Below are positions 1-64,000 of a stretch of 64,000 nucleotides of DNA, one piece after another. The position numbers were made by a program, and so were the translations under genes. The notes below the pieces were generated by a model, which had not been told where the DNA came from, did not search any database, and saw only the letters and a list, made by a program, of their open reading frames with translations. How positions within the stretch are numbered: position 1 is the stretch's first letter; every line of letters starts with the position of its first letter. This stretch comes from Malacoraja senta (taxonomy: Eukaryota), in contig CM075995.1 in assembly GCA_038087875.1 (NCBI GenBank), positions 1,738,001 to 1,802,000 of the forward strand, written 5' to 3'.

Positions 1-818
1 TTGCACTTTACCAGTTTATTTATTCATGTGTGTATTTACGTATATAATGGTATATGGACACACTGATCCGTTTTGTAGTCAATGCCTACTATGTTCTGTT
101 GTGCTGAAGCAAAGCAAGAATTTCATTGTACTGTCAGGGACACATGACAATAAACTCTCTTGACTTGACTCTTGACTCTTGATCTACCACAGCGACTCCT
201 CCACTATCTGGGACATATGACAATAAACCATTCTTGACTCTTCACTCTTAAGTCAGGGGGAGAGGGAAATCAAGAGGTATGTATATGTACAAAGTGCGTA
301 TAAATATGCTCTTTGTACATTTCCATACCTCTAGATTCCCTCTCCCCCTGACTCGCAATCTGAAGAAGGGTCTCGACCCAAAACATCACCCATTCCTTCT
401 CTCCAGAGATACTCTTCGTACAGTCTTACATCCTGAAACCTAATAAACATTGATGAAAGGGATTAGATCTGTAGCTTTCAAACTGCGAGGTTCAAGCTTG
501 CTTATTTGTATTGTAAGGTAACTGGGTATTTAATAAAACAACTGACTTTTAGCACAGGCAATCTAGACAATTTGCTCAATTCATTCAGTGGAAAGTAATG
601 GCTTGTCATCATGCTAAATCTAACAGCCTTGTTAGATAAAAAGGAATTACCCTGAAACAAATGTAAATATTAACTAAAGCTTGTGAGTTTTTGGAATATC
701 CTCAGATAATCAATCTGTTCTCCTGGGATGCTGCCTGACCCGCTGAGTTACTCCAGCATTTTGTGTCCTTATGTGTATTAACCATCATGTGCTGTTCTTT
801 GTTTAAATTACATACAAT

Positions 819-967
819 GATAGACACAAAGAGCCAGTCTGAAGAAGGGTCTCAACCCGATACGTCACCCATTCCTTCTCTCCAGAGATGCTGCCTGTCC
901 TGCTGAGTTACTCCAGCTTTTAGTGTCTATCTTCGGTTTAGATTGGCATCTGCAGTCCCTTCCTACA
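819..967 (+). mobile_element. Miniature Penelope pLTR fold-back insertion with hammerhead-like motif
   Basis: Short inverted stub (gatagacacaaa) joined to a forward pLTR (cagtctgaagaagggtctcaacccg...ttcctacaca). Flanked by the direct repeat catacaatga at 811-820 and 968-977. Confidence 0.7.
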
Positions 968-1169
968 CATACAATGATAATACCTTACACATTATAGTGG
1001 ACAAATGGCAACAATCCAGCACTTTATGGCCTTTCTTAGAATAATCAATAGTTGTCCTCCCCACCTTCTATTTCTCTGCAACTTAAAAATTATTTTTTTC
1101 CAATCTTTTTCCAGTTCCGATAGTGGTTATCTTGAAATGCGACGTCTGTTTAGCCCTTTACAGAGTAGT

Positions 1170-1505
1170 TTACCTTGGTTTAGTTTAGTTTAGTTTAGTT
1201 TGGTTTGGTTTAGTTCAGTTCAGTTAAGAGAAACAGTGTGGAAACAGGCCATTCGGCCACCGAGTCCGTGCCGACCAATAATCACCTGTACACGAGTTCT
1301 GTCCTGCACACTAGGGACAATTTAGACAAGCCAATTAACCTACAAACCTGAACTTCTTGGGAATGTGGGAGGAAACCGGAGCACCCAGAGAAAACCCGTT
1401 CAGTCATAGGAAGAACGAACAAACTATGTCCAGACAGCACCCATGGTCAGGATCGAACCCGGGTCTCTGGTACTGTAAGGCTGCAACTCTACTGCTGGCC
1501 CGTGT
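1170..1505 (-). mobile_element. tRNA-derived SINE (HE1/V-SINE-like)
   Basis: Minus-strand tRNA-like head (gacccgggttcgatcc B box), central domain shared with many other copies in the window, and a (TAAAC)n tail. Confidence 0.75.
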
Positions 1506-1649
1506 GCCGAGCAGGTTCAGAATTTTCTGAATGATTTCAGATTTCCAATGGTATTCTGCGGTATTTATTTTTTGCAACGTAGGTTACTAATTCAACTTCC
1601 CATGAAAAATCCCAGCCACTGGTCTAGATTGGACCTGATCTAGACTGGT

Positions 1650-2700
1650 CTAGAGTGAGTGTGGAGAGGATGTTTCCACTGGTGGGAGAGTCTAGGACCA
1701 GAGGTCATCGCCTCAGAATGAAAGGGCGCCCTTTTATAACCATATAACAATTACAGCACGGAAACAGGCCATCTCGGCCCTTCTAGTCCGTGCCGAACAC
1801 TTACTCTCACCTAGTCCCATCTACCTGCACGCAGACCATAACCCTCCTTTCCTTTGGAGGAGGTGTGGAGGAACTTCTTTAGCCAGAGGGTAGTTAATCT
1901 GTGGAACTCATTGTCACAGAGGGCTGTGGAGGCCAAGTCAGTGGATATATTTAAGATCGACAAATTCTTGATTAGAACTGGTGTCAAGTGGGTTAATAAC
2001 TGGAAAAAAGCTAATTCTAAAATTTTGGAAGAAGGCTCCAATACCAACTATAAATATGTGGATTTCAAATATGTTCGAAACATTACACCTAGAAGAGATA
2101 AGACTCCTCCTAGCAGGTAAACCAGATCACTTCCACCTGACGTGGTCTGCATTTATAGAATTATTACAAACATAGGGTGCAAAAGTACTTAAAAAAAAAA
2201 AATTGAGGTCAGGTAAGGGGGGATGATAGTTGAAGAGTTGGTATGTCCCATTTACGTAATGCTCATAAAAATATTTGTTTCTCTCTTTTTCCTCTTTCTC
2301 TTTCTCTTTCTTTCCTAGGGTCTATTTCTTAACTCTTTTCCTTTTGTTTTTAATTTTGCTCTTATAGAGTCTTCGTCCTTTTTTGTTGTCACATTTCCTA
2401 CACTTCCACTTTTTCCTTCACTTTCTTCTTTCTTTCAATCTTTTCCTTTTCTAGTGTAAAAAATAAATGGAGTACATTAATTGTAAGAAGATATAAGTGA
2501 CGAGTACTAATGTATGTGGTTGTAATGTAATGTACTTCTAATAAATAAAAATTTAAAAAAAAAAGAACTGGTGTCAAGTGTTATGGTGGAGAAGGCAGGA
2601 AAATGGGATTAAGAGTCAGCGATCAGCCATGATTGGATGGCAGAGTGGACTCGATGGGCCGAATGGCCTAATTCTACTATAACTTGTGGATGTGAACTTG
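1650..2700 (+). mobile_element. CR1-type LINE 3' fragment, interrupted by other insertions
   Basis: Translates to the CR1 C-terminal motif FFSQRVVNLWNSL. The CR1 3' UTR resumes after 2580. Confidence 0.75.
1991..2563 (+). mobile_element. 5'-truncated L1-clade LINE insertion
   Basis: ORF2-like C-terminus (KKLILKFWKK...W...L..E), T-rich 3' UTR, AATAAA and poly(A). 17-bp TSD agaactggtgtcaagtg at 1974-1990 and 2564-2580. Confidence 0.75.
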
Positions 2701-3430
2701 TGGTCTCAGCTCTGTGAATGTTCATACTGGGCCCCCTCTGCCAGATTATAGTCGATGCCCAGCTGGCGTTGAGAAGGAACATAAGGTATTTGCAAATTGG
2801 TCAAAGCTTCCCGTGACTGAAGGACACTGCAGAGATTAGCTTTATGTGTATGCGCGTTCCTGCCACAGGTTTGATTTTATTTCAGTCGTGTCCTTTTTAT
2901 AGGTTTATTAATAGAGGCAGATTAAAAAAACAGAATGTTGATCATCGAGCCATAATCATACAGCGTTGGAAACAGACCCTTCGGCCCAACTTTCCTACAC
3001 CAACCAACATAGAGTCATAGTCATAAAGCGTGGAAACAGGCCCTTTGGCCCAACTTGCCCACACCGATCAACCTGTCCCATCCACCCTAGCCACACGTAC
3101 CCACATTTGGACCTATCCTATTCATGTACCTGTCCAGGTGTCTCTTAAATGTCATCATAGCACCTGCCTTAACGTCCTCAAAGCTGTACAGATTTGTAGG
3201 TGAATTGGCGTCAGTAAAATTGTAAATTGTCCCTGGTTTGTGTAGGATAGTGTTTGTGTGTGTGGGGATCGCTGGATGGCAAGGACTCGGTGGGCCGAAG
3301 GGCCTGTTTCCGCGCTGTATCTCTGAACTAAACTAAACAAAAGTGAAGTTAAATGGTAAATTTGGAAACAAAAAGTAGAATGTGGCTCTCCATACTTGTA
3401 CTGTTTACACCCTGCAATCCAGAATAATAC

Positions 3431-3849
3431 GGAGGAAGGAACTGCAGATGCTGCTTTAAGGGCCTGTCCCACCTGGCGATTTTGAACATTTCAAAATTCA
3501 GCGGCGACACTTGAATAAACGGCGCGCGTCGTATGTCGTCACGCCGCGTCACCACCGCATCACGCCGTGTCATGCCGCATCACGCCGCTAATTTTTCAGT
3601 GACCTGATACGTCAGTCAATGATGCCGGCAGTCGCCGAAAAATCGCCAAGTGGGACAGGCCCTTTACACCGAAGATAGACACAAAATGCTGGAGTAACTA
3701 AGCGGGCCAAGCATCATCTTTGGAGAGAAGGAATGGGTGACGTTTCGGGTCAAGACACTGAGACTGAAGTAGGGTCTCGACCCGAAACGTCACCCATTCC
3801 TTCAATCCAGAGATGCTGCCTGAGTTACTCCAGCATTTTGTGTCTATCT
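3431..3849. mobile_element. Penelope pLTR fold-back (inverted pair), interrupted by a MITE
   Basis: A minus-strand pLTR with tail meets a plus-strand pLTR at the hammerhead motif (about 3750-3795). Degenerate TSD ccagaataatac/ccaggataatgc. Confidence 0.7.
3459..3663. mobile_element. PIF/Harbinger-type MITE
   Basis: TIRs agggcctgtccca...tgggacaggccct with TTA on both sides. Removing it restores the pLTR sequence tttacaccgaag. Confidence 0.8.
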
Positions 3850-4289
3850 CCAGGATAATGCATCATGTTTTTAAGTGATGTGTTCCTGTCATGAAACAGC
3901 GGTGCATCATCGGGTAGACTATGAAATGTAACAAGACTCTTTCGACAGCACCACCGTAAAAAATCTTAAGTGTGCTATGAAATTCCTCTTAGTCGTGCTT
4001 CTTCAACGGACTTCAAGTGTCATGTTAGAATTTATATGCCTCTGTTAAACAGAAATGGAAAAAAATGTCATGTTAGAATTTACGTCCTCTGCCGAAGATA
4101 AATGTGAAAAAAAAATCAAAAAAATCCCTTCACAAACAGACAGTTCAACAGAATCTACAGTCCAATAATTCACCCTTGTGTGAACCGCCTCCACTTAAAT
4201 CCTCCATCAACAACAGACTAACATTCTGACACTAATGAGAACACACGCTAATGTTTTAGCAGAGTTGCACTGGAATGTCAGTTAGACCA

Positions 4290-4670
4290 ATGAACTGGTA
4301 GTGGACTTTGGAAGAGGAAGGATGAGGACCCACAATCCTGTTTATATCAACGGATGATGGTGGAGAGAGTCAAAAACTTCAAATTCCTGGGCGTGCGTAT
4401 TTCTGAAGATCTTTCCTGGGCCAAGCACACTGATGTAACGATAACGAAAGCACATCAACTTCCTGAGAAGATTATGGAGATTTGTTATGTCAGAGAGGAT
4501 TCTCTTGAACTTCTGCAGGTGCACAGTAGAGAGCATATTGACTGGTTGCATCGCGGCCTGGTTCGGCAACTCGAATGCTCCGGGAACGAAGAAGACTGCA
4601 AAAAGTTTGTGAACACTTCCCAGTCCATCAACGGCTCCGACCTCCCCACCATCGAAGGGATTTACCAGAG
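4290..4670 (+). mobile_element. Decayed Rex1/Babar-like LINE RT 3' fragment
   Basis: ELVVDF..., VERVKNFKFLGVRISEDLSW motif. Similar to the element at 36880-38660. Confidence 0.65.
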
Positions 4671-5455
4671 TCAGATCTCTTTAGGTCAGCCACTTTAAAC
4701 AGACACAAACCATGCACGGAACATTGGCGCAGAGGTAGATGGGGGTTCGATCCTCACTACTGTCAATAGACAATAGGCAATGGGTGCAGGAGTAGGCCAT
4801 TCGGCCCTTCCAGCCAACACTGCTATTCAATGTGATCATGGCTGATCATCCCCAATCAGTACCCCGTTCCTGCCTTCTGTACGGAGTTTGTATGTTCTCC
4901 CTGTGAACTGCGGGGTTTTCTCCAGGAGCTCTGGTTTCCTCCCACACTCCAAGGACAAACAGGTTTATAGGTTAATTGGCTTGGTAACATTATAAATTAT
5001 CCCAGGTATGTGTAGGATGGTGTTGGTGTGTGGAGATTGCTGGTTGGTGCGGACTCGGAGGGCGGAAGGGGCCAGTTTCTGCACAGTATCTCTAAACTTA
5101 ACTAAACTAAGCAGGTATGTGTGAGTCTTTAATGAGTCTAATGATGGTATTGGGATAGGCTGTTATCACTGCTGGCCCACTCCTACATACATTCTCGAGC
5201 AGTGTAGTACACTGGGCCAGAGGCTTGGTACAACATTTAAACTAAAGGGGCCTCTGTGAGGTGGCGACAAAGAAGGGTGGGGACAAAGTACGGGTGTCAA
5301 AGGTTATGTGGAGAAGGCTGGAGAATGGGGTTAGGAGGGAGAGATAGATCAGCCATGATTGAATGGCAGAGTAGACTTGATGGACTGAATGGCCTAATTC
5401 TGCTCCTATCACTTATGACCTTATAGAAACATAGAAACATAGAAACATAGACTTA

Positions 5456-5773
5456 AGGGCCTGTCCCCACAGCACGAGCTAATTCAAGAGTTCTCCCGAG
5501 TTTCCCCTGATTCGAACTCGGAGAATTACGGTAATAGCCGCTCGTAGGTACTCGGGGCTCTCGTGGACATTTATCAACATGTTGACAAATCTTCACGAGT
5601 CTTCACGAGCTTACCGCGTTCCCCGAGTACCTGCCGTTAGCGTTACGAGCCGCTAAGAGACGTCCCCGAGCTCCGATGTACCCGCAACGTACATTCTACG
5701 TGCTTACCACGAGTTTGATTTTTTTTAAACTCGGGAGAGCTCTTGAATTACCTCGTACAGTGGGACAGGCCCT
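5456..5773. mobile_element. PIF/Harbinger-type MITE
   Basis: Same TIR family, with TTA at 5453-5455 and 5774-5776. Confidence 0.8.
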
Positions 5774-6113
5774 TTAAGGGATGAGCACTTTTCGTAACTT
5801 TGTCGGCACTTTTGAGGTGACTCTTTTGTGAACCATGTACTGAATTTCTGAACCTTGTACTGAATAGTTTAAACTGTACCTAGCTGGGTAAAAGTGACAA
5901 TAAAGTATCATCATGATCATTATCATCATCAATCATGTTTTTGCGTTCTCCATGATATTAACTTCATGGTAAGACCCAGTTCTGAATTGGTCAGGGTCTG
6001 AATGGCAACAGGATACTAGGCTGGTCAGAACAACAGAAATAACAAAATTAATAGCTGGAGATCTCCCATCTGTGGCTCTGCCAGATGAGTTTGAGTTTAG
6101 TTTATTGTCATGT

Positions 6114-6629
6114 GTTCACGAGATTGATCCCTAGGTTCACGAGATTGATCCCTGGGATGGCGGGACTGTCATATGAGGATAGATTGAAAAGACCAGGCTT
6201 GTATTCACTGGAGTTTAGTAGGATGAGGGGGGATCTTATAGAAACATATAAAATTATAAAAGGACTGGACAAGCTAGATGCAGGAAAAATGTTCCCAATG
6301 TTGGGCGAGTCCAGAACCAGGGGCCACAGTCTTAGAATAAAGGGGAGGCCATTTAAGACTGAGGTGAGAAAAAAACGTTTTCACCCAGAGAGTTGTGAAT
6401 TTGTGGAATTCCCTGCCACAGAGGGCAGTGGAGGCCAAATCACTGGATGGATTTAAGAGAGAGTTAGATAGAGCTCTAGGGGCTAGTGGAATCAAGGGAT
6501 ATGGGGAGAAGACAGGCACGGGTTATTGATTTGGGACGATAAGCCATGATCACAATGAATGGCGGTGCTGGCTCGAAGGGCCGAATGGCCTCCTCCTGCA
6601 CCTATTTTCTATGTTTCTATGTTTCTATG
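6114..6629 (+). mobile_element. CR1 LINE 3' fragment
   Basis: RFTRLIPGMAGLSYEDRL...LEFSRMRGDLIETYKII motif, CR1 3' UTR and (TTTCTATG)n tail. Confidence 0.85.
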
Positions 6630-6759
6630 TGTACCGAGGTACAGTGAAAAGCTTTTATTGCATGCTATCCAGTCAGCAGAAAGACAAAACATGATTACAA
6701 TCGGACCATCCACAGTGTACTGAAGGGACAGAACGATGAAGGGAGTGACGTGAAAAAGT

Positions 6760-7172
6760 CAAAGTCAAACTCACATTTATTCGTCACATACACCAACGAA
6801 GGTGCAATGAAATGAATTTGCCAGCAGCGATACACTTAAAAAAATAACACACAATACATAATAGAATTTAACACAAACATCCACCACAACATTCTTCACT
6901 GTGGTGGACGGCAACAAAGTTCAGTCAGTCCTCTTCCTTTGTTCATCCGTGGTTGGGGCCATAAACCCTCCGTAGTCGCCTCTACGGACGGACGGATGTA
7001 CAGGCCCTCTCGACGGGATGATCAAAACTCCGACGTCGGGGCGATCAAACACACTCCACGGCTTGGAGCGCCCGAATCAGCACCTTCCTACCGGAGACCG
7101 CGGCTTCAGGATGTTATAGGCCGCAGGCCGGCGGTCGGAGCTCTTCACCCGCGATCCCCGGCAAGGGATCAC
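6760..7172 (-). mobile_element. Unclassified GC-rich retroposon-like repeat (also about 17000-17850, 47695-48000, 52005-52315)
   Basis: Shared blocks catccaccaca...cactgtg, gttcacccgtggtcgggg and ccgcagtcgcc. On the minus strand it ends in AATAAA followed by short tandem units. Confidence 0.55.
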
Positions 7173-7676
7173 AGGTATGAATAGTTTAAAGCAGCGTTTC
7201 CCCGGAACACTGGGGTTCTGCGAGAGGTCGCCAGGGGTTCCGAGCGAAATAGTGATAAAAATGGGCTAATCGCATTTATCTGCAATTTTGAGTCATTTTT
7301 TGTGTTTAATTTCATATTCGTAATTTTATTAATCACGTACGGCATAGTTAGCGACGTCATATTTCGTGACGTCTATACGGCGCCAGCGTGAAACGGCCTT
7401 TAGTGGTCAGTGGACAGGAAATATATTATGTTGTTAAAGAAGGAACTGCAGATGCTGGAAAATCGAAGGTACACAAAAATGCTGGAGAAACTCAGCGGGT
7501 GCAGCAGCATCTATGGAGCGAAGGAAATAGGTAACGTTTCGGGCCGAAACCCTTCTTCAGACTGATAGGGGGTGGGGAGAAGAAAGGAAAAAAGGAAAAG
7601 GAGGAGGAGGAGCCCGAGGGTGGGGGGAGGGGAGGAGACAACCAGATGGCTGATGAAGGGGAGGGGACAGCCAGGG

Positions 7677-9695
7677 CTAGCAGAATTGGGAGAATTCAAC
7701 GTTCAGGCCACCAGGGTGTAGACTGCCCAAGCGGAATATGAGGTGCATTTCCTCCAATTTACGGTGTTGCTCGCTGTGGCCATGGAGGAGACCCAGGACA
7801 GAGAGGTCAGATACGGAATGGGAGGGGGAGTTGAAGTGCTGAGCCACCGGGAGTTCAGGTTGGTTATTGCGGACCGACCGGAGGTGTTCGGCGAAACGAT
7901 CGCCAAGCCTCCGCTTGGTCTCACCGATGTAGATCAGCTGGCATCTAGAGCAGCGAATGCAATAGATGAGGTTGGAGGAGATGCAGGTGAACCTCTGTCG
8001 CACCTGGAACGACTGCTTGGGTCCTTGAATGGAGTGGAGGGGGGAGGTGAAGGGACAAGTGTTGCATCTCTTGCGGTTGCAAGGGAAAGTACCAGGGGAG
8101 GGGGTGGTATGGGAGGGAAGGGAAGAATTGACAAGGGAGTTACGGAGGGAGCGGTCTTTGCGGAAGGCAGACATAGGGGGAGATGGGAAGATGTGGCGAG
8201 TGGTGGGGTCACGTTGGAGGTGGCGAAACTGACGGAGGATCACTTGTTGTATGTGACGGCTGGTGGGGTGAAAGGTGAGGACTAGGGGGACTCTGCCTTT
8301 GTTGTGAGTGGGGGGATGGGGAGAGAGAGCAGTGTTGCGGGGTATGGCAGAGACCCTGGTGCGAGCCTCATCTATGGTGGAGGAGGGGAACCCCCGTTCC
8401 CTGAAGAATGAGGACATTTCAGATGCCCTGGTGTGGAACGCCTCATCCTGGGAGCAGATGCGGCGTAGACGGAGGAATTGGGAGTGGGGGATGGAGTCCT
8501 TACAGGAAGCAGGGTGGGAAGAAGTGTAGTCCAGATAGCCATGGGAGTCGGTAGGTTTGTAGTGGATGTCGGTAAGGAGTCTATCACCTGCGATGGAGAT
8601 AGTGAGGTCAAGGAATGGTAGGGAAGTGTCGGAAATGGTCCAGGTGTATTTAAGTGCCGGATGGAAGTTGGTGGTGAAGCGGATGAAGTCAGTCAGTTGT
8701 GTGTGGGTGCAGGATGTGGCACCAAAACAATCATCGATGTAGCGGAGGTAGAGGTCGGGGATGGGGCCCTGGTACGCATTGAACAGGGATTGTTCTACGT
8801 ACCCGACAAAGAGGCAGGCGTAGCTGGGGCCCATGCGTGTGCCCATAGCTACGCCTTGTATTTGGAGGAAATGGGAGGAGTCGAATGAAAAGTTATTAAG
8901 TGTAAGTACCAGCTCCGCTAGGCGGAGGAGGGTGTCAGTGGCCGGGTATAGATTGCTTCTCCGGTCGAGGAAAAAACGGAGGGCTTTGAGACCATCCTGG
9001 TGGGGGATGGAGGTGTACAGTGACTGGACGTCCATGGTGAAGATGAGGGGGTGAGGGCCTAGAGAGTGGAATGCGCGGAGATGACGGAGAGTGTCTGAGG
9101 TGTCTTGAACATAGGTGGGGAGGGATTTAACCAAGGGGGATAGTATGGAGTCGAGGTAGGTGGAGATGAGTTCGGTGGGGCAAGAACAGGCAGAGACAAT
9201 GGGTCTACCGGGACAGTCAGGTTTGTGGATTTTGGGGAGAAGGTAAAAGCGGGCTGTGCGGGGCTGGGGAACGATGAGGTTGGAGGCTCGTTCGGGCAGG
9301 GCGTGGGAGTGGATGAAGTTGGTGATGGTGCTGGAGATGGTGGCCTGGTGCTCGTCAGTGGGGTCATGGTCCAGGGGTAAGTAGGAAGAGGTGTCCGAGA
9401 GTTGGCGCGTGGCCTCAGCTTTGTAGAGGTCGACGCGCCAGACTACCACGGCACCTCCCTTGTCGGCGGGTTTGATAACCCAATCTAGGTTGTTGCGGAG
9501 TGATACCACAGCCACATCTGCTTCCTCGGGGCATGCCTGCGCCTCCATCTCATACCTCATGGCTTCCAGCTCCAGTTCCCTACTTCCCAGTTCGGACCTC
9601 AGCCGGACTATCGGTACCGACTGGCTATCTACCGGCATACCCAACAATTCTCCACCCGGGCACTGAGATCCACACTGACTGCGATGCGCCGGCAT
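7677..9695 (-). CDS. Inverted PLE arm ORF: RT plus GIY-YIG endonuclease fused to 64 antisense-derived N-terminal codons
   Basis: From SLRNNLDWVIKPADKGG onward the translation is identical to the plus-strand ORF. The N-terminus is the antisense of 9504-9695. Confidence 0.5.
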   Translation of the reverse strand: MPAHRSQCGSQCPGGELLGMPVDSQSVPIVRLRSELGSRELELEAMRYEMEAQACPEEADVAVVSLRNNLDWVIKPADKGGAVVVWRVDLYKAEATRQLSDTSSYLPLDHDPTDEHQATISSTITNFIHSHALPERASNLIVPQPRTARFYLLPKIHKPDCPGRPIVSACSCPTELISTYLDSILSPLVKSLPTYVQDTSDTLRHLRAFHSLGPHPLIFTMDVQSLYTSIPHQDGLKALRFFLDRRSNLYPATDTLLRLAELVLTLNNFSFDSSHFLQIQGVAMGTRMGPSYACLFVGYVEQSLFNAYQGPIPDLYLRYIDDCFGATSCTHTQLTDFIRFTTNFHPALKYTWTISDTSLPFLDLTISIAGDRLLTDIHYKPTDSHGYLDYTSSHPASCKDSIPHSQFLRLRRICSQDEAFHTRASEMSSFFRERGFPSSTIDEARTRVSAIPRNTALSPHPPTHNKGRVPLVLTFHPTSRHIQQVILRQFRHLQRDPTTRHIFPSPPMSAFRKDRSLRNSLVNSSLPSHTTPSPGTFPCNRKRCNTCPFTSPLHSIQGPKQSFQVRQRFTCISSNLIYCIRCSRCQLIYIGETKRRLGDRFAEHLRSVRNNQPELPVAQHFNSPSHSVSDLSVLGLLHGHSEQHRKLEEMHLIFRLGSLHPGGLNVEFSQFC

Positions 9696-12600
9696 CAGCA
9701 GGACCTCGCATTGACTCTCCCGGAACTTCGGGCCTCACTCACCCAGACCTGCAACGGACCACAACTGTACTTTATCCGCCGGAAGATCCACCTCTTCAAT
9801 AAAAGATTCCTGGCCCACCTCAACTCCACCAAGGACCTTAAATTAGCCCGCCTCCAGGCCGCTCCCGCCGCCGACTCTCCGCGACTCGACCGCCCGCTGG
9901 CTCCGGGCCCCAACTCCGGCCCGCATCGCCTGCCCCGGTCCCGCGACGCCATCTTGTCCACGGGGAGCGACTCCAGTACTCACCAGGACGCCATCTTGTC
10001 CACGGGGAGCGCCTCCAGTACTCACCAGGAGGTCGCCTTCACCGACCTCCACGTCGATGCTGCCGCCGACCTTCACCTGCCTACCGATGACGCCCAGGCT
10101 CGCCGCTTCTACGGTAACTCGGACTTCCTTCCCCTCGCCGATTCCTCCGAACCTCGCCGCCCCCCGGGACCTCCCAGCATCGCCGCCGGACCGGGCCCAT
10201 CCAGCATCGCCGCCGGACCGGGCCCACTCTACACGGCCGCCGGACCGGGGATCCACGAACTTGGCCGCCGCACCGCACCCTATTCACCCCGTCGCCTCAC
10301 CGGACTGGTCGAACCGCGCCGCCCCACCGACCATCCGCTTACCGGGACCTCCCACGCATCGCCCGTGGACCCCGACTCTACTGCCCACCCACCCCGACCA
10401 TCGGGTCCGCCGACCCTCGCCACTGCAACGCCCTCCAGCCCCACCGACCCCGACTACACTGCCCACGGACCCCGACCATCGGGTCCGCCGACCCTCGCCA
10501 CTGCAACGCCCTCCAGCCCCACCGACCCCGACTACACTGCCCACGGACCCCGACCATCGGGTCCGCTGACCCTCGCCACTGCAACGCCCTCCAGCCCCAC
10601 CGACCCCGACTACACTGCCCACGGACCCCGACCGTCGGGTCCGCTGACCCTCGCCACTGCACCTCCCTCCAGCAGCCCGCAGCCGTCGCCTTACCTGCAA
10701 ACTGGACTCTGTACTGGGCCTGAAGCCTCCACGCTGTTCACTCCCACTCTCCGGGGTTTGACTCCACTGGGTCCTAGCGCTAGTCTGCCTAGCCCTGGTT
10801 ATCTCAGTGGCAGTTCCACTGATTCTTCCCCATCCCTCTCCAACTATGGGACCACTTCTCTTCCACACCCACACCACTGCCCTCTCACCCCCCCACCCCC
10901 TGACCACCCACCACCCCCCCACCACACATCGCCTCGTCCCCATTACACCCACCTGCCTTCCTCCGGCCCCAACCCCCATCCCTGCCGGGTGTTCACCATC
11001 CCCCCCGACCTCCCCCTCTCCGACATCGAACGGTCTGTCCTCAGCAGAGGTCTTACCTTTGTCCCCCTCCGTCCCCATCTCAATGAGTTCCGTGCCCTCC
11101 ATGACTTGGAACGCTTCTACCGTCGCCTCCGCCTCACAGCTCACTTCCATGGGAAGCAGTCCTCGCTCCCCACTGATGACCCCTTTTCCCGTCTCCAACG
11201 CACCCCATCCTCATGGAACCCCCCTCGCAGCCTTCCGGCTTTAGAACTCTTTATTAAAAACTGCCGCCGTGACATCCACCGCCTCAACTTCTCCACTCCC
11301 CTGTCCCACTCCAATCTCTCCCCCCTTGAACGCACTGCCATCGACTCACTCCGCAACAACCTAGATTGGGTTATCAAACCCGCCGACAAGGGAGGTGCCG
11401 TGGTAGTCTGGCGCGTCGACCTCTACAAAGCTGAGGCCACGCGCCAACTCTCGGACACCTCTTCCTACTTACCCCTGGACCATGACCCCACTGACGAGCA
11501 CCAGGCCACCATCTCCAGCACCATCACCAACTTCATCCACTCCCACGCCCTGCCCGAACGAGCCTCCAACCTCATCGTTCCCCAGCCCCGCACAGCCCGC
11601 TTTTACCTTCTCCCCAAAATCCACAAACCTGACTGTCCCGGTAGACCCATTGTCTCTGCCTGTTCTTGCCCCACCGAACTCATCTCCACCTACCTCGACT
11701 CCATACTATCCCCCTTGGTTAAATCCCTCCCCACCTATGTTCAAGACACCTCAGACACTCTCCGTCATCTCCGCGCATTCCACTCTCTAGGCCCTCACCC
11801 CCTCATCTTCACCATGGACGTCCAGTCACTGTACACCTCCATCCCCCACCAGGATGGTCTCAAAGCCCTCCGTTTTTTCCTCGACCGGAGAAGCAATCTA
11901 TACCCGGCCACTGACACCCTCCTCCGCCTAGCGGAGCTGGTACTTACACTTAATAACTTTTCATTCGACTCCTCCCATTTCCTCCAAATACAAGGCGTAG
12001 CTATGGGCACACGCATGGGCCCCAGCTACGCCTGCCTCTTTGTCGGGTACGTAGAACAATCCCTGTTCAATGCGTACCAGGGCCCCATCCCCGACCTCTA
12101 CCTCCGCTACATCGATGATTGTTTTGGTGCCACATCCTGCACCCACACACAACTGACTGACTTCATCCGCTTCACCACCAACTTCCATCCGGCACTTAAA
12201 TACACCTGGACCATTTCCGACACTTCCCTACCATTCCTTGACCTCACTATCTCCATCGCAGGTGATAGACTCCTTACCGACATCCACTACAAACCTACCG
12301 ACTCCCATGGCTATCTGGACTACACTTCTTCCCACCCTGCTTCCTGTAAGGACTCCATCCCCCACTCCCAATTCCTCCGTCTACGCCGCATCTGCTCCCA
12401 GGATGAGGCGTTCCACACCAGGGCATCTGAAATGTCCTCATTCTTCAGGGAACGGGGGTTCCCCTCCTCCACCATAGATGAGGCTCGCACCAGGGTCTCT
12501 GCCATACCCCGCAACACTGCTCTCTCTCCCCATCCCCCCACTCACAACAAAGGCAGAGTCCCCCTAGTCCTCACCTTTCACCCCACCAGCCGTCACATAC

Positions 12601-13172
12601 AACAAGTGATCCTCCGTCAGTTTCGCCACCTCCAACGTGACCCCACCACTCGCCACATCTTCCCATCTCCCCCTATGTCTGCCTTCCGCAAAGACCGCTC
12701 CCTCCGTAACTCCCTTGTCAATTCTTCCCTTCCCTCCCATACCACCCCCTCCCCTGGTACTTTCCCTTGCAACCGCAAGAGATGCAACACTTGTCCCTTC
12801 ACCTCCCCCCTCCACTCCATTCAAGGACCCAAGCAGTCGTTCCAGGTGCGACAGAGGTTCACCTGCATCTCCTCCAACCTCATCTATTGCATTCGCTGCT
12901 CTAGATGCCAGCTGATCTACATCGGTGAGACCAAGCGGAGGCTTGGCGATCGTTTCGCCGAACACCTCCGGTCGGTCCGCAATAACCAACCTGAACTCCC
13001 GGTGGCTCAGCACTTCAACTCCCCCTCCCATTCCGTATCTGACCTCTCTGTCCTGGGTCTCCTCCATGGCCACAGCGAGCAACACCGTAAATTGGAGGAA
13101 ATGCACCTCATATTCCGCTTGGGCAGTCTACACCCTGGTGGCCTGAACGTTGAATTCTCCCAATTCTGCTAG
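9684..13172 (+). CDS. Penelope-like reverse transcriptase / GIY-YIG endonuclease polyprotein (frame open from 9504)
   Basis: PLE RT motifs IKPADKGG, FYLLPKIHK, GRPIVS, TMDVQSLYTSIP, QIQGVAMGT, RYIDD and FLDL. Cys linker CNRKRCNTC. GIY-YIG-like NLIYCIRC...YIGET...R..EH, ending in GLN. Confidence 0.92.
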   Translation: MRRHQQDLALTLPELRASLTQTCNGPQLYFIRRKIHLFNKRFLAHLNSTKDLKLARLQAAPAADSPRLDRPLAPGPNSGPHRLPRSRDAILSTGSDSSTHQDAILSTGSASSTHQEVAFTDLHVDAAADLHLPTDDAQARRFYGNSDFLPLADSSEPRRPPGPPSIAAGPGPSSIAAGPGPLYTAAGPGIHELGRRTAPYSPRRLTGLVEPRRPTDHPLTGTSHASPVDPDSTAHPPRPSGPPTLATATPSSPTDPDYTAHGPRPSGPPTLATATPSSPTDPDYTAHGPRPSGPLTLATATPSSPTDPDYTAHGPRPSGPLTLATAPPSSSPQPSPYLQTGLCTGPEASTLFTPTLRGLTPLGPSASLPSPGYLSGSSTDSSPSLSNYGTTSLPHPHHCPLTPPPPDHPPPPHHTSPRPHYTHLPSSGPNPHPCRVFTIPPDLPLSDIERSVLSRGLTFVPLRPHLNEFRALHDLERFYRRLRLTAHFHGKQSSLPTDDPFSRLQRTPSSWNPPRSLPALELFIKNCRRDIHRLNFSTPLSHSNLSPLERTAIDSLRNNLDWVIKPADKGGAVVVWRVDLYKAEATRQLSDTSSYLPLDHDPTDEHQATISSTITNFIHSHALPERASNLIVPQPRTARFYLLPKIHKPDCPGRPIVSACSCPTELISTYLDSILSPLVKSLPTYVQDTSDTLRHLRAFHSLGPHPLIFTMDVQSLYTSIPHQDGLKALRFFLDRRSNLYPATDTLLRLAELVLTLNNFSFDSSHFLQIQGVAMGTRMGPSYACLFVGYVEQSLFNAYQGPIPDLYLRYIDDCFGATSCTHTQLTDFIRFTTNFHPALKYTWTISDTSLPFLDLTISIAGDRLLTDIHYKPTDSHGYLDYTSSHPASCKDSIPHSQFLRLRRICSQDEAFHTRASEMSSFFRERGFPSSTIDEARTRVSAIPRNTALSPHPPTHNKGRVPLVLTFHPTSRHIQQVILRQFRHLQRDPTTRHIFPSPPMSAFRKDRSLRNSLVNSSLPSHTTPSPGTFPCNRKRCNTCPFTSPLHSIQGPKQSFQVRQRFTCISSNLIYCIRCSRCQLIYIGETKRRLGDRFAEHLRSVRNNQPELPVAQHFNSPSHSVSDLSVLGLLHGHSEQHRKLEEMHLIFRLGSLHPGGLNVEFSQFC
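10368..10679 (+). repeat. 78-bp in-frame tandem repeat x4 inside the PLE ORF
   Basis: 26-aa unit DPDYTAHGPRPSGPPTLATATPSSPT repeated four times. Confidence 0.9.
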
Positions 13173-13284
13173 CCCTGGCTGTCCCCTCCCCTTCATCAGC
13201 CATCTGGTTGTCTCCTCCCCTCCCCCCACCCTCGGGCTCCTCCTCCTCCTTTTCCTTTTTTCCTTTCTTCTCCCCACCCCCTAT

Positions 13285-13320
13285 CAGTCTGAAGAAGGGT
13301 TTCGGCCCGAAACGTTACCT
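13285..13320 (+). ncRNA. Minimal type I hammerhead ribozyme motif in the PLE terminal repeat (mirror copy at 7529-7564 minus; another at 24668-24703 plus)
   Basis: CUGAAGA-A-[GGGU UUCG GCCC]-GAAACGUU. Conserved core, stem II with a UUCG loop, palindromic ACGU in place of stem III. Stem I is weak. Confidence 0.65.
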
Positions 13321-14373
13321 ATTTCCTTCGCTCCATAGATGCTGCTGCACCCGCTGAGTTTCTCCAGCATTTTTGTGTACCTAGGAAATATATTATGTTT
13401 GCCTTATGAACTTTGTTTATGAAAGAGAAAGAAAGAGATTAATAAAGATATATAATATTATTTATGTAGGGGTTCCCTGAGACATGAAAATTATTTTAAG
13501 GGTTCCGCAAGGGTAAAAAGGTTGGGAAACGCTGGTTTAAAGTTAGAAATGCTGCTGTCGGAGGAGAGGTTTGAAAGTGTGGAGCGACTGTAATGAATGA
13601 TTGCAGATCCACTTCCGTGAGCAGCACACAAAGAGGCTCCTGGGTTGGACGCCATCTTGGACCAATTTGTGGTTGTGACTGTCAAAGCTTTTAAGCACTT
13701 TCAGAGCTTGTGAATGTCAGAAACATTCAAACACCATTCAAGTCCTGTGAAATATTTATTACTTTTCCTAAAGCTCTTAAAAAATGTTTTTTAAGAAAGT
13801 GCCTCAAAACTAATTACAAGCATTCCAGCAAATTACAAAAAGTGGTGAACTAATCATGTATCGGTACACTGTTAATAGCCCGGTTGTAATCATGTATTGC
13901 CTTTCCGCTGACTGGATAGCACGCAACATAAGCTTTTCACTGTACCTCGGTACATGCGACAATAAACTAAACTGAAACTGAAACTGAACACTGCCCCGTC
14001 GATCGCAGGCAATGACCTCTCCACCATCGAAGGTATCTACAAGAGGCACTGTCTCAAAAAGGCAGCCAGCATCATTAAGGACCCGCACCACCCTGGCCAC
14101 GCTCTCATTTCATTCCAGCGGTCAGGAAGAAGGTACAGGATCCTGAAGACTGTAACGTCCAGGTTCAGGAGCAGCTTCTTCCCAACAACCATCAGGTTAT
14201 TAAACACCACGAACTCCAACTAAACTCCGAACTACAAATGTGCCTGCATTACACTAGGGGCTTTTTGCAATGTATTGTTGTTTTAAAATGTATCGGACCT
14301 GTTTTTTTCTGAAGATAGACACAAAATGCTGTAGTAACTCAGCCGGTCAGGCAGCATCTCTGGAGAAAATGGA

Positions 14374-15172
14374 ATGGATCGACTGGGCTTATATTCACTG
14401 CAATTTAGAAGGATGAGAGGGAATCTTATAGAAACATATAAAATTCTTAAGGGATTGGATACAGGAAAAGTGTTCCCGATGCTCGGGGAGTCCAGAACCA
14501 GGGGTCACAGTTTAAGAATAAGGGGCAGGCCACTTAGGACTGAGATGAGGAAAAACCTTTTCACCCAGACAGTTGTGAATCTGGAATTCTCTGCCACAGA
14601 AGGCAGTGGGGGCCAATTCTCTGGACGTTTTCAAGAGAGAGTTAGATATGGCTCTTAGGGCTAATGGAATCAAAGGATATGGGGAGAAAGCAAGAACGGG
14701 GTACTGATTTAGGAAGATCAGCCATGATCATATTGAATGGCAGTGGTGGCTCGAAGGGCCGAATAGCCTACTCCTGCACCTATTGTCTATGTTTCTATGT
14801 TTTTGGGTCGGGACCCTTCTTCAGCCATTGTAGAAGTGGTGGGGGGGGGGGGGGGGGGGGGGACCAGGTGCCACAGTTTAAGAATAAGGAGTAGACCATT
14901 TAGAATGGAGATAAGGAAAAACTTTTTCACCCAGAGACTTGTGAATCTGTGGAATTCTTTACCTCAGAAGGCAGTGGAGGCCAATTCTCCGGATGCTTTC
15001 AAGAGAGAGTTAGATAGAGCTCTTAAAAATAGCAGAGTCAGGGGATATGGTGAGAAGGCAGGAATGGGGTACTGATTGTGGATGATCAGCCATGATCACA
15101 GTGAATGGCGGTGCTGGCTCGAAGGGCCGAATGGCCTACTCCTGCACCCATTATCTATTGTCTATTGTCTAT
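14374..15172 (+). mobile_element. Two tandem CR1 LINE 3' fragments inside and next to a pLTR remnant
   Basis: CR1 C-terminal translations and 3' UTRs ending in (TTTCTATG)n and (TTGTCTA)n. Confidence 0.8.
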
Positions 15173-16999
15173 TGACTGGAAGCAAGAAAAGACCAGGACA
15201 TATCAGGACACACAACAGATGACCTCAGGCAGGGTGGTCGGCCAATTGTTGGATGGTGATGGTGTGATCCATGGTGTGAAGAGCATGACATTTGGTACAA
15301 AACAGATCAGCAGATCCTTTTTATTACATTCTGTTTTGTTTCCATTTGTTTATTACATTTGTTGTGTGCTAGCTAACCAGTCAGCAGAAAGACTATACCT
15401 GATTACAATCGAGCCATTTACAGTGTATAGATACATGATAAGGGAATAATGTTTAGTGCAAGGCAAAGCCCCAGCAAAGTCCGATCAAGGATAGTCCGAG
15501 GGTCATCAAAGAGGTAGATCGTAGTTCAGCACTGCTCTCTGGTTGTGGGAGGATGGTTCTGTTACCTGATAACAGCTGGGAAGAAACTGTCCCTGAATCT
15601 GGAGGTGTGCGTTTTCACACTTTTATACCTTTTGCCTGATGGGAGAGGGGAGAAGAGGGAGTGGCCGGGGTGCGACTGTAACTGATATCCTGGCCAGACA
15701 GAGTCAGTGTAACGTGTAGGAAGGAACTGCAGGTGCAGGTTTACACCGAAGATAGACACAAAATGCAGGAGTAACTCAGCGGGACAGGCAGCATCTCTGG
15801 AGAGAAGGAATGGTTGATGTTTCGGGTCAAGACCCAACATTACACGGATACTATGGCAGTTTTCATCACTAATTTAGTCACGTGAATTTATAATGTAAGT
15901 GTTGACAAGCAGTGTGTAATGATCTATGATGCAACACATTGGCACTCACGAATAACTACAGTGAATAAGGGGTTAAAGTGCAAGGGGAATTTGGGCCACA
16001 GCGTGCAAGTCTAATTCAGTCCAAATGTTACTTTTCTAATTTTTGGTAAAATTTATGATGTTATATAATTTGATTCTTATTTTTACAGCCGTAAATTTAG
16101 CAATTTCTAGTCTTTCATCATTGATATTAGATGCTATTCGTTCAAACATACCATGATGTAATTAATTATGAGCATAAAGATTTATAACGAACCAGTCTGG
16201 AGAAGGGTCTCGACCCGAAACGTCATCCATTCCTTCTCTCTGGAGATGCTGCCTGTCCCGCTGAGTTACCCTAGCATTTTGTGTCTATTTTTGGTTTAAA
16301 CCAGCATCTGCAGTTCCTTCCTACACATTTATAATATCAGTACTCGGGTAAACAGGCAACTTGGATCGTTAGCCCAATAGTTCAAAACATTGATTTTCAA
16401 AGATATAATCACTGGCATGGTGGTGCAGCTGGTAGAACTGCTGCCTCACAGTGCCAGAGACCTGGGCTCGATCCTGACCTCGGGTGCTGTCTGTGCGGAG
16501 TTTACAGGTTCTCCCCATGACTGCGTGAGTTTCCTCCGGGTCCACTGGTTTACAAGTTCGTATGTGATAGGAGCAGAATTAGGCCATTTGGCCCCTCGAG
16601 TCTACTCCTGTACCTATTTTCTATTGTCTATTGTCAATCATGGCTGATTTATCTGTCCCTCCTAACCCCATTCTCCATCCTTCTCCCCATAACACCGGAC
16701 ACCCACTTCTTCCCACATCCCAAAGGCGTGCAGATTGTAGGTTAATTGGCCTGTAAAATTGCTCCTAGTGTGTGTAGGGAGTGGATGCAAATATGAGATA
16801 GACAATAGACAATAGACAATAGGTGCAGGAGTAGGCCATTCGGCCCTTCGGCCCTTCGAGCCAGCACCACCATTCAATGTGATCATGGCTGATCATCCCC
16901 AATCAGTACCCCGTTCCTGCCTTCTCCCCATATCCCCTGACTCCGCTATTTTTAAGAGCCCTATCTAGCTTTCTCTTGAAAGTATCCAGTGATAACATA

Positions 17000-17850
17000 C
17001 AAGATACATTTATTTGTCACATGTACCAGTTAGTACAGTGAAATGTGTGGTCACCATACAGCCATACAATAAAATAAAGAACACAACACACGATAGAGTC
17101 CAACATAAAACATCCCCACACAGCAGAATCAAAGTTTCCCACTGTGAGGGAAGGCACCAAAATTCAGTCATCTTTCTCTGATGTTCTTGATGTTCACCCG
17201 TGGTCGGGGCCTCCCCGAGCCCACCGCAGTCGCTGCTACGGGGGGGCCCGCTGCTCAGGCTCGCTCGCCGGGATGATGGAACTCCGATGTCGGAACGGGA
17301 GGACAACCTCAGCGGCTTGGACCTCCGAATCGGCCGCTTCCTACTGGAGTCCGCGGTTCCCGAAGTCTACAGGGTGGAGATTCACGCTGGCGGCCCTCGG
17401 CAAAGGGCCCCAGGACTCCGCGATATTGGTCAGCGCCGCCCGCGCTGGGAGCTCCGCAAACCACAGCCCCGCGATGTTGGAGCAGCGGCCCAGCACTCCG
17501 GAGCTTCAAACGGCGATCCAGGTAGGTATCGCCCGTTCCGCGGTGAATCCAGCGCCGCGCCGCCGCTGCTGAAGCTCTGGTCCGGTCCCCGGTCCTCGGT
17601 AGGAAAGGCCGCGCCAATCCAGCTGGTAGGCCGCAAGGAGGGGGGCGAGGACGCGACTCGGAGAATAGTCGCATCCTCGCCAGGAAGTGACTGGGAAGCG
17701 GTTTCCCCCTTACCCTACCCCCCTCCCCCACATAGAAAAACTAAAAAATCCCCAAAACAAACTGTTAAGACAAACTAAAATTTAAAAAAAGATAGAAAAA
17801 ACAGACAGACTGTAGGCAGAGGCTGCCTTCAATGCGGCGCCTCTAGTGGA
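17000..17850 (-). mobile_element. Longest copy of the unclassified GC-rich retroposon-like repeat
   Basis: Shares blocks with 6760-7172 and 47695-48000. CpG-rich body with no recognisable coding motif. Confidence 0.55.
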
Positions 17851-18314
17851 TAGAACCGATGTGAACAGGTGACCGATAGTCGGCATGGACTCGACGGGTC
17901 AAAGGCCCCATTTAGTTTTGTTTAGTTTAGTTTAATTCAGTTTAGTTTAGTCTAGTTTAGTTTATTATCGTCATGTGTACAAAGGTACAGTGCAATGCTT
18001 TCAGTTGTGCTCTATCCAGTTGACAATAAGATTGTACACGATTCCAATCAAGCCATCCACAGTGTACAGATACAGGATAAAGGGTGTACCATTTAGTGCA
18101 AGATAAAGTCCACTAAAATCAGATTAAAGTAAAGTTCAATTCCATGCTGTATCATTCAATGAATCAACTTAATCAATACTTTATTCATAATATCTGCACA
18201 GATAATATAATTGACTATTTTCATGTTCATTTTTATCAAAATGTAATGCATTGTTGTACAATTAGTGAACACCTCTCATGTGTTTCCTGTTTCCTCTTTT
18301 CTCCCTAAACAATG

Positions 18315-18612
18315 CATGGTGGCGCAGTGGTAGAGTCGCTGCCTTACAGTGCTTGCAGCGTCGGAGACCCGGGTTCGAATCCCGACTACGGGTGCTGTCT
18401 GCAGGGAGTTTGTACGTTCTCCCCGTGACCGCGTGGGTTTTCTCCCATACTCCAAAAGACCTACAGGTTTGTAGGTCTTGGTATAAATGTAAATTGTCCC
18501 GAGTGTGTTTAGGATAGTGTTAATGTACGGGCGTCGCTGGTCGGCATGGACTCGGTGGGCCGCAGGGCCTGTTTCCGTGCTGTATCTCTAAAACTAAAAT
18601 CTAAAACTAAAA
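18315..18612 (+). mobile_element. tRNA-derived SINE (HE1/V-SINE-like)
   Basis: A box tggcgcagtgg, B box ggttcgaatcc, tail gggcctgtttccgtgctgtatctctaaaactaaa. Confidence 0.8.
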
Positions 18613-19377
18613 TGCACCCATAAACTGTTTGAGAGGCTAGTCCACAAGCACCATCTATCTCCTCAGTGTCCATTGACAGGTGGACACCAGACTGTGCTCT
18701 TTCTTCACAAGCCTTTATGTTGGCTCCTCTGGGCCTCACTGCGTCCTTCATCATTCACCTGCACTCATCCCCTGACTTTAGTTTAGTTTAGAGATACAGA
18801 GCAGCAACAGGCCCTTCGGCCCACCGAGTCCACGCCGACCAGCGACCCCCGTACAGTAACACTGACTTGATTAGTCAGGTGCCAGGGGTTATGGGGAGAA
18901 GGCAGGAGAATGGTGTTAGGAGGGAGAGATACGTAGATCAGCCGTGATGGAATGGCGGAGCAGACTTGATGGGCCGAATGGCCTAATTCTACTCCTACTC
19001 GTTATGACCTACACACTTGGGACAAGTTACTATTTTTTTTACCGAAGCCAATTAGCTTACAAACCAGTACTTCTTTGGAGTGTGGGGGGAAACCGGGGTA
19101 GCTGGAGAAAACCCACACAGGTCACGGGGAGAACGGACAAACTCTGTACAGACAGCGCCCATAGTCCAGATCGAACCAGAGTCCCTGGCGCTGCGAGGCA
19201 GCAAGTCTACCGGTTCGCCACAGTGCTGAATGGAATAACGGTGGAAGACCAACAATTATCAGGCGGACTGAAGTGCATCTTTCACCAAGTTGATGAACTT
19301 CCAGAAACACACGATGTCTGATTGATGATGTGTCCCCGGGAACAACCCGCAGATCAGAGAGAGTCCTCTGTTGCACA

Positions 19378-19810
19378 TAGGGTTGCCAACTTCCTCACTC
19401 CCAAGTAAGGGACAAAAGGTCAAAATAAGGGACAAATTCCCGACGGCGATTCGTTGACCGACTCGGCCGTGGCTGGGTGAATGATGAGTTGGCCCGGGTG
19501 CTGGACTGCACACAAAGCCCAGCCGGCGGGCCAGCTGAGGAGTTTTGGCTCGGGCGCCGGACTTTGCGCGTGACGTCGCGAGCAAATTCCAGCACCCCAT
19601 CCAACTCATGAACCGATGATCGGCCATGAGAAGGAGGTGTGGTGGTGGTGTCGGCGGTAAGCGAAGGTCCGAAGGTCGGACAGCTGGCCGGGCTGCCGAC
19701 CGACGGGGCCACGGGCGAGGCGCTGCTGCTGCCGCACTCCATGGGCTGCACTACGTCGGGACGGGTGAGGCGGGGCCGGACGCGGTGCTCCGACCCGACA
19801 GTTCCTTTTC
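19378..19810 (+). mobile_element. One end of a probable hAT-type DNA transposon
   Basis: Starts tagggttgcca, followed by subterminal taagggaca repeats and a CpG-rich body. No partner TIR was found. Confidence 0.45.
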
Positions 19811-20470
19811 CAGATCTTGTTAGCAAGCGCACAGTCCACAAGGTGGTGGATGATCATCTCATCTGCACCACACCCAACTGAAAGGTAGCGAGCTACAGAA
19901 GTGAGGCCCTGGCTGTGAGAGACGACCTTACAGGAAGGGCCCCTCCCACATCCAGCCAAAAGAGGTCTTGGTGCTTGGTTTCAATGTTTCAATGGTTCAA
20001 AGTTTCTTTTATTGTCACGGGTACCAAAGGTGCAGTGAAATCTATTTGTGTAGGAAGAGAACGCCTTAAAAATATCCACGGACTTGGCGTCCACAGCCTT
20101 CTGTGGCGAAGAATTCCGCAGATTCACCACTCAGCGAGTAAAGAAATTCCTCTTCATCTCCTTTCTAAAGGAATGTCCTTTAATTCTGAGACTATAACCT
20201 CCAGTCCTAGACTCTCCCATTAATGGAAACATCCTCTCCACATTCACTCTATCCTTTCACTATTTGCTAAGTCTCAATGAGTCTTTATAGATTCTGGTAA
20301 GTCTCAATAAGTCTCGTCCTTCTAAACTCCAGCGAGTACAGGCTCAGCGCCAACAAACGCTCATCCTATGTTAACCTGCTGATTCCTGGGACCATTCTCG
20401 TAAACCTCGTAAACTTCTCTCCAGTGCCAGCATGTCCTTCCTCAGATAAGGTGCCCAAAAGTGCAAAATG

Positions 20471-20595
20471 TTGGAGACGGGAGAAGGGGTCGTCACTGGG
20501 AGGTGAGGACTCCTTGTCGGAGAACAAGGTCCGGAGGCGGAGGCGACGGAAGAGGTATCATGATGGGCATGGAACTCACTGAGGTGTGAGCAGAG
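20471..20595 (-). mobile_element. Decayed internal fragment of a PLE ORF
   Basis: Minus-strand translation LFRRLRLRTLFSDKESSPPSDDPFSRL aligns by eye to FYRRLRLTAHFHGKQSSLPTDDPFSRL in the intact ORF. Confidence 0.7.
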
Positions 20596-20667
20596 GTGAC
20601 CCTCTTCCTTGGTGCCTTTGTCCTGCACTAACTCCACATCGCCTGGTCCCTTTAAGAACAGATTTAC

Positions 20668-20739
20668 TTCCCTGACCGGGAATTGAACCCTGACTCAGCA
20701 GGGAAAATGCCAAATCCTAACCACTAGACCACCGTGGGA
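20668..20739 (-). pseudogene. tRNA-Glu pseudogene or tRNA-Glu-derived repeat head
   Basis: Minus strand tcccacggtggtctagtggttaggatt...gggttcaattcccggtcagggaa matches the D and T arms of vertebrate tRNA-Glu. The anticodon and acceptor stems are damaged. Confidence 0.8.
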
Positions 20740-21054
20740 TATAACGAAGCATATCTGTGGAGGAGTAATATTTGACTTCTCCACTGTGAATTATGAGCTA
20801 GATGCGGGAGAGAGATAGCGGGAAAAAACAGGATGACAGCAGAGCCTCCTTGGGGTTTGTGAGAAAATACTCACCAGTGTGGACAGACACAAAAAGCTGG
20901 AGTAACTCAGCGGGACAGGCAGCACCTCTGGAGAGAAGGAATGGCTGATGTTTTGTGTCGGGTCGAGACCCTTCTTTAGTTTAGGCCTGGACTTTACTGA
21001 GTGATCAGGCAGGCAAAGCAGCTGAAACTGGAGAAGAAAGTTTAGATAATCTTA

Positions 21055-21500
21055 GGCGGCACGGCGGCACAGCGGTAGAGTTGCTGTGTTACAGCGCATG
21101 CAGTGCCGGAGTCCCAGGTTCGATCCCAGCTACGGGCGCCTGTCTGTACGGAGTTTGTACGTTCTCACCCGTGACATGCGTGGGTTTTCTCCGAGATCGT
21201 TGCTTTCCTCCCGCACTCCAAAGATGTACAGGTTTGCAGGTTAATTGGCTTGGTGTATGTGTAAGTTGACAAGTTGACAAGTTATAGGAGCAGAATTAGG
21301 CCATTCGGCCCATCGAGTCTATTCAGCCATTCGATCATGGCTGATCGCTGCCTCCTAATCCAATTTTCCTGCCTTCTCCCCATAACCCTTGACACCCATT
21401 CCAATCAGGAATTGTCCCTAGTGTGCGTAGGATGGTGTTAATGTGCGGGGATCGCCGATCGGCGGGGACTCGGTGGGCTAACATAAACTAAACTAAGATA
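21055..21500 (+). mobile_element. tRNA-derived SINE with a nested CR1 3' UTR piece
   Basis: ggcggcacggcggcacagcggtagag head, B box, and (AAACT)n tail. Confidence 0.7.
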
Positions 21501-21970
21501 ACAGAAACCCATGGCCAATGCATACAACTAGTTTATAGCATAAGAGCAGTCACAGCCAGTTGCCGCCAATTATAGTATGTGTACACCACATCAGTAGCTC
21601 AATTGTTAAACAGAACTGTGTTTGTGTAGTGCTATACCAGGTGTGTGCACATGTAACTTAATGTCTGTTAATTGCACGCAGCGAGGAGATCACTGTGTAG
21701 TTGGTTAAACAAAACCTTACGAGGCATCTAAGCAAAGCTCTCTCATATTAAATACATTTTAAAAGAGAGTAGGAAGGAACTACAGATGCTGGTTTACACC
21801 GAAGATAGACACAAAATGCTGGAGTAACTCAGCGGGACAGGCAGCATCTCTGGAGAGAAGGAATGGGTGACGTTTCGGGTCGAGACCCTTCTTCAGACTG
21901 ACAACCCCTATCCTACACACACACTAGGGACAATTTACGATTTTACCAAACCAATTAAACTACAAACCTA

Positions 21971-22177
21971 AGGTAGACAAAAATGCTGGAGAAACTCAGC
22001 GGGTGGGGCAGCACCTATGGAGCGAAGGAAATACAGTAGGTCTTCAGGTCTGAAGAAGGGTCTCGACCCGAAACATTGCCTATTTCCTTCGCTCCATAGA
22101 TGCTGCCTCACCCGCTGAGTTTCTCCAGCATTTTTGTCTACCTTCGATTTTCCAGCATCTGCAGTTCCTTCTTAAAC
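21971..22177. mobile_element. Miniature pLTR fold-back from a second PLE subfamily
   Basis: Inverted stub starting aggtagac, plus a forward pLTR with hammerhead (gggtctcgaccc variant) and tail. Confidence 0.7.
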
Positions 22178-24798
22178 AACCTACAAACTGGTCTCTGTAC
22201 TGGGCCGGAAGCCCCATCCTTCTCCAACTATGGGACCCCTTCTCTTCTCCACCCACACTACAGCCCTCTCACCCCCCCACCCCCTGACCACCCACCACCC
22301 CCCCACCACACATCGCCTCGTCCCCATTCCACACACCTGCCTTCCTCCGGCCCCAACCCCCATCCCTGCCGGGTGTTCACCATCCCCCCCCCCCGACCTC
22401 CCCCTCTCCGACATCGAACGGTCTGTCCTCAGCAGAGGTCTTACCTTTGTCCCCCTCCGTCCCCACCTCAATGAGTTCCGCGCCCTCCATGACTTGGAAC
22501 GCTTCTACCGTCGCCTCCGCCTCACAGCTCACTTCCATGGGAAGGCGTCCTCGCCCCCCACTGATGACCCCTTTTCCCGTCTCCAACGCACCCCCTCCTC
22601 GTGGAACCCCCCTCGTAGCCTTCCGGCTTTAGAGCTCTTCATCAAAAACTGCCGCCGTGACATCAACCGCCTCAACTTCTCCACTCCCCTGTCTCACTCC
22701 AATCTCTCCCCCCCTGAACGCACTGCCATCGACTCACTCCGCAACAACCTAGATTAGGTTATCAAACCCGCCGACAAGGGAGGTGCTGTGGTAGTCTGGC
22801 GCGTCGATCTCTACAAAGCTGAGGCCACGCGCCAACTCTCGGACACCTCCTCCTACTTACCCCTGGACCATAACCCCACTGACGAGCACTAGGCCACCAT
22901 CTCCAGCACCATCACCGACTTCATCCACTCCCACGCCCTGCCCGACCGAGCCTCCAACCTCATCGTACCCCAGCCCCGCACAGCCCACTTTTACCTTCTC
23001 CCCAAAATCCACAAACCTGACTGTCCCGGTAGACCCATTGTCTCTGCCTGTTCGTGCCCCACCGAACTCATCTCCACCTACCTCGACTCCATCCTATCCC
23101 CCTTGGTTAAATCCCTCCCCACCTATGTTCAAGACACCTCAGACACTCTCCGTCGTCTCCGCGCATTCCACTCTCTAGGCCCTCACCCCCTCATCTTCAC
23201 CATGGACGTCCAGTCATTGTACACCTCCATCCCCCACCAGGATGGTCTCGAAGCCCTCCGTTTTTTCCTCGACCATAGAAGCAACCTATACCCGGCCACT
23301 GACACCCTCCTCCGCCTAGCAGAGCTGGTCCTTACCCTCAATAACTTCTCATTTGACTCCTCCCATTTCCTCCAAATACAAGGCGTAGCTATGGGCACGC
23401 GCATGGGCCCCAGCTACGCCTGCCTCTTTGTCGGGTACGTAGAACAATCCTTGTTCAATGCGTACCAGGGCCCCATCCCCGACCTCTACCTCCGCTACAT
23501 CGATGACTGTTTTGGTGCCACATCCTGCACCCACACACAACTGACTGACTTCATCCGCTTCACCACCAACTTCCATCCGGCACTCAAATACACCTGGACC
23601 ATTTCCGACACTTCCCTACCATTCCTTGACCTCACTATCTCCATCGCAGGTGATAGACTTCTTACCGACATCCACTACAAACCTACCGACTCCCATGGCT
23701 ATCTGGACTACACTTCTTCCCACCCTGCTTCCTGTAAGGACTCCATCCCCCACTCCCAATTCCTCCGTCTATGCCGCATCTGCCTCCCAGGATGAGGCGT
23801 TCCACACCAGGGCATCCGAAATGTCCTCATTTTTCAGGGAACGGGGGTTCCCCTCCTCCACCATAGATGAGACTCGTACCAGGGTCTCTGCCATACCCCG
23901 CAACACTGCTCTCTCTCCCCATCCCCCCACTCACAACAAGGACAGAGTCCCCCTAGTCCTCACCTTTCACCCCACCAGCTGTCACATACAACAAGTGATC
24001 CTCCGTCAGTTTCGCCACCTCCAACGTGACCCCACCACTCGCCACATCTTCCCATCTCCCCCCATGTCTGCCTTCCGCAAAGACCGCTCCCTCCGTAACT
24101 CCCTTGTCAATTCTTCCCTTCCCTCCCGTACCACCCCCTCCCCGGGTACTTTCCCTTGCAACCGCAAGAGATGCAACACTTGTCCCTTCACCTCCCCCCT
24201 CGACTCCATTCAAGGACCTAAGCAGTCGTTCCAAGTGCGATAGAGGTTCACCTGCATCTCCTCCAACCTCATCTATTGCATCCGCTGCTCTAGATGCCAG
24301 CTGATCTACATCGGTGAGACCAAGCGGAGGCTCGGCGATCGTTTCGCCGAACACCTCCGGTCGGTCCGCAATAACCAACCTGACCTCCCGGTGGCTCAGC
24401 ACTTCAACTCCCCCTCCCATTCCGTATCTGACCTCTCTCTCCTGGGTCTCCTCCATGGCCACAGCGAGCAACACCGGAAATTGGAGGAAATGCACCTCAT
24501 ATTCCGCTTGGGCAGTCTACATCCTGGGGGCTTGAACATTGAATTCTCCCAATTCTGCTAGCCCTTGCTGTCCCCTCCCCTTCATCAGCCCTCTGGTTGT
24601 CTCCTCCCCTCCCCCAGCCCTCGGGCTCCTCCTCCGCCTTTTTTCCTTTCTTCTCCCCACCCCCTATCAGTCTGAAGAAGGGTTTCGGCCCGAAACGTTA
24701 CCTGTTTCCTTCGCTCCATAGATGCTGCTGCACCCGCTGAGTTTCTCCAGCATTTTTGTGTACCTTCGATTTTCCAGCATCTGCAGTTCCTTCTTTAA
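22178..24798 (+). pseudogene. 5'-truncated, inactivated copy of the Neptune-type PLE
   Basis: Highly similar to 10693-13382 plus tail. Stops at 22755 (TAG), about 22890 and 24241, and frameshifts at about 22390 and 23785. Inserted in a minus-strand SINE, with tacaaaccta repeated at 21961-21970 and 24799-24808. Confidence 0.9.
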
Positions 24799-25829
24799 TA
24801 CAAACCTATACTTCTTTGGAGTGTTGGAGGAAACCGGAACTCCCGGAGAAAACCCACGCAGGTCATGGGGAGAACTTACAGGATCTAACTCAGATCTCTG
24901 GCGCTGTAAGGCAGCAACTCTACCGCTGCGCCTGCACCAGTTTAGTCTGAAGAAAGGGTCTCGACCCAAAACTTCACCCATTCCTCCTCTCCAGAGATGC
25001 TGCCTCTCCCACTGAGTTACTCCAGCATTTTGTGTCTATCTCTAGTTTAGTTTAGTTTAGTTTTGAGGTAGAGCATGGAAACAGGCTCTTCGGCCCACCG
25101 AGTCCGTGCTGACCAGCGATCCTCGCATATTAACACTAGCCTGGGGACGATTTACATTTACACAAGGCCAATTAACCTACAAACTTGCACGTCTTTGGAG
25201 CGTGGGAGGAAACTGAAGATCTCAGAGAAAAAAACCTACGCGGTCACGGGGAGAACGTACAAGCTCCGTAAAGACAGAACCTGGGTCTCTGGCGCTGTAG
25301 GCGCTGTGAGGCAGCAACTCTACTGATCAAACCACCATGCCGCACATGTTGGGTGTTCCAGTGCTAGGCCTGGAAGATGTTGGGTGCAATCTCAGAGTCT
25401 GCTGAATGATCTGATTTTGGGCTGGTACATAATGGTTCAGCATGGCCGCCGCGGTGAGTTGGCCTCAGTGCCATAGCTAGGCAGCAAAACCTGGCCAGGC
25501 TTCTGGCTGTGCAGTGACCTCTGCTGGACATGGCAGCGGTGAGGCTGGTCAATGGGAACAAGATAAGGCTTAGCTCTGATACCCGGTTACCGTAAAATAG
25601 CCCAGTTTTGCGCACATCTCCTGACTCAGGGGCAGTGTCTTCCCAGCTGTTATCAGGCACATAAATGTAAATTGTCCCCAGTGTGTGTAGGATAGCGTTA
25701 ATGTGTGGGGATCGCTGGTTGGCGCAGACTCGGTGGGCCAAAGAGCCTGTTTCCGTGCTGTATCTCTAAACTAAACTAAAAAACTAAACTGAACCATCCT
25801 CCCAACAACTAGAGAGCAGTCCTGACCTA

Positions 25830-26356
25830 CTATCGATGACGATGAGCTACTGGTTTGGGAACTGCTCTGCCCAGGACAAGAAGGCTCTGCAGAGAGTAGT
25901 GCGTTCGGCCAAACGCACTATGGGAACTACACTCGCCCCCCCTGCAGGAACTATACATCAGAAGGAGCAACTCCAGAGCCAACAGGATCATGGGAGAAAC
26001 CCTTCCACCCCAGCAACGGACTGTTCCAGCTGCTACGGTCAGGCAAACGCCTCCGTTGCCATGCTGTGAGAACAGAGAGGATGAGAAGGAGTTTCTTCCC
26101 AGAGGCCATTAGGCCTGTAAACTCCTATCTCACCAGGGACTCACTTACTGGACCATTCTACTGTTGTGTGGTGTCTCTTTAAAATTCCTGTTTTTTTTCC
26201 TATTTTTCCTCCCACAAATATGTAATATGTGAATATGTGATTCTGTTGCATTCTGTTGTAGTTTGTTGTTGTTTTTTTGCACAATCCGCGAGCATTGCCA
26301 CTTTTCATTTCACTGCACATCTCGTATGTGTATGTGACGAATAAACTTGACTTGAC
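25830..26356 (+). mobile_element. Rex1/Babar-like LINE 3' fragment
   Basis: WFGNCSAQDKKALQRVVRSA motif. The 3' UTR ends aataaacttgacttgact. Confidence 0.65.
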
Positions 26357-28039
26357 TATCTACCTCATTGGAGACCCTCGGACTATCCTTAATCGGACTT
26401 TACTGGGCTTTATCTTGCACTAAGCGTTATTCCCTCTATCATGTGACTTGTACACTGTGGTTGGCTCGATTGTAATCGTGTATAGTCTTTCCACTGACTG
26501 GTTAGCACGCGGTAGAAGCTTTTCACTGTACCTCGGTACACGTGACAACAAACTAAGTTAAACTAATTTGCTGTGTAGAAAGAAAGTGCAGATGCTGGTT
26601 TGCACAGAAGATTGACATCAGCAAATTGTTTCTTAATTTAGTTATTTTAGAGAAACAGCGTGGAAACAGGCCCTTCGGCCCACCAAGTCTGCGTCAACCA
26701 GCGATCTCCGCACACTAACATTATCCTACACACACTAGGGACAATTTTACAATTTTACCAAGAATCTGTCCTTAAAATATCCATTGACTTGGCCTCCATA
26801 GCCATCTGTGGCAAAAAAAAAATCCACAGATTCACTACGCTCTGACTGAAGAAATTCCTTCTCATCTCCTTTCTAAAGGGATATCCTTTTATTCCGAGGC
26901 TGTGGCCTCTGGTCCTAAACTCTCCCACTAGTGGAAACATCCTCTCCACATCCACTCTATCCAAGCCGTTCACTATTTGGTAAGTTTTAATGAGGTTCCC
27001 CCTCATCCTACTAAACTCCAGTGAGTACAGGCCCAATGACGTCAAACGTTAATCATATGTTAACCCACTCATTCCTGTGGTCATTCTTGTAAACCTCCTC
27101 TGGACCCTCTCCAACGCCAGCACGTCCTTCCTCAGATATGGGGCCCGGTAAGGCAACTAAGGCAGCATGGACAAGTTGGGCCAAAGGACCTGTTTCCATG
27201 CTGCATAGCTGTATGATTAGCAGATGCCCAACTGGTGAAGTAAAAGAAGAGAGACACAAAAAGCTAGAGGTGAGACGGCATCTCTGGAGAAAAGGAATGG
27301 GTGACGTTTCGGGTCGAGACCCTACCTCAGACTGAGAGTCAGGGGAAAGGGAAACGAGAGATATAGACGGTGATATGGAGAGATAGAGAACAAATGAATG
27401 AAAGATATGCAGAAAAGTAACGATGATAAAAGAAACAGGCCAATTGTTAGCTGTGGGCTAGGTGAAAACGAGTTACAGACAATGAGACTCAACAAGGCGA
27501 CTTTGAAACCAGTACAATGATTTGGGTGGGGGAGGGACGGAGAGAGAAGGGATTCAAGGGTTACATAAAGATAGATTAATCAATATTCATACCACTGTGT
27601 TATAAAGCTGTGAAAGATCTGATAATTTTACTGGACTAGTGAATCAACAATATGTTTGCTAATTCCATAACGCCAGCTGTGAAATTTACTTTGATTCAAT
27701 TAAATAATATTTTGAAATGAGAAGTTACTACTAACAATTTTGACCATTTAATTGCCACCTAGTCCTTAAAATCTAAAAGTGATTCATTAATGTCCTAACA
27801 TCATAGAACGATGGCATCCTTCGGCCCACTGTGTCCAAGTTGAACTAATTTCCTTTGCCTGCAAGTTATCCATGTCCCTCCAATCCCTGCAAATCAGTGC
27901 GCTTATCAAAAAGCCTCTTAAAAGCCAACATTGAGTAAGATGGTGGTACAGTCTGCGATAAACTTACTTCCGAAAATTAAGACTGCTTACACCAATTTGA
28001 AAATATTTTGTACAGCCCAAAGCAAACAAAAATAATTAG

Positions 28040-28352
28040 TCTTAGTTTAGTTTAGTTTAGAGATTCAGCGTGGAAACAGGCCCTTCGGCCCACCGAGTCT
28101 GCGCCAACCAGCGATCTCCGCACATTAACACTATCCTACAACTAGGAACAATTTTTAATGTTACCAAGCCAAGTAGCCTTACAAACCTGTACATCCTTGG
28201 AGTGTGGGAGGAAACCGGAGCACCCGGAGAAAACCCACTCAGGTCACGGGGAGAACGTACAAACTCCCTACAGACAGCACCCGTAGTCAGGATCGAACCC
28301 GGGTCCCTGGCGCTGTGAGGCAGCAACTCTACCGCTGCGTCACCGGGCCGCC
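28040..28352 (-). mobile_element. tRNA-derived SINE (HE1/V-SINE-like), near full length
   Basis: tRNA-like head, central domain and (AAACT)n tail on the minus strand. Confidence 0.8.
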
Positions 28353-28734
28353 CATCAACAATAGAAATGTGATAGATGAGGGGGGAAAAAAATGAGAGTG
28401 AAGATTTATGAAACTGGTGATACTTTTTTTTCTGAACAAGGAGATTTTATTCAATTAATCACAGTTCCAGCGTACTGAAAATATCAAAACTGCCCTGCAG
28501 TTTGTCGACCTCAGTCAACCGGTCATCAGATTCCAACGTTATCATCTTTATCCACAACACACTCAAACCCCCCGCGGTGACCAGCGTTTACGGAAGGCCT
28601 CCAGAGTTCCTGTGGACACCGCGTGTTCCCTCTCCAGTGACATGCTGGCACGGATGTAGGCCCGGAAGAGTTCAGTTTATTGTCACGTGTACCGAGGTAC
28701 AGTGAAAAGCTTTTGTTGCGTGCTGTTCAGTCAG

Positions 28735-29270
28735 CAGAAACATAGAAACATAGAAACTAGGTGCAGGAGGAGGCCATTCGGCCCTTCGAGCCGGCACCGC
28801 CATTCATTGTGATCATGGCTGATCGTCCCCAATCAATAACCCGTGCCTGCCTTCTCCCCATATCCCTTGACTCCACTAGCCCCTAGAGCTCTATCTAGCT
28901 CTCTCTTAAATCCATCCAGTGACTTGGCCTCCACTGCCCTCTGTGGCAGGGAATTCCATAAATTCACAACTCTCTGGGTGAAAAAGTGTTTTCTCACCTC
29001 AGTCTTAAATGACCTCCCCCTTATTCTATGATTGTGGCCCCCTGGTTCTGGACTCGCCCAACATTGGGAACATTTTTCCTGCATCGAGCTTGTCCAGTCC
29101 TTTTATAATTTTATATGTTTCTATAAGATCCCCCTCATCCTTCTAAACTCCAGTGAATACAAGCCTAGTCTTTTCAATCTTTCCTCACATGACAGTCCCA
29201 CCATCCCAGGGATCAATCTCGTGAACCTACGCTGCACTGCCTCAATCACAAGGATGTCCTTCCTCAAATT
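28735..29270 (-). mobile_element. CR1 LINE 3' fragment
   Basis: NLRKDILVIEAVQRRFTRLIPGM motif and CR1 3' UTR. Confidence 0.85.
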
Positions 29271-30359
29271 AGAAAGGCAATACGTGATTACAATCGAGCC
29301 ATTCACAGTGTACGGTGCATTACAGTACATTTATACTACAAGGGAATAACGTTTAGTACAAGGTAAAACCAGCAAAGTCCGATCAAGGATAGTCCGAGGG
29401 TCACCAATGAGGTGGATAGCAGTTCAGCACTGCTCTCTAGTTGTAGTAGGATGATTCAGTTGCTTGACAGCAGCAGGGAAGGGCAGGCAGGCAGTCGACT
29501 CAAGCATAACGCTCAACTGCCATCTTGGCCAAGCCCAGGAGCAAATCAAGAGGAGAATCTGTCTCCCCCACCCCCCCCTCCCCCCACCTCCCCACAACAC
29601 CCTTAACAGGTTCATGGGACAAAATTAGATCATACGATAACTTGTACTCCAAGCAGGCCCTCAATTTGGATACTATATTACTGAACCAACCCATTACATT
29701 CTCTTTACAATAACCAACACCAAAGATCACATACAATGCCAATGTCCATTTACACAGAGTGTGGTGAGTTTATGGAACGAGCTGCCGGAGGAGGTAGTTG
29801 AGGCAGGTACTATAACAACTATACCAGAGGAAGTGGTTGATGAAGGCACGATGGCAACAATAAGGTGGTGCAGTGGTCGAGTTGCTGCCTTACAACGCCA
29901 GAGACCCGGGGTTGATCCTGACTATGGGTGCAGTCTGTTCGGAGTTTCTACGTGCCTGCGTCCCCGGGATCTCGGAGTTTCTACGTGCCTGCGCGGGTTT
30001 TCCCCGGGATCTCCGGTTTCTCCCCACACTTGTACTTGTAAGTTTGTACGTAAGTTAATTGGCTTTGGTAAATTTGTAAATTGTCCCGAACGTGTGTAGG
30101 ATAGTGTTAGTGTGTGGGGATCGCTGGTCGGCGCGGACTCTAAACTAAACTAAAAACTAAACTAAACTAAAAAAAAATTGCACATTAGCAACATGGTGAG
30201 GAAAGATTTTGATGGAACGCATGCATACCTCCAGATTCAGGGACAGTTACTTCCCAGCTGTTACCTGGCAACTGAACCATCCCACCACAACCAGAGAGCA
30301 GTCCTGAACTACATCAGTCTGAAGAAGAGTCTCGAACTGAAACGTCACCGTTCCAGGGA

Positions 30360-32077
30360 GATCGAAAAGGTTGACTGAGGATCTAGTGGGAGGGAGGAAC
30401 TGAAGGGAATCCACATTAGTCAGGAAGCGGTGTTTAGGGCCTGTCCCACTATGGCGACCTAATTTGCGAGTTTAGAAGAGTTTGCGCTCGCTTGCTGAAA
30501 AAGTGTCTCCAGTCCTTCTCCCCCCCCTTCTCTCCCCTTCTCTCCCCTTCTCCCCCCTTCTCTCCCCTTCTCTCCCCTTCTCCCCCCCCTGCTCTTTTAA
30601 AGGACTTACCGTACATTGTGCCAGCCGTCTTTTACCTTCCTGTTCATCGCGGGTATCACCTTGGCTTTGCACCGTATGAATTTCAGACAGCGCACCCCCC
30701 CCTTTCCCTGGCCCCCGCCTTTGCGATGTGTTTGTGTGTATGTGTGTGTTTGTGTGTGCTGCCGGTTGATCCGGCTTGCGGTTTCATCGCTGACGGTCGA
30801 TCCAGCTCGAGATTTCTCAGGCGAGTGCCCCCGAGCATGAAGGTCGAAGACAGTTGCTGAAAAGTCGCGTAAGTGGGACAGGCCCTTTAGGTAAACTGTT
30901 GTGACTGAAGGCAGATAAATCCCCAGGGCCTGATGGCCTGCATCCCAGAGTACTCAAGGAGATGGCCCTAGAAATCGTGGATGCATTGGTGATCATTTTC
31001 CAATGTTCTCTCGACTCTGGATCACTTCCTGTGGACTAGAGGGTAGCCAATGTAACCCCAGTTTTTAAGAATGGAGGGAGAGAGAAAACGGGGAATTATA
31101 GACCAGTTAGCCTTACATCGGTAGTGGGGAAGATGTTTGAGTCGATTATTAAAGATGTTATAGCAGCACATTTGGAAAGCAGTGACGGGATCGGTCAAAG
31201 TCAGCAAGGATTTATGATGGGGAACTCATGCTTGACTAATCTTCTGGAATTTTTTAAGGATGTAACAAGTAGAATGGATAAGGGAGAGCCAGTGGATGTG
31301 GTGTATCAGGACTTTCAAAAGGCCTTTGACAAGGTCCCACACAAGAGATTAGTGTTCAAAATTAGAGCACATGGTATTGGGGGTAGGGTATTGACATGGA
31401 TAGAGAACTGGTTGGCAGACAGGAAGCAAAGAGTAGGAATTAACGGGTCCTTTTTAGAATGGCAAGTAGTGACTAGTCGGATGCCGCAAGGCTCAGTGCT
31501 GGGAACCCAGTTATTGACAATATATATTAACGATTTAGATGAGGATGACACAAAGCTGGGTGGCAGTGTGAGCTGCGATGAGGATGCTATGAGGCTGCAG
31601 GGTGACTTGGACAGGTTGGGTGAGTGGGCAGATGCATGGCAGATGCAGTATAATGTGGATAAATGTGAGGTTATCCACTTTGGTGCCTAGAACAGGAAGG
31701 CAGATTATTATCTGAATAATGTCAGATTAGGAGAAGAGGAGGTGCAACGAGACCTGGGTGTGCTTGTACATCAATCACTGAAAGTAAGCATTGCGAGAGG
31801 ATTTGAGTTTAGGAGCAAGGAGGTCTTACAGCAGTTGTAGAGGACCCTTGTGAGACCGCACCTGGAGTACTGTGTGCAATTTTGGTCTCCTAATTTGAGG
31901 AAGGACTTTATTGCTATTGAGGGAGTGCAGCGTAGGTTCACCAGGTTATTTCCCGGGATGGCAGGACAGACATATGATATAAGAATGGGTCGACTGGGCT
32001 TGTATTCACTGGAATTTAGAAGGATGGGAGGGGATCTTATAGAAACATATAACATTCTTAAAGGATTGGACAGGCTA
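30360..32077 (+). mobile_element. Decayed CR1 LINE RT region, interrupted by a MITE
   Basis: SCLTNLLEFF, DVVYQDFQKAFDKVPH, PQGSVLG, DDTKLGG and [13 protein letters not shown] motifs, with stops and deletions. Confidence 0.9.
30436..30886. mobile_element. PIF/Harbinger-type MITE inserted in CR1
   Basis: TIRs agggcctgtccca / tgggacaggccct. The CR1 sequence resumes as ttaggtaaactg. Confidence 0.75.
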
Positions 32078-34799
32078 TGGATGTGGATAAATTCGATGCC
32101 CCCTCCACATTCTTTGTAAGAAACGTGCCTGCACATCTCTATTAAACTTTCCCCCTTTTCACCTTATACCTATGTCCTCTAGTGTTGGATATTTCCACCC
32201 TGGGAGAAAGGTTTTGAATGTCTAATGCATCTGTGCCTCTCATCATTTTAATACTTCTATCCAGTCTGCCCACAATCTCCAACGTCCCGGAGAAAACAAT
32301 CCAAGTTTATCCAATCTCTCCTTGTAGCTGAAACCCTCTAATCCAGGCAATATTCTGGTAAACCTCCCATGCACCTTCTCCAAAGCCTCCACATCCTTCC
32401 TGTAATGGGGCGATCAGAACTGCACGCAATACTCCAAATGCAGCCTAACCACAGTATGGTGCAACTGCATCAAGACTTCCTGACTCAAGTCAAGTCAAGT
32501 CAAGTCAAGAGAGTTTATTGTCATGTGTCCCAGATAGGACAATGAAATTCTTGCTTTGCTTCAGCACAACAGAATATAGTAGGCATGAATACAGAACAGA
32601 TCAGTGTGTCCATATACCATTATATAAATATATACACACATCAATAAATAAGCAGATAAAGTGCGAATAAACAGATAATGGTCTATTAATGTTCAGAGAT
32701 TAATATCCTGATGGCTGTGGGGAAGTAGCTATTTCTGAACCTGGATGTTGTAGTCTTCAGGCTCCTGTACCTTCTACCTGAAGGTAGCGGGGAGATGAGT
32801 GTGTGGCTCTAATAATCAATGCCTCTGGAATTAAGGCAAGGACACCCTACGCCTTCTTTTCCATCCTATCTACTCGTGCTGTCACCTTCAGTGAGTTATG
32901 AACTTGGACTCCAAGATCCTTCTGTACAGCAATGCTGTCAAGGGTCTTGCCATTAACTCTGTACCTTCCCCTTACCTTCACTGGTCACTGGTCACCATGG
33001 ACTCGGTGGGTCGAAGTGCCTGTTTCCACGCTGTATCTCTAAACTAAGCTAAACTAAATTAAACTTGTTGACTCTCTTCACCACCGACCCATTGATGAAG
33101 ACCATGGCACTCACTTAAAGTTTACTTAAGATAGACACAACAAGCTGGAGTAACTCAGCGGGACAGGCAGCATCTCTGGAGAGAAGGAATGGGTGACGTT
33201 TCAGGTCGAGATACTTACTGTAAGTTTAGTTTAGAGATACAGCACGGAAACAGGCCCTTCGGCCCATCGAGTATGGGTCGACCAGTGATCCCCGCACATT
33301 AACACTATCCTACACGCATTAGGGACAATTTACATTCATAGCAAGCCAATTAACCTACAAACCTGTATGCCTTTGGAGTGTGGGAGGAAACCGAAGATCT
33401 CGGAGAAAACCCACGCAGGTTACAGGGAGGGTGTACAAACTCTGTACAGACAGCATAGAAACATAGAAACATAGGAAAATAGGTGCAGGTGGAGGCCATT
33501 CGGCCCTTTGAGCCAGCACCGCCATTCAATATGATCACGGCTGATCATCTAAAATCAGTACCCCGTTCCTGCTTTTTCCCCGTATCCCTTGATTCCTTTG
33601 GCCCTCAGAGCTAAATCTAACTCTCTCTTGAAAACATCCAGTGAATCGGCCTCCACTGCCCTCTGTGGCAGAGAATTCCACAGATTCACAACTCTCTGGG
33701 TGAAGAGGTTTTTCCTCATCTCATTCCTAAATGGCTGACCCCCCTATTCTTAAACTGTGACCCCTGGTTCTGGACTCCCCCAAACATCGGGAACATAGTA
33801 GTCAGGATTGAACCGGGGTCTCTGGCGCTGTAAGGTCGCTGCGCCACCAAGTTCAAGTTCAACTTCAAGTGGTTGGGCGTTCATATCTCTGAATACCTGC
33901 TGATGGCAACTGAAGTAAAGGAATTGAGTAACGAACCAAACTGAGTAATTAGAACAATCCTTTACGCCAATAAATGTTTCCATGCAACCAATTAATCAAC
34001 GCATTCACGAACTGCCACTTACGTTGGTCTCCTGATGAGTCAGCTACCAACAGAGAGGTTAATTCCCACAGAGCAATACGTTCTGGCACTCAATCCATGC
34101 ACACAGGGTTATTGTTCCTTGGACAATACAAAATTCCATAATATTGGAGTGGCTGATTAATGCAAGTTAGCCAACGTTTCCATTCATGGACTTCAGAATA
34201 GAAAATCAAATAGAGCGTGCCACGGCTTTAAGTTGGACATTCCCCCACAACTTTACATTCCTGGCAAGGTAAAATGTCACCCATTATCTCTAAGCAGCAG
34301 AGGCCTTAGTTACAAATCCAATAGTTCCAAGGGATAACTAATTCAGCGATCATCTGCATCAAACTTCTGCTACCTACCGCACAAACGGTTTTAAAAATGG
34401 ATCTTTCGTGCAAATGGCTTGGGGCGGCACGGTGGCGCAGCGGTAGAGTTGCTGCCTTGCAGCGCCAGAGACCCGGGTTCCCTGGACTTGGCATCATCTT
34501 TGATACAAACGATGTGGGCAGATGGGCCTGTTCCTGTGCTGTCCTGTGCAATTCTCTGCCACAGAAGGCAGTGGAGGCCAATTCACTGGATGTTTTTAAG
34601 AGAGCGTTAGATATATCTATTAGAGCTAATGGAATCAAGGGATATGGGGAGAAAGCAGGAACGGGGTACTGATTTTGGATGATCAGCCATGATCATATTG
34701 AATGGCGGTGCTGGCTCAAAGGGCCGAATGGCCTACTCCTTCATCTATTTTCTATGTTTCTATGTGTACTGGTCAATGTTTAATATTTGTGCATATAAT

Positions 34800-35986
34800 T
34801 ACATAGAAACATAGAAAAATAGGTGCAGGAGTAGGCCATTCGGCCCTTCGAGCCTGCACACCCATTCAATATGATCATGGCTGATCATCCAACTCAGTAT
34901 CCTGTACCTGCCTTCTCTCCATACCCCCTGATACCTTTAGCCACAGGGGCCACATCTAACTCCCTCTTAAATATAGCCAATGAACTGGCCTCAACTACCT
35001 TCTGTGGCAGAGAATTCCAGAGATTCACCACTCTCTGTGAAAAAAATGTTTTATCTCGTCTCGGTCCTAAAAGATTTCCCCCTAATCCTTAAACTGTGAC
35101 CCCTTGTTCTGGACTTCCCCAACATCGGGAATAATCTTCCTGCATCTAGCCTGTCCAACCCCTTAAGAATTTTGTAAGTTTCTATAAGATCCCCCCTCAA
35201 TCTTCTAAATTCTAGCGAGTACAAGCCAAGTCTATCCAGTCTTTCTTCATATGAAAGTCCTGACATCCCAGGAATCAGTCTATGAACCTTCTCTGTACTC
35301 CCTCTATGGCAAGAATGTCCTTCCTCAGATTAGGAGACCAAAACTGTACGCAATACTCCAGGTGTGGTCTCACCAAGACCCTGTACAACTGCAGTAGAAC
35401 CTCCCTGCTCCTATACTCAGATCCTTTTGCTATGAATGCTAACATACCATTCGCTTTCTTCACTGCCTGCTGCACCTGCATGCCTACTTTCAATGACTGG
35501 TGTACCATGACCCCCAGGTCTCGTTGCATCTCCCCTTTCCCTAATCGGCTACCATTCAGATAATAGTCTACTTTCCTGTTTTTGCCACCAAAGTGGATAA
35601 CCTCACATTTATCCACATTATACTGCATCTGCCATGCATTTGCCCACTCACCCAGCCTATCCAAGTCATCTTGCAGCCTCCTAGCATCCTCCTCACAGCT
35701 AACACTGCCCCCCAGCTTCGTGTCATCCACAAACTTGGAGATGTCGCATTCAATTCCCTCGTCCAAATCATTAATATATATTGTAAATAGCTGGGGTCCC
35801 AGCACTGAGCCTTGCGGTACCCCACTAGTCACTGCCTGCCATTCTGAAAAGGACCCGTTTACTCCTACTCTTTGCTTCCTGTCTGCCAGCCAGTTCTCTA
35901 TCCACATCAATACTGAACCCCCAATACCGTGTGCTTTAAGTTTGTATACTAATCTCTTATGTGGGACCTTGTCGAAAGCCTTCTGA
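34800..35986 (-). mobile_element. CR1 LINE RT 3' half with 3' UTR
   Basis: QKAFDKVPH...GVPQGSVLGP...FVDDTKLGG...[13 protein letters not shown]. The (ATAGAAAC)n tail is seen on the plus strand. Confidence 0.92.
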
Positions 35987-36109
35987 ATTGTGCTTATAAT
36001 GGGAACCGAAGACAATGGCTTCAGTCTTAATAATATTTAAGTAATAATAAGCATTTGTTTAATGGTTAGATCCATTGCACCCACGACATTGTATTGTGAT
36101 GTGGTATTG

Positions 36110-36670
36110 TGTTCAGAGTATTGTGTTCAGTTCTGGGCATCATGTTATAGGAAAGATGTTGTCAAGCTGGGAAGAGTGCAGCGAAGATTTACGATGTTGC
36201 CAGGACGCGATGGGCCTGTGCTGCAGGGAGAGGTTGAGCAGGTGAGGAATATTCGTGGGAGCGCAGGAGGATGAGGATGAGGGCAGATCTGATAGAGGTG
36301 CACAAAATCATGAGAGGAATAGATCGAATAGACGCACAGAGTCTCTTGTCCAGAGTAGGGGAATCGAGAACCAGAGGACATAGGTTTAGGATGAGGGGGG
36401 AAAGATTTAATAGAACCTGAGGGATAACATTTACACGCCAAGGATGCTGGGTGTATGGAACGAGCTGCCAGAGGAGGTAATTGAGGCAGGGACAATCCCG
36501 TGGTTTAAGAAACAGTTAGACAGGTACATGGAAAGGATAGGTTTGGAGGGATATGGACCAAGCACAGGCAAATGGGACTAGTGTAGCTGGGACATTGTTG
36601 GCCAGTATGGGCAAGTTGGGCCGAAGGGCCTGTTTCCACACTGTATCACTTTATAACTATGATTCTATAA
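36110..36670 (+). mobile_element. CR1 LINE 3' fragment of a second subfamily (related copy about 39060-39640 minus)
   Basis: EYCVQFW...KLGRVQRRFT motif. 3' tail gggccgaagggcctgtttccacactgtatcact. Confidence 0.75.
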
Positions 36671-36879
36671 GGTCATAAGGCCATAAGGAATAGGAGTAGA
36701 ATTAGTCTATTCTATTTGGCCCATCAATTCTACTCTGCCATTCAATCATGGCTGATCTATCTCTCCCTCCTAACCCCATTCTCCTGCCTTCTTCCCATAA
36801 CCTCTGACACTCGTACCAATCAAGAATACATTACACAATTACATCATGTTTGGAATGGCTCATTAATACAAGTTAGCCA

Positions 36880-38660
36880 ATGAATGAATGAATGAATAAT
36901 GAATGAATGAATGAATGAATGAATGAATGAATAAGTTTCTTGGCCAAGTATTCACATACAAGGAATTTGCCTGATGCTCCGCCCACATGTGACAACATGA
37001 CATACAGTGACAGTTAAGAATGATACATAAAACATTAAACATTAATAATAAAACATTATTGATTAAACATGCGAATTAAATAAAATACCAGAGCAAAAGG
37101 ATGCTACAGATGTTTGGTTATTGAGTGGAGCTACTACTCGTGGAAAAAAACTGCTTTTATGTCTGGCTGTGGCGCCTTTGACAGTCCGGAGTCGCCTTCC
37201 AGAGGAAAGTGATTCTAAGAGTTTGTGGCCAGGGTGAGAGGGGTCAGAGATGATCTTACCCGCTCGCTTCCTGGCCCTTGCAGTGTACAGTTCATCAATG
37301 GAGGGAAGGTTGCAGCCATTAACCTTCTCAGCTGATCGGACGATTCGCTGCAGCCTTCGGATGTCGTGCTTGGTGGCTGAGCCAAACCAGACCATGATGG
37401 AGAAGGTGAGGACAGACTCTACGATGGCCATATACAATTGGACCATCATCGCCTGTGGCAGATTGTGCTTCCTCAGCTGCTGCAGGAAGTACATCCTCTG
37501 TTGTGCCTTTTTGACTGTGGAGTCGATGGTAGCCCCCCCACTTAAGGTCCTTGGAGATAATGGTTCCCAGGAACTTAAAAGACTCCACAGGTGTGACTGT
37601 GGTGTTGTTGATGGTGAGTTGGGTGAGGGGAGGGGGAGTTCTCCTAAAGTCTACAATCAATTCCACTGTCTTTAGATCATTGAGCTCCAGGTTGTTGCGA
37701 TGGCACCAGGACGCCAGCTGTGTCACTTCCTGTCTGTAGGCATATTCCTCCCCATCCTGGATCAGTCCAATCAGGGTTGTGTCGTCCGCAAACTTGAGAA
37801 GCTTGACAGAGGTGTCTGTGGAGGTGCAGTCAGTGGTGTAGAGAGAGTAGAGGAGAGGAGAGAGTATGCAGCCTTGCGGTGCTCCTATGCTGAGCATTTG
37901 TGGGTCCGAGATGTGCTTTCCCAGCCTCATATGCTGCTTCCTGTCTGTCAGGAAGCTGGTGATCCACTGACAGAGGGGTTCAGGCACAGTCAACTTGGAA
38001 AGTTTAGAGTGTACTAGCTCTGGCACAATGGTGTTGAATGCAGAGCTAAAATCAACAAACAGGATCCTCGCATAGGTCCCCTGGCGGTCTAGGTGCTGGA
38101 GGATGAAGTACAGGCCCAGGTTGACTGCATCATCCACAGATCTATTGGCCCGATATGCAAACTGCAGAGGGTCCAGCAGGGGGTTCGTGATATTTTTCAG
38201 CTTGGCCAGCGCAAGCCTTTTAAGGGCCTTCATGACTACAGAGGTCAGTGCGCCAGGCCTGTAGTCATTAAGACCAGTAATCCTTGCCTTTTGGGGACAA
38301 TAGTGGAAACTTTGAAGCAGGCAGGGACAGTACAGGTTTGCAGGGACTGGTTGAAACTGTCTGTGTAGACTGGTGCTAGTTGTTCGGCACAGAGCTTGAG
38401 AGTAGAGGGGGAAACATTGTCCGGTCCTGGAGATTTCCGGCTTTTCTGTCTTCTGAAAAGCCTCTCCACCTCCTCTATTTTTATTGTTGAAGATGGAGAA
38501 GTGATGTTGTGCAGCACGGAGGGTGTGGGTAATTGGGTGTGAAGTGGTGATTGGAGAGTGGTTGGTGGGAAAGGGTCCAGTCTTTTCAGACTGGAGTCTT
38601 GCTTTAAGTAGATGTGAAGTGGTGAATGGGGAGGAGTGGGTGCAGAAGGGTCCAATCGGA
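36880..38660 (-). mobile_element. Rex1/Babar-like LINE, 5'-truncated and frameshifted
   Basis: LDPLQFAYRANRSVDDA, ILFVDFSSAFNTI, GAPQGCILSPLLY and KFADDTT. (ATTC)n 3' tail at 36880-36935. Confidence 0.85.
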
Positions 38661-40209
38661 TGATTACAATCGAGCCATTTGCCGTGTATAGACGACACAT
38701 GATAAGATAATAACATTTAGTGCAAGGTAAAGCCAGCCAAGTCCGGTCAAGGATAGCGTGAGGGTGACCAATGAGGTAGATAGTAGTTCAGCATTGCTCT
38801 CTGGTTGTAGACGGATATAGATCATGCGCAGGCAAATGAGATCAGTTGATCTTGGCATCATGTTTGGCACAAACACTGTGGTCCCAATGGCCTTGTTCTG
38901 TGCTGTGCTGTGTTCTACGTTCAATGCCATCTCTCTCCAACTTTAACCAGCTGACGTCTTGAGTAATTACACATGACAATAAACTAAACTGAACTCTTTT
39001 CATGAAGAATGGAGGGGGTCAAAATAGAAATGAGGAAGAGCAAATGGACAAGTGCACATGTGATAGAGTCATAGAGTCACAGAGTGATACAGTGTGGAAA
39101 CAGGCCCTTCGGCCCAACTCGCCCACACCGGCCAACAATGTCCCAGCTACCCAAGTCCCACTTGCCTGCGCTTGGTCCACAACCCTCAAAACCTGTCCTA
39201 TCCATGTACCTGTCCAACTGTTTCTTAAACGACGGGATAGTCCCAGCCACAACTACTTCCTCCGGCAGCTTGTTCCATACACCCGACACCCTGTGTGTGA
39301 AAAAGTCACCCCTCGGATTCCCATTAAATCTTTTCCCCTTCACCTTGAAGCTATGTCCTCTGGTCCTCGATTCCCCCACTCTGGGTTAAAAGACTCTGTG
39401 CATCTACCTGATCTATTCCTCTCATGATGTTGTACACCTCTATAAGATCTCCCCTCATCCTCCTACGCTCCATGGAACAGAGATTCAGCCTACTCAACCT
39501 CTCCCTATAGCTCACACCCTCTAGCTCACACCCTCTAGTCCTGGCAACATCCTCGTAAATCTTGTCTGAACCCTTTCAAGCTTGACAATATCTTTCCCAT
39601 AACATGGTGCCCAGAATTGGACACAATATTCTAAATGCGGAGTGAGCGGAGGTTAGTGCGAGCATGACGGGAATAGACAGAGTAAACGCACAGTTTTTAC
39701 CCAGAGCAGTGGAATCAAGAACCAGATCACATAGGTTTAAGGTAAGAGGGGAAAGATTTATTAGGTACCACACAGAGGGTAGTGTTTGTACCGAGGGAGC
39801 TGCTAGAGGAGGTAGTTGAGGCAGGTACAATAACAACATTTAAAAGACATTTGGACGGACATGGATAGGAAAGGTTTGGAGGGATACGGGCCAAACAGGA
39901 GGAGGTGGGACAAGCGTAGATAGAAACACAGAAAATAGGTGCAGGAGTAGGCCATTCGGCCCTTCGAGCCAGCACCGCATTCAACATGATCATGGCTGAT
40001 CATCCAGAATCAGTACCCCATTCCTGCTTTCTCCCCATATCCCTTGGTTCCGTTTGCCCGAAGAGCTAAATCTAACTCTCTCTTGAATACTGGATGGAGC
40101 ATCTTGATCAGCATGGGCAAGTTGGGCCGAAGGGCCTGTTTACGCGCCGTATTACTCTATAACGCCATATCTAAGCCTATGCTTGTACGAGGTCTGTGAA
40201 GCAAATCAA

Positions 40210-40725
40210 CGGAGACATAAAGCAGGAGTAACTCAGCGGGACAGGCAGCATCTCTGGAGAAAAGGAATAGGTGACGTTTTGGGTCGAGACCCTTCTTCAG
40301 ACTGAGAGTGTGGGGAGAGGGAAACTGGAGGTATGAAAAGGTACAGAACAAATCAGAGCCGGCACCGATGGCCAAAGAGCCCACAATGGTCCATTGTTGG
40401 GTGTGGAGGAGGTGTTGAGAGGGGGAGTCCAAGAGGAGGGGGACCGGTGGAGAAGGGGTCGTCGCAGGCTGGTGAGGACTCCTTCCCATAGCAGGGAGCG
40501 AGGGTGCAGCAGAACTTCTGTCGGAGAGAGGAGGAGAACGTCTTCAAAGTAGGCGTATCTTGAGGAGATTTCGCAGTGGAGCAGACGAATTGTGTAGGAA
40601 GGAACTGCAGATGCTGGTTCACATCGGAGGTAGACACAAAAAGCTGGAGTAACTCAGCGGGACAGGCAGCATCTCTGGAGAGAAGGAATGGGCGACGTTT
40701 CGTGTCGAGACCCTTCCTCAGACTG
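40210..40725 (-). mobile_element. Internally deleted PLE derivative with two direct pLTRs
   Basis: On the minus strand: pLTR plus tail, then a short unique leader, then YGKESSPACDDPFS (homologous to the PLE ORF), then a second pLTR. Confidence 0.6.
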
Positions 40726-40727
40726 AA

Positions 40728-41296
40728 AGGCCTGTCTCACGAGTCTGCGGTCATTGGCGGCGAAACGGGAAGAATCTACCGCTCCTGGGCCGCCATAGAC
40801 CGCGCACTCGGTCAAACGCACAATTCCGGGGGCGTGCAGCGTTGTTCCCAACACCGCACGGTGCTAAAATAAAACCAACACTGTTCAAAAATATGTCCCT
40901 ACCGCACAGCCTCCGCCAGTGAGGCACGAGTGCGGCACGGCCGCCGGCAGTGTGGCTCGAGCGCCGTGCGTCGAACTTGCCCCGACACAGCCTCCGCTAG
41001 TGAGTCACGTGTGCGGCACGGCCGCCGCCACAGCCACCGCTACAGCGCCGCGATCAGGACGGCCGCCGCCACGGCCCTGCAGATCCAAAATGACGTCATC
41101 GCAGTCGGCCCGCCCTTTTTTTTAACTTACCGCAAGCACGTGGGACCAGCCGTATTTAAATCACTTGGCCCCCGCGCAGCATCCGTGCGGTGCTCCCGTG
41201 GCATAGGCTCGGCGCTCTCGCCGTTGCCATGCGGTCCACTCTACAGGCGAAGCCGCGCTTCACCGCCGATGACCGCAACACCGTAAGACAGAGCCT
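40728..41296. mobile_element. CpG-rich MITE with Harbinger-like TIRs
   Basis: Ends aggcctgtctcacg / cgtaagacagagcct form an imperfect TIR pair. It interrupts a pLTR. Confidence 0.6.
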
Positions 41297-41339
41297 TTAG
41301 TGTCAGGGGAGAGGGAGACACAGAGTTATGGAAGGGTTA

Positions 41340-41703
41340 AGGGCCTGTCCCACGGGCATGCGACTCCATGCGGCAAGCGCGACCTAACCGCAAGCGGGGG
41401 CCGTGCGGGGTCCGCGCGGAGGTCGCGGGGCCGGTCCCACTTCGATCGCCGGAGCCGTATGGAGTTGTGCGGAGCTGGTCCCGACATCGCGCACATGTGC
41501 ACACCACCTCACCGCCGTACGCACCGTCTTGACGTCACTCGACCTTCGCGCGGCCCCCGCTTCCGATTTGGTAGCGCTTGCCGCATGCAGCCGCATGCTG
41601 GTGGGACCGGCCCTGTACAGGGATCACTCGACCTCCGCGCGGCCCCCGCTTGCGGTTAGGTCGCGCTTGCCGCATGGAGTCGCATGCCCGTGGGACAGGC
41701 CCT
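41340..41703. mobile_element. PIF/Harbinger-type MITE with 64-bp perfect TIRs
   Basis: 41340-41403 is the exact reverse complement of 41640-41703. Flanked by tta and taa. Confidence 0.85.
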
Positions 41704-42139
41704 TAAGGCGTGAAAACAAGAGATGAAAGGGGACGAAGGTCAAGGAAGATGTAGGATGGATCATTGCTAGCCGAGGGAAAGGTGACAACGGTGACATACG
41801 ATCAGTAAAATATAATCAGGGGGACAGTGAAACTAGTCGGAGAACTAGCATGGGGAGGGACGGAGACAGAGAGGAAAGCAAGGGTTACTTGTTTAGAGAA
41901 GTCAAGGTCAAGGAAAATGTAGAATAGACAATAGACAATAGACAATAGGTGCAGGAGTAGGCCATTCGGCCCTTCGTGCCAGCACCGCCATTCAATGTGA
42001 TCATGGCTGATCATCCCCAATCAATATCTCGTTCCTGCCTTCTCCCCATATCCCCTGACTCTGCTATCTTTAAGAGAATGGATCATTGTTAGCTCGGAGA
42101 AGGTAACAACAAAGCAAACATGGATAAAATGTAGTCGGA

Positions 42140-42360
42140 GACAGTAAGACTGGTCAGAGAACTGGGAAGGGGGAGGGATGGAGAGAGGGGGAAAAGCAAG
42201 GGTTACTTGAAGTTAGAGAAGTCAATGTTCATACCGCTGGGGTGTAAGCTGCACAAGCGAAATATGAGGTGCTGTTCCTCCAATTTGCGCTGGGTCTCAT
42301 TCTGATAATGGAGGAGGCCCAGGACAGAAAGGTCAGTGTAGGAATGGGAGGGGGGAGTTA
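42140..42360 (-). mobile_element. PLE GIY-YIG C-terminal fragment (related pieces at about 46700-46900 and 51020-51230 plus)
   Basis: SHSYTDLSVLGLLH...RKLEEQHLIFRL...GMNIDFSNFK matches the end of the intact PLE ORF. Confidence 0.8.
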
Positions 42361-42419
42361 AAAGTGTTATCGGAATACGGGAGCAACTCATCCTCAACCC
42401 CGAGGGTCTGCCTGAGAAG

Positions 42420-43165
42420 GAGAAACAGATTATTATCTCAATGGGGTTAGGTTAGGTAAGGGGGAGGTGCAGCGAGACCTGGGTGTCCTTGTACTGAAGT
42501 TGGCTTACAGGTACAGCAGGCAGTGAAGAAAGCTAATGGAATGTTGGCCTTCATAACAAGAGGATTTCAGTATAGGAGTAAAGAGGTTCTTCTGCAGTTG
42601 TATAGGGCTCTGGTGAGACCACATCTGGAGTATTGTGTACAGTTTTGGTCTCCTAATTTGAGGAAGGACATCCTTGTGATTGAGGCAGTGCAGCGTAGGT
42701 TCACAAGATTGATCCCTGGGATGGCAGGACTGTCATATGAGGAAAGATTGAAAAGACTAGGCTTGTATTCACTGGAGTTTAGAAGGATGAGGGGATCTTA
42801 TAGAAATATATAAAATTATAAAAGGACTGGACAAGCTAGATGCAGGAAAAATGTTCCCAATGTTGGGCGAGTCCAGAACCAGGGGCCACAGTCTTAGAAT
42901 AAAGGGGAGGTCATTTATGACTGGGATGAGAAAACACTTTTTCACCCAGAGAGTTGTGAATTTATGGAATTCCCTGCCACAGAGGCAGTGGAGGCCAAGT
43001 CACTGGATGGATTTAAGAGAGAGTTAGATAGAGCTCTAGGGCTAGTGGAGTCAAGGGATATGGGGAGAAGGCAGGCATGGGTTATTGATAGGAGACGATC
43101 AGCCATGATCACAATGAATGGCGGTGCTGGCTCGAAGGCCGAATGGCCTCCTCCTGCACTTATTT
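42420..43165 (+). mobile_element. CR1 LINE 3' fragment
   Basis: KKANGMLAFI...[13 protein letters not shown] motif and CR1 3' UTR. Confidence 0.88.
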
Positions 43166-43850
43166 TCTCTGTTTCTATGTTTCTAAACGTTCACCAAGTG
43201 GATAATCTACACCACAATCAATATAATAAATAATGCATAGATTTGATTAAAATTGGCCGTTTCCAGATGAGTCTTTTCATACCTCAGGTGAGCGAGCGTT
43301 CATCATGGCAATACGTTGCAGTGCCGCTGCAACGAGGGGCTTTGTGAGGTTTTCCATAACGAGCACAGGTTAAATGCAATTAGCTCGATTTGACGCGCCG
43401 ACAGCAGAAATCGCCATCTCCCGTTAAATTCTGCTGCAGTGCTCGGAAGACAAGGGGGAAAATATTTACAGCCACAATGTCACAGCGAATGTGAAGCAGC
43501 TCTTTGTGTGGGCAGGAACTGCAGGTGCTGGTTTACACCGAAGATAGACACCAAGAGCTGGAGTAACTCAGCGGGGACAGGCAGCATCGCTGGAGCGAAG
43601 GAGTGGGCGACGGTTCGAGTTGAGACCCTTCTTCAGACTCTTTCCTGAAATGTACTGCATTCTTTTTTATAATGCTTGAATGAATGAGTAATGAATGAAT
43701 GAGTGAATGAATGAATGAATGAATGAGTGAGTGAATGAATGAGTGAATGAATGAGTGAATGAATGAGTGAATGGGTGAATGGTGACAAAATTAATCTAGA
43801 ACTCTAAAAGCCTGTTGTTGGGCACAACTGGGACATAAATATAGAATACA

Positions 43851-44155
43851 GGGCGGCATGGTGGCGCAGCGGTAGAGTTGCTGCCTTTACAGCGCCAGAG
43901 ACCCGGGTTTGATCCGACTATGGGTTCTGTCTGTACGGAGTTTGCACGCTCTCCCCGTGACCTGCGTGTGTTTTCTCCGAGACCTTCGGTTTCCTCCCAC
44001 ACTCCAAAGACGTACGTGTTTCGTAGGTCAATTGGCTTGGTGTAAATGTCAATTGTCCCTAGTATGGTGTTTGTGTGCGGGGATCGCTGGTCAGTGCGGG
44101 CTCGGTGGGCTGAAGGGCCTGTTTCCGCGCTGTTTCTCTGAAACGAAAACTTAAA
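43851..44155 (+). mobile_element. tRNA-derived SINE (HE1/V-SINE-like)
   Basis: gggcggcatggtggcgcagcggtagag head, and the body and tail shared with other copies. Confidence 0.8.
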
Positions 44156-44778
44156 AAAATAATCCTCGACTTTCAGTCTGAAAATCGTCTTTTCCGAGTC
44201 GATGGGTTAGATGAGAGGAAACCAACCAAACATGAATGGAAACAAAGAAATCCTTATCGTGCAAAATGCATATTTGACACCCACATATTATTATTTTTTG
44301 AGAAATACGCCAAACAATAGCACCTTGTTTCTGTGCGGCGTATTTTTATTTCTTCTCTCTGTCATATAGTATCAATTAATCAATCAATTAAACGGTGTAA
44401 GAAGGAACTGCAGGGGCTGGTTTACACCGAAGATGGACATAAAGTGCTGGAATAATGCAGAGGGTTAGGCAGCATCTCCAGAGAACAAGGAATAGGTGAC
44501 ATATCCGGAGGAGACCCTACTCCAGAATGGGAGTCAATAGACAATAGGTGCAGGAGTAGGCCCTTCGAGCCAGCACCCACCATTCAATGTGATCATTGCT
44601 GATCATCCCCAATCAGTACCCGGACAGAGTCAGGAGTTTCCTTTGGAGGAAAAGGAATAGGTGACGTTTTGGTACGAGACCCATCTTTAGACTCAGAGTG
44701 AGGAGAAGGGAAACGAGAGATACATTGTTTTACGTTTAGCATATCTGTCATTCATTTGTTCTACAGTATGTTCCACAG

Positions 44779-45433
44779 AGGGCCTGCCCCGCTTAGGCGA
44801 TTTTTTAGGCGACTGCCGGCGACAGCCACAGTCGTAGCGGGACGCCAAAATGGACCCACCCTACGACAATCTCTACGGCAAGCCGCCACCTAGTCGACGT
44901 CACGCTACGACAGGCTACGTCAACCGGCGAGGCAATTCTTCGTGACTTTGGACATCCACCTACGACCACACCTACGACAACCACGACCACACCTGCGACC
45001 ACCTTCAACCACACAGGCGACAACCTACGACAACCGAAATCAACCTACGTCCACCCGCGACAAGCTACGACAAGCCACGACCTGTCGGCAACAAATGAAG
45101 GCAACTGAAGACTTCACTTGACGCCGGTACCTGTCGCCAGTTGACGTAGGATGACGTAGGTTGTCGTCAATGGAATTCACCGAGGTCATCACCTGGCGTC
45201 ATCCTGGCGACAATCTACGACAGCACCGACGTCAGGAGACGAAGGCAACGTCAAGGCCACTGTCGATGAAAGGTTTCGAACATTTCAAAATCCAGCAGCG
45301 ACAAGAAAAAAGTTACGACACTTGAGGAGACGACTCACGACAATACAGGTGCCACCCCGCGTCATCCCGCGACCATGTGGCCACAGCTTATTTCCGGCTG
45401 TCGCCAAAAAATTGCCTAAGTGGGACAGGCCCT
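44779..45433. mobile_element. PIF/Harbinger-type MITE with internal (c)ctacgaca repeats
   Basis: TIRs agggcctgccccgcttaggcgatttttt / aaaaaattgcctaagtgggacaggccct. Confidence 0.75.
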
Positions 45434-45815
45434 TATATCTCTGTGTTTCCCTCTCCCCTGACTTCAGTCTGAAGAAGGGTCTCGACCCGAAACGTTGCCT
45501 ATTCCTTCTCTCCAGAGATGCTGCCCGTCCCACTGAGTTACTCCAGCATTTTGTGCCCTTCTTTGTATCATTTAAACACCCGTTCTGGGTGTAGAGTAGC
45601 AGTGATCTGAAGTGTGGGACAAGCAGCGGAGTTCCCAGCGAGGGTGGATCAGTGTGTAGGAAGCAACTGCAGATACTGGTTTACACCGAAGGTAGACACA
45701 AAATACTGGAGTAACTCTGCGGGTCAGGCAGCATCTCTGGAGAGAAGGAATGGGTGACGTTTTGGTTGGAGATCCTTCTTCAGACTGAGAGTCAGGAAAG
45801 GTGTGGATTACGTTG

Positions 45816-45881
<66 letters not shown>

Positions 45882-48127
45882 ATAGAGTCATAGAGTGATA
45901 CAGCATGGAAAACAGGCCCTTCGGCCCAACTCGTTATACCCGGCCAACGTGTCCCAGCTACACTGGTCCCACCTGCCTGTGTTTGGCCCATATCCCTCCA
46001 AACCTGTCCTTCCATGTACCTGTCTAACTGTTTCTCAACTACCTCCTCTGGCAGCTCATTCCATACACCCACCACCCTTTGTGTGAAAAAGTTACCTCTC
46101 AGATTCCTATTAAATCTTTTCCCCTTCACCTTAAACCTATGTCCTTGGTCCTCGATTTCAAGAGAGAGTTAGATTTAGCTCTTTGGCAAAGGGAATCAAG
46201 GGATATGGGGGAAAAGCGGAATGGGGTACTGATTTTCGATAATTAGCTATGATCATATTGAATGGCGGTGCTGGCTCGAAGGGCCAAATGGCCTACTCCT
46301 GCATGTATTTTCTATGTTACTCTGGGCAAGAGACTCTACTCGATCTATTCCACTCAGGATTTTATACACCTGTGTAAGATCACCACTTATCCTCCCGCGC
46401 TCCAAGGAATCGAGTCCCAGCCTGCTCAACCTCTCCCTCTCACTCAGCTCAGGCCCTCGTTCCCTGGAAACATCCTCGTAAATCTTCTCTGATTGGGAGG
46501 GGGAGTGAATAAAAGGACTGCAGCTATTCTGGAAGTACAATGCGATCAATTAGCAGGAACCGTGAAAGAATTGCCCACCTCTGCAGCTTGCAGTTGTCAC
46601 GTCCAGGCTAACACTTCCACACTTCCTACACACACTGACACTTACACACTTGCACTGCCCCTCGTCACACCCATTCTGGACTAAAACCGCAGTCATCACT
46701 TTAAATCCCCCTCCCATCCCACACTGACCTTTCTGTCCTGGGCCTCCTCCACTGTCAGAGTGAGGCCAAACGCATATTGGAGGAGCAGCACCTCACATTT
46801 CGCTTGGGCAGCTTACAACCCCAGGGGTATGAATTCTGATTTCTCTAACTTCAAGTAACCCTTGCTTTCCCTCTCTCTCTCCGTCCCCATCCAGCTAGTT
46901 TCACTGTCCTTCTGATTAATTTAACTGATTGTGTGACTCTTGTAACCTTCCCCTTAGAAACATAGAAACATAGAAAATAGGTGCAGGAGTAGGCCATTCG
47001 GCCCTTCGAGCCTGCACCGCCATTCAATATGATCATGGCTGATCATCCAACTCAGGATCCTGTACCTGCCTTCTCTCCATACCCCTGATCCCTTTAGCCA
47101 CAAGGGCCACATCTAACTCCCTCTTAAATATAGCCAAAGAACTGGCCTCAACTACCTTCTGTGGCAGAGAATGCCACAGATTCACCACTCTCTGTGTGAA
47201 TTCTAAGGGTCTCGACCCGAAACATCACCTATTCCTTTTCTCCAGAGAGGCTGTCTGACCCGCTAAGTAACTCCAACATGTTGCGTCTGTCTTCGGTTTA
47301 AACCAGCATCTGCATTTCCTTCCTACACGAAACGCCACCTATTCCTTTTTCTCTCCAGAGCTGCTGCCTGTCCCGCTGAGTTACTCCAGCATTTTGTGTC
47401 TATCTTCGGTATAAACCAGCATCTGCAGTTCCTACTTTTACACCTGGTCCCAGGTACCTGTGTCCGACTAGTTATGTCCTGGCTGTGGCTGCACACATTT
47501 CCTACATCCAGACTAATTCAGGAGAAGGAACAAGGTTTGACATTTAAAACGAGAGCCTTTGAAATGAGAGCGACTGCAACAAAACACACGTGTAGGGAGG
47601 AACTGCAGGTGCTGGTTTAAAGATATCTGCAGTTCCTTCCTACACATTGAACCATTCTACATTTGCCTATCACCGTCTGCTTCGAACTGCCCGTTTTCAG
47701 ATTCAGATTCAGATTCAGATTTATTGTCACATGCATCATGAAACTACAGCGATATTTGAGTTACCATGCAGCCATACAATTAAAAGAACGCTAGACCTTA
47801 ACATACACATCCACCACAGTGATCACTGTGATGGAAGGCAGTAAAGTTCCTCCTTTTGTTCACCCGTGGTCGGGGCCTTGACCCTCCGCAGTCGCCGTTA
47901 CGGACGGCCCGATGTACCAGTCCTCTCGTCGGGATGACCGCAGCTCCGACGTTGGGACGGACGGAACACACATTGCGGCTTCGCCTGCCCGAATGGGCCA
48001 CTTTCACACCTTAGCCCTCCATAGCTCTGTCTCCCTCTCCCCTAACTCGCAGTGTGAAGAAGGGTCTCGACCCAAAATGTCACCCATTCAGACCCCCCTT
48101 CCCCCCCTCCCCTGTCCCCATACTGCC

Positions 48128-48672
48128 TTGCTACACACCCTGACACTTGCACACTTGCACACTTGCTAAACACCCTGACACTAACACACTTGTTACATAT
48201 TCTGACACACACTTGCTACGCATCCTGATAGTTACACACTTGCTACACACCCTGGCATGTACACACTTGTTACACACCCTGACACTTACACACATGTTAC
48301 ACACCCGACACTTACGCAGTTGCTACATACCCTGATACTCACACAATTGCTACACACCCTGACACTTACACACTTGTTACACACCCTGACACTTACACAC
48401 TTGTTACACAACCTGACACTTACACATTTGTTACACAACCTGACACTTACACACTTGTTACACACCCGACACTTACACACTTGTTACACACCCTGGCACT
48501 TACACACTTGTTACACACCCTGACACTTACATACTTGTTACACCCCTGACACTTACACACTTGCTGCACACCCTGACACTTACACACTTGTTACACACCC
48601 TGACACTTACACACTTGTTACACACCCTGACACTTACACATTTGCTACACACCTTGACACTTACACACTTAC
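48128..48672 (+). repeat. 27-bp minisatellite (ttgttacacaccctgacacttacacac)n, copy A
   Basis: 9-aa periodicity (LLHTLTLTH) in the translations and visible tandem units. Confidence 0.92.
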
Positions 48673-49033
48673 TGCTCCCCTGGTCCCGCCCACTCTGGGA
48701 ACAAGCGCAGTCATTGGAGGCCGGCTCATGGTCTGCTGCCACCGCCGGCTGCTGATTGGCCTGTCGGGCCGTCAATCATCCCCTCTCACAGCCCCGCCCC
48801 CTCCACTGTTATAAATGCCACTGAGCTGCAACACTTGAGTATTTCACACCGCTGCAAGTCGGCGGAGGAAGACCTGCAGGCGGTACATATTATCCACAAG
48901 GCTGACCTCGCTGGGGCTTTTTTTTTTAAACCTTGTTACTTAATTCCCTCCTTTTGCAAAGGATCAGACTTGCAGGAATCGCCTGCAATTGGCATCTGCA
49001 GTAGGAGTGAGGAAATATTGCTGTCCAGTTGCA

Positions 49034-49375
49034 ATGAAGGCGGCCGTGATGTTCCGTCTCTGAAGAAGGCAGCGAGCTGCGGCGAGATGGCATTGCGCTG
49101 CCTGTCGGACCACAGCCTCAGCATCGGGCCGCTGCAAGGCGGAAGAGGACCCGCTGGACCTGCAGTACGACATGAAGGATTGCTACTCCAAGCTCAAGCA
49201 GTTGGTGCCCACCATCCCGCCGAACAAGAAGGTGAGCAAAGTGGAGATCCTGCAGCATGTCATCGACTACATCTTGGACCTGCAGCTGGCTCTGGAGACG
49301 CACCCGGCTCTGGTGAGAGCTCAGACGGCGATCGGCTGCCCCAGGACGCCGTTAACAGCCCTCAATACCGAACAG
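49034..49375 (+). pseudogene. id4: Second id4 exon 1 with two single-G indels (probable assembly or haplotype duplicate)
   Basis: Same as 53935-54276 except for a missing G near 49046 (causing a TGA at 49061) and an extra G near 49127. There is no exon 2 before the gap. Confidence 0.7.
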
Positions 49376-49472
49376 GTAAAAGCAAAACCAGCGCCGGCTA
49401 TAAACTTCACTCCTGCTCTGCATTCCTTCAAATGCAACGCTTGCCTCCCACATATATTGCTCCAAGCTCAAT

Positions 49473-49545
<73 letters not shown>

Positions 49546-50001
49546 ATATATATGTAATAGATTTGATTGTGCAGCAATCCTATATCCTATGTATGACATA
49601 TATATAATATACATATTCGATTGATTTGCTTCAGCTTTGATATATATATCTATATATCTATATATCTATATATATATATCTATCAAGCTGAAGCAAATCA
49701 ATCTAATATGTATATTATATATATGTCAGACATAGGATATGGGATTGCTACTCCAAGCACACCTATAATATATATACAATCTATATATTATAGCATTGCT
49801 ACACGCTCAAGCACATCGATCTAATATATATATATATATGATAGATTTGCTTGAGCTTGGATATATATATTTGATAGATTTGTGTTTTATATATAATTTT
49901 AGACCTATTTATGATTTTTTTTTAAATTATATGAAATACATTTTGGAAAACTAAAAGGGGAATTTATTACTGATATGTCAACTGTAGTTATTATTTACCC
50001 T

Positions 50002-50053
<52 letters not shown>

Positions 50054-50321
50054 TGTCTTTACGTTTCAGGAGATGGGGGGAATTCAGGTTCATGCCGTAC
50101 CATTGTCTATTCTCCACACCACCAGTGGCAAGTCGCGTAGGGGGTTACACGCGTGTGACACCACGGATATGTTGATGGATATTCCTGGTGAAAACGTTAA
50201 TTGCCGTCACTGCACACCGATGGCTGCATGTATTTCGCACGGTCAAGATAATTGTCACTCCTGCCGGCACTGGTCCCTCCAGAACGGTGAAAGAATCGCA
50301 CGTTAAATGATAGTAATGTCG

Positions 50322-50521
50322 NNNNNNNNNNNNNNNNNNNNNNNNNNNNNNNNNNNNNNNNNNNNNNNNNNNNNNNNNNNNNNNNNNNNNNNNNNNNNNN
50401 NNNNNNNNNNNNNNNNNNNNNNNNNNNNNNNNNNNNNNNNNNNNNNNNNNNNNNNNNNNNNNNNNNNNNNNNNNNNNNNNNNNNNNNNNNNNNNNNNNNN
50501 NNNNNNNNNNNNNNNNNNNNN
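50322..50521. other. Assembly gap (200 N)
   Basis: Run of exactly 200 N. Confidence 1.
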
Positions 50522-52680
50522 GGGGGAAAGCCGGAATGGGATACTGATTTTGGATGATTAGCTATGATCATATTGAATGGCGGTGCTGGCTCGAAGGGCC
50601 AAATGGCCTACTCCTGCATTTATTTTCTATGTTACTCTGGGCAAGAGACTCTACTCGATCTATTCCACTCAGGATTTTATACACCTGTGTAAGATCACCA
50701 CTTATCCTCCCGCGCGCTCCAAGGAATCGAGTCCCAGCCTGCTCAACCTCTCCCTCTCACTCAGCTCAGGCCCTCGTTTCCTGGAAACATCCTCGTAAAT
50801 CTTCTCTGATTGGGAGGGGGAGTGAATAAAAGGACTGCAGCTATTCTGGAAGTACAATGCGATCAATTAGCAGGAACCGTGAAAGAATTGACCACCTCTG
50901 CAGCTTGCAGTTGTCACGTCCAGGCTGACACTTCCACACTTCCTACACACCCCGACACTTACACACTTGCACTGCCCCTCGTCACACCCATTCTGGACCA
51001 AAACCGCAGTCGTCACTTTAAATCCCCCTCCCATTCCCACACTGACCTTTCTGTCCTGGGCCTCCTCCACTGTCAGAGTGAGGCCAAATGCATATTGGAG
51101 GAACAGCACCGCACATTTCGCTTGGGCAGCTTACACCCCAGCGGTATGAATTCTGATTTCTCTAACTTCAAGTAACCCTTGCTTTCCCTGTCTCTCTCTC
51201 CATCCCCATCCAGCTAGTTTCACTGTCCTTCTGATTAATTTAACTGATTGTGTACCTCCTTGTAACCTTCCCCTTAGAAACATAGAAAATAGGTGCAGGA
51301 GTAGGCCATTCGGCCCTTCGAGCCTGCACCGCCATTCAATATGATCATGGCTGATCATCCAACTCAGTATCCTGTACCTGCCTTCTCTTCATACCCCCTG
51401 ATCCCTTTAGCCACAAGGGCCACATCTAACTCCCTCTTAAATATAGCCAAAGAACTGGCCTCAACTACCTTCTGTGGCAGAGAATTCCACAGGTTCACCA
51501 CTCTCTGTGTGAATTCTAAGGGTCTCGACCCGAAACATCACCTATTCCTTTTCTCCAGAGAGGCTGTCTGACCCGCTGAGTAACTCCAACATGTTGCGTC
51601 TATCTTCGGTTTAAACCAGCATCTGCATTTCCTTCCTACACGAAACGCCACCTATTCCTTTTTCTCTCCAGAGATGCTGCCTGTCCCGCTGAGTTACTCC
51701 AGCATATTGTGTCTATCTTCGGTATAAACCAGCATCTGCAGTTCCTACTTTTACACCTGGTCCCAGGTACCAGTGTCCGACTAGTTATGTCCTGGCTGTG
51801 GCTGCACACATTTCCTACATCCAGACTAATTCAGGAGAAGGAACAAGGTTTGACATTTAAAACGAGAGCCTTTGAAATGAGGGCGACTGCAACAAAACAC
51901 ACGCGTAGGGAGCAACTGCAGGTGCTGGTTTAAAGATATCTGCAGTTCCTTCCTACACATTGAACCATTCTACATTTGCCTATCACCGTCTGCTTCGAAC
52001 TGCCGTTTTCAGATTCAGATTCAGATTCACATTTATTGTCACATGCATCATTAAAGTGCAGCGATATTTTGAGTTACCATGCAGCCATACAATTAAAAGA
52101 ACGCTAGACCTTAACATACGCATCCACCACAGTGATCACTGTGATGGAAGGCAGTAAAGTTCCTCCTTTTGTTCACCCGTGGTCGGGGGCCTTGACCCTC
52201 CGCAGTCGCCGTTACGGACGGCCCGATGTACCAGCCCTCTCGTCGGGATGACCGCAGCTCCGACGTTGGGACGGATGGAACACACATTGCGGCTTCGCCT
52301 GCCCGAATGGGCCACTTTCACACCTTAGCCCTCCATAGCTCTGTCTCCCTCTCCCCTAACTCGCAGTGTGAAGAAAGGTCGCGACCCAAAATGTCACCCA
52401 TTCAGACCCCCCTTCCCCCTCCCCCTGTCCCCCCTATCTCCCCCTCCTCCCCAATCTTTGCACATCCCCAATCCTGGTCTTTCCACTCGTCAGTTTAGTT
52501 TCATGTTTCATGTATCCTGTTGTGTTTTATGACTGTTGGCGGACCAATCTCCCTCCTGAGATAAATAAAGTTCTATCGTATTTCCTCCAGGGATGCTGCC
52601 GGACCCACTGAGTTACTCCAGCATTTTGTATCAATCTTTGGATCAGGTAGGTGCCTAAGGTGCAATCACTCTCTCTCTCC

Positions 52681-52715
<35 letters not shown>

Positions 52716-52775
52716 CCTGCCCTCTCCGCCCGCCCTTCTCTCTCTCTCTCTCTCCCTCCCTCCCTCTCTCTCTGG

Positions 52776-53571
52776 CTGACACTTACACACTTGCTACACA
52801 CCCTGACACTTCCCACACACACTACTCCAGGAATGAGTAAGTTAACATATGATGAGTGTTTGACTCCTGCACCTACTTGCCACACATCCTGACACTTACA
52901 CACTTGCTACACACCCTGACACTTGCACACTTGCACACTTACTAAACACCCTGACACTTACACACTTGTTACATATTCTAACACACACTTGCTACGCATC
53001 CTGACACTTACACATTTGCTACACACCCTGACACTTACACACTTGTTACACATCCTGACACACACTTGCTACGCATCCTAACACCTACACACTTGCTACA
53101 TACCCTGACACTTACACGCTCGTTGCACATCCTGACACACACTTGCTATGCATCCTGACACGTACACACTTGTTACACACCCTGACACTTACACACTTGT
53201 TACACACCCTGACACTTACACACTTGTTACATACCCCAACACTTACACACTTGTTACACACCCTGACACTTACACATTTGCTACACATCCCGGCACTTAC
53301 ACACTTGTTACACACCCTGACACTTACACGCTTGTTACACACCCGACACTTACACACTTGTTACACACCCTGACACTTACACATTTGCTACACACCCTGA
53401 CACTTATACATTTGTTACACACCGTGACACTTACACACTTGTTACACACCCGACACACACTTGTTACACACCCTGACACTTACACACTTGTTACACACCC
53501 TGACACTTACACACTTGTTACACACCCTGACACTTACACATTTGCTACACACCCTGACACTTACACACTTA
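52776..53571 (+). repeat. 27-bp minisatellite, copy B, abutting the id4 promoter
   Basis: Same unit as copy A but a longer array. Confidence 0.92.
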
Positions 53572-53574
53572 CTG

Positions 53575-53720
53575 CTCCCCTGGTCCCGCCCACTCTGGGA
53601 ACAAGCGCAGTCATTGGAGGCCGGCTCATGGGTCTGCTGCCACCGCCGGCTGCTGATTGGCCTGTCGGGCCGTCAATCATCCCCTCTCACAGCCCCGCCC
53701 CCTCCACTGTTATAAATGCC
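53575..53720 (+). promoter_or_regulatory. id4: id4 proximal promoter: GC boxes, two inverted CCAAT boxes, TATA box
   Basis: tcccgccc at about 53584, ATTGG at 53613 and 53656, ccccgcccc at 53693, TATAAA at 53711-53716 (about 220 bp before the ATG). Duplicated at about 48675-48820. Confidence 0.8.
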
Positions 53721-53934
53721 ACTGAGCTGCAACACTTGAGTATTTCACACCGCTGCAAGTCGGCGGAGGAAGACCTGCAGGCGGTACATATTATCCACAA
53801 GGCTGACCTCGCTGGGGCTTTTTTTTTTAAACCTTGTTACTTAATTCCCTCCTTTTGCAAAGGATCAGACTTGCAGGAATCGCCTGCAATTGGCATCTGC
53901 AGTAGGAGTGAGGAAATATTGCTGTCCAGTTGCA

Positions 53935-54276
53935 ATGAAGGCGGCCGGTGATGTTCCGTCTCTGAAGAAGGCAGCGAGCTGCGGCGAGATGGCATTGCGC
54001 TGCCTGTCGGACCACAGCCTCAGCATCGGCCGCTGCAAGGCGGAAGAGGACCCGCTGGACCTGCAGTACGACATGAAGGATTGCTACTCCAAGCTCAAGC
54101 AGTTGGTGCCCACCATCCCGCCGAACAAGAAGGTGAGCAAAGTGGAGATCCTGCAGCATGTCATCGACTACATCTTGGACCTGCAGCTGGCTCTGGAGAC
54201 GCACCCGGCTCTGGTGAGAGCTCAGACGGCGATCGGCTGCCCCAGGACGCCGTTAACAGCCCTCAATACCGAACAG
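53935..54276 (+). CDS. id4: Inhibitor of DNA binding 4 (HLH protein), coding exon 1
   Basis: MKA...EMALRCL...[48 protein letters not shown]...[10 protein letters not shown] closely matches vertebrate ID4. Phase-0 donor CAG|GTAAA. Confidence 0.93.
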
Positions 54277-54373
54277 GTAAAAGCAAAAACCAGCGCCGGC
54301 TATAAACTTCACTCCTGCTCTGCATTCCTTCAAATGCAACGCTTGCCTCCCACATTATTGCTCCAAGCTCAAT

Positions 54374-54441
<68 letters not shown>

Positions 54442-54460
54442 GTAATAGATTTGATTGTGC

Positions 54461-54638
54461 AGCAATCCTATATCCTATGTATGACATATATATAATATAC
54501 ATATTCGATTGATTTGCTTCAGCTTTGATATATATATCTATATATCTATATATCTATATATATATATCTATCAAAGCTGAAGCAAATCAATCTAATATGT
54601 ATATTATATATATGTCAGACATAGGATATGGGATTGCT
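54461..54638. repeat. 70-bp-arm inverted repeat in id4 intron 1
   Basis: 54461-54530 pairs with 54569-54638 with about 3 mismatches, around a TA-rich loop. Confidence 0.85.
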
Positions 54639-54889
54639 ACTCCAAGCACACCTATAATATATATACAATCTATATATTATAGCATTGCTACACGCTCAAG
54701 CACATCGATCTAATATATATATATATATGATAGATTTGCTTGAGCTTGGATATATATATTTGATAGATTTGTGTTTTATATATATTTTAGACCTATTTAT
54801 GATTTTTTTTTAAATTATATGAAATACATTTTGGAAAACTAAAAGGGGAATTTATTACTGATATGTCAACTGTAGTTATTATTTACCCT

Positions 54890-54941
<52 letters not shown>

Positions 54942-55745
54942 TGTCTTTACGTTTCAGGAGATGGGGGGAATTCAGGTTCATGGCCGTACCATTGTCTATT
55001 CTCCACACCACCAGTGGCAAGTCGCGTAGGGGGTTACACGCGTGTGACACCACGGATATGTTGATGGATATTCCTGGTGAAAACGTTAATTGCCGTCACT
55101 GCACACCGATGGCTGCATGTATTTCGCACGGTCAAGATAATTGTCACTCCTGCCGGCACTGGTCCCTCCAGAACGGTGAAAGAATCGCACGTTAAATGAT
55201 AGTAATGTCGTTTCATTCTGGACATTCACGGAAGTGAACACTGGCCCTTGTTGGTTACACACTGGGGGATATCTCCGTTTACTGCGGGCATGTCATAAGG
55301 CGGTTTCCCCAACCCCCCTCCCCTTCCCCTCTCTCTCTTTCTCTGGATTCACCTAAATGTGATTTCGGTGACCACGACACAGAGACAACAGGCGCGTTTA
55401 GGGCTTTTAGTCAAAAAGTACACGAGAGGGGTGGGTGTGCAGAGCGATGGGATTGTCCCGCTTATGTGGAGGTGGTGGTGGTGCCTTTTTGAGGGTTATT
55501 TAATTATCCCAACTCTGGGTTCTACGGCCACGAAAAAACAAGGTTGGTTATTGAGAGGTTGGCGGATTGGTGGGGGGGGGGGGGCATGTTTACAAGATAA
55601 CATTAGGTTAGAACAAGGACGATAAGCTTCTTCAACCGATGGCTTAAAAAAAAGTGTTTCTCTCGACCCCCTCCCCTTCGCCTGTCAGTGCGTGGATATA
55701 TTTTTTTCCTTAACGCGTTTTTCTCTTTGTGTGTGTGTGTTACAG

Positions 55746-55793
55746 AGTGGGTCTAAAGTCAGAAGACAGGAGGACAGTATTTTATGCCGCTGA
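55746..55793 (+). CDS. id4: id4 coding exon 2 (SGSKVRRQEDSILCR-stop)
   Basis: Polypyrimidine/GT tract and ttacag acceptor. The DSILCR terminus is characteristic of ID4. The exon runs on to the donor GAG|GTGAG at 55810. Confidence 0.92.
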   Translation, partial: SGSKVRRQEDSILCR

Positions 55794-56050
55794 TGCGACG
55801 CTGTGGGAGGTGAGCATCTTGCAATGTCTCTCCGTTCAACATTCACTTTCGGTTTTAAAAAAATAGCGAGGGGGGTGGCGACCGTCCAGTGTTAGAAGTA
55901 AACGTCGCCGCTGCTTGAGATTGTCTTTGCAGTCGAAGCAGTGTGCAGTCCATCCGCCTGCGTTTGAAGTTGGTGCTGGTGGGAGCGGGGCTGCTGTTTG
56001 ACCCTGGTTTGTTCTGGGCTACTGATCATGCATGTCTTGTGTTCTGTCGA

Positions 56051-56067
56051 TGGCGCCAGTCAGTCTG
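56051..56067 (+). promoter_or_regulatory. BMP-responsive element TGGCGCC-N5-GTCTG in id4 intron 2
   Basis: Sequence tggcgcc agtca gtctg has the exact 5-bp spacing between the Smad1/5 and Smad4 half-sites. Confidence 0.75.
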
Positions 56068-56128
56068 TGCTGTTTTTCACACTTTTCTCTATTTTCCCCT
56101 CTCTCTCCCTATTCATTTTATTTTACAG

Positions 56129-56146
56129 GTGCGCCTGGCGAATCTG

Positions 56147-56212
<66 letters not shown>

Positions 56213-57040
56213 GGAGAAGAGAAAGAAAACAGAACAAAAACCAACCCTAGCGTTCAACGCCTGAACCCTGCCCAGCGATTCCATCCTGAGAGAAAGGGCT
56301 CATGCCAAAATCATTTCTCATCTCTTATGCTGCTCGTAGCGTTTTACCCACAGACTTTTTTTTTAAAGAAAAAAACAAAAAAAAATTAAACTCAGGCCTG
56401 TGATCTTGGGCGAAACTTGAGGGGTGGGGGAGGGAGGGAGGGAGAGGGGAGGGAGAGGGGAAGAAGACGAGAGGAGGGGTGGGTTTTTAAAACACTTCGC
56501 AGGCTGAACGACGCCTTCCTTGTTTGAAAGCAGAAGAGGCGCCCTGTGGGGAAAGAAAATCCCTTGTAAAGGAAACCAGAAAGTTTCACCGACTAAAAGA
56601 AGTGATTCCCGACGCTCTTGCTAATTCAACAGCCTCTTTCAGAAGTGCTGTCATGATCTGTTTCAAATAGACGACTGATCAGACCAAGAGGAGTTGGCGA
56701 TTGCCCATTTAAAATTGAACCTACACACACTATGTATAGTACAATACGAGGTCGGGGCAAATCTTACCTGCTGTACATAGTCAAGATGTTCTTTATTGTG
56801 TACGTGGAAATGTATATGCTTTAATAGATCATTGTAATTATAAAATATTTTTATTAAAAAAGATTTTTGTACAGTTTTTTTTACAGTTTATTTAATTCCT
56901 TCTCCCCCACCCCCACCCCCCACCACACACACTCTAATACGCGCAGACGTGAATTCTATTCAGAATGGAATTAAATTGTAGTCCAAGTTATTCGAAGAAA
57001 TTGTACCCAGAAAATAAAAAGAGGTGATTATTTAATATTG
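56129..57040 (+). other. id4: Probable non-coding id4 exon 3 (3' UTR) with a polyadenylation signal
   Basis: Acceptor ttcattttattttacag ending at 56128, transposon-free AU-rich tail, AATAAA at 57013-57018. Confidence 0.65.
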
Positions 57041-59831
57041 AAATCAGCGTGATTTAAAATAGGCAACCGCAGGGTTCAAATAATCACTAACACCGTTTCA
57101 TTTATTTCATCCTTTGCAGGTTAACTCGCGGAATACCTCGAGTGTGACCAAATGACTGGGGAAATTAAAAAAAAAAAAATCCCCAATTCCCCACTCGCAA
57201 TCAATTTCCAGCTGATTGGAAACCGTTCGTTGAAAGGCAGGTTTATAATTTTTAGCGCAGTTCAGAAAGGGTTACAAGTTACACCAGTGTGTGTTTATTA
57301 ATGTTTTTAATAATGAAACCAGTTTGGAATAATTCCGAGGCTGGGTTAATTAGCAGCAGGGCTGTGTTCAGTCCGACACACAGTTTTGCAAATGCTTTCC
57401 TTTTGAGACGACGACAATTCGGCGCACCAAATCTTAAGAGGGCGGTGACATTTGTATTTTATTTTTAAATTTCCAACCAGTTATTCTCGCAGTTAATTTA
57501 TAGAATGACAAATTAATACTTGACGGGGAGGGGGGGGGGGGGGGGGCACATTGAAATAAACAGCCCCGTTCCATCTCTGTAATACATTCCCAATTCCTGG
57601 ATATAGATTTGAGAGAGAAGAGTAACCCTGCTTCGCCCTCCGTTTAATTTGGTCACCTAATCCCCGTCTCTGAATTTGACACCACTCATCGACACCCCCC
57701 GGGTTATCTCCGACCAATAACACCAACTGGAATTTGGGAAACAGACTGAACAAGAAGAAAAACAAAAACACATTTGAAATTAATCATTTAATGACCTGAC
57801 ACGAAGAGGGTTTAGCCGCAAGGACATTGTCATTATTTATAATAGTTTTCGTGTTTATTTTGTCTGTTTTGATCTGGCGGTCGCTTAAATCCAGGCGTCC
57901 AGTGAGCGATGTTAAAGAGTTTAACGTTAAGAACAGGAACAAATACGTTCGTACCCGGAGTGTTGATCACTTAGCCTAGAATCATCAACTCCGGGAGTTC
58001 AGGATTTTTATTGATACAGGGGAAACGGGAATATACTTGCGAGTGGTTTTAATTTGGCGGTCGGATTCGAAGGCAGGACTTTTGCATGTAAATACAAACG
58101 CTGTCTATATATTAATGAGAATGCGATATTAAACGGATGGGTAAGTGTAGGAAGGAACTGCAGATGGCTGGATTACACCGAAGGTGAGACACGAAATGCT
58201 GGAGTAACTCAGCGGGTTCAGGCAGCTTCTCTGGAGAGAAGGAATGGGTGGCGTTAAATTCGGGTCGAGACCCTTCTTCAGACCGGATGGATAAGGACAA
58301 TGTAAGGAACGACGCGACATCTCAGTCTGAAGAAGGGTCTCGACCCGAAACATCACCCATTCCTTCTCTCCCGCGATGGCTGCCTGTCCCGCCGAATTAC
58401 TCCAGCACTTTGTGTCTTATCTGCCCGAAATGTCACCTATCCCCCCCCCCCCCCCAGAGATGCTGCCTGTCCCAGTGTCTAATCTGCCATATCTCAAAAG
58501 ACGTGCGGCGGCATTATTTTAATAATGATAACTACTTGTGTTGTGTCATGGAGTTTGCAATTGCTTATCTGTGTTGCGATTGTAAATTTTGAAAGGGTGT
58601 AAAATATCTTCCCGTGGCTAGAGGAGAAAGAGAGAAAAAGGGATGAAATCGGGGTCTTATAGCGAGTTACTCCAGTATTTGTGTCTATCTTCGGTGTGAA
58701 CCAGCATTTGCATGGTTCTGATAAATTGTGTTGTAGGGGGGAATTGGCATTGTCCCACTGAATAGAGGAACAGGGGAAGTAGAGACCCGACCCTAACACA
58801 AGACAGCCCCTGATCCTTCAGCACGGATCTCGTGTCCCGCTAAATGGGACTTAAACAGGATGCTTTCATTAATTACGAACGGCCTGATTGTCGGTGTGTA
58901 ACAGACTGCTTTAACAGCAGCAGCCGGAGCTCGGTGTGTGAGGCTGGACACACGAGCATTTAGCATTTAATGGAGGAATGGTTTAGAGTGGAGGAGGGGG
59001 AAATGCAGATGCTTGGGATTTAAAAAAAAAAACTGAAGGAAGACACAAAAAGTCTGAAGAAGGGTCTCAACCCGAAACGTCACCCGTTCAAGATTCAAGT
59101 GAGTTTATTGTCATGTGTCCCTGATAGGACAATGCCATTCTTGCTTTGCTTCAGCACAACAGAACATAGTAGGCACGACTCCATCTCTCCGGAGATGCTG
59201 CCTGTCCCGCTCAGTTGCTCCAGCTTTTTCTCTCTTATCTTCGGTTTAAACCACCATCTGCGGTTCCTTCATACACAATTGTTTGTGTCTATCAATGGTG
59301 TAGAGTAGTGATTTGATTAGGTTCCTGGAATCGGGCTTGTACAGCGCGAATGTGTAGGAAAAGAACTGCAGATGCTGGTTTATACACTGAAGATAGACAC
59401 AAGACGCTGGGCTAGCGGGACAGGCGGCATCTCTGGAGAGAAGGAATGGGTCGAGACCCTTCTTCGGGGCGCGAATTTAATTTGGAGACGGTTTAAGACA
59501 AAAATCAAACGTGGACGCACTTCTGTATATGATTGATGATCTTGTTAGACAACGTAGGCTTGAGTCGTGCCACACAGGTCCGGCTGTGTAGCGGATGGTA
59601 TTTTCACACACACACACACTCTGTCTTGGCTGCGTTAATCTATTGAACATTGTTTTATAATTCTGATAGTCTAGTGTGTTTACAAATGCCAGCTCCACAA
59701 GAGTCAAGAGTGTTTTATTGTCATGTGTCCCAGGTAGAACAATGACATTCTTACTTGCTGCAGCACAACACAATATGTAAACATAGTACACTGTAAACAG
59801 TATAATAAATGAGAAAACAAGGTTCAGTGTG

Positions 59832-59999
<168 letters not shown>

Positions 60000-62994
60000 T
60001 AAAAACAAACAGACAATAACAGTGCAATAACAATAATAGTCTATGTAGCTCAGAGCTATATTTGAGGCTGTCGTGTTTAATTGCCTAATGGCTGTGGGCA
60101 AGTCGTTCTATCCTCGCTTATCTTTCAGTCTGGAAGAAGGGATCCGACTCGAAACGTCCGCTGAGTTACTCCAGCTTTTTGTGTCTATCTTCGGTTTAAA
60201 CCAGCATCTGCAGTTCCTTCCTACACGAAACGCCACCTATTATTATTTTTTTCTCCAGAGATGCTGCCTGTCCCGCTGAGTTACTCCAGCAGTTTTGTGT
60301 CTGTCTTCGGTATAAACCAGCATCTGCAGTTCCTTCTTTTACACCTGGTCCCAGGTACCTGTGTCCGACTAGTTATGTCCTGGCTGTGGCTGCACACATT
60401 TCCTACATCCAGACTAATTCAGGAGAGGGAACAAGGTTTGACATTTAAAACGAGAGCCTTTGAAATGAGGGCGGCTGCAACAAAATACACGTGTAGGAGG
60501 GAGAAACTGCAGGTTTAAAGATTTCTCTCGTCCCCCCCCCCTCTCCCCCTGTCTGAAGAAGGGTCTCGACCTGAAACGTCACCTATTCCTTTCCCCCAGA
60601 GATGCTGCCTGACCCGCTGAGTTACTCCAGCATTTTGTGTTTGCAACCAAATAAATAATTTATATCTCGAAATTGAGGCAACAACAACAACACATTTGTT
60701 TAAAGCTCTAAAATATTTCTAAGCGGTCACCCCCTGTTTTGTGGAAGGTTTGGCGGATGTACTAGTAGCAAAGCCGCTTTTGTTTTCTGTGTACTACTAG
60801 ACGCCTGTATAGATTGGACCGGCAATGTTTTCACACGCCCACGGAGAAACAATTATAGATCGGCTGGTAATTTGTGAATTTTAAATACACCGCTGGGAAA
60901 TTCCAAATGGGTAACAAACATACCAAAAAAAAAAAAAAACAGGACCACGGGAAAACTGCTGCAGAAACTGCTGCAGAAGCCACAAACACACAGAGCAGGT
61001 GAAGGATTTCGCGTTCAATTTTGCCCCCTGCCGGCTGAGCTAAGCGCAAGAAACATACACAAAGAAATGGCGATTTAAGAGCATTTCCCACTATCATTCG
61101 CTGGTCACTGTCCTCATTGGTGTCTTTCTGCAAATAACATGGGTTGGTAGCACAGGTCCACCAATAATAACTAGCCAATATGTGTCAAGATATATGAGTA
61201 GGGAGGGACTATTAAGATGAAGGGGGAAATATTTAATAGGAACTTTTTCACACAGACAATAGACAATAGGTGCAGGAGTAGGCTATTCGAGCCAGCACCG
61301 CTATTCAACGTGACGGTGGTGGGTGTATGGAACAAGCTGCCAGAGGAGGACTATCCCAACGTTTAAGAAACAGTTAGGCAGGTACACGGATGGGACAGGT
61401 TTAGAAGGATATACGGGCCAAACGCAGGCAGGTGGGACTAGCGTTGGCTGGTGTGGGCAAGTTGGGCCGAAGGGCCTGTTTCCACACTGTATCACTAAAT
61501 GACTCTCTGCAATGCTGGTTTAAACTGAAGACTGACACAAAAAGCTGGAGTAAGTCAGCGGGTCAGGCAGCATCTCTGGAGAAAAGGAATATGTGATGTT
61601 TTGGGTGGAGACTGATCATGGGTCTTGATCCGAAAGGTCACCTATTCCTTTTCTCCAGAGATGCTGCCTGACCCGCTGAGTTACTCCAGCTTTTAGTTGG
61701 ATGTAAAGTGCAGATTGTTAAAACATTTAAGATAGAATCCATCTATAAATTATAAGCCTGGGTTCAATTTTAATGAATGAAGTTAACATTTGTTGGGTGT
61801 TTCAAAAAAGTATAACTTTAAAGTGCAAATTTAACCTCAAGCTAGCAATGTGCCTTAGAGTGATACAGCATGGAAACAGGCCCTTCGGCCCAACCTGCCC
61901 ACATCGACCAACATGTCCCATCTACACTAGTCCCACCTGCCCACATTTAGCCCATTTACTCCTTTTACACCTTTCCAATCCATGTACCTGTCCAAATGTC
62001 TTTTAAATGTGATAGTGCCTGCTTCAACTACCTCATCTGGCAGGTCGTTCCTAATCGCCACCTCTCCTTCGTGTTCAATCCCGCAAAAAATGTAATCATC
62101 TTGTAAATGCGTAACGACAATGTTTTATACATATTTTTGATGGATGAATTATTAAGATGTTTCGGTTAAAAGAAATGATACTGAGATACTAAAGAAAACA
62201 TTATATGGAAAGATGTAGTTTTTTTTAAACTGTTAGTAGGTTGGGTTTCTGAGACTTCATGTCAATAGACAAAAGACAATAGGTGCAGGAGTAGCCATTC
62301 GGCCCTTCGAGCCAGCACCGCTGGTTTCATGTCTGGTTTCATAAAGTCTTAAGTGATAGGAGCAGAATTAGGCCATTCGGCCCATCAAGCCTATTCCGCC
62401 ATTCGATCATGGCTGATCTATCTCTCCCTCCTAACTCCATTCTCCTGCCTTCTCCCCATAACTCCTGACACCCATACTAATCAAGAATCTATCTATCTCT
62501 GCCTTAAATATACCCAATGGCTTGGCCTCCACAGCCTTCTGTGGCAAAGAATTCCACCGATTATCCACCCACTGACTAAACAAATTCCTCCTCATCTCCT
62601 TCAGAAAGGAACGTCCTTTAATTCTGAGGCTGACCTCTGGTTCTAGACTCTCCCACTAGTGGAAACATCCTCTCCACGTCCACTTTATAAAATACTTTCA
62701 TTTTACTTTGATTTTAATCATTTCATCTTCATCTGACAATTCTGTCTAGTTGTTCCCTGATCAGATAAACTCTTTCTTATATTGGCAAACTGAGAGAAGA
62801 ATCGGGAAAACATAAAATGAGTTATACTGTCTCTTGGTGTTGATTAATGTTACATTTTGGCCCTGTTTGACTGGCTGGCTGATATACAATCAAACTTCTA
62901 GTATTATTTTAAAGAATAAGAGAGTCTGTAAGCAGTAATAGCGATCCTTCAATCCAGGTACCTAAAAGGTGTTGCCGTCAATTAGAAACCAACC

Positions 62995-63421
62995 AGCTGG
63001 GCTTGTACACTCTGGAGTTTAGGATGAGAGGCTATCTCATTGAAACATATAAGATTGTTAAGGGCTTGGACACGCTAGAGGCAGGAAACATGGTCCCGAT
63101 GTTGGGGGAGTCCAGAACCAGGTGCCACAGTTTAAGAATAAGGAGTAAGCCATTTAGAACGGAGGCGAGGAAACACTTTTTCTCACAGAGAGTGGTGAGT
63201 CTGTGGAATTCTCTGCCTCAGAGGGCGGTGGAGGCAGGTTCTCTGGATGCTTTCAAGAGAGAGCTAGATAGGGCTCTTAAAAATAGCGGAGTCAGGGGAT
63301 ATGGGGAGAAGGCAGGAACGGGGTACTGATTGGGGATGAGCAGCCATGATCACATTGAATGGCGGTGCTGGCTCGAAGGGCCGAATGGCCTACTCCTGCA
63401 CCTATTGTCTATTGTCTATTG
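62995..63421 (+). mobile_element. CR1 LINE 3' fragment
   Basis: LEFRMRGYLIETYKIV...FFSQRVVSLWNSLPQ, 3' UTR and (TTGTCTA)n tail. Confidence 0.85.
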
Positions 63422-64000
63422 AGTTGTTTGGGGAAACTTGCTGAAGAGGAAATGTGTAGGAAGGAACTGCGGATGCCGGTTTACACCGAAGATAGACACA
63501 AACAGCTGGAGTAACTCAGCGGGGCAGGCAGCATCTCTGGAGAGATGGAGTGGGTGACGTTTCCAGTTGAGACACTTATTCAGACTGAGAGACAGTGGAG
63601 AGGGAAACTAGAGGTATGAAAAGGTACAAATGAATGAAAGGTATGTAAAGCTCAAATAAGAGCTGACCAAGGAACGGTGGAGCCCACAATGGTCCTTTGT
63701 TGGCTGTGGACGGGGCGAGAGATGCAGTCTGACCCGCTGAGTTCCTCCAGCACTTTGTGTCCATTTTGCTGAAGAGGAATTGGCTGGTGAATGTCCCTCC
63801 ACTATCATAGTCAGTGCACCAAAGTATTACGCGTTAAATGTGAAGCATTTGAAGTCACCTTCTGGGCTTGAAAGCTAATCATTAAATACTTTTATTTTTG
63901 CATATTCAAACTCTGCATTTTAAGAATGTTGTCTTAGTTGAGTGTAGTTTAGAGATACAGCATGGAAACAGGCCCTTCGGCCCACCGAGTCCGTGCCGAC

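What the first reader, a model, noticed from the sequence alone, without database searches (positions are those of the whole stretch)
7416..13399. Very young Neptune-type Penelope element with a 2037-bp inverted arm duplicating the whole RT-endonuclease core
Seen: 7467-9503 mirrors 11346-13382 (all ORF-track translations are identical) around an 1842-bp spacer. The ORF has no stops and the TSD is perfect. Known: PLE insertions often have inverted terminal repeats, usually short. Inference: this was a single recent event from an active family in which both target ends primed long cDNAs. Any read-through transcript would fold into about 2 kb of dsRNA, a potential endo-siRNA, piRNA or ADAR trigger against the whole family, about 35-40 kb upstream of id4.
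Basis: partly seen in the sequence, partly recalled or inferred. Interest (0 to 1): 0.72.

Follow-up and report, generated by a model that had tools for sequence, protein, structure and literature searches.

The report
Ordinary two-armed Penelope retroelement insertion
A recently inserted jumping gene sits here as two incomplete copies back to back, the usual published way this class of element lands; only the length and perfect match of the mirrored part stand out.

Summary
7467-9503 is the exact reverse complement of 11346-13382 (2037 of 2037 bases), with a perfect 17-bp TSD and a 1222-codon stop-free RT/GIY-YIG frame.

1. A 34-nt 'tail' (7433-7466) sits on the short arm only. Runs of related sequence show the same two family-wide 3' ends.
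2. The main copy is 5'-truncated. It lacks the start codon, about 39 codons and the upstream pLTR, so it is not a source element.
3. The two copies appear to join through a 2-nt microhomology.

This is the published layout of Penelope-like elements (PLEs): an inverted 5'-truncated copy, a one-sided tail and a TSD. Two more units in this window show it. siRNAs from long Penelope inverted repeats are already reported in Drosophila.

Best mechanism (about 0.75): both ends of one staggered cut primed reverse transcription from the element's two start sites, on one RNA or identical RNAs. The tail on the short arm argues against a DNA fold-back. Transcription, dsRNA and any effect on the ID gene are untested, and no read bridging a junction was seen. 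Verdict: new member of a known kind, interest 0.2.

The parts
7416..7432 (+). Left copy of the 17-bp AT-rich target-site duplication (its last base may also be the element's terminal base)
   Evidence: family contigs begin at 7432
7433..7466 (-). 34-nt PLE 'tail', present at this end only
   Evidence: loose ends at 7432 and at 7466/7467; same tail in the second copy
7467..9503 (-). Inverted 5'-truncated copy (3' UTR/pLTR, endonuclease, RT core), identical to 11346-13382
7525..7560 (-). Minimal hammerhead-ribozyme core in the left pLTR (motif match only)
   Evidence: not found by Rfam
9502..9503 (.). Head-to-head junction; 2 bases shared by the arm's end and the family sequence upstream of the main copy (microhomology)
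   Evidence: 5 contigs of X1 and record 15 of X17 match from 9502 and run on upstream
9504..13172 (+). 5'-truncated ORF, 1222 codons, no stop: N-terminal domain, long Pro/Ser/Thr-rich linker, RT (DKG, YIDD), CX2-5CxxC linker, C-terminal GIY-YIG
10368..10673 (+). In-frame 78-bp tandem repeat, 3.9 copies, inside the low-complexity linker
11346..13382 (+). Part of the main copy mirrored by the left arm; ends at the tail-less site
13289..13324 (+). Minimal hammerhead-ribozyme core in the right pLTR (motif match only)
13383..13399 (+). Right copy of the TSD

Best explanation
One recent integration event of an endonuclease-bearing Penelope-like retrotransposon of Neptune type. The element's GIY-YIG domain cut both strands of an AT-rich target 17 nt apart (inferred from the TSD). 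Each 3' end primed reverse transcription. The left end started at the distal start site, so it carries the 34-nt tail, and stopped after 2071 nt. The right end started at the internal site, has no tail, and stopped after 3879 nt, about 39 codons short of the ORF start. The two cDNA ends were joined head to head through 2 shared bases and the second strands were filled in. Both cDNAs were copied from one RNA or from identical RNAs of one source copy. The product is a headless, probably non-autonomous copy whose 2-kb inverted repeat is a by-product of two long cDNAs. Shown: anatomy, identity, TSD, tail asymmetry, 5' truncation, two family-wide ends. Inferred: cutting geometry, double priming, end joining, template number.
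For: Exact arms and TSD. The tail lies on the short arm and is missing from the long copy, so the short arm cannot have been copied from the long copy's DNA, and the long copy has 1842 bp that the short arm lacks. Public runs show unrelated flanks (agreement 0.36-0.42) before 7432 (176 contigs in X1, 106 in X2, 46 in X17) and before 7466/7467 (16 and 14 in X17): two family-wide ends. A lizard PLE protein cuts and extends both strands, prefers AT-rich DNA, starts at two adjacent RNA sites that delimit the tail, and is predicted to be a dimer (PMC11167929). At 11 of 11 listed arm sites where 75% or more of X1 depth has another letter, both arms carry the minority letter and the window's second copy carries the majority letter, so the arms share a source and were not polished to a family consensus. 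The same layout with a TSD occurs at 21961-24808 and 63438-63782.
Against: The assembly has a gap with a probable false duplication 35 kb away. Sequence alone cannot separate one RNA from two identical RNAs, nor exclude later gene conversion between the arms. PMC3846280 reads inverted PLE junctions as self-priming on an antisense template. 10 of 13 candidate units tested in the window gave no TSD above chance.
Confidence: 0.75

Rival explanations
1. The inverted unit existed at a parent locus, was transcribed as one hairpin RNA and was retrotransposed whole, or a single cDNA switched to an antisense template (self-priming model).
For: PMC3846280 argues for self-priming on antisense templates and bidirectional pLTR promoters. 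Identical arms fit one precursor.
Against: Both outer ends fall on the family's two RT start sites. There is no palindrome at the junction, only 2 shared bases. Family contigs shown run straight through both break points in the normal element (loose ends at 9502 and 9503).
Confidence: 0.12
2. The arms were laid down in one event but from different or older templates, and owe their identity to later gene conversion between the inverted repeats, so the insertion is older than it looks.
For: Inverted repeats 1.8 kb apart can convert each other (general knowledge). Zero differences only bounds divergence at 0.15%.
Against: The TSD is perfect and the whole 1222-codon frame, including the unpaired spacer, has no stop or frameshift. 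The second copy in the window, 96.4% alike, has 3 stops and a frameshift.
Confidence: 0.06
3. Assembly artefact: a fold-back chimera or a collapsed repeat made the inverted arm.
For: No bridging contig shown. The assembly has a probable false duplication at the N gap. PMC8557442 warns that such structures trouble assemblies.
Against: An artefact would not give a 17-bp TSD at both outer ends, a tail on one side only, and ends at the family's two start sites. The arms carry minority alleles. The false duplicates nearby differ by 3-5% with indels, the arms by 0.
Confidence: 0.05
4. The locus works as a hairpin-RNA source (endo-siRNA, ADAR or piRNA trigger) that silences the family, or it affects the ID gene.
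For: A read-through RNA would pair perfectly over 2037 nt. In transgenic Drosophila, siRNAs map exactly to Penelope long inverted repeats (PMC3681739).
Against: No host gene was found spanning the unit among frames of 130 codons or more (short exons and non-coding transcripts are not excluded). Sense-directed pLTR promoters would point outwards (inference). The same review says these siRNAs do not silence Penelope efficiently. This reading is compatible with the best explanation, not exclusive of it.
Confidence: 0.08

Closest known systems
Canonical EN+ Penelope-like element insertions (Penelope/Poseidon, Neptune, Nematis, Naiad; Craig et al. 2021, PMC8557442, text and Fig. 2 legend; passages seen)
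   Same: An inverted 5'-truncated copy adjacent to the 5' end, inverted repeats flanking the unit, a 30-40-bp tail at one end, strong 5' truncation, RT plus C-terminal GIY-YIG, CX2-5CxxC linker.
   Different: The main copy has no direct upstream pLTR. The inverted arm is 2 kb. The target is AT-rich unique sequence, not a microsatellite. The N-terminal linker is longer (496 residues between two marker motifs) than in all 67 measurable homologues (median 135, maximum 407).
Pen2a_Av of Adineta vaga (Arkhipova et al. 2013, PMC3846280; passages seen)
   Same: Inverted pLTR, TSD around the whole unit, a 31-bp tail on one inverted pLTR, microhomology 5' junctions noted in the family.
   Different: There the inverted part is under 0.25 kb and the junctions are palindromic. 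Here it is 2071 bp with a 2-base junction.
Poseidon from Anolis carolinensis, PAc (Frangieh et al. 2024, PMC11167929; parts 1-2 of 4 read)
   Same: Two RT start sites delimiting the tail, AT-rich target, both strands cut and extended, no primer-template homology needed, hammerhead motif in the pLTR.
   Different: Another clade (Poseidon lacks the Cys linker). Shown in vitro there, inferred from the genome here.
Rearranged Penelope copies with long inverted repeats in transgenic Drosophila melanogaster (Evgen'ev 2013, PMC3681739; passages seen)
   Same: Long inverted repeats in fresh insertions; siRNAs map to the inverted regions.
   Different: siRNA was measured there. Nothing on transcription is known for this locus.

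Membership tests
EN+ Penelope-like elements | [quoted passage not shown] | tested here: met
   Pfam RVT_1 at residues 706-875 (E 6.5e-6) and GIY-YIG at 1126-1159 (E 0.0015), both below gathering score. 236 homologues at E<=0.001 among 8000 candidates, the best 54% identical over 99% of the RT-EN part, carrying PF00078 and some PF01541.
EN+ Penelope-like elements | DKG motif upstream of the RT core; YxDD | tested here: met
   DKG at residue 628, YIDD at 869
EN+ Penelope-like elements | [quoted passage not shown] | tested here: met
   34 nt at 7433-7466 only; two family-wide ends
EN+ Penelope-like elements | Inverted 5'-truncated copy adjacent to the 5' end; TSD | tested here: met
EN+ Penelope-like elements | Direct pLTR / partial tandem upstream of the ORF (needed for an autonomous copy) | tested here: not met
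   The main copy is truncated inside the ORF. The second copy in the window has a direct pLTR with tail at 22047-22178. This bears on autonomy of this copy, not on family membership.
EN+ Penelope-like elements | Minimal hammerhead ribozyme in the pLTR | tested here: inconclusive
   Core motif with a 4-bp stem II found by my own pattern: 9 hits in the window against a mean of 0.22 (maximum 2) in 50 shuffles. Rfam found no hammerhead. Cleavage not testable.
EN+ Penelope-like elements | CCHH motif in the endonuclease | not tested
   CxxC inside the GIY-YIG stretch and later histidines are visible; not aligned to references
Neptune clade | CX2-5CxxC linker between RT and EN (shared with Nematis) | tested here: met
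   Match at residue 1089; 108 of 111 homologues with a YIG-like motif carry the pattern upstream of it; definition from PMC8557442
Neptune clade | RT phylogeny with named Neptune references | not testable with these tools
   No named reference elements in the libraries searched. Neptune over Nematis rests on a vertebrate host (ID-family gene) and on bioRxiv 10.64898/2026.07.22.740005, which found only Neptune and Poseidon in its vertebrates.

The most novel reading that the evidence does not exclude
The unit is transcribed as one RNA (from antisense pLTR activity or a non-coding transcript of the ID-gene region), folds into a 2-kb perfect duplex and is a main source of endo-siRNA or edited RNA against a still-active Penelope family in a vertebrate. 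Double priming would then build the family's own silencing loci.
Probability: 0.07. Interest if true: 0.55.

Novelty: new member of a known kind. Interest (0 to 1): 0.2.

Why it matters
By itself little: it is a clean, large example of a published insertion pattern. Its value is as a specimen. The steps after first-strand synthesis in PLE integration are not yet validated (PMC11167929). This copy has a tail on the short arm, extra sequence on the long copy and shared minority alleles, which fits two independent RNA-templated cDNAs from one source and not a DNA fold-back. A genome-wide tally of such pairs in this host would test the dimer/double-priming model in vivo. If the locus also makes small RNA, it would extend a Drosophila result to a vertebrate.

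Tried and rejected
- Whole-genome search: no genome is held for this window, so no copy number, junction uniqueness or arm-length distribution.
- First homologue search with the whole ORF: 0 hits among 8000 candidates, because the words came from the low-complexity first 500 residues. Repeated on residues 490-1222.
- Rfam: 0 matches at gathering score in the window; 2 chance-level matches in the pLTR, no hammerhead.
- Sequencing runs: no RNA holder listed, which is no evidence on expression.
- Editing: run X17 (RNA by guess, another organism, 0.12 of the words) showed A>G 40 and G>A 45 against 34 and 44 in X1. This is uninformative: contigs, family-wide, no matched DNA.
- Junctions: no bridging contig and no empty-site contig among the rows shown; a hole proves nothing there.
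- PDB: no relative of the RT-EN part at E<0.27.
- Promoter scan: bacterial type, not applicable.
- Fold of the RNA 3' end: the tail pairs back on upstream sequence and the tail-less end falls in an unpaired stretch, but z is only -2.09, with 8 of 200 shuffles as good. Kept as a hint.
- PMC9977147: passages held nothing on long inverted arms.
- Rejected: DNA fold-back of the long copy (tail on the short arm); polishing to family consensus; 'intact source element'.
- Searches for long inverted PLE arms in vertebrates or for twin priming in PLEs listed no paper on it. The library lacks most subscription papers, and supplements were not read, so this is no claim of absence.

Full report
OBSERVATION. 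A self-comparison of the window shows 7467-9503 to be the reverse complement of 11346-13382 with 0 differences in 2037 bases. A 17-bp AT-rich sequence occurs at 7416-7432 and 13383-13399 and nowhere else in the window. Among 298 random position pairs the best exact flank match reached 10 or more 4 times and never 13. The frame 9504-13172 (+) has 1222 codons and no stop.

(1) Between the left TSD and the arm lie 34 bases (7433-7466) that continue the element's 3' end and are absent from the right end. The second copy in the window carries the same 34 bases at its right end. This is the PLE tail. Contigs run on into unrelated sequence (agreement 0.36-0.42) before 7432 (176 contigs in X1, 106 in X2, 46 in X17) and before 7466/7467 (16 and 14 in X17) (3,477 further loose ends not shown). 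So the family has two 3' ends, and this insertion uses one on each side. (2) The main copy is headless. 65 of 120 homologues align to its first 125 residues at E<1e-3 and extend a median of 39 residues further upstream. Five contigs of X1 and one piece of X17 match from 9502 and continue upstream. Read by hand, the X1 loose end is open in the ORF's frame and ends like the basic motif that precedes this point in the homologues. There is no start codon at the break and no upstream direct pLTR. (3) Because those contigs match from 9502, the last two bases of the arm are shared with the family sequence upstream of the main copy: a 2-base microhomology.

THE PROTEIN. [quoted passage not shown] The RT-EN part has 236 relatives among 8000 candidates, up to 54% identical over 99% of its length, and 3,965 representatives at E<1e-30. 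DKG, YIDD and a CX2-5CxxC linker are present. PMC8557442 gives this linker as the mark of Neptune and Nematis (passages). Neptune is the likelier label because the host is a vertebrate: there is an ID-family gene (that it is ID4 is my recall), and bioRxiv 10.64898/2026.07.22.740005 found only Neptune and Poseidon in its vertebrates (passages). I could not build a tree with named references. The stretch between the N-terminal motif and the RT is a Pro/Ser/Thr-rich linker of 496 residues with a 78-bp repeat, longer than in all 67 of 257 homologues where it could be measured (median 135, maximum 407). Contigs of all four runs cover the part of it that was laid, so it seems a family trait. The pLTR holds a minimal hammerhead core by my own pattern (9 hits in the window, mean 0.22 in 50 shuffles). 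Rfam does not find it. Such motifs are described for PLE pLTRs (PMC4209133, parts 1-2 of 4 read).

AGE AND ACTIVITY. Zero differences bound arm divergence at 0.15% (95%). If the host is a cartilaginous fish (my recall from the look of its repeats, not tested) with the epaulette shark's 7e-10 mutations per base per generation (PMC10587355, passages), that allows up to about a million generations. So it is young for a transposon copy, but not dated to the present. The second copy (96.4% alike, 3 stops and a frameshift) differs at codon positions 1/2/3 as 20/11/44 (p about 1e-5), the mark of selection on source lineages. In X1, 34,312 of 183,864 laid contigs are 99% or more alike. Among the 25 arm sites shown (40 of 245 rows shown), 11 have 75% or more of X1 depth on another letter. 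At all 11 both arms carry the minority letter and the second copy the majority letter. The arms therefore share one source and were not polished to a consensus. X1 may be another individual or species.

MECHANISM. The top strand after the left TSD and the bottom strand after the right TSD both read antisense to the element, as two cDNAs primed from the two 3' ends of a cut staggered by 17 nt would. The short arm has the tail that the long copy lacks, and the long copy has 1842 bases that the short arm lacks, so neither is a DNA copy of the other. Both look RNA-templated and joined at 2 shared bases. This matches the in vitro behaviour of a lizard PLE protein: it cuts and extends both strands of AT-rich DNA, starts at two adjacent RNA sites that delimit the tail, and is predicted to be a dimer; later steps are not yet validated (PMC11167929). 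I put this at 0.75. Rivals are a ready-made hairpin unit or antisense self-priming as argued in PMC3846280 (0.12), later gene conversion (0.06) and misassembly (0.05). Against my reading: no contig among those shown bridges a junction (lists cut), the assembly has a probable false duplication at the gap 50322-50521, and one RNA cannot be told from two identical RNAs.

IS IT UNUSUAL? [quoted passage not shown] PMC3846280 calls the same layout typical (passages). In this window, 3 of 13 candidate units that I tested have a TSD of 10 or more exact bases at their ends: this one, 21961-24808 and 63438-63782. All three are head to head with a tail on one side; the other 10 gave nothing above chance. 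Here the tail is on the short arm, while in the second copy it is on the long one, as independent priming predicts. Long inverted repeats in fresh Penelope copies, with siRNAs mapping exactly to them, are reported in transgenic Drosophila, where they do not silence the element efficiently (PMC3681739, passages). I found no paper giving arm lengths for vertebrate PLEs, but the library is incomplete and no supplements were read.

dsRNA AND THE ID GENE. A transcript across both arms would pair over 2037 nt, but nothing here shows one. No host gene spanning the unit was found among frames of 130 codons or more. Both pLTRs face outwards in the sense direction (inference). The ID-family gene appears twice, at about 49.0 and 53.9 kb, around the N gap; the first copy has frameshifts near its start. 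No link to the insertion was tested.

VERDICT. A real-looking, young, headless Neptune-type PLE insertion of the standard two-armed kind with a long arm. New member of a known kind; interest 0.2. Most novel open reading: a vertebrate hairpin small-RNA locus against an active family (probability 0.07, interest 0.55 if true).

Noticed in passing
window 21961-24808: Second copy of the same family (96.4% alike, 3 stops, a frameshift): short tail-less inverted arm, direct pLTR with tail, a fragment with a deletion of about 100 bp, then a 5'-truncated RT-EN copy with tail; 10-bp TSD.
   Followed up: yes
window 63438-63782: Small head-to-head unit of a related pLTR with a tail on one side and a 14-17-bp TSD.
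   Followed up: partly
window 46207-55210: About 4 kb duplicated on both sides of the N gap 50322-50521 (95-97% alike, many indels), including the ID-family gene; the first copy has frameshifts. Probably an uncollapsed assembly overlap, not a gene duplication.
   Followed up: partly
whole window: 45 matches to the element's last 269 bases (5 belong to the two large units); most others are short solo pLTRs that begin about 130-140 bases from the 3' end, just upstream of the hammerhead core, and end at either the tailed or the tail-less site.
   Followed up: partly
window 13337-13382 and 7433-7512 (-): An ATG in the pLTR opens a frame that runs without a stop through the tail (about 25 codons). 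Homologues place the true ORF start elsewhere, so its meaning is unclear.
   Followed up: no
window 13380-13385 and 21967-21974: At both tail-less junctions the target end and the cDNA start form a short palindrome or near-palindrome; two cases only, may be chance.
   Followed up: no
window 9943-10925: In-frame tandem repeats of 42, 27 and 78 bp make the N-terminal linker longer than in any measured homologue; this recalls the low-complexity inserts in Adineta Penelope ORFs (PMC3846280).
   Followed up: partly
window 31040-32163, 35278-36036, 6055-6627 and others: Many fragments that look like CR1-type LINE RT and 3' ends (label from recall).
   Followed up: no
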